From the NCBI GenBank assembly GCA_046542505.1, contig JBKHBH010000034.1, positions 1 to 19,088 on the forward strand: a DNA stretch of 19,088 bases, in the 5' to 3' direction. The notes beneath the pieces are model-generated. The model saw nothing but the letters and a program-made list of their open reading frames with translations. It did not search any database and was not told where the DNA came from. This document shows, one piece after another, positions 1 to 19,088 of the stretch; within the stretch, counting starts at the first letter, position 1, and the number at the start of each line of letters is the position of its first letter. The DNA is from Thermovirgaceae bacterium. GTDB lineage: Bacteria; Synergistota; Synergistia; Synergistales; Thermovirgaceae. Both the position numbers and the translations under genes were made by a program.

Positions 1-7
1 CTGTGAG

Positions 8-44
8 AGGGATGAGGCGGAGATTGATCGCCCCGCCTCACCCT
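8..44. terminator. GC-rich hairpin, possible terminator of a gene outside the window
   Basis: AGGGATGAGGCGG (8-20) pairs with CCGCCTCACCCT (33-44) with one bulge. There is no clear U-tract, so strand and function are uncertain. Confidence 0.35.
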
Positions 45-111
45 ACTCGATTGTGTCCAGAAAGAGCCCTAAAGAGGGCTGTTGTGGTCCTGTCGAGAGG
101 CCCAGAGCAGG

Positions 112-119
112 TGTATAAT
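112..119 (+). promoter_or_regulatory. Putative sigma70-type -10 element
   Basis: Perfect TATAAT at 114-119 followed by an AT-rich stretch, about 35 nt upstream of the radical SAM gene. The -35 match is poor. Confidence 0.45.
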
Positions 120-155
120 TAAGATTGATAAATGTTTTCAAAAGAGGTGGGTGTC

Positions 156-1121
156 GTGAGCATTTTCGGCCCTGTACCATCCAGGCGGCTCGGTTCAAGC
201 CTGGGAATCAACAACATCCCTTACAAGGTCTGCTCCTACACATGTGCCTATTGCCAGATAGGGCGGACACTGAAGATGGAGATCAAGCGCCAGCGTCACA
301 GTGACCCGCAGGAGCTGGCCGGTCTTGTGAAGAACAGACTTCAACGGCTGAAAGAAAAGGGAGGAAAGGTCGACTACCTGACCATTGTTCCAGATGGTGA
401 GCCGACACTTGATCTCGCCCTTGGGGAATTGCTTTCGAAGCTGAAAGAAAATGGTTTACCCGTAGCCGTCATCAGCAATGCTTCCCTCATCTGGAGATCC
501 GACGTTCGTTCGGAGCTTGCTCTTGCGGACTGGGTCAGCCTCAAGATTGACGCAATCTCGCGGGATGTGTGGAAACGGGTTGACAGGCCGCATCCATCTC
601 TTTCCCATGAGGACATTCTCGACGGGATGGAGCAGTTTTCCCGTTCCTACAAGGGGACGCTTTGCACCGAGACCATGCTCGTGAAAGACCTTAACGACGG
701 ACCGATAGAGCTTGAAGGCATTGCGCGCTTCATTTCGACAAGGCTGGAGGTCGACATCGCCTACATATCTGTCCCCACCCGCCCGCCGGCGGCTTCGTGG
801 GTCAGGATGCCTGAAGCCGATGCCGTCGCGGCGGCCTATGCCGTTTTCGCCGAAAAGGGAATACCCGTGGAGACCCTGACTGGATATGAAGGCAACGCTT
901 TCATCGTTACCGACGACCCCGCAGAGGAAATCCTGAACATTACCGCCGTTCATCCCATGCGAAGCGATGCCGTTGAAGAAGTGCTGCGTCGTCAGGGCGC
1001 CGATCACGAAATCGTTGAATCCCTTGTCAATGAAAGGCGTATCAGGCGGGTAACCTACGGAGAGTGGACCTACTACGTGCGCATAATGAAGGAGTCACGG
1101 GATGTCGAAATTTCCTCTTGA
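156..1121 (+). CDS. Radical SAM protein (COG0731-like Fe-S oxidoreductase)
   Basis: N-terminal IFGPVPSRRLGSSLGIN signature, CxxxCxxC (CSYTCAYC) and GEPT motif. Likely start is GTG at 156 after GAGGTGG; ATG at 132 is the alternative. Confidence 0.9.
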   Translation: MSIFGPVPSRRLGSSLGINNIPYKVCSYTCAYCQIGRTLKMEIKRQRHSDPQELAGLVKNRLQRLKEKGGKVDYLTIVPDGEPTLDLALGELLSKLKENGLPVAVISNASLIWRSDVRSELALADWVSLKIDAISRDVWKRVDRPHPSLSHEDILDGMEQFSRSYKGTLCTETMLVKDLNDGPIELEGIARFISTRLEVDIAYISVPTRPPAASWVRMPEADAVAAAYAVFAEKGIPVETLTGYEGNAFIVTDDPAEEILNITAVHPMRSDAVEEVLRRQGADHEIVESLVNERRIRRVTYGEWTYYVRIMKESRDVEISS

Positions 1122-2127
1122 GGTGCTGAGAAAGAAGGTTTATCCCTTTACCCTAGGAAAACATACCGACCCCGGTGTCGTATTGGGATCCACCTTTGGC
1201 GAAGATGTGGCGGTCACACGCGTCGGCGGTGATTTGCTGCTTTCTCATGTTGACCCCATTGTGGGTGCCGTGAAAGGGATTGGTTGGCTGGCTGTTCATG
1301 TGGCCTGCAACGATATCGCCGCAAGCGGCATCAAGCCGAGGTGGATCCAGCTTTTGGTCCTGGTGGCTTCCGCAAAAGAGGTGGACCAGGTCGAGAGGAT
1401 CATGTCCGATGCGGCCAGGGCGGCCGAAAGCCTGGGGGTGACCATCATCGGGGGGCATACGGGGTATTCTGCGGCACTTGAACGCCCCCTCGTTGCGGTG
1501 ACGGCCCTCGCGCCTGCGGAAGGCCGAAGGGTGGTGACGACGGGAGGAGCGAGGCCCGGCGACCTGATCTACGTGACGAGGGGCATCGGGCTCGAGGGAA
1601 CGGGTATTCTTGCCTCTGATTTTGCGGAGGAGGCTCTTTCCAGGGGCCTTGAACAACGGGATATCCAGGATGCCCTCAAGCTGCTCGAGTCCGTCAGTGT
1701 GGTCCCCGAAGCCCTGGAACTGTCCGACCTGGGAGCCACGGCCATGCACGACGTAACCCGCGGAGGCGTTCTCGAGACGTTCCTTGAGATAGGGTCCTGC
1801 TCCGGAGTGTGCATGGATATTGATGCATCAGCTCTTCCCGTTCCCCCTGTGGTGAACCGTTTTGCCGAGGCCTTCGGGTTTGATCCGCTCAAGATGATAT
1901 CCTCGGGGACCCTGGCTGTCACATTGCCTCCCGAATCTGTTGAAGAAGCGGAAAAATGTTTTGCCAGAGGGTTGTGTGATCTGAAACAGGTGGGAGTCGC
2001 GACGGAAGGGGAAGGTGTTCGTCTGCGCGAAAAGGACAAAGACCGGCTTTTTACTGAAATGGCGTGCGAGGAGGACGAACTGGCGCGGATGTGGGAGCTT
2101 CTCGTACCGGAGGGAAAAAGAGCGTGA
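1102..2127 (+). CDS. AIR synthase-family (PurM-like; HypE/ThiL-related) protein
   Basis: Motifs GEDVAV, HVACNDIAASG, IIGGHT, GARPGD, AMHDVTRGG and DPLKMISSGTL. It overlaps the upstream gene by 20 nt and is preceded by AAGGAG. Confidence 0.88.
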   Translation: MSKFPLEVLRKKVYPFTLGKHTDPGVVLGSTFGEDVAVTRVGGDLLLSHVDPIVGAVKGIGWLAVHVACNDIAASGIKPRWIQLLVLVASAKEVDQVERIMSDAARAAESLGVTIIGGHTGYSAALERPLVAVTALAPAEGRRVVTTGGARPGDLIYVTRGIGLEGTGILASDFAEEALSRGLEQRDIQDALKLLESVSVVPEALELSDLGATAMHDVTRGGVLETFLEIGSCSGVCMDIDASALPVPPVVNRFAEAFGFDPLKMISSGTLAVTLPPESVEEAEKCFARGLCDLKQVGVATEGEGVRLREKDKDRLFTEMACEEDELARMWELLVPEGKRA

Positions 2128-2154
2128 AATAAACAAGGAGGATGGCTTGTCAGG

Positions 2155-3333
2155 TTATTCTTCTTCCCGGAATTCCCGCAGGTCGTCCCCTGCAGTGAAG
2201 GTGATGTCGAAAAGCACAACCTCCGGCCGTGAACTGGTCCTTATGGGCGGACCCCAGGTCCCCGCACCGCAGCTGACGTAAAACAGGGTGTCTTTCTTCC
2301 GTAGAAAGCCCCAGTCCTGTTCGAAAAGCATCCCGGTAATGAAATTGAAAGGGAACAGCTGTCCCCTGTGGGTATGCCCGGAAACCTGAAGAGCTATCCC
2401 CGCCTCGGCCGCTTCCTCGAGATTTACCGGCGTGTGATCCATGACGATAACGGCAAGGGCATTGCCGGTTTCCGTGAGAATGCCCTCAAGGGACTTGCGT
2501 TTTTCCCCGAATTGCTCCGCCGCAATGTCCTTTCTTCCTGCGAGAATGAAAAGACCTTCGATTTCAACGGCTTCGTCAAGAAGAACCGTCACGTTGCCGG
2601 ATTCAATGGCATGGACGGCCTCTTCGGTGTCTGTATAGTATTCATGATTCCCGGGCACGGCATAAACGCCGAGAGGTGCGGACAGTTCCGCCAGAACCTC
2701 GGACAGGCGCTCCTCCTGGGAATGGGTGACGTTTCCGTCGACGGTGTCCCCCGCCAGAAGCACCACGTCGGGTGCCGTCTCGTTGATGGTTTTGACGATC
2801 CGTTGAAGCCAGTGGTTGTCGACCATGATTCCGCCATGGATGTCTGATACGAGGGCGACCCTTACGGTGCCCCCGTCGCTGCGTTGCGGCAGGGACAGCT
2901 CATAGCTTCGGACAACCGGACGTATGGCATTGTAATGACCTGCGGTGACCACGAAGATGATGAAAAGGGAGTAAGCGGCCAAAAGGCGCAGGCGATGCCT
3001 TTCGGGCAGCTTGATTTGGTTTTTTGAATCCGGGGATTTCAGCCGGAGCCAAAGGTGAGACAAAAAACGCAACAGGTCGATGATGGCGAAGAAAAAGAGG
3101 GAGTATACCATGGCGCCGAGGTACCAGCTTCCGAGCCAGAGCATCCAGTCCGAGAAGGTGGACCTGCAGAAGGCGGTGCAGAGCCGGCCGACTGGGAAGG
3201 CAAAAACAAGAAAAAGCCAGAGAGAAAGGGAAAAAAGCTTCCAGGGGCCCCGCAAGGGGAGTATCCGGAAGACCCGGCTGGTTATGTACCAGTTGGCAAT
3301 TCCGTACAGCGCAAGAAAGATCAAAAGAAACAT
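2155..3333 (-). CDS. Membrane-anchored metallophosphoesterase (calcineurin-like MPP superfamily, YkuE-like)
   Basis: Several hydrophobic N-terminal segments, then SDIH, GDTVD, GNHE, MDH and SGHTH metal motifs and a C-terminal GAGTWGPPIR. Start taken as ATG 3333 (GTG 3339 possible) rather than 3411. Confidence 0.9.
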   Translation of the reverse strand: MFLLIFLALYGIANWYITSRVFRILPLRGPWKLFSLSLWLFLVFAFPVGRLCTAFCRSTFSDWMLWLGSWYLGAMVYSLFFFAIIDLLRFLSHLWLRLKSPDSKNQIKLPERHRLRLLAAYSLFIIFVVTAGHYNAIRPVVRSYELSLPQRSDGGTVRVALVSDIHGGIMVDNHWLQRIVKTINETAPDVVLLAGDTVDGNVTHSQEERLSEVLAELSAPLGVYAVPGNHEYYTDTEEAVHAIESGNVTVLLDEAVEIEGLFILAGRKDIAAEQFGEKRKSLEGILTETGNALAVIVMDHTPVNLEEAAEAGIALQVSGHTHRGQLFPFNFITGMLFEQDWGFLRKKDTLFYVSCGAGTWGPPIRTSSRPEVVLFDITFTAGDDLREFREEE

Positions 3334-3458
3334 GGGCACCTTCAGGAAAACATCCTTTCGCTGTTGAGGGCTGCTTGCAAAATCCGCCTCGGTCGAGAGA
3401 CGTCCTGTCAATGATACATGATTTATGGAGGCGATATACTTGAAATGGGGGTGGTTTC

Positions 3459-4355
3459 ATGGCACTGGATGCTTTGCATGTTGAAGGGTCTACATGGTAT
3501 GTCCCCGGTCCGGTCAATGTCGGGATTTTCGTTGCGAAAGACAACCGGGCGGTGCTTGTGGACAGCGGCGGTGACGAAAGTTTTGGCCGGAAGCTTTTCA
3601 GACTGATCGAAGCCCGGGGATGGACCCTTGAAATGATCGTGAACACCCATTCGAACGCGGACCATATCGGGGGGAACGCCTACCTTCAAAAAAAGACGGG
3701 GTGTCGTATCGCGGCTACGCCGAAGGAAATTCCCCTTATTGAAAACCCTCTGCTCGAACCGGCCTTTCTCTGGGGAGGATTCCCGTTCCAGGCGCTCAGG
3801 AACAAGTTCCTTCAGGCACAGCCTTCAAAGGTGACCGACCGGTTGACTCCCGGGGAGACAGTTCCGGGTTTTCCGCTGGAGACGATTTCTCTTCCCGGTC
3901 ATTTTCTGGAGATGATCGGCGTCAAGACGCCGGACGGGGTGTTTTTTGCGGCTGATACGGTCTTTTCGAAAAAAATCATGGAAAAATACGGCATTACCTT
4001 CTGTTTTGACGTCGAGAGCGCCATCAAAACCCTCGAAGTCCTGCCGTCTCTTCCTGCTAGGTTGTATATTCCTGCCCATGCGGAACCTGTGGAGGATATC
4101 GCCCCTCTGGCGCACCTGAACCGGAAGGCCCTGGAAACTGTCGGCGAAGCGATTGTCGGCATTTGCAGCGAAAACCCGCAATGTTTCGAGGACATCCTCC
4201 GGGCTTTGACGAATCGGTGGAATCTGTCCCTCGACGAGAACCAGTACGTGCTTGTTGGCTCCACATTGAGGGCTCACCTGTCCAGATTGTCTGATCTCGG
4301 CAGGATCGGGTTTGATTTCGATGAAAGTAGGATGGTGTGGAAAGCGCTAGGCTGA
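3459..4355 (+). CDS. MBL-fold metallo-hydrolase
   Basis: Motifs LVDSG, THSNADHIGG (variant HxHxDH), PGH, AADT and PAH. GGGGGTGG lies upstream of the ATG. Confidence 0.9.
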   Translation: MALDALHVEGSTWYVPGPVNVGIFVAKDNRAVLVDSGGDESFGRKLFRLIEARGWTLEMIVNTHSNADHIGGNAYLQKKTGCRIAATPKEIPLIENPLLEPAFLWGGFPFQALRNKFLQAQPSKVTDRLTPGETVPGFPLETISLPGHFLEMIGVKTPDGVFFAADTVFSKKIMEKYGITFCFDVESAIKTLEVLPSLPARLYIPAHAEPVEDIAPLAHLNRKALETVGEAIVGICSENPQCFEDILRALTNRWNLSLDENQYVLVGSTLRAHLSRLSDLGRIGFDFDESRMVWKALG

Positions 4356-4553
4356 ATGCGCCCGGTGATTGCGGGTTAGCCCGGACAATAGGCGGAATCA
4401 CGCGAGCCTCTGGAAATGATGCCGAAGCCGGCAGCTGAGGCGGGGAAAGGCACCGCAGGCCGTTTTTGCTTGTTTTTCCCCGATCTTTCAACAAGTCTGA
4501 AGGGTGACCCTCGAAGGGTTGAAAAACTGTACGATCATCCGGCGCGAGAGGGA

Positions 4554-4582
4554 ATAAAAAAGCGGGACCCGCAGGTCCCGCT
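4554..4582 (-). terminator. Rho-independent terminator of the PMM/PGM gene
   Basis: On the minus strand: AGCGGGACC-TGCG-GGTCCCGCT (9-bp stem) followed by TTTTTAT, 13 nt after the stop codon. Confidence 0.88.
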
Positions 4583-4595
4583 CCTTCGTATCTTG

Positions 4596-5978
4596 TCAAT
4601 ATTCCCACTCGAATTCCTCGACTCCGGCTTCCATCATGCGTTTTTTAAGGTCTTCAGCGTATTCTTCGAGGTCTTCGGGTGTTTTCCCTTCGACGCGGGC
4701 GACCAAAACGGGCTGGGTGTTGGAGGCCCGTACCAGACCCCATCCGCGGGGGTATCTGATCCTGACGCCGTCGACGGTAATGGCGTCGAAATCTTTCAAG
4801 GCGCTTTCCTTGATTTTTTCGATGATCTCGAATTTTGCCTCATCGCTGCAGATGACCCTGGTTTCCGCCGTGCTGTGGTAGACAGGGACGTCGGAGAGTA
4901 TTTCCGAAAGGCTCCGGTCGTCCTTTGACAGGAGGCGGAGCAGCCTGCCCGCCGCATAGAAGGAATCGTCGAACCCGTAGTACTCATCGGCAAAGAACAT
5001 GTGTCCCGAGACCTCTCCCGAAAACAGTGCGTCGAGTTCCTTCATTTTGGCCTTGATCAGGGAATGTCCCGATTTCCACCAGACCACATCTCCACCCATG
5101 CGTTCGATTTCATCTACAAGGGCCTGGGAGCTCTTGACTTCCACGATAGCTTTCGCGCCGGGGCTGGAAGGGAGGATCTCACGCCAGTAGAGGATCATCA
5201 GGATATCGCCCCAAAGGATGTTTCCCTTGTCATCCACTACGCCGATCCTGTCTGCGTCACCGTCGAAACCCAGTCCCACGTCTGCTTTTTCCTGGCGGAC
5301 CGTTTTGATGAGGTCGACAAGATTCTCCCGTTTTGTGGGATCGGGGTGGTGATTGGGGAAACGGCTGTCAGGCTCGGCAAAGAGGGGGATCACATCGCAG
5401 CCTATCCTTCTCAGATAATCGTTGACGAATGGACCTGCCGTGGCATTTCCCGAATCGGTGACGACCTTGAGTTTTTTCCCGCCGAGTTTCGTCTTCGACA
5501 CGAGCATATCGATGTAGGAGCTTCCGATGTCCTGTCTGGAGACGGTCCCCTTTTTGGGGGAATCCAGGAATTCACCTGCGGTGATCATGCTGTGGATGTG
5601 GCGGATCTGGTCACCGTAGAGGGTCGTCTTGCCGAAAGCCAGTTTCAGGCCGTTGAATTCCGGCGGGTTGTGGCTTCCCGTAATCATCACGCCGCCCTCG
5701 AGGTCAAAATGGAAAAGGCTCCAGTACAGAATGGGCGTGGTAACAGTGCCGATGTCAATGACATCGATACCGGCCGCGGTGACGCCATCGATGACATCTT
5801 CCCTGATGCGGATGGTGGAAGGTCGTATATCACCCCCCACGGAAATTTTTGTTATCCCCTCGCGAGCGAGAAACGTGCCGTAGGCTTGTGCTATGGCACG
5901 GACGTTTTCGGAATTGAGCTCCTCCTCGGCGTTGCCCCTGATGTCGTATTCCCTGAAGATATGAGCCGGAACGTTCAT
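4596..5978 (-). CDS. Phosphomannomutase/phosphoglucomutase (AlgC-like alpha-D-phosphohexomutase)
   Basis: N-terminal IFREYDIRG, catalytic TGSHNP, metal loop FDGDADR, sugar loop GEVSGH and C-terminal RASNTQP. GGAGG SD present. Confidence 0.95.
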   Translation of the reverse strand: MNVPAHIFREYDIRGNAEEELNSENVRAIAQAYGTFLAREGITKISVGGDIRPSTIRIREDVIDGVTAAGIDVIDIGTVTTPILYWSLFHFDLEGGVMITGSHNPPEFNGLKLAFGKTTLYGDQIRHIHSMITAGEFLDSPKKGTVSRQDIGSSYIDMLVSKTKLGGKKLKVVTDSGNATAGPFVNDYLRRIGCDVIPLFAEPDSRFPNHHPDPTKRENLVDLIKTVRQEKADVGLGFDGDADRIGVVDDKGNILWGDILMILYWREILPSSPGAKAIVEVKSSQALVDEIERMGGDVVWWKSGHSLIKAKMKELDALFSGEVSGHMFFADEYYGFDDSFYAAGRLLRLLSKDDRSLSEILSDVPVYHSTAETRVICSDEAKFEIIEKIKESALKDFDAITVDGVRIRYPRGWGLVRASNTQPVLVARVEGKTPEDLEEYAEDLKKRMMEAGVEEFEWEY

Positions 5979-6068
5979 TACAGCAACCTCCCTCCGCTTT
6001 CGTCGGAAGAAAAAGCAATGTCCCGTGTCGAGCCTGTCGCGGAAAAAAGGAACACTGTTTTTCTTTTT

Positions 6069-6096
6069 ACTATAACATTATACAGGACCCTGTCAG
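6069..6096 (-). promoter_or_regulatory. Putative sigma70 promoter for PMM/PGM
   Basis: On the minus strand: CTGACA (6096-6091), a 16-nt spacer ending in TGt, then TATAGT (6074-6069). A second perfect TATAAT lies at 6082-6077, with A-rich sequence downstream. Confidence 0.6.
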
Positions 6097-6104
6097 GTGT
6101 TTCT

Positions 6105-7328
6105 TCAGGAGGATTCCCGATCCTGCCCCCGGAGAGCGGAGGTGGGCACCCCTTCTTTCCTGCACAGTCTCTTTAGCCTGTGGCGAAGCTCCTTACTCTT
6201 GCGGGACCAGTCCCGGGCTTCCATGTAGGGTCGGATCTCGCGGTGGCTTTCCATGGCCTTTTCGGCGTATTCAATGGCTCGCCCATAAAGGCGGAATTTG
6301 TGTTCGAAGATCTTAGAGAGCTCCACCAGGGCCGTGATCCGCGAGGAACGGTCCACGAGACTGCGTTCAAAAAGCTCGGCCGCCTGTTCCCATCGCTGGT
6401 GTCGTTTTGCGGTGAATGCGAGCCGCAGGCAGGCCTGGGTCGCCTTCGTGGAAGCATCTTTTTCCGCCATACTCCAGAGTTGCTCCGCCTGGTGAAGTTT
6501 TCCCCTGGAAGCCCAGAGATCGCCCGCCCGCAGGAGGTCCTCTGTTTTCGTGGTACTGCCGCTGAGCAGGCTCGCGATCCGGGCCTCGAGGGAGGCAAGG
6601 GAGAGGATGTCCGTCATGTTGTGGATAAAAACCCCCGACAGGGGCCCGGCATTGCCGGTCCGCAGAAAATCGGCGTAGTGCCGGGGTACGAGCCATCCCG
6701 GGACGTCGGAATGGTCCCTTTTGACGCCCAGGACGCCGTTTTCTATGGTCCCGAGCCTGCAATCGGGGAGTCGGCCTTTCCAGATCCATCTGGCCAGGTA
6801 CAAAAGGTCCAGGTGCCCCTTTTCCGCGTCGGGAGGGGGCTTTTTGTTCAGGATGGAACGGGACTGGAGTATTGGGAGATCGAAACGTTTGCCGTTATAG
6901 GTAACGAACCCCGTAGCCGGAGCGATCCATTCGAAAAGATGATCGAGCCACGTGTTTTCGGCTTCGGGGGTACTCAAGAAAATTTGCCTGATGACGAAGG
7001 AACTATTGATAATCCTGCCGGTTCCTGCAAGAAAGGCATAGGTCCCCGTACCGCCCGCAAGACCGGTGGTCTCCAAATCAAGAAAGACCGGGCTTGATGT
7101 GGCTCCCCACTCTTGCAAGATTTCTTCGGCTTTGGAAACGTCCCCAAGGGGGACGGTACCGTGCCTTCCCGAAAGGGGGAATTTCCCTTCCATGAGGAAG
7201 ACGCCGTCGTCGAGCCATTCCCCTTCGGGAAGCCCCGATATTCGGTGGAGCTTGCGGGAAACCCTTTCCGGCTGAACAGGGCCGAGAAGCCGTTCGAGAC
7301 GCTGAAACCGCTCAGTCCCGTCAGTCAT
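6105..7328 (-). CDS. mrfB: MrfB/YprB-like DEDD exonuclease (RNase_H_2 domain) with C-terminal TPR-like helices
   Basis: Motifs FLDLETTGL, TYNGKRFD, HLDLL and HNMTDILSL, plus a TPR-like C-terminus. The start ATG at 7328 (MTDGTERF) overlaps the helicase stop (ATGACTGA) and follows GAGGGA. Confidence 0.85.
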   Translation of the reverse strand: MTDGTERFQRLERLLGPVQPERVSRKLHRISGLPEGEWLDDGVFLMEGKFPLSGRHGTVPLGDVSKAEEILQEWGATSSPVFLDLETTGLAGGTGTYAFLAGTGRIINSSFVIRQIFLSTPEAENTWLDHLFEWIAPATGFVTYNGKRFDLPILQSRSILNKKPPPDAEKGHLDLLYLARWIWKGRLPDCRLGTIENGVLGVKRDHSDVPGWLVPRHYADFLRTGNAGPLSGVFIHNMTDILSLASLEARIASLLSGSTTKTEDLLRAGDLWASRGKLHQAEQLWSMAEKDASTKATQACLRLAFTAKRHQRWEQAAELFERSLVDRSSRITALVELSKIFEHKFRLYGRAIEYAEKAMESHREIRPYMEARDWSRKSKELRHRLKRLCRKEGVPTSALRGQDRESS

Positions 7329-9627
7329 TGTTTCCCTCAGGCTCCTTGTCTCTGGAGAATCCCCGGCTTTTCTCCAGGAGCGTATCCAGCAAAAAACGGG
7401 TGTCCCGTTTCGAATGCATCTGCGATCCCATGGCACCGACGCAGGCGGGGCAGCCATCCTCGCAGGGGCATCCCTCGAGTGCTTCGGCGGCGGATTTGAG
7501 AAGGGTCTTTCTGAGTCCGTAGGCTGCTTCGGCGAGGCCGACTCCACCGGGGTAATTGTCTGCGATATAGATGGCCGGGCCTCCAAGGAAGGGGTCTTTT
7601 ACCATGCTGTGGATCCTGAGGTCGTGGCGGTCACACATAAGAAAGAGGGGGACCGTGCCCTTCAAAAGATGTGCAAGACCTGTCAAAGCCGAGCTCCGCC
7701 GGTCCTCGGACCATCCTTCCCAGACGATGCCCGTAGGGAGAAAGAACCAGCATGCCGTGGTGTGCATCTGGTCCTCCGGCAGGTGGATGTGGCCGTATCC
7801 GACATTCTCGTGGGTATGGAGGCGGATCTTCTTGTAGACCGTCGGCCTCGACGCAAGCAGGACCTCTCCCCAGCCCCACTGGTTCTGTGTATCAAAGGTG
7901 TCAATGACCTGGAAACGGACCGCCATGTCGGCGTCGGTGTAGTAATCAGCGTCCACTTTCCTGACGTAACAACGCATGCCCTTGCTGTCGAGTTCCGTCA
8001 CCTGGTAGGATTCTCCGCCGTGAAAGTAGATGGCTTCGGGGTGGATCAGCATGGGGGCGCTTGGTCTGTCCACCTCGCCGATGACCACGGGGTTTGCCGT
8101 CTCGGTGATGTCTGTGATCACATAATTTTCGCTCGTGGCGCTTCTCAGGGACAGGGACTCGGCGGGGAAGGAGTCGGCCTGCCAGTGATACCTGCCTCCG
8201 GCGTGGTGGAGAATGCCCTGGGCCTCAAGGTATTCTAGAATCTCTTCGGGGTCCTCCTCGCCGAAGCGCTCCCCCTTGTCGAAGGGAAGTTCGAAGGCGC
8301 CGCATTTGAGGTGACTCACGAGGATATAAAGGTTGTCGGCGTTGATCCTCGCCTGCTCAGGGGAGGCGCCGAAGAAATAGTCGGGGCGTGAAGCCAGAAA
8401 CTGGTCCAGCGCAAAGGACGACGCCACCATGACTGCGGCCGATATCCCGCTTCGGCGTCCCGCTCGTCCCATTTGCTGCCAGGTGGAGGCAACGCTGCCG
8501 GGATATCCGTGGAGAACGGCAAGTTCCAGGGACCCGATGTCGATCCCGAGTTCCAGGGCGTTGGTGCTGATCACGCAGGAAAGGGAGCCGTCCCGCAGGC
8601 GTCTTTCGATGGCGCGGCGCTCGTTGGGGAGGTAGCCGCCGCGATAGCCTGCGACGGAATCGGCAGGGAGCCCGCTTTGGCGGAGAGCCTTCCTGATATA
8701 GGTGAGAAGCAGCTCGACGTTGATCCGGGATCTTGTAAAGACGATGGTGCTGATGCCGTTTGAGACGGCGTTGCCGGCGATGCGTGCCGTTTCTTTCAGC
8801 GATGATTTCCGGATGCCGAGCTGGCTGTTCACCACGGGAGGGTTGTACAAAACGATCCGTTTTTCTCCGCTCGGCGCACCGTTTTCGGCGACGATTTCCA
8901 CAGGGGCCTCCAGGAGCCTTTCGGCATGGTCCTTCGGATTGCTGATTGTGGCCGAGCTGCAGATGAAACGGGGGTTTGAGCCGTAGAAGGCGCAAATCCG
9001 CTTTAGCCGGCGGATGAGATTTGCCACGTGGGAGCCGAAGACGCCGCGGTATGTGTGCAGTTCGTCGATGACCACGTACCGAAGGTTCTCAAAAAGTTTG
9101 ACCCACTTGGTGTGATGGGGGAGAATCCCCGTATTCAGCATATCGGGATTGGTAATCACGATATGTCCCGCCGCGCGGAGCTTCGTCCGCACCGACGGTG
9201 GAGTGTCCCCGTCGTAGGTGAAGGTCTTGACGGGAGCACCGGCTTCCTGGATGAGGCCGTACAATTCCGTCAGCTGATCCTGACTCAGGGCTTTGGTGGG
9301 GAAAATGTAGAGCGCACGGGATGCATTGTCTTTCATTATCGCGTCGAGAACGGGAATGTTGTAGCAAAGCGTTTTCCCCGAGGCTGTGGGTGTCACGGTC
9401 ACAACGTTACGGCCCGACAGGGTGGCTTCTATTGCCTTTGCCTGATGGCTGTAGAGACTTTCAATACCCCGTCGTGTTAACGCAACGCGCAATCGCTGGT
9501 CGACATCCGGCCATTCGCAGAAGTGGGGCGGGCGCTCAGGAAGAACCTGTTCGGCCGCAATGTCTCCGCCCAAAGACGTAAGAGTACCCAGAAATTCATC
9601 GAGAGTTTTTCGGCGTTTTTTCAGCAG
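7321..9627 (-). CDS. mrfA: MrfA/YprA (Hrq1/SftH-like) SF2 DEAH-box helicase with C-terminal DUF1998
   Basis: LYSHQ Q-motif, TPTASGKT, DELH, SAT, TNALELGIDIG, QQMGRAGR and a four-Cys C-terminus (MCD...CPCEDGCPAC). Start is probably CTG 9627; the ORF track start is TTG 9573. Confidence 0.9.
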   Translation of the reverse strand: MLKKRRKTLDEFLGTLTSLGGDIAAEQVLPERPPHFCEWPDVDQRLRVALTRRGIESLYSHQAKAIEATLSGRNVVTVTPTASGKTLCYNIPVLDAIMKDNASRALYIFPTKALSQDQLTELYGLIQEAGAPVKTFTYDGDTPPSVRTKLRAAGHIVITNPDMLNTGILPHHTKWVKLFENLRYVVIDELHTYRGVFGSHVANLIRRLKRICAFYGSNPRFICSSATISNPKDHAERLLEAPVEIVAENGAPSGEKRIVLYNPPVVNSQLGIRKSSLKETARIAGNAVSNGISTIVFTRSRINVELLLTYIRKALRQSGLPADSVAGYRGGYLPNERRAIERRLRDGSLSCVISTNALELGIDIGSLELAVLHGYPGSVASTWQQMGRAGRRSGISAAVMVASSFALDQFLASRPDYFFGASPEQARINADNLYILVSHLKCGAFELPFDKGERFGEEDPEEILEYLEAQGILHHAGGRYHWQADSFPAESLSLRSATSENYVITDITETANPVVIGEVDRPSAPMLIHPEAIYFHGGESYQVTELDSKGMRCYVRKVDADYYTDADMAVRFQVIDTFDTQNQWGWGEVLLASRPTVYKKIRLHTHENVGYGHIHLPEDQMHTTACWFFLPTGIVWEGWSEDRRSSALTGLAHLLKGTVPLFLMCDRHDLRIHSMVKDPFLGGPAIYIADNYPGGVGLAEAAYGLRKTLLKSAAEALEGCPCEDGCPACVGAMGSQMHSKRDTRFLLDTLLEKSRGFSRDKEPEGNND

Positions 9628-9651
9628 GAGCCTTGCACCTCCGGAACAAGT

Positions 9652-11400
9652 CTAGCAACTTTCCTGCCCCACGGCGAGGGTTCTGAGGCGGTTAATGGCT
9701 GCCGATATTTCCTGGGGTCTCGGCCTCGCGTGTTCGGCGGGGGGCCTGCCGAAGGGGGAGATGACGTCAAGTCCTTCTCTGTCTATGCGTTCTTCCACAG
9801 CCTGGAGGATGCGATGGAGGGGTCGTCTGCCGTCGATGATGCCTTCACGGAGCGCGAAGAGGAGGATGTCGCCTATGGCCCGCGTCTGGCTCTCGTCGAC
9901 GATCTGTTCCACCCGATCCAGATCTATCGTCGTGGGCCCGAACTGAATATGCCATTTCCCTCGAGCCCGCACGGCCGTCTTTTTCCCCTTCTTCGGATCG
10001 AAACTTTCAGGCCGGGGGATTCTGCATGCCACGTTCCCAAGTGCGGCGGGCTGTTCCGAAGCCCTGAGGTTAGGGAAATCACAGGCGATTTGTCGTGCTT
10101 CGGCGGTAACGTCTCGGGGGCGGAAGTGGTCCATAAGAATGACGTGATCCGCGGTATCGAAATAATCCCCTGAGCCCCCCATGACCAGGATCGTCGAAAC
10201 ACCGTCTTGTTCATAAAGTTCTCGGGCGCGGTCGATAAAGGGGATGATGGGTTCCCTTTCCGCTGCCACGAGCTGTTGCATCCGGGCATCGCGGATCATG
10301 AAGTTTGTCGCCGACGTGTCCTCGTCCAGAAGAAGCAGTTTTACCCCCGCTTCGAGGGCCTCCATGATGTTGGCGGCCTGGGATGTGCTTCCGCTCGCGT
10401 CGTCGGTCCTGAAGGCCCCGGTATCCCTGCCGAAGGGAAGGTTGTTGATGAAGGGGGAGATGTCGACGCCCTCGACTCTTCTGCCGTCTTCCGCCCTGAT
10501 CTTGGCCGCCGAGCCGACGGCGACCACCTGTTCCCGGCCGTCGCCGGGGACATGGTTGTAGATGGAATGCTCCAGAGCCGCCAAAATGGTGGACTTGCCG
10601 TGAAACCCTCCTCCGACGATGAGGGTGACGCCCTTTGGGATCCCCATGCCACGCACCCTGCCGCCGTTGGGTGTTTTTATCTCCACTTCCAGGGAGGGGG
10701 GGCTTTCGAAGAGTACCGCCCTGTCTCTGGCAAGAGGCCTCGGGTCGATGCCGCTTCGTCTCGGAAGCAGCGCGCCGTTGGCGACAAAGGCCACCAGCCC
10801 CTCTGCTTCGAGGGCCTGTCGAAGGGCTTGTTGGTCTTCGACGGCATGCACGTGGTCCTTCATCGCCTTTTCCGGGAGGGCGCCGGCCAAAAGGGATTTT
10901 GCGGCCACCTCGGGCAGGTCTGTCGTCAGCATCTTCAGCGCCTCGCCGCCGTCTATGCGCCTTCCTTTGGCGGGCAGGCCGACCAGAAGCCTGGCTTCAA
11001 GCCGCTCGGGGAAGATCCTTACGCAGCTTCTTTCCAGTACTTCCTGTTTCGGCGCATCTATGGTGATCATCCCGCTTTTACCTGAGCCTCTCCGTTTCCC
11101 AGAGATTTTTTCCAAAGCTGTGTGAACGGAGCGGGCAAGGAAATCTTCCATGGCCGTCCGCCTCGTTTTACCTGATATCAGCTCCCGCGGAAGTCCCGTT
11201 CCGGCCATGGGTATGGACAGGGCGATCTGGGAAGGTGAGGCAAAGGGATCCCCCTGGACGTACTGGACAGTCAAGACAAACCCGGGAAAGGAGAAACTTT
11301 TCCCCTGGAGATCCTTGTAGGCCTTGTACCCCTTGCCGTCGATGCGTGAGAGAATGCGTTTCAGTTCCTGCATGTCCTTTTCGATCACTCCAGACTTCAT
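9652..11400 (-). CDS. Predicted ATPase of the ABC class (COG3044 / ABC_ATPase family, soluble)
   Basis: Motifs RIDGKGYKAYKDL, VQGDPFASPS, Walker A GGGFHGKST, ASGSTSQAANI and Walker B LLLDEDTSATNFMIRD. No TM partner nearby. Start may be ATG 11373. Confidence 0.9.
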   Translation of the reverse strand: MKSGVIEKDMQELKRILSRIDGKGYKAYKDLQGKSFSFPGFVLTVQYVQGDPFASPSQIALSIPMAGTGLPRELISGKTRRTAMEDFLARSVHTALEKISGKRRGSGKSGMITIDAPKQEVLERSCVRIFPERLEARLLVGLPAKGRRIDGGEALKMLTTDLPEVAAKSLLAGALPEKAMKDHVHAVEDQQALRQALEAEGLVAFVANGALLPRRSGIDPRPLARDRAVLFESPPSLEVEIKTPNGGRVRGMGIPKGVTLIVGGGFHGKSTILAALEHSIYNHVPGDGREQVVAVGSAAKIRAEDGRRVEGVDISPFINNLPFGRDTGAFRTDDASGSTSQAANIMEALEAGVKLLLLDEDTSATNFMIRDARMQQLVAAEREPIIPFIDRARELYEQDGVSTILVMGGSGDYFDTADHVILMDHFRPRDVTAEARQIACDFPNLRASEQPAALGNVACRIPRPESFDPKKGKKTAVRARGKWHIQFGPTTIDLDRVEQIVDESQTRAIGDILLFALREGIIDGRRPLHRILQAVEERIDREGLDVISPFGRPPAEHARPRPQEISAAINRLRTLAVGQESC

Positions 11401-11670
11401 TCCTGTTTCCGGTTGATGCCGCAGGAAAGGCTGGCTTGCTTACCGTCCTGCCACAGCCCCTTTGGCTTTTCGTGCACCTGCCATCCTCGCAATGAAGCAA
11501 CTCGCCACCATCAACCACGGGACAGGCCGTGGCTTGTTTGCGCAAGGAAGCCTGGTTGCAGCCGATGACGGCAAACCATAGGGCAGTTTTCGGGAAAGGC
11601 CGCTGTGAAAAGGGCCTTTCTCATGGAAACAAAAGGGCGAAGAAAAGGCAAGGGGGAAACCACCGGGAAG

Positions 11671-11695
11671 CGGGGGGCCTGGAAAAGGCCCCCCG
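11671..11695 (-). terminator. Stem-loop immediately downstream of citF (possible terminator)
   Basis: CGGGGGGCCT (11671-11680) pairs with AGGCCCCCCG (11686-11695), a 10-bp stem 7 nt after the stop. The U-tract is weak (CTTCCC). Confidence 0.55.
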
Positions 11696-11702
11696 TACTG
11701 TG

Positions 11703-13253
11703 TTATTTGTTTTTCAACTGCCTGACCACGTCGATGACTGACCCGTCCCTGTACTCGACGACTCCGATAATCCGGTCTTCCACCTCTACGGGCGACATCG
11801 GCCCCGTGAGTTTTTCTGCTTTTTCCACGAGATCGTCGATGGAAACGAGCGGGATTTCCGGGTCTGATTTTGCGGCTTCGAGAAGATCCTTACGGTTAGG
11901 GTTGATGGCGACGCCGAATTCGGTCACCACGGCATCGACGACTTCACCCGGGGTGGTTACCGTGTAGACCGAGTCGACCACCGAAGGGATTCTTCCGCGC
12001 AAAAGGGGTGTGGTGATGATCGTCAGCTTCGCGCCGCTGGCCGTATCCTGGTGACCGCCGATACCGTGAAGCAGCGCTCCGTCTGCCTCAGTGTTGACGT
12101 TTACATTGAACTTCCGGTCCACTTCGGTGGCCCCGAGGACGACGGTATCGAGCATGTTGACCACGCAGCCGGCGTTCCAGGGGTTTGCGTACCAGTCGGC
12201 GGAAATCTCAACATGTTTTGCGTTGCGAGAGATCGACTCGACTGCGGCCAGGTCAAAGGACTGGACGTCGAGGATCTGCTCGAAAAGTCCCTCCTCGAGC
12301 ATGTCGACGAAGAAACTCGTGATTCCCCCGAGACCGAAGCTGCCCTTTATGTCCCGTTCCCGCATGGCTTCCCTGACATATGCCGCCGCCGCAAGAGAAA
12401 TGCCGCCCGCTCCTGTCTGGAAGGAAATACCCTCCCGGAAATAGGGGCTTGCCTCGATCAGGTGAGCCGCGTACCGGGCGATAAGAAGCCGCATGGGATC
12501 CCTGGTGACCCGGGTCGTTCCCGAGACGATGCCTGAGGGGTCTCCGATCTTGTCGACTTCAACCACGTAGTCGACCTGGGTCTGGGGTATCTGGATGTCC
12601 AGGGCGGGGTAGTTGACGAGATTGTCCGTGACGGCGATGACGCATTCGGCGAAATCGGCGTCGGTATGGGCGTATCCCAGTGAACCGCATGCCGATTCGC
12701 CATGGGCGCCGGTGATGTTCCCGTATTTGTCCGCCGTGGGAGCGGCGACGAAAGCTGCATCGATATGGACGTCACCGCTTGTGACCGCGCGGGGGCGTCC
12801 GCCATGACTCCTGAGGATCACAGGCAGCTCCATGCCGCCTTCCGAGGCCAGTTGTCCGATTGGGCCGTTCACCGAGCCCTGGATCTGCTTGATGACCCCT
12901 TTTTGAATGTGCTTCGTCAGGTGCTTGTGGACACCGAAAAGAGCCGTGGGAAACACGATGAGGTCCTTGATCCCCAGTTCGTAGCAGGCGTCGAGGACCA
13001 TGTTGACCACGTAGTCGCCGTTGCGAAGATGATGGTGGAAGGAGACAGTCATTCCGCTTTCGAGACCGGAAGCCTTGATGGCGGCCTTGATGTTCGGAAG
13101 CGTCTTGTCCGTCTTGGTATTGAAGGCGGCCCTGTTTTTCTTGCCGATCCTGTTTCCCTTGGGAAGTCGCTTGGTATATCCCCTGAAGGGGAGTACGTCT
13201 CCGTAGCCCGGGATCGTATTGGGTATGTTGCGTCCTGCCGCGTTGACAGCCAT
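11703..13253 (-). CDS. citF: Citrate lyase alpha subunit (citrate CoA/ACP transferase)
   Basis: Motifs MAVNAAGRNIP, GMTVSFHHHLRNGD, RSHGGRPRA, FQTGAGG, GIGGHQD and VEYRDGSVIDVV. GGAGGTG SD present. Confidence 0.93.
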   Translation of the reverse strand: MAVNAAGRNIPNTIPGYGDVLPFRGYTKRLPKGNRIGKKNRAAFNTKTDKTLPNIKAAIKASGLESGMTVSFHHHLRNGDYVVNMVLDACYELGIKDLIVFPTALFGVHKHLTKHIQKGVIKQIQGSVNGPIGQLASEGGMELPVILRSHGGRPRAVTSGDVHIDAAFVAAPTADKYGNITGAHGESACGSLGYAHTDADFAECVIAVTDNLVNYPALDIQIPQTQVDYVVEVDKIGDPSGIVSGTTRVTRDPMRLLIARYAAHLIEASPYFREGISFQTGAGGISLAAAAYVREAMRERDIKGSFGLGGITSFFVDMLEEGLFEQILDVQSFDLAAVESISRNAKHVEISADWYANPWNAGCVVNMLDTVVLGATEVDRKFNVNVNTEADGALLHGIGGHQDTASGAKLTIITTPLLRGRIPSVVDSVYTVTTPGEVVDAVVTEFGVAINPNRKDLLEAAKSDPEIPLVSIDDLVEKAEKLTGPMSPVEVEDRIIGVVEYRDGSVIDVVRQLKNK

Positions 13254-13256
13254 GTC

Positions 13257-14132
13257 CTATTCACCTCCCTCGAGAAGCCCTGCCCGCTGCAGGGTGTACT
13301 CGGCCCGCTTGATCACGGGTTTGTCCACCATGCGTCCGTCGACGGAAACGGCTCCGAGGCCCTTTTTGGCGGCTTCTTTCGCGGCGGATACAATCTTTTG
13401 GGCCCGGTCGATTTCTTTCTGCGTCGGGGCAAAAACATTATGGATGACAGGAATCTGGTTCGGATGGATGACGCTTTTGCCCTGGAAACCAAGCTGTTTA
13501 ACCCATTCCGTTTCCCGGCGCAGTCCTTCATCGTCGGTGACATTCGCGTATACCGTGTCAAGAGCGTCAACTTTTGCTGCGTGTGCGGCAAGCACGACGA
13601 TCCGCCTCGGGCCGATCAGTTCTTCGCCCGTCTCAGACCGGTCCGTCTTGAGATCCGCCCTCAGGTCCTCTCCGCCGGGGCAGATTGCTGCAATTCTCGG
13701 GGTAGATGTGGCGATGTCGTAGGCTCTCCAGATACCAAGAGCCGTTTCCAGAAGGCAGAAGATCAGGGTTTTCCCTATGGAGATACCTGCTTTCTCCTCG
13801 ATTTCAGAAAGGGCTTCATCAAGAATCTGCATATCCTTGGGGGACTCCGCCTTCGGGACACGGATTCCGTCGATGCCGCAAGGGACGACGGTCTCGATGT
13901 CCTTTTTCCACATGTCGGTGTCCATGCCGTTGATCCGGACTGTGACCTCACAGTCGCCGAAATCCCCCTGTTTGAGGACCTCCCTCACAAGGATCCTTGC
14001 GGCGTCCTTTTCGGACATGGAGACGGCGTCCTCGAGGTCCAGGATGACGCCGTCGGGCCGGAAGAGGTGTCCCCGAAGGAGCATGTTGGGGTTGTTTCCC
14101 GGAAGATAGAGTTTCGTTCTTCGGAGTTTCAT
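13257..14132 (-). CDS. citE: Citrate lyase beta subunit (citryl-ACP lyase, HpcH/HpaI fold)
   Basis: Motifs LRRTKLYLPGNNP, DLEDAV, VRIN, PKAE, LLETALG, GKSVIHPNQI and DGRMVDKPV. ATGA overlap with citD. Confidence 0.92.
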   Translation of the reverse strand: MKLRRTKLYLPGNNPNMLLRGHLFRPDGVILDLEDAVSMSEKDAARILVREVLKQGDFGDCEVTVRINGMDTDMWKKDIETVVPCGIDGIRVPKAESPKDMQILDEALSEIEEKAGISIGKTLIFCLLETALGIWRAYDIATSTPRIAAICPGGEDLRADLKTDRSETGEELIGPRRIVVLAAHAAKVDALDTVYANVTDDEGLRRETEWVKQLGFQGKSVIHPNQIPVIHNVFAPTQKEIDRAQKIVSAAKEAAKKGLGAVSVDGRMVDKPVIKRAEYTLQRAGLLEGGE

Positions 14133-14401
14133 CGGAAATCACCTCCGAGGAGCCTGGAGGCCGCAGCCTCAACGCGCGCCCTGAGCACCAGGTCCGTCGC
14201 ACCGTTATCCTGAATGGACAGTTTTATGTCCTTGACGCCCATTTCCTTGAGGGTTTCCTTGGCCGATTTGAGGATGGCTTCACCAAACCTGGTGATGCTT
14301 GCTCCCTCCATCGAAACGGATATACCTCTGCCCTTGTCCACTTCGCTGGCGGTAACCAGGCAATCCATGGATTCAAGGGTTCCTGCCTGGGCTGTTTTCA
14401 T
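14129..14401 (-). CDS. citD: Citrate lyase gamma subunit (acyl carrier protein)
   Basis: 90 aa starting at ATG 14401 after GGAGG. Contains AGTLESMD with the prosthetic-group Ser, and QDNGA..VLRARVEAA. Confidence 0.92.
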   Translation of the reverse strand: MKTAQAGTLESMDCLVTASEVDKGRGISVSMEGASITRFGEAILKSAKETLKEMGVKDIKLSIQDNGATDLVLRARVEAAASRLLGGDFR

Positions 14402-14559
14402 TCCCATTCCTCCAATGCATAAAGAGGCAGGAGCGGTTAAACCGCCTAAACGGCAAGGCCACTTCATTGGTGGCTCAAACCGCGCCTGCCTCGAAATATT
14501 CGGCACCGTTCCGGGGCCGAATATGCTTCCCGCCCCGGAGATTCCCTGGTGCTACCAGG

Positions 14560-15795
14560 TTAAACCAGATGCTCCCATGCACACATTTCCTTTGCCTTGG
14601 CACAGATTTCGTCGGCCTTCTTGTCAAACTCCGGATCGATCTTCGCGGCAATTGCCTTTGCCATCTCGAGAGTGGATACGGCCTTTGTCTCCCAGTCCTT
14701 GTCGCCCCTGTCACGCCAGATATCGTAGGTGAGAGCCTTTCCTTCGACAAGGGTGTCGCCGATGGCCTTTTCGAGTTTTTCAGCGTGCTCGTCAAGCTGG
14801 AGATAATAGAGCATCATCGCGGCGGTGATCAGAAGCCCACAGGGATTGATCTTGTACTGGTGAGCGTATTTTGGCACGGACCCGTGGCTCGGTTCGAAAA
14901 GTGCCGCCTCCTCGCCGATATTACCGCTGGGAGAGAATCCCATGCCTCCGATGAGCTGGGAGGCCTCGTCGGAAAGGATATCGCCGAAAACGTTGGATGT
15001 GACAATGACCTGATAATTCTGGGGGTTCTTCAGAAGCCACATGGCCGTCGCGTCGGCGTTCTCCTCGCGGGCTTCGATTTCGGGGTATTCCTTGGCGATT
15101 TCAAGGAAGCGTTCCTTCATCATGCCGTCGGTGGCCCGGATGACGTTGGCTTTGTTGCAGTTTACGACGCTTGTCAGGCCGTTGGCCTTGGCATATTCGA
15201 AGGCGGCCCGGATGATGCGGTCGCAGCCTTCCTTGGAAAAGACGCGCCAGGAAACGGCGACTTCTTCCTTGTCCTTGTAGCGTTCCATGCCGGGATGGAG
15301 GTCGAACATTTCCTTCGGGAGAGGGCGCCATTCAACGGCGGAATAAAGGTCTTCCGTATTTTCCCTGAAAACGGCGATATCAATATTGGGATCACCCTTC
15401 AGGGGAGTGCTGATACCGGGGTAGAGCTTTGCCGGGCGGAAGTTGATAAAGAGATCGAATTTCTGCCGCATCTGCAGGATGGCCGACTTGAAGCCCTTCA
15501 CGCCTGATTTTGAGGTAATTGCCGCCATGAGTGTTGCATCGGTGTCCTTGACCTTGTCGAACGTCTCGGGCGGCACGGTGTTCCGACGCGGATCGCCCTC
15601 GGGATACTCCTTGCTGGCCTTTTCCCACATGCACCAGCCCATGTCGGCCCGCACCCAGTCTATAGGAGCGTCCAGAGCCTGCATTACGATCATTGCGGCT
15701 TCCATGACGTCAAAGCCCGAGTCGTCGCCGGGAATATAGGCAACCTGATAGCGGTCCTTTTTTTCCTTGACCTGCATGACATTCTTTCTTGCCAT
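14560..15795 (-). CDS. Isocitrate/homoisocitrate/isopropylmalate dehydrogenase family beta-decarboxylating dehydrogenase
   Basis: Motifs IPGDDSG, MRQKFDLFINFRP, FRENTEDLY, KANV, NVFGDILSDEAS and FEPSHGSVPKYA. Start ATG 15795 after GGAGGT. Substrate unresolved. Confidence 0.92.
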   Translation of the reverse strand: MARKNVMQVKEKKDRYQVAYIPGDDSGFDVMEAAMIVMQALDAPIDWVRADMGWCMWEKASKEYPEGDPRRNTVPPETFDKVKDTDATLMAAITSKSGVKGFKSAILQMRQKFDLFINFRPAKLYPGISTPLKGDPNIDIAVFRENTEDLYSAVEWRPLPKEMFDLHPGMERYKDKEEVAVSWRVFSKEGCDRIIRAAFEYAKANGLTSVVNCNKANVIRATDGMMKERFLEIAKEYPEIEAREENADATAMWLLKNPQNYQVIVTSNVFGDILSDEASQLIGGMGFSPSGNIGEEAALFEPSHGSVPKYAHQYKINPCGLLITAAMMLYYLQLDEHAEKLEKAIGDTLVEGKALTYDIWRDRGDKDWETKAVSTLEMAKAIAAKIDPEFDKKADEICAKAKEMCAWEHLV

Positions 15796-15826
15796 TGGTA
15801 ATGACCTCCCTGAATAGTTTTGGTAA

Positions 15827-15857
15827 TCCGGCGGCCGGATTTGAAACGGCCGCCGGA
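15827..15857 (-). other. Intercistronic stem-loop
   Basis: Perfect 11-bp inverted repeat TCCGGCGGCCG / CGGCCGCCGGA with a 9-nt loop and no U-tract. Confidence 0.7.
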
Positions 15858-15871
15858 ACTGCACTGGTCAG

Positions 15872-16366
15872 TTACTCCAGTCCCAGAGATTTCTTTACGT
15901 GAGGAATCAGTCCCCCGTCCTCAATAAGCCCCCTGACAAAGTCAGGGTATTTCGGGAAGGAGAAAGACCCCTTCGGCGTAGTGATCTCGCCCTTGTCGAA
16001 GTCGATGGTGATTTCGTCTCCCGCCTCGATGGCGTCCACGGCTTCTGGAGACACCACGATGGGAAGCCCTTCGTTGAGAGCGTTGCGGTAATAGATCCTT
16101 GCGAAACCCTTGGCGACGATGGCGGCGATTCCGCGCTCCTTGATGCACGTCACGGCCTGCTCGCGGGAAGACCCGCAGCCCCAGTTTTTGCCGGCCACGA
16201 TGATGTCTCCCGGTTGTGCGTTTTTGGTGAACTCGGGGTCCAGGTCCTCCAGGGCGTACTGGCCCATCTCGGACCGTTCGGAAACGGTGTAGGTGTATTT
16301 CCCGGGGAAAATGACGTCGGTGTTGACGTCATCGCCGTATTTCCAGACCTTTCCTGTCACTTTCAT
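15872..16366 (-). CDS. LeuD/HacB/DmdB-family hydro-lyase small subunit (copy A)
   Basis: Motifs [46 protein letters not shown] and GGLI. Confidence 0.92.
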   Translation of the reverse strand: MKVTGKVWKYGDDVNTDVIFPGKYTYTVSERSEMGQYALEDLDPEFTKNAQPGDIIVAGKNWGCGSSREQAVTCIKERGIAAIVAKGFARIYYRNALNEGLPIVVSPEAVDAIEAGDEITIDFDKGEITTPKGSFSFPKYPDFVRGLIEDGGLIPHVKKSLGLE

Positions 16367-16368
16367 GG

Positions 16369-17625
16369 CTACAGCACCTCCCTCGGATCGGTGATGGCGC
16401 CTTTGAGGGCTGAAGCGGCCACCGTCAGCGGGCTCGCGAGGTAGATGAAGCTCTCCTTGTTGCCCATGCGGCCCTTGAAGTTCCTGTTCGCTGTCGAGAT
16501 GCAGGTTTCACCTGGGGCCAGGATCCCTTCGTGGTTCCCCATGCAGGGGCCGCAGCCGGGATTATTGAGGATGCAGCCCGCATCGAGAAATACGTCCATC
16601 AGGCCTTCCTTCATGGCCTGGCGGTAGACTTCCCAGGAAGCGGGAATGACGATGGTTCTGACGGCCACTTCCTTGCCCTTCAGTATTTCCGCCGCCGCCC
16701 TGAGGTCCTCGATCCTCGCGTTGGTGCAGCTTCCCAAAAATGCCTGGTGGATTTCAGTGCCGGCGACCTCCGAGACGGGGGCATAGTTGTCCACCGTGTG
16801 AGGCTTGGCAACGCAGGGTTCAAGTTCGCCGAGGTCGTATTCAAGTTCCTTGACATACTCGGCGTCATCGTCCGCCCAGACGGCTTCCCACTTGTCGGCC
16901 TTGGCGTTTTTCGCAACGGCGTCGAGAACCTTCTTATCAGGAGGGCACACGGCGTTTTTCGCGCCCATTTCAATTCCCATGTTGCAGAGGGTCATGCGCT
17001 CTGCCAAAGACATGTCAGCGATGCCCTGTCCGTGAAATTCAACGGACATGTAATCGGCTCCGTCGGCCTTGATGTCGCCGATGACCTTGAGGATCAGGTC
17101 CTTTGCGGCAACCCCTTTTTTGAAAGAGCCCGTGACGGTGATTTTCATCGATTCCGGGACACGGAACCAGATCTGCCCCGTTGCCCAGGTGGCGGCCATT
17201 TCGCTTCTGCCGATGCCGGTGGAGAAGGCGCCGTAGGCTCCGTAGGTGCAGGTATGGCTGTCGCTTCCCACCATGATAAGTCCGGGCAGAGCAAACCCCT
17301 CCTGGCACATGATCTGGTGGCAGACGCCGCCTTTGCTGTTGACGTCAAAGAAATGCTTTATCCCCTGTTCCTTCACGAATTCCCTGATAATCTTGTGGTT
17401 TTCGGCGTGTTTGTCTGTTGGAGCCGGAACGGCGTGGTCCAGGACGAAGACCAGGTGATCCGGATTCCACACCTTTTTAACGCCGATCTTCTTGAAGATC
17501 TTTGAAATTGGTGCCGCGTTATCGTGGCTCATGCAGAAACGGGGCTCCACGGTGACGACCTGTCCGGTCTTGACATCCTCTCCCGCGGCTTTTCCAAGAA
17601 CCTTTTCCGCAAAGGTCTTACCCAT
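16369..17625 (-). CDS. LeuC/HacA/DmdA-family [4Fe-4S] hydro-lyase large subunit (copy A)
   Basis: Motifs MGKTFAEK, SHDN, DH, GVCHQ, GSDSHTCT, GSCTNAR, PGCGPCMG, STANRNFKGRMG and YLASP. Confidence 0.93.
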   Translation of the reverse strand: MGKTFAEKVLGKAAGEDVKTGQVVTVEPRFCMSHDNAAPISKIFKKIGVKKVWNPDHLVFVLDHAVPAPTDKHAENHKIIREFVKEQGIKHFFDVNSKGGVCHQIMCQEGFALPGLIMVGSDSHTCTYGAYGAFSTGIGRSEMAATWATGQIWFRVPESMKITVTGSFKKGVAAKDLILKVIGDIKADGADYMSVEFHGQGIADMSLAERMTLCNMGIEMGAKNAVCPPDKKVLDAVAKNAKADKWEAVWADDDAEYVKELEYDLGELEPCVAKPHTVDNYAPVSEVAGTEIHQAFLGSCTNARIEDLRAAAEILKGKEVAVRTIVIPASWEVYRQAMKEGLMDVFLDAGCILNNPGCGPCMGNHEGILAPGETCISTANRNFKGRMGNKESFIYLASPLTVAASALKGAITDPREVL

Positions 17626-17638
17626 CTGCTTTCACCTC

Positions 17639-18154
17639 CTATTGCTGTTTTTCGGCCTGCGCCTTGAGATACTGAATCAGCCCGCCGTGGGCCATGATGT
17701 CTTTTTCCAGGTCCGTTACAGCGTCGCCGTGCATGGTTTCCCCTGTGGTGAGGTTCTTGATTTCGCCAGTGTCCATGTTCACTTCGAGTTCGTCGCCGTC
17801 GCTGACCTTGTCCGTGATGTCAGGTACGACGAGCACGGGGTAACCGTTATTGACGGCGTTTCGATAATAGATGCGTGCATAGGATTCCGCCAGGATCACG
17901 GGGATTCCAAGTTCCTTGAGACAATAGACGGCGTGTTCCCTCGAAGAGCCGCAGCCGAAATTTTCGCCCGCTACGACGATGTCGCCAGGCTTGGCTTCCT
18001 TGGCGAAATTCTCCTTGCCCGGATAGTATTCGAACGAGTACTGGGCCATTTCCTTGGTATCGGTGACTCCGAGGTACTTGTTGTGATAGATCAGGTCTGT
18101 ATCCACGTCGTCACCGAAAACCCAGGCCCTGCCACGCAGGATATTTTCTGCCAT
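17639..18154 (-). CDS. LeuD/HacB/DmdB-family hydro-lyase small subunit (copy B)
   Basis: Motifs [39 protein letters not shown] and HGGLI. AAGGAGG SD present. Confidence 0.9.
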
Positions 18155-18167
18155 TTGTGATTCCTCC

Positions 18168-19088
18168 TTACCCGAGAATCTCGCGGGGATCGGTGATCAC
18201 GCCGCGGACGGCCGATGCCATTGCTGTCATCGGGCTGGCAAGGTAGGTGTGGCTGCCCTTGCCGACCTTGCCGAGAAAGTTCCTGTTTGTCGTCGACATG
18301 CCCACGTCGCCGCTGGGCAGGGTCCCGTAATGTTTTGCCGTGCACAGGGCGCATGTGGGATTGGTGAAGACCACGCCCGCATCAAGGAACTTGTCGATGA
18401 ACCCGGCCTGGGCACACTGTTTCATGACTTCCCTCGTGCTGGGCGTTATGATCGCTCTCATGCCCGGGTCGATCCTGAAATCAGCTGCCTTTAGCACTTC
18501 GAAGGCTGCTGCGATGTCTTCAAACCTGCCGTTGGAACAGGAACCTATATGAACCTGGTCAAGATGCTCGCCGGCTACTTCCCTGACGGTCTTGACATTG
18601 TCGGGGGCGTCGGGAGCGGAAACCATGGGTTCGAGCTGGTCCACATCGAACTCGTATTCTTCCGTGTAAACGGCGTCGGAGTCGGCGCGAATATTCTCCG
18701 CCATCTCGCGGACTTCTTCGCCCGCATGATCCGCAAGCCAGTCAAGGACCTCTCCATTTGGCTGAATCAGCCCGATTTTCCCGCTCATTTCCGTCACCAT
18801 GGAACACAGGGTGATCCGTTCGGCGAGATTGGATTCCTCAATGGGTTTTCCGTAGAATTCCACGGCTTTGTAGATGAGTCCACCCGCACCGAGGGTGCCG
18901 ACGATCTTTGTCAGCAGGTCGCGCATGCAGACGCCCTTTTTGAAGGAGCCTTTGGCCGTGATCTTGACCGTTTCGGGGACGCGGTACCAGAGCTTGCCGA
19001 GGATCCATGACGCGACAATATCCGTGTTGCCGACACCGGTGGCAAAGGCACCGACGGAACCCAGAAGGTTCATGTGGCTGTCCGTGCC
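18168..19088 (-). CDS. LeuC/HacA/DmdA-family large subunit (copy B), 5' part outside the window
   Basis: The frame is open to the window edge ([10 protein letters not shown]...). Motifs [33 protein letters not shown] and YLASP. Confidence 0.9.

Follow-up and report, generated by a model that had tools for sequence, protein, structure and literature searches.

Eight genes encoding two LeuCD-type hydro-lyases, a beta-decarboxylating dehydrogenase and a CitDEF-type lyase are kept together in many amino-acid-fermenting Synergistota and are present in the Thermovirgaceae bacterium studied here. We propose, with slightly less than even confidence, that this cluster is a catabolic module that would run 2-oxoacid elongation in reverse, a CitDEF-type lyase replacing the synthase, and that its favoured substrate would be 2-oxoadipate derived from lysine. 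The proposal is based on which genes are present, how constant their order and linkage are, the signatures in their sequences and the co-occurrence of a lysine transaminase. No published description of such a pathway was found in literature searches.

Gene content and layout of the cluster

The window, i.e. the whole 19,088-nt stretch of DNA analysed, is an entire contig (C76), so that the 5' end of the first gene is cut. ORF calls, Pfam and NCBIfam delineate eight co-oriented, tightly packed minus-strand genes from 19088 to 11703, all present in the order given by the preliminary description (LeuC-like B, LeuD-like B, LeuC-like A, LeuD-like A, Iso_dh dehydrogenase, CitD, CitE, CitF):

18168..19088, minus strand: lgB, LeuC-type large subunit B, only the 3' 306 codons, truncated 5' by the contig end
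17639..18154, minus strand: smB, LeuD-type small subunit B, Aconitase_C, recognition loop YLGV
16369..17625, minus strand: lgA, LeuC-type large subunit A, canonical active-site residues
15872..16366, minus strand: smA, LeuD-type small subunit A, recognition loop YTYT
14560..15795, minus strand: dh, beta-decarboxylating dehydrogenase, Iso_dh family, 411 aa
14402..14559, minus strand: dh-citD spacer, 158 nt, 7-bp GC hairpin CCGGGGC...GCCCCGG without a T-run
14129..14401, minus strand: citD, acyl-carrier (gamma) subunit
13257..14132, minus strand: citE, beta subunit, acyl-ACP C-C lyase
11703..13253, minus strand: citF, alpha subunit, acetyl-ACP:acid ACP-transferase
11670..11696, minus strand: GC-rich hairpin right after the citF stop, 11 pairs of which 9 are G-C, tail not T-rich

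The dh ORF spans 15864..14560, the ATG at 15795 being the start common to orthologues; the citD ORF opens at 14506, and the ATG at 14401 fits the CitD model and follows a GGAGG site. The close spacing described earlier holds in general, except between dh and citD, where the hairpin-bearing spacer has neither a consensus promoter nor a consensus terminator on the minus strand. Because of this spacer, co-transcription across dh-citD is only putative. The hairpin after citF is likely the end of the transcription unit.

The cluster extends past the window. In relatives, lgB comes after a GntR/FCD regulator gene and an HD-domain gene, and in the same genome GntR/FCD and HD-domain genes stand at the start of contig C20. 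The regulator most resembles LldR, NanR and GlcC, all below cut-off. The sequence beyond 19088, where the preliminary description had advised looking for a synthase, transporter or regulator, has the regulator and HD gene in relatives, and no synthase.

Conservation in related genomes

In all 14 relatives' loci fetched, these eight genes recur in an identical order, an arrangement far beyond chance. The order HD-lgB-smB-lgA-smA-dh is kept in every locus whose upstream flank is long enough (51/51), and none of the 51 related loci for which this flank reaches 5.2 kb or more has a LeuA or homocitrate-synthase gene upstream. Nor is there one in the window, as had been stated. Canonical leuA, leuC and leuB of relatives belong to a separate ilv/leu operon.

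citDEF is linked to the dehydrogenase module in 50 of the 58 loci with enough flank, and the linkage persists through three arrangements. It comes directly after dh in 46 loci, after an insert in 1 and upstream in 3. In the other 8 it is absent from the flank, and nearby are other genes, for example those of PNPOx-like proteins, of class I fumarase and of malic enzyme. L058 has a different citCDEFXG set, L093 and L094 have citDEFG upstream, and citG or citXG is fused into the cluster in L093 and L058. Elsewhere in the genome, CitF was found in 4/5 genomes without adjacent citDEF, and citC, citX and citG in 5/5 genomes searched. Orthologues of dh occur in 48 of 151 sampled genomes, each at least 90% complete. 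The preliminary description had named an upstream leuA or homocitrate synthase with ordinary biosynthetic activity of the products, together with separate transcription and unlinked citDEF, as what would speak against it; here a regulator and an HD gene lie upstream instead, and citDEF is linked.

Signatures of the hydro-lyases

lgA exceeds the cut-off of the PRK00402 subfamily model (575 bits vs 385), falls below those of HacA_Meth (497 vs 550) and LEU2 (481 vs 610), and retains DH, DSH, CNM, three Cys and NRNF..GR. By its sequence, lgB (Pfam Aconitase, 3.4e-69) is a derived paralogue: lineage-specific substitutions alter 18 positions that lgA, LeuC and fused aconitase all keep constant (DH to DL, CNM to CSM and GRMG to GKVG are among them). 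lgB retains the three Cys, DSH and NRNF, and a full-length orthologue (L015:5934-7229) passes PRK00402 at 453.5 bits (cut-off 385). In aconitase, a His is described as protonating the leaving hydroxyl (available text of PMC8184944); lgB lacks it, so that its hydro-lyase activity is not assured, which counts against the favoured reading.

Both small subunits pass TIGR02087 (smB 187.6 and smA 196.3 bits, cut-off 109). The best solved relative of smB is 3vba, the small subunit of the Methanocaldococcus isopropylmalate/citramalate isomerase (2e-51); for smA, solved relatives are 3vba (6e-42), 1v7l (2e-40) and 2pkp (2e-36). smB retains GSSRE. Neither the YLGV loop nor the YTYT loop, identical in three lineages, contains Arg, in contrast to the fused aconitase loop GGARVLPLRS. 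A Pyrococcus small subunit can reportedly substitute for that of Thermus homoaconitase (available text of PMC7308503). Its loop, YNLT, is also Arg-free, which counts for a homocitrate-type reading.

Signatures of the dehydrogenase and the lyase

The dehydrogenase (Pfam Iso_dh, 2.8e-82) is under all NCBIfam equivalog cut-offs, the top model being AksF2 homoisocitrate dehydrogenase (303 bits vs 540). Its substrate loop GFKSAILQMR, invariant across 9 orthologues, shares GF..AI with Thermus HICDH (GFFGAIRYLR); where it reads KSAILQMR, the IDH paralogue has RSLNVAIR and LeuB has GILL(R/K)LR. The IDH signature Ser-x-Asn is missing, Asn being Ile in 9/9 aligned orthologues and in two further lineages checked, and Ile-Leu stands at the sites of Leu-Leu in in-lineage LeuB and of Asn-Val in IDH. 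The dehydrogenase has the NADP-type motif PKYA in common with the IDHs, whereas HICDH and LeuB have PDIA. Over its full length the best solved relative is Thermus IDH; for the substrate-loop segment it is the isopropylmalate dehydrogenase 1w0d. Two observations tell against the favoured reading: Leu replaces Arg85 of Thermus HICDH, and no Arg/Lys replacement was identified in the dehydrogenase or the hydro-lyases. Arg85 reportedly binds the distal carboxylate in HICDH, and its loss is said to have favoured 3-isopropylmalate in work by Miyazaki in 2003.

CitD and CitF pass their equivalogs (TIGR01608, 69.6 bits vs 63.5; TIGR01584, 650 vs 501). CitE (Pfam HpcH_HpaI, 2.7e-59) scores 337 bits with TIGR01588, under the citrate-lyase equivalog cut-off of 443, and the fixed group differences between cluster CitE and its counterparts in E. 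coli and in a paralogous cluster (below) number just three. CitF is 48% identical to CitF of this paralogous cluster in genome G004.

Relation to known systems and to a paralogous cluster

The alpha-aminoadipate lysine and methanogen elongation pathways (LysTU/HacAB, Hicdh/AksF) also combine two-subunit LeuCD-type Fe-S hydro-lyases with an Iso_dh dehydrogenase, and the AksF2 top match and the GF..AI loop add to the likeness. In the Thermus and fungal pathways, the two hydro-lyase half-reactions need two different enzymes. The cluster differs in having a CitDEF-type lyase instead of a synthase, an NADP-type dehydrogenase with Leu for Arg85, a hydro-lyase without the catalytic His, and a proposed catabolic direction; its proteins miss all equivalog cut-offs of these pathways.

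The D-E-F subunit order is that of citrate lyase in E. coli (operon fetched for comparison) and Klebsiella, with CitC/CitX/CitG, and of the (S)-citramalate lyase of C. tetanomorphum. The cluster resembles citrate lyase in its CitD and CitF scores and in the presence of citC, citX and citG in the genome; it differs in its CitE score, in accessory genes that are unlinked in most lineages, in its operon-like association with hydro-lyases and a dehydrogenase, and in a substrate that is probably not citrate. The leucine (LeuCD/LeuB) and citramalate-isoleucine routes share enzyme families with it, as well as the smB relative in Methanocaldococcus and the hydrophobic residues at the Leu-Leu sites. 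However, the cluster has two hydro-lyase pairs instead of one and misses the LeuB, LeuC and LeuD equivalog cut-offs, and relatives keep their canonical leu genes apart.

A separate cluster follows the same logic of hydro-lyase, beta-decarboxylating dehydrogenase and CitDEF in at least three related genomes, G004, G030 and G034 (loci L102, L105 and L106), with CitDEF sets 45-48% identical to those of the main cluster. It reads (TctCBA) - fused aconitase - canonical NADP-IDH - CitD2E2F2; TctCBA is that of G004, and in G034 citF is followed by an FAH-family gene. Its single fused aconitase with an Arg-bearing loop and its IDH with RSLNVAIR set it apart from the main cluster. It is rarer (17/151 genomes vs 48/151), and no published description of it was found.

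A possible backward pathway from lysine

In the proposed pathway, the NADP-type dehydrogenase would reductively carboxylate a 2-oxoacid to a 3-substituted malate, which lgA/smA, with the canonical active site, would dehydrate to a cis-alkene. lgB/smB, with the remodelled active site, would hydrate this alkene to a 2-substituted (tertiary) hydroxy acid, and CitDEF would split the latter into acetate and a 2-oxoacid one carbon shorter. With lysine as the source, L-lysine 6-transaminase would yield 2-aminoadipate semialdehyde, then 2-aminoadipate and 2-oxoadipate; homoisocitrate, cis-homoaconitate and homocitrate would follow, the last being cleaved into acetate and 2-oxoglutarate. The balance would be redox-neutral: lysine + 2-oxoglutarate + CO2 + H2O -> 2 glutamate + acetate. 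We infer the direction, substrate, stereochemistry, half-reaction split and redox balance. In natural (R)-homocitrate, the acetate arm occupies the site left uncut by a lyase of the citrate (pro-3S) type; the scheme would therefore need inversion of either the lyase or the hydratase, which counts against it.

The link to lysine comes from one lineage (L093 and L094), where a transporter (passing the NhaC model and resembling ArcD too) and an L-lysine 6-transaminase (TIGR03251, 568 bits vs 520.8) directly follow the cluster. In L063, a class I aminotransferase comes immediately after dh. TIGR03251 matches occur in 48/48 dh-bearing genomes, 47 above cut-off (the G052 match, at 486.5 bits, has an in-frame TAA), although statistics on this co-occurrence are overstated, the sampled kin not being independent. 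The transaminase alone is found in 15 of the 151 genomes, dh alone in 0 and neither in 88; the comparators are not nested in this way (14 dh-only genomes for PF03435; 35 dh-only and 4 IDH-only for cluster-I IDH). G030 has both cluster and transaminase, and a protein database assigns its lgB to Thermanaerovibrio acidaminovorans, a species for which fermentation of lysine to acetate and propionate is reported (available text of PMC3035242). Against the favoured reading, the transaminase adjoins the cluster in only 2/73 loci and otherwise lies among unrelated genes, those 15 genomes have it without the cluster, and no gene was identified for either 2-aminoadipate-semialdehyde dehydrogenase or 2-aminoadipate aminotransferase. 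Lysine is reported not to support growth of Aminomonas paucivorans (available text of PMC3035310), which bears here only if this species carries the cluster.

Alternative readings

The same backward module might act on an alkyl acid, which we consider unlikely. 2-oxobutyrate from threonine, methionine or propionyl-CoA would be converted with CO2 and NADPH to 3-methylmalate, citraconate and citramalate, then to acetate and pyruvate, or a larger analogue (isopropylmalate) would be used. The Ile-Leu pair, the 1w0d loop match and the 3vba relationship of smB fit this, as does the CitDEF-type (S)-citramalate lyase of Clostridium tetanomorphum (available text of PMC8473912). Glutamate mutase E is found in 0/5 genomes, and methylaspartase-family matches cover at most about 100 of 249 positions in the five (in G034, 28.9 bits, just above the cut-off of 27); by our carbon tracing, breakdown of glutamate through propionyl-CoA and 2-oxobutyrate would put label into acetate at C2-C4 like the methylaspartate route. 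However, none of 73 loci shows threonine/2-oxobutyrate metabolism genes next to the cluster, the loop is nearer HICDH than LeuB, and the adjacency and nesting of lysine 6-transaminase would be left unexplained.

It is rather improbable that the cluster works forward, as an ATP-sparing elongation in acetate-rich habitats in which the reversed lyase would join acetate and a 2-oxoacid to give 2-oxobutyrate, 2-oxoadipate or 2-oxoglutarate. Every step is chemically reversible, high acetate and product removal could by our estimate pull the sequence forward, and the 5 genomes searched have no full-length citrate synthase (3/5 have a partial match of 250-275 aa). The LeuA/CimA-type synthases in separate operons of relatives, the regulator type, the NADP-type motif and the catabolic nature of the neighbouring transaminase argue against it. 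Equally improbable are chance neighbours, an ordinary citrate lyase beside a LeuCD x2/dehydrogenase module with a separate role: the hairpin spacer and the 8 loci without citDEF in the flank would fit, but the linkage through three arrangements, including those of L058, L093 and L094, does not.

A second citrate/isocitrate/2-oxoglutarate system (two-enzyme aconitase, unusual IDH and citrate lyase, for citrate fermentation or for glutamate breakdown via reductive carboxylation) is very improbable: CitF and CitD scores, the few fixed differences of CitE, the Thermus IDH relationship with PKYA, single CitF genes in G143 and G150 that belong to the main cluster, and citrate lyase activity reported for T. 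acidaminovorans on glutamate (available text of PMC3035242) agree with it, yet citrate is an unlikely substrate because of the dehydrogenase loop, the Arg-free small-subunit loops and the separate fused-aconitase/IDH/CitDEF cluster, and the same text reports IDH activity as undetected. Nor does any transporter, for tricarboxylates or otherwise, recur beside the cluster, contrary to the import of citrate or aconitate once envisaged.

Significance

The observation in the preliminary description is confirmed and its interpretation partly supported. CitDEF does stand at the synthase's place, and the backward direction is putative; the 'tricarboxylate' label and the route from 2-oxoglutarate to citrate are not upheld, and the route from 2-oxoadipate to homocitrate is the best supported of the three it offered, through transaminase adjacency and co-occurrence. 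If this favoured reading is true, lysine would be funnelled into glutamate fermentation.

Organization of the gene cluster

Between 19088 and 11703 the minus strand carries eight genes; their co-orientation, noted in the preliminary description, is confirmed by ORF calls and by Pfam and NCBIfam matches. They encode two LeuC/LeuD-type hydro-lyases (pairs B and A), a dehydrogenase (dh) and a CitDEF-type lyase, as follows.

Minus strand, interrupted by the contig end: lgB, LeuC-type large subunit of pair B
Minus strand, after lgB: smB, LeuD-type small subunit of pair B
Minus strand: lgA and smA, second large and small subunits (pair A)
Start 15795, minus strand: dh, Iso_dh family, start set by orthologue alignment
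158 nt between dh and citD: spacer holding a GC hairpin
Start 14401, minus strand: citD, start chosen to fit the CitD model, with a GGAGG site 5' of it
Minus strand, after citD: citE and citF
3' of citF: GC-rich hairpin

A promoter and terminator scan gave nothing convincing on the coding strand within the cluster. This contig (C76) belongs to a 2.14-Mb assembly of 93.5% completeness. In relatives, a GntR/FCD regulator and an HD-domain protein of about 190 aa are encoded 5' of lgB. In this genome (G000), both genes lie at the start of another contig, C20, where the HD gene runs off the end, so that the ten-gene layout of the relatives is divided between C20 and C76. Of the synthase, transporter and regulator to be looked for beyond 19088, a regulator was found, accompanied by the HD gene; no synthase lay upstream in the 51 related loci with enough flank, and no transporter recurred in the flanks of the relatives. 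For the HD protein, no solved relative was found at E up to 0.01, the Atlas search returned generic HD phosphohydrolase clusters only, and the NCBIfam match was limited to the HDIG domain, at a score close to the cut-off.

The remainder of the window carries genes unrelated to the cluster. The gene directly 3' of it, at 9652-11400 (-), encodes 582 aa, combines the domains ABC_N, ABC_ATPase and MRB1590_C, and has no NCBIfam match. At 6105-9573 (-), a DEAD/DEAH helicase with a MrfA Zn-binding domain adjoins an RNase_H_2-superfamily protein; this pair, also found 3' of citF in a genome of the same genus (G004, locus L015), is similar to the Bacillus repair proteins MrfA and MrfB. Two overlapping genes stand at 132-2127 (+), one of the radical SAM type and one AIR-synthase-related (AIRS/AIRS_C); they share 20 bases.

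Conservation in Synergistota

Gene order and linkage are widely kept in Synergistota. Orthologues of dh (69-98% identity) were detected in 23 of the 41 nearest genomes, this one included, and the eight genes stood in identical order in all 14 loci fetched. Scanning one genome per species yielded 73 loci, almost all from Synergistota (Thermovirgaceae, Aminiphilus, Cloacibacillus, Synergistes and others), two MAGs being labelled otherwise. The order HD-lgB-smB-lgA-smA-dh was found in 51/51 loci having at least 5.2 kb 5' of dh. Linkage of citDEF was judged on 58 of the 73 loci, the downstream flank of the other 15 being too short: the lyase genes followed dh directly in 46, came after a 4.5-kb insert in 1, were upstream in 3 and absent from the flank in 8. 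In four out of five genomes examined from this last group, CitF was encoded elsewhere. The upstream arrangements read IclR-citD-E-F-citG-HD-... (L093, L094) and citC-D-E-F-citXG-GntR-HD-... (L058), the CitEF proteins of L058 being more distant. At the phylum scale, a dh orthologue (E up to 1e-100) was present in 48 of 151 sampled genomes, each at least 90% complete, and in 26 of the 56 genera.

Clustering of the 1032 ORFs from the 73 loci and annotation of the 27 recurrent flank families gave no transporter or pathway partner, only unrelated housekeeping genes. Individual loci have particular neighbours. One group of MAG loci, without citDEF nearby, carries an additional PNPOx-like gene separating smA from dh (L060:9527-9964, L066:9437-9931). 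Genes for class I fumarase alpha and beta subunits lie just 5' of the HD gene in L062 (2734-5159) and L084, and a malic enzyme gene lies downstream in L062 (11342-12514).

The dehydrogenase

The substrate loop of dh reads KSAILQMR in every lineage checked, and the Asn of the IDH Ser-x-Asn motif is replaced by an Ile that is invariant in nine orthologues. In the E. coli enzyme the motif is Ser113/Asn115, the Asn binding the gamma-carboxylate of isocitrate. Solved IDHs carry S-x-N, and the IDH of a second CitDEF cluster, described below, reads RSLNVAIR, the classical motif; dh lacks this signature. It also scored under every equivalog cut-off: 284.5 against 509 for PRK09222, the best IDH model, 184 against 353 for LeuB (TIGR00169), and, for the homoisocitrate dehydrogenases, 303 against 540 (AksF2) and 255 against 500 (AksF). 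AksF2 was the top-scoring model, and the orthologue of L093 reached 339 with it. The LeuB loop of relatives is (Q/R)GILL(R/K)LR. Compared with the Thermus homoisocitrate dehydrogenase (GFFGAIRYLR; 3asj, 1x0l), the dh loop GFKSAILQMR has Ala-Ile in common and a Leu at Arg85, a signature residue of that enzyme.

Among solved structures, dh is nearest to Thermus IDH, two NAD-IDHs and Thermus homoisocitrate dehydrogenase; a comparison of only the loop segment gave an isopropylmalate dehydrogenase as the top solved hit. A PKYA motif is common to dh and IDHs, LeuB and homoisocitrate dehydrogenase having PDIA; work on E. coli IDH indicates that PKYA marks NADP(H) use. Judged by sequence only, the substrate would be either homoisocitrate or a 3-alkylmalate.

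The two hydro-lyases

Both pairs scored as LeuCD/HacAB-type enzymes (lgA 575 and lgB 453.5, cut-off 385; smA 196 and smB 188, cut-off 109). Both large subunits have the three cluster-binding Cys and NRNF, and both small subunits have GSSRE with the Ser base. At positions invariant among lgA, LeuC and the fused aconitase of the second cluster, lgB shows 18 changes, including DH to DL, DSHTxT to DSHMNL, CNM to CSM and GRMG to GKVG, with the three Cys, DSH and NRNF kept; lgA shows seven, conservative ones. The Asp-His pair is thus DH in lgA and DL in lgB, in all three lineages aligned. The missing His aligns to His101 in aconitase numbering. PMC8184944 states that aconitase His101 protonates the leaving hydroxyl.

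The small-domain loop, taken to set substrate preference in PMC7308503, reads YLGV, YLAE or YLAV in smB and YTYT in smA. None of these has the Arg of aconitase, found in the fused aconitase of locus L102 (GGARVLPLRS). Among archaeal small subunits of solved structure, the loop is YLVY in an isopropylmalate/citramalate isomerase, YLRT in a homoaconitase and YNLT in the Pyrococcus protein, and PMC7308503 reports that the Pyrococcus subunit can stand in for the Thermus homoaconitase small subunit. A third LeuC/LeuD-type pair, 39-47% identical to pair A and with the loop YLDL, is found at the ends of two small contigs of this genome (C70:24-1433 (-) and C26:7446-7982 (-)).

From these residues we infer a split of labour, in which pair A would handle the half-reaction of the secondary alcohol and pair B that of the tertiary alcohol. 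Thermus homoaconitase is a half-reaction specialist. In the aconitase superfamily, so is AcnD, according to PMC8184944.

The lyase

All three subunits of a citrate lyase, the enzyme that splits citrate into acetate and oxaloacetate, are present: gamma (ACP), beta (acyl-ACP lyase) and alpha (transferase), with the Pfam domains ACP, HpcH_HpaI and CitF. CitF (650 against 501) and CitD (69.6 against 63.5) pass the citrate-lyase equivalogs; CitE, at 337, is under its cut-off of 443. The CitE proteins of L058, L093 and L019 score 321-378, and the shortfall may reflect lineage distance. Compared with E. coli and the paralogous cluster, CitE has only three fixed group differences, none interpretable. 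The accessory genes citC, citX and citG exceed their cut-offs in all five genomes searched, this one included, where they are unlinked to the cluster; citG in L093 and citXG in L058 are inside it.

A lyase of the citrate (pro-3S) type cuts off the arm that is left untouched by the isomerase. A non-symmetric substrate would therefore need either an inverted lyase or a hydratase giving the other C2 configuration, a role that pair B, with its remodelled site, might fill.

A possible link to lysine

Downstream of the cluster, L093 and L094 carry a transporter gene, then a small ORF and then an L-lysine 6-transaminase gene (568 bits, cut-off 520.8). The transporter passes the NhaC model (442.6 against 370), its ArcD likeness (384 against 650) being under the cut-off. 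The genome concerned (G143) has a second, stand-alone transaminase copy, and in L063 a class I aminotransferase gene comes directly after dh. Among the 151 genomes, 63 match the transaminase family: 48 together with dh and 15 without it, none having dh only and 88 having neither. All but one of the 48 dh genomes exceed the cut-off, the exception (G052) giving 486.5 bits with one in-frame TAA. Naive co-occurrence tests gave p of about 1e-26 when counting genomes, 1e-10 when counting genera and 2e-6 inside transaminase-holding families, all overstated since kin are not independent. Two comparators do not nest in this way. The saccharopine-dehydrogenase family PF03435 occurs with dh in 34 genomes, dh occurring alone in 14, PF03435 alone in 15 and neither in 88; it was found in 0/3 genomes of the genus of G030. 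The IDH of the second cluster leaves 35 dh-only genomes.

The transaminase gene adjoins the cluster in only 2 of the 73 loci, and in five genomes its neighbours are unrelated (MreB, SAM synthetase, glycine reductase, flagellar genes, EF-P). In one genome (G046, L130:6294-9105), it adjoins EF-P and a short, EpmA-like gene of the class II tRNA-synthetase type; this neighbourhood hints that some members of the family may have another role.

Genome G030 carries cluster and transaminase, and its lgB is assigned to Thermanaerovibrio acidaminovorans in the protein database. PMC3035242 reports that this species ferments lysine to acetate and propionate, and has citrate lyase activity and no IDH or methylaspartase activity.

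This genomic context breaks, in part, the tie between homoisocitrate and a 3-alkylmalate. Of the routes put forward in the preliminary description, that from 2-oxoadipate to homocitrate gains contextual support from the lysine transaminase and is the best supported, with the Leu at Arg85 against it. The best-surviving alternative is the alkylmalate version, 2-oxobutyrate to pyruvate and acetate, which the dh loop would also fit. The methylaspartate pathway was considered as a source of citramalate and rejected: methylaspartase matches stretch over only 80-100 of 249 positions in 2/5 genomes, one of them (G034) narrowly passing the cut-off of 27 with 28.9 bits, and glutamate mutase E was found in 0/5.

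A second CitDEF cluster and other alternatives

The same-genus genome G004 has a second cluster (L102:1921-11033) with TctC-TctB-TctA, a fused aconitase of 642 aa, an Iso_dh-family IDH of the canonical NADP type and CitD-E-F. Its core recurs in G030 (L105:2891-9130) and G034 (L106:4367-10540), and only in G034 does an FAH-family gene come after it, perhaps for an oxaloacetate decarboxylase. A search of G000 did not reveal this second cluster. The CitDEF sets of both clusters are 45-48% identical. Of the 151 genomes, 17 carry the IDH of the second cluster, and dh is present as well in 13 of these. This second cluster could serve citrate use, or acetate formation from glutamate by reductive carboxylation. 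Full-length citrate synthase was absent from the five genomes searched; ORFs of 250-275 aa match the C-terminal half of the family (G004:C1:1931486-1932094, G010:C1:258483-259061, G030:C1:476552-477154).

That the present cluster is a second citrate system would agree with its CitF and CitD scores. The missing Ser-x-Asn of dh, the small-subunit loops without Arg and the existence of a separate IDH cluster argue against it, and the proposed conversion of 2-oxoglutarate to citrate by this cluster is unlikely. Forward biosynthetic use also appears unlikely: leuA, leuC and leuB stand with ilv genes in a separate operon of relatives, leuB of G004 and G030 being there and not in the cluster. Mere adjacency of the units, which the eight loci without flanking citDEF would allow, is disfavoured by the linkage in most others.

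A possible reverse elongation ladder

We tentatively propose, as a possible rather than a probable reading, a reverse 2-oxoacid elongation ladder built on CitDEF-type lyases in Synergistota, in which this cluster would convert 2-oxoadipate into 2-oxoglutarate and acetate via homoisocitrate and homocitrate, and the paralogous cluster 2-oxoglutarate into oxaloacetate and acetate. In the mechanism favoured for this cluster by itself, lysine would give 2-aminoadipate semialdehyde by the transaminase, then 2-aminoadipate and 2-oxoadipate. With NADPH and CO2, dh would carboxylate the latter to homoisocitrate, pair A would yield cis-homoaconitate and pair B homocitrate, which CitDEF would cleave to acetate and 2-oxoglutarate. 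The balance would be lysine + 2-oxoglutarate + CO2 + H2O to 2 glutamate + acetate, one NAD(P)H being made and one used.

A literature search on the cluster and on a CitDEF-linked reverse elongation route returned no description. The enzyme families themselves are known; new, as far as this search goes, are their combination, a hydro-lyase lacking the His and the substrate implied for the lyase. If the ladder is true, the homocitrate lyase would be new, as a new substrate class for CitDEF-type lyases, and the aconitase superfamily would gain a functional type without the acid His: a hydro-lyase for the tertiary-alcohol half-reaction, which may set the opposite C2 configuration fitting the lyase. 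If the reading for this cluster is right, it would represent an undescribed anaerobic breakdown of lysine (or of a 2-oxoacid) in which a biosynthetic enzyme series is reversed, the ATP-independent lyase lifting the thermodynamic block posed by the synthase. Such a redox-neutral conversion of lysine, 2-oxoglutarate and CO2 into two glutamate and acetate would account for the formation of acetate and propionate from lysine without butyrate, and give a genetic basis to lysine fermentation by Thermanaerovibrio. Direct testing is possible, as culturable carriers exist. Synergistota live in anaerobic digesters, oil reservoirs, guts and the rumen, and since the cluster is common in the phylum, models of carbon flow in such habitats would, if the reading is right, need to include it.
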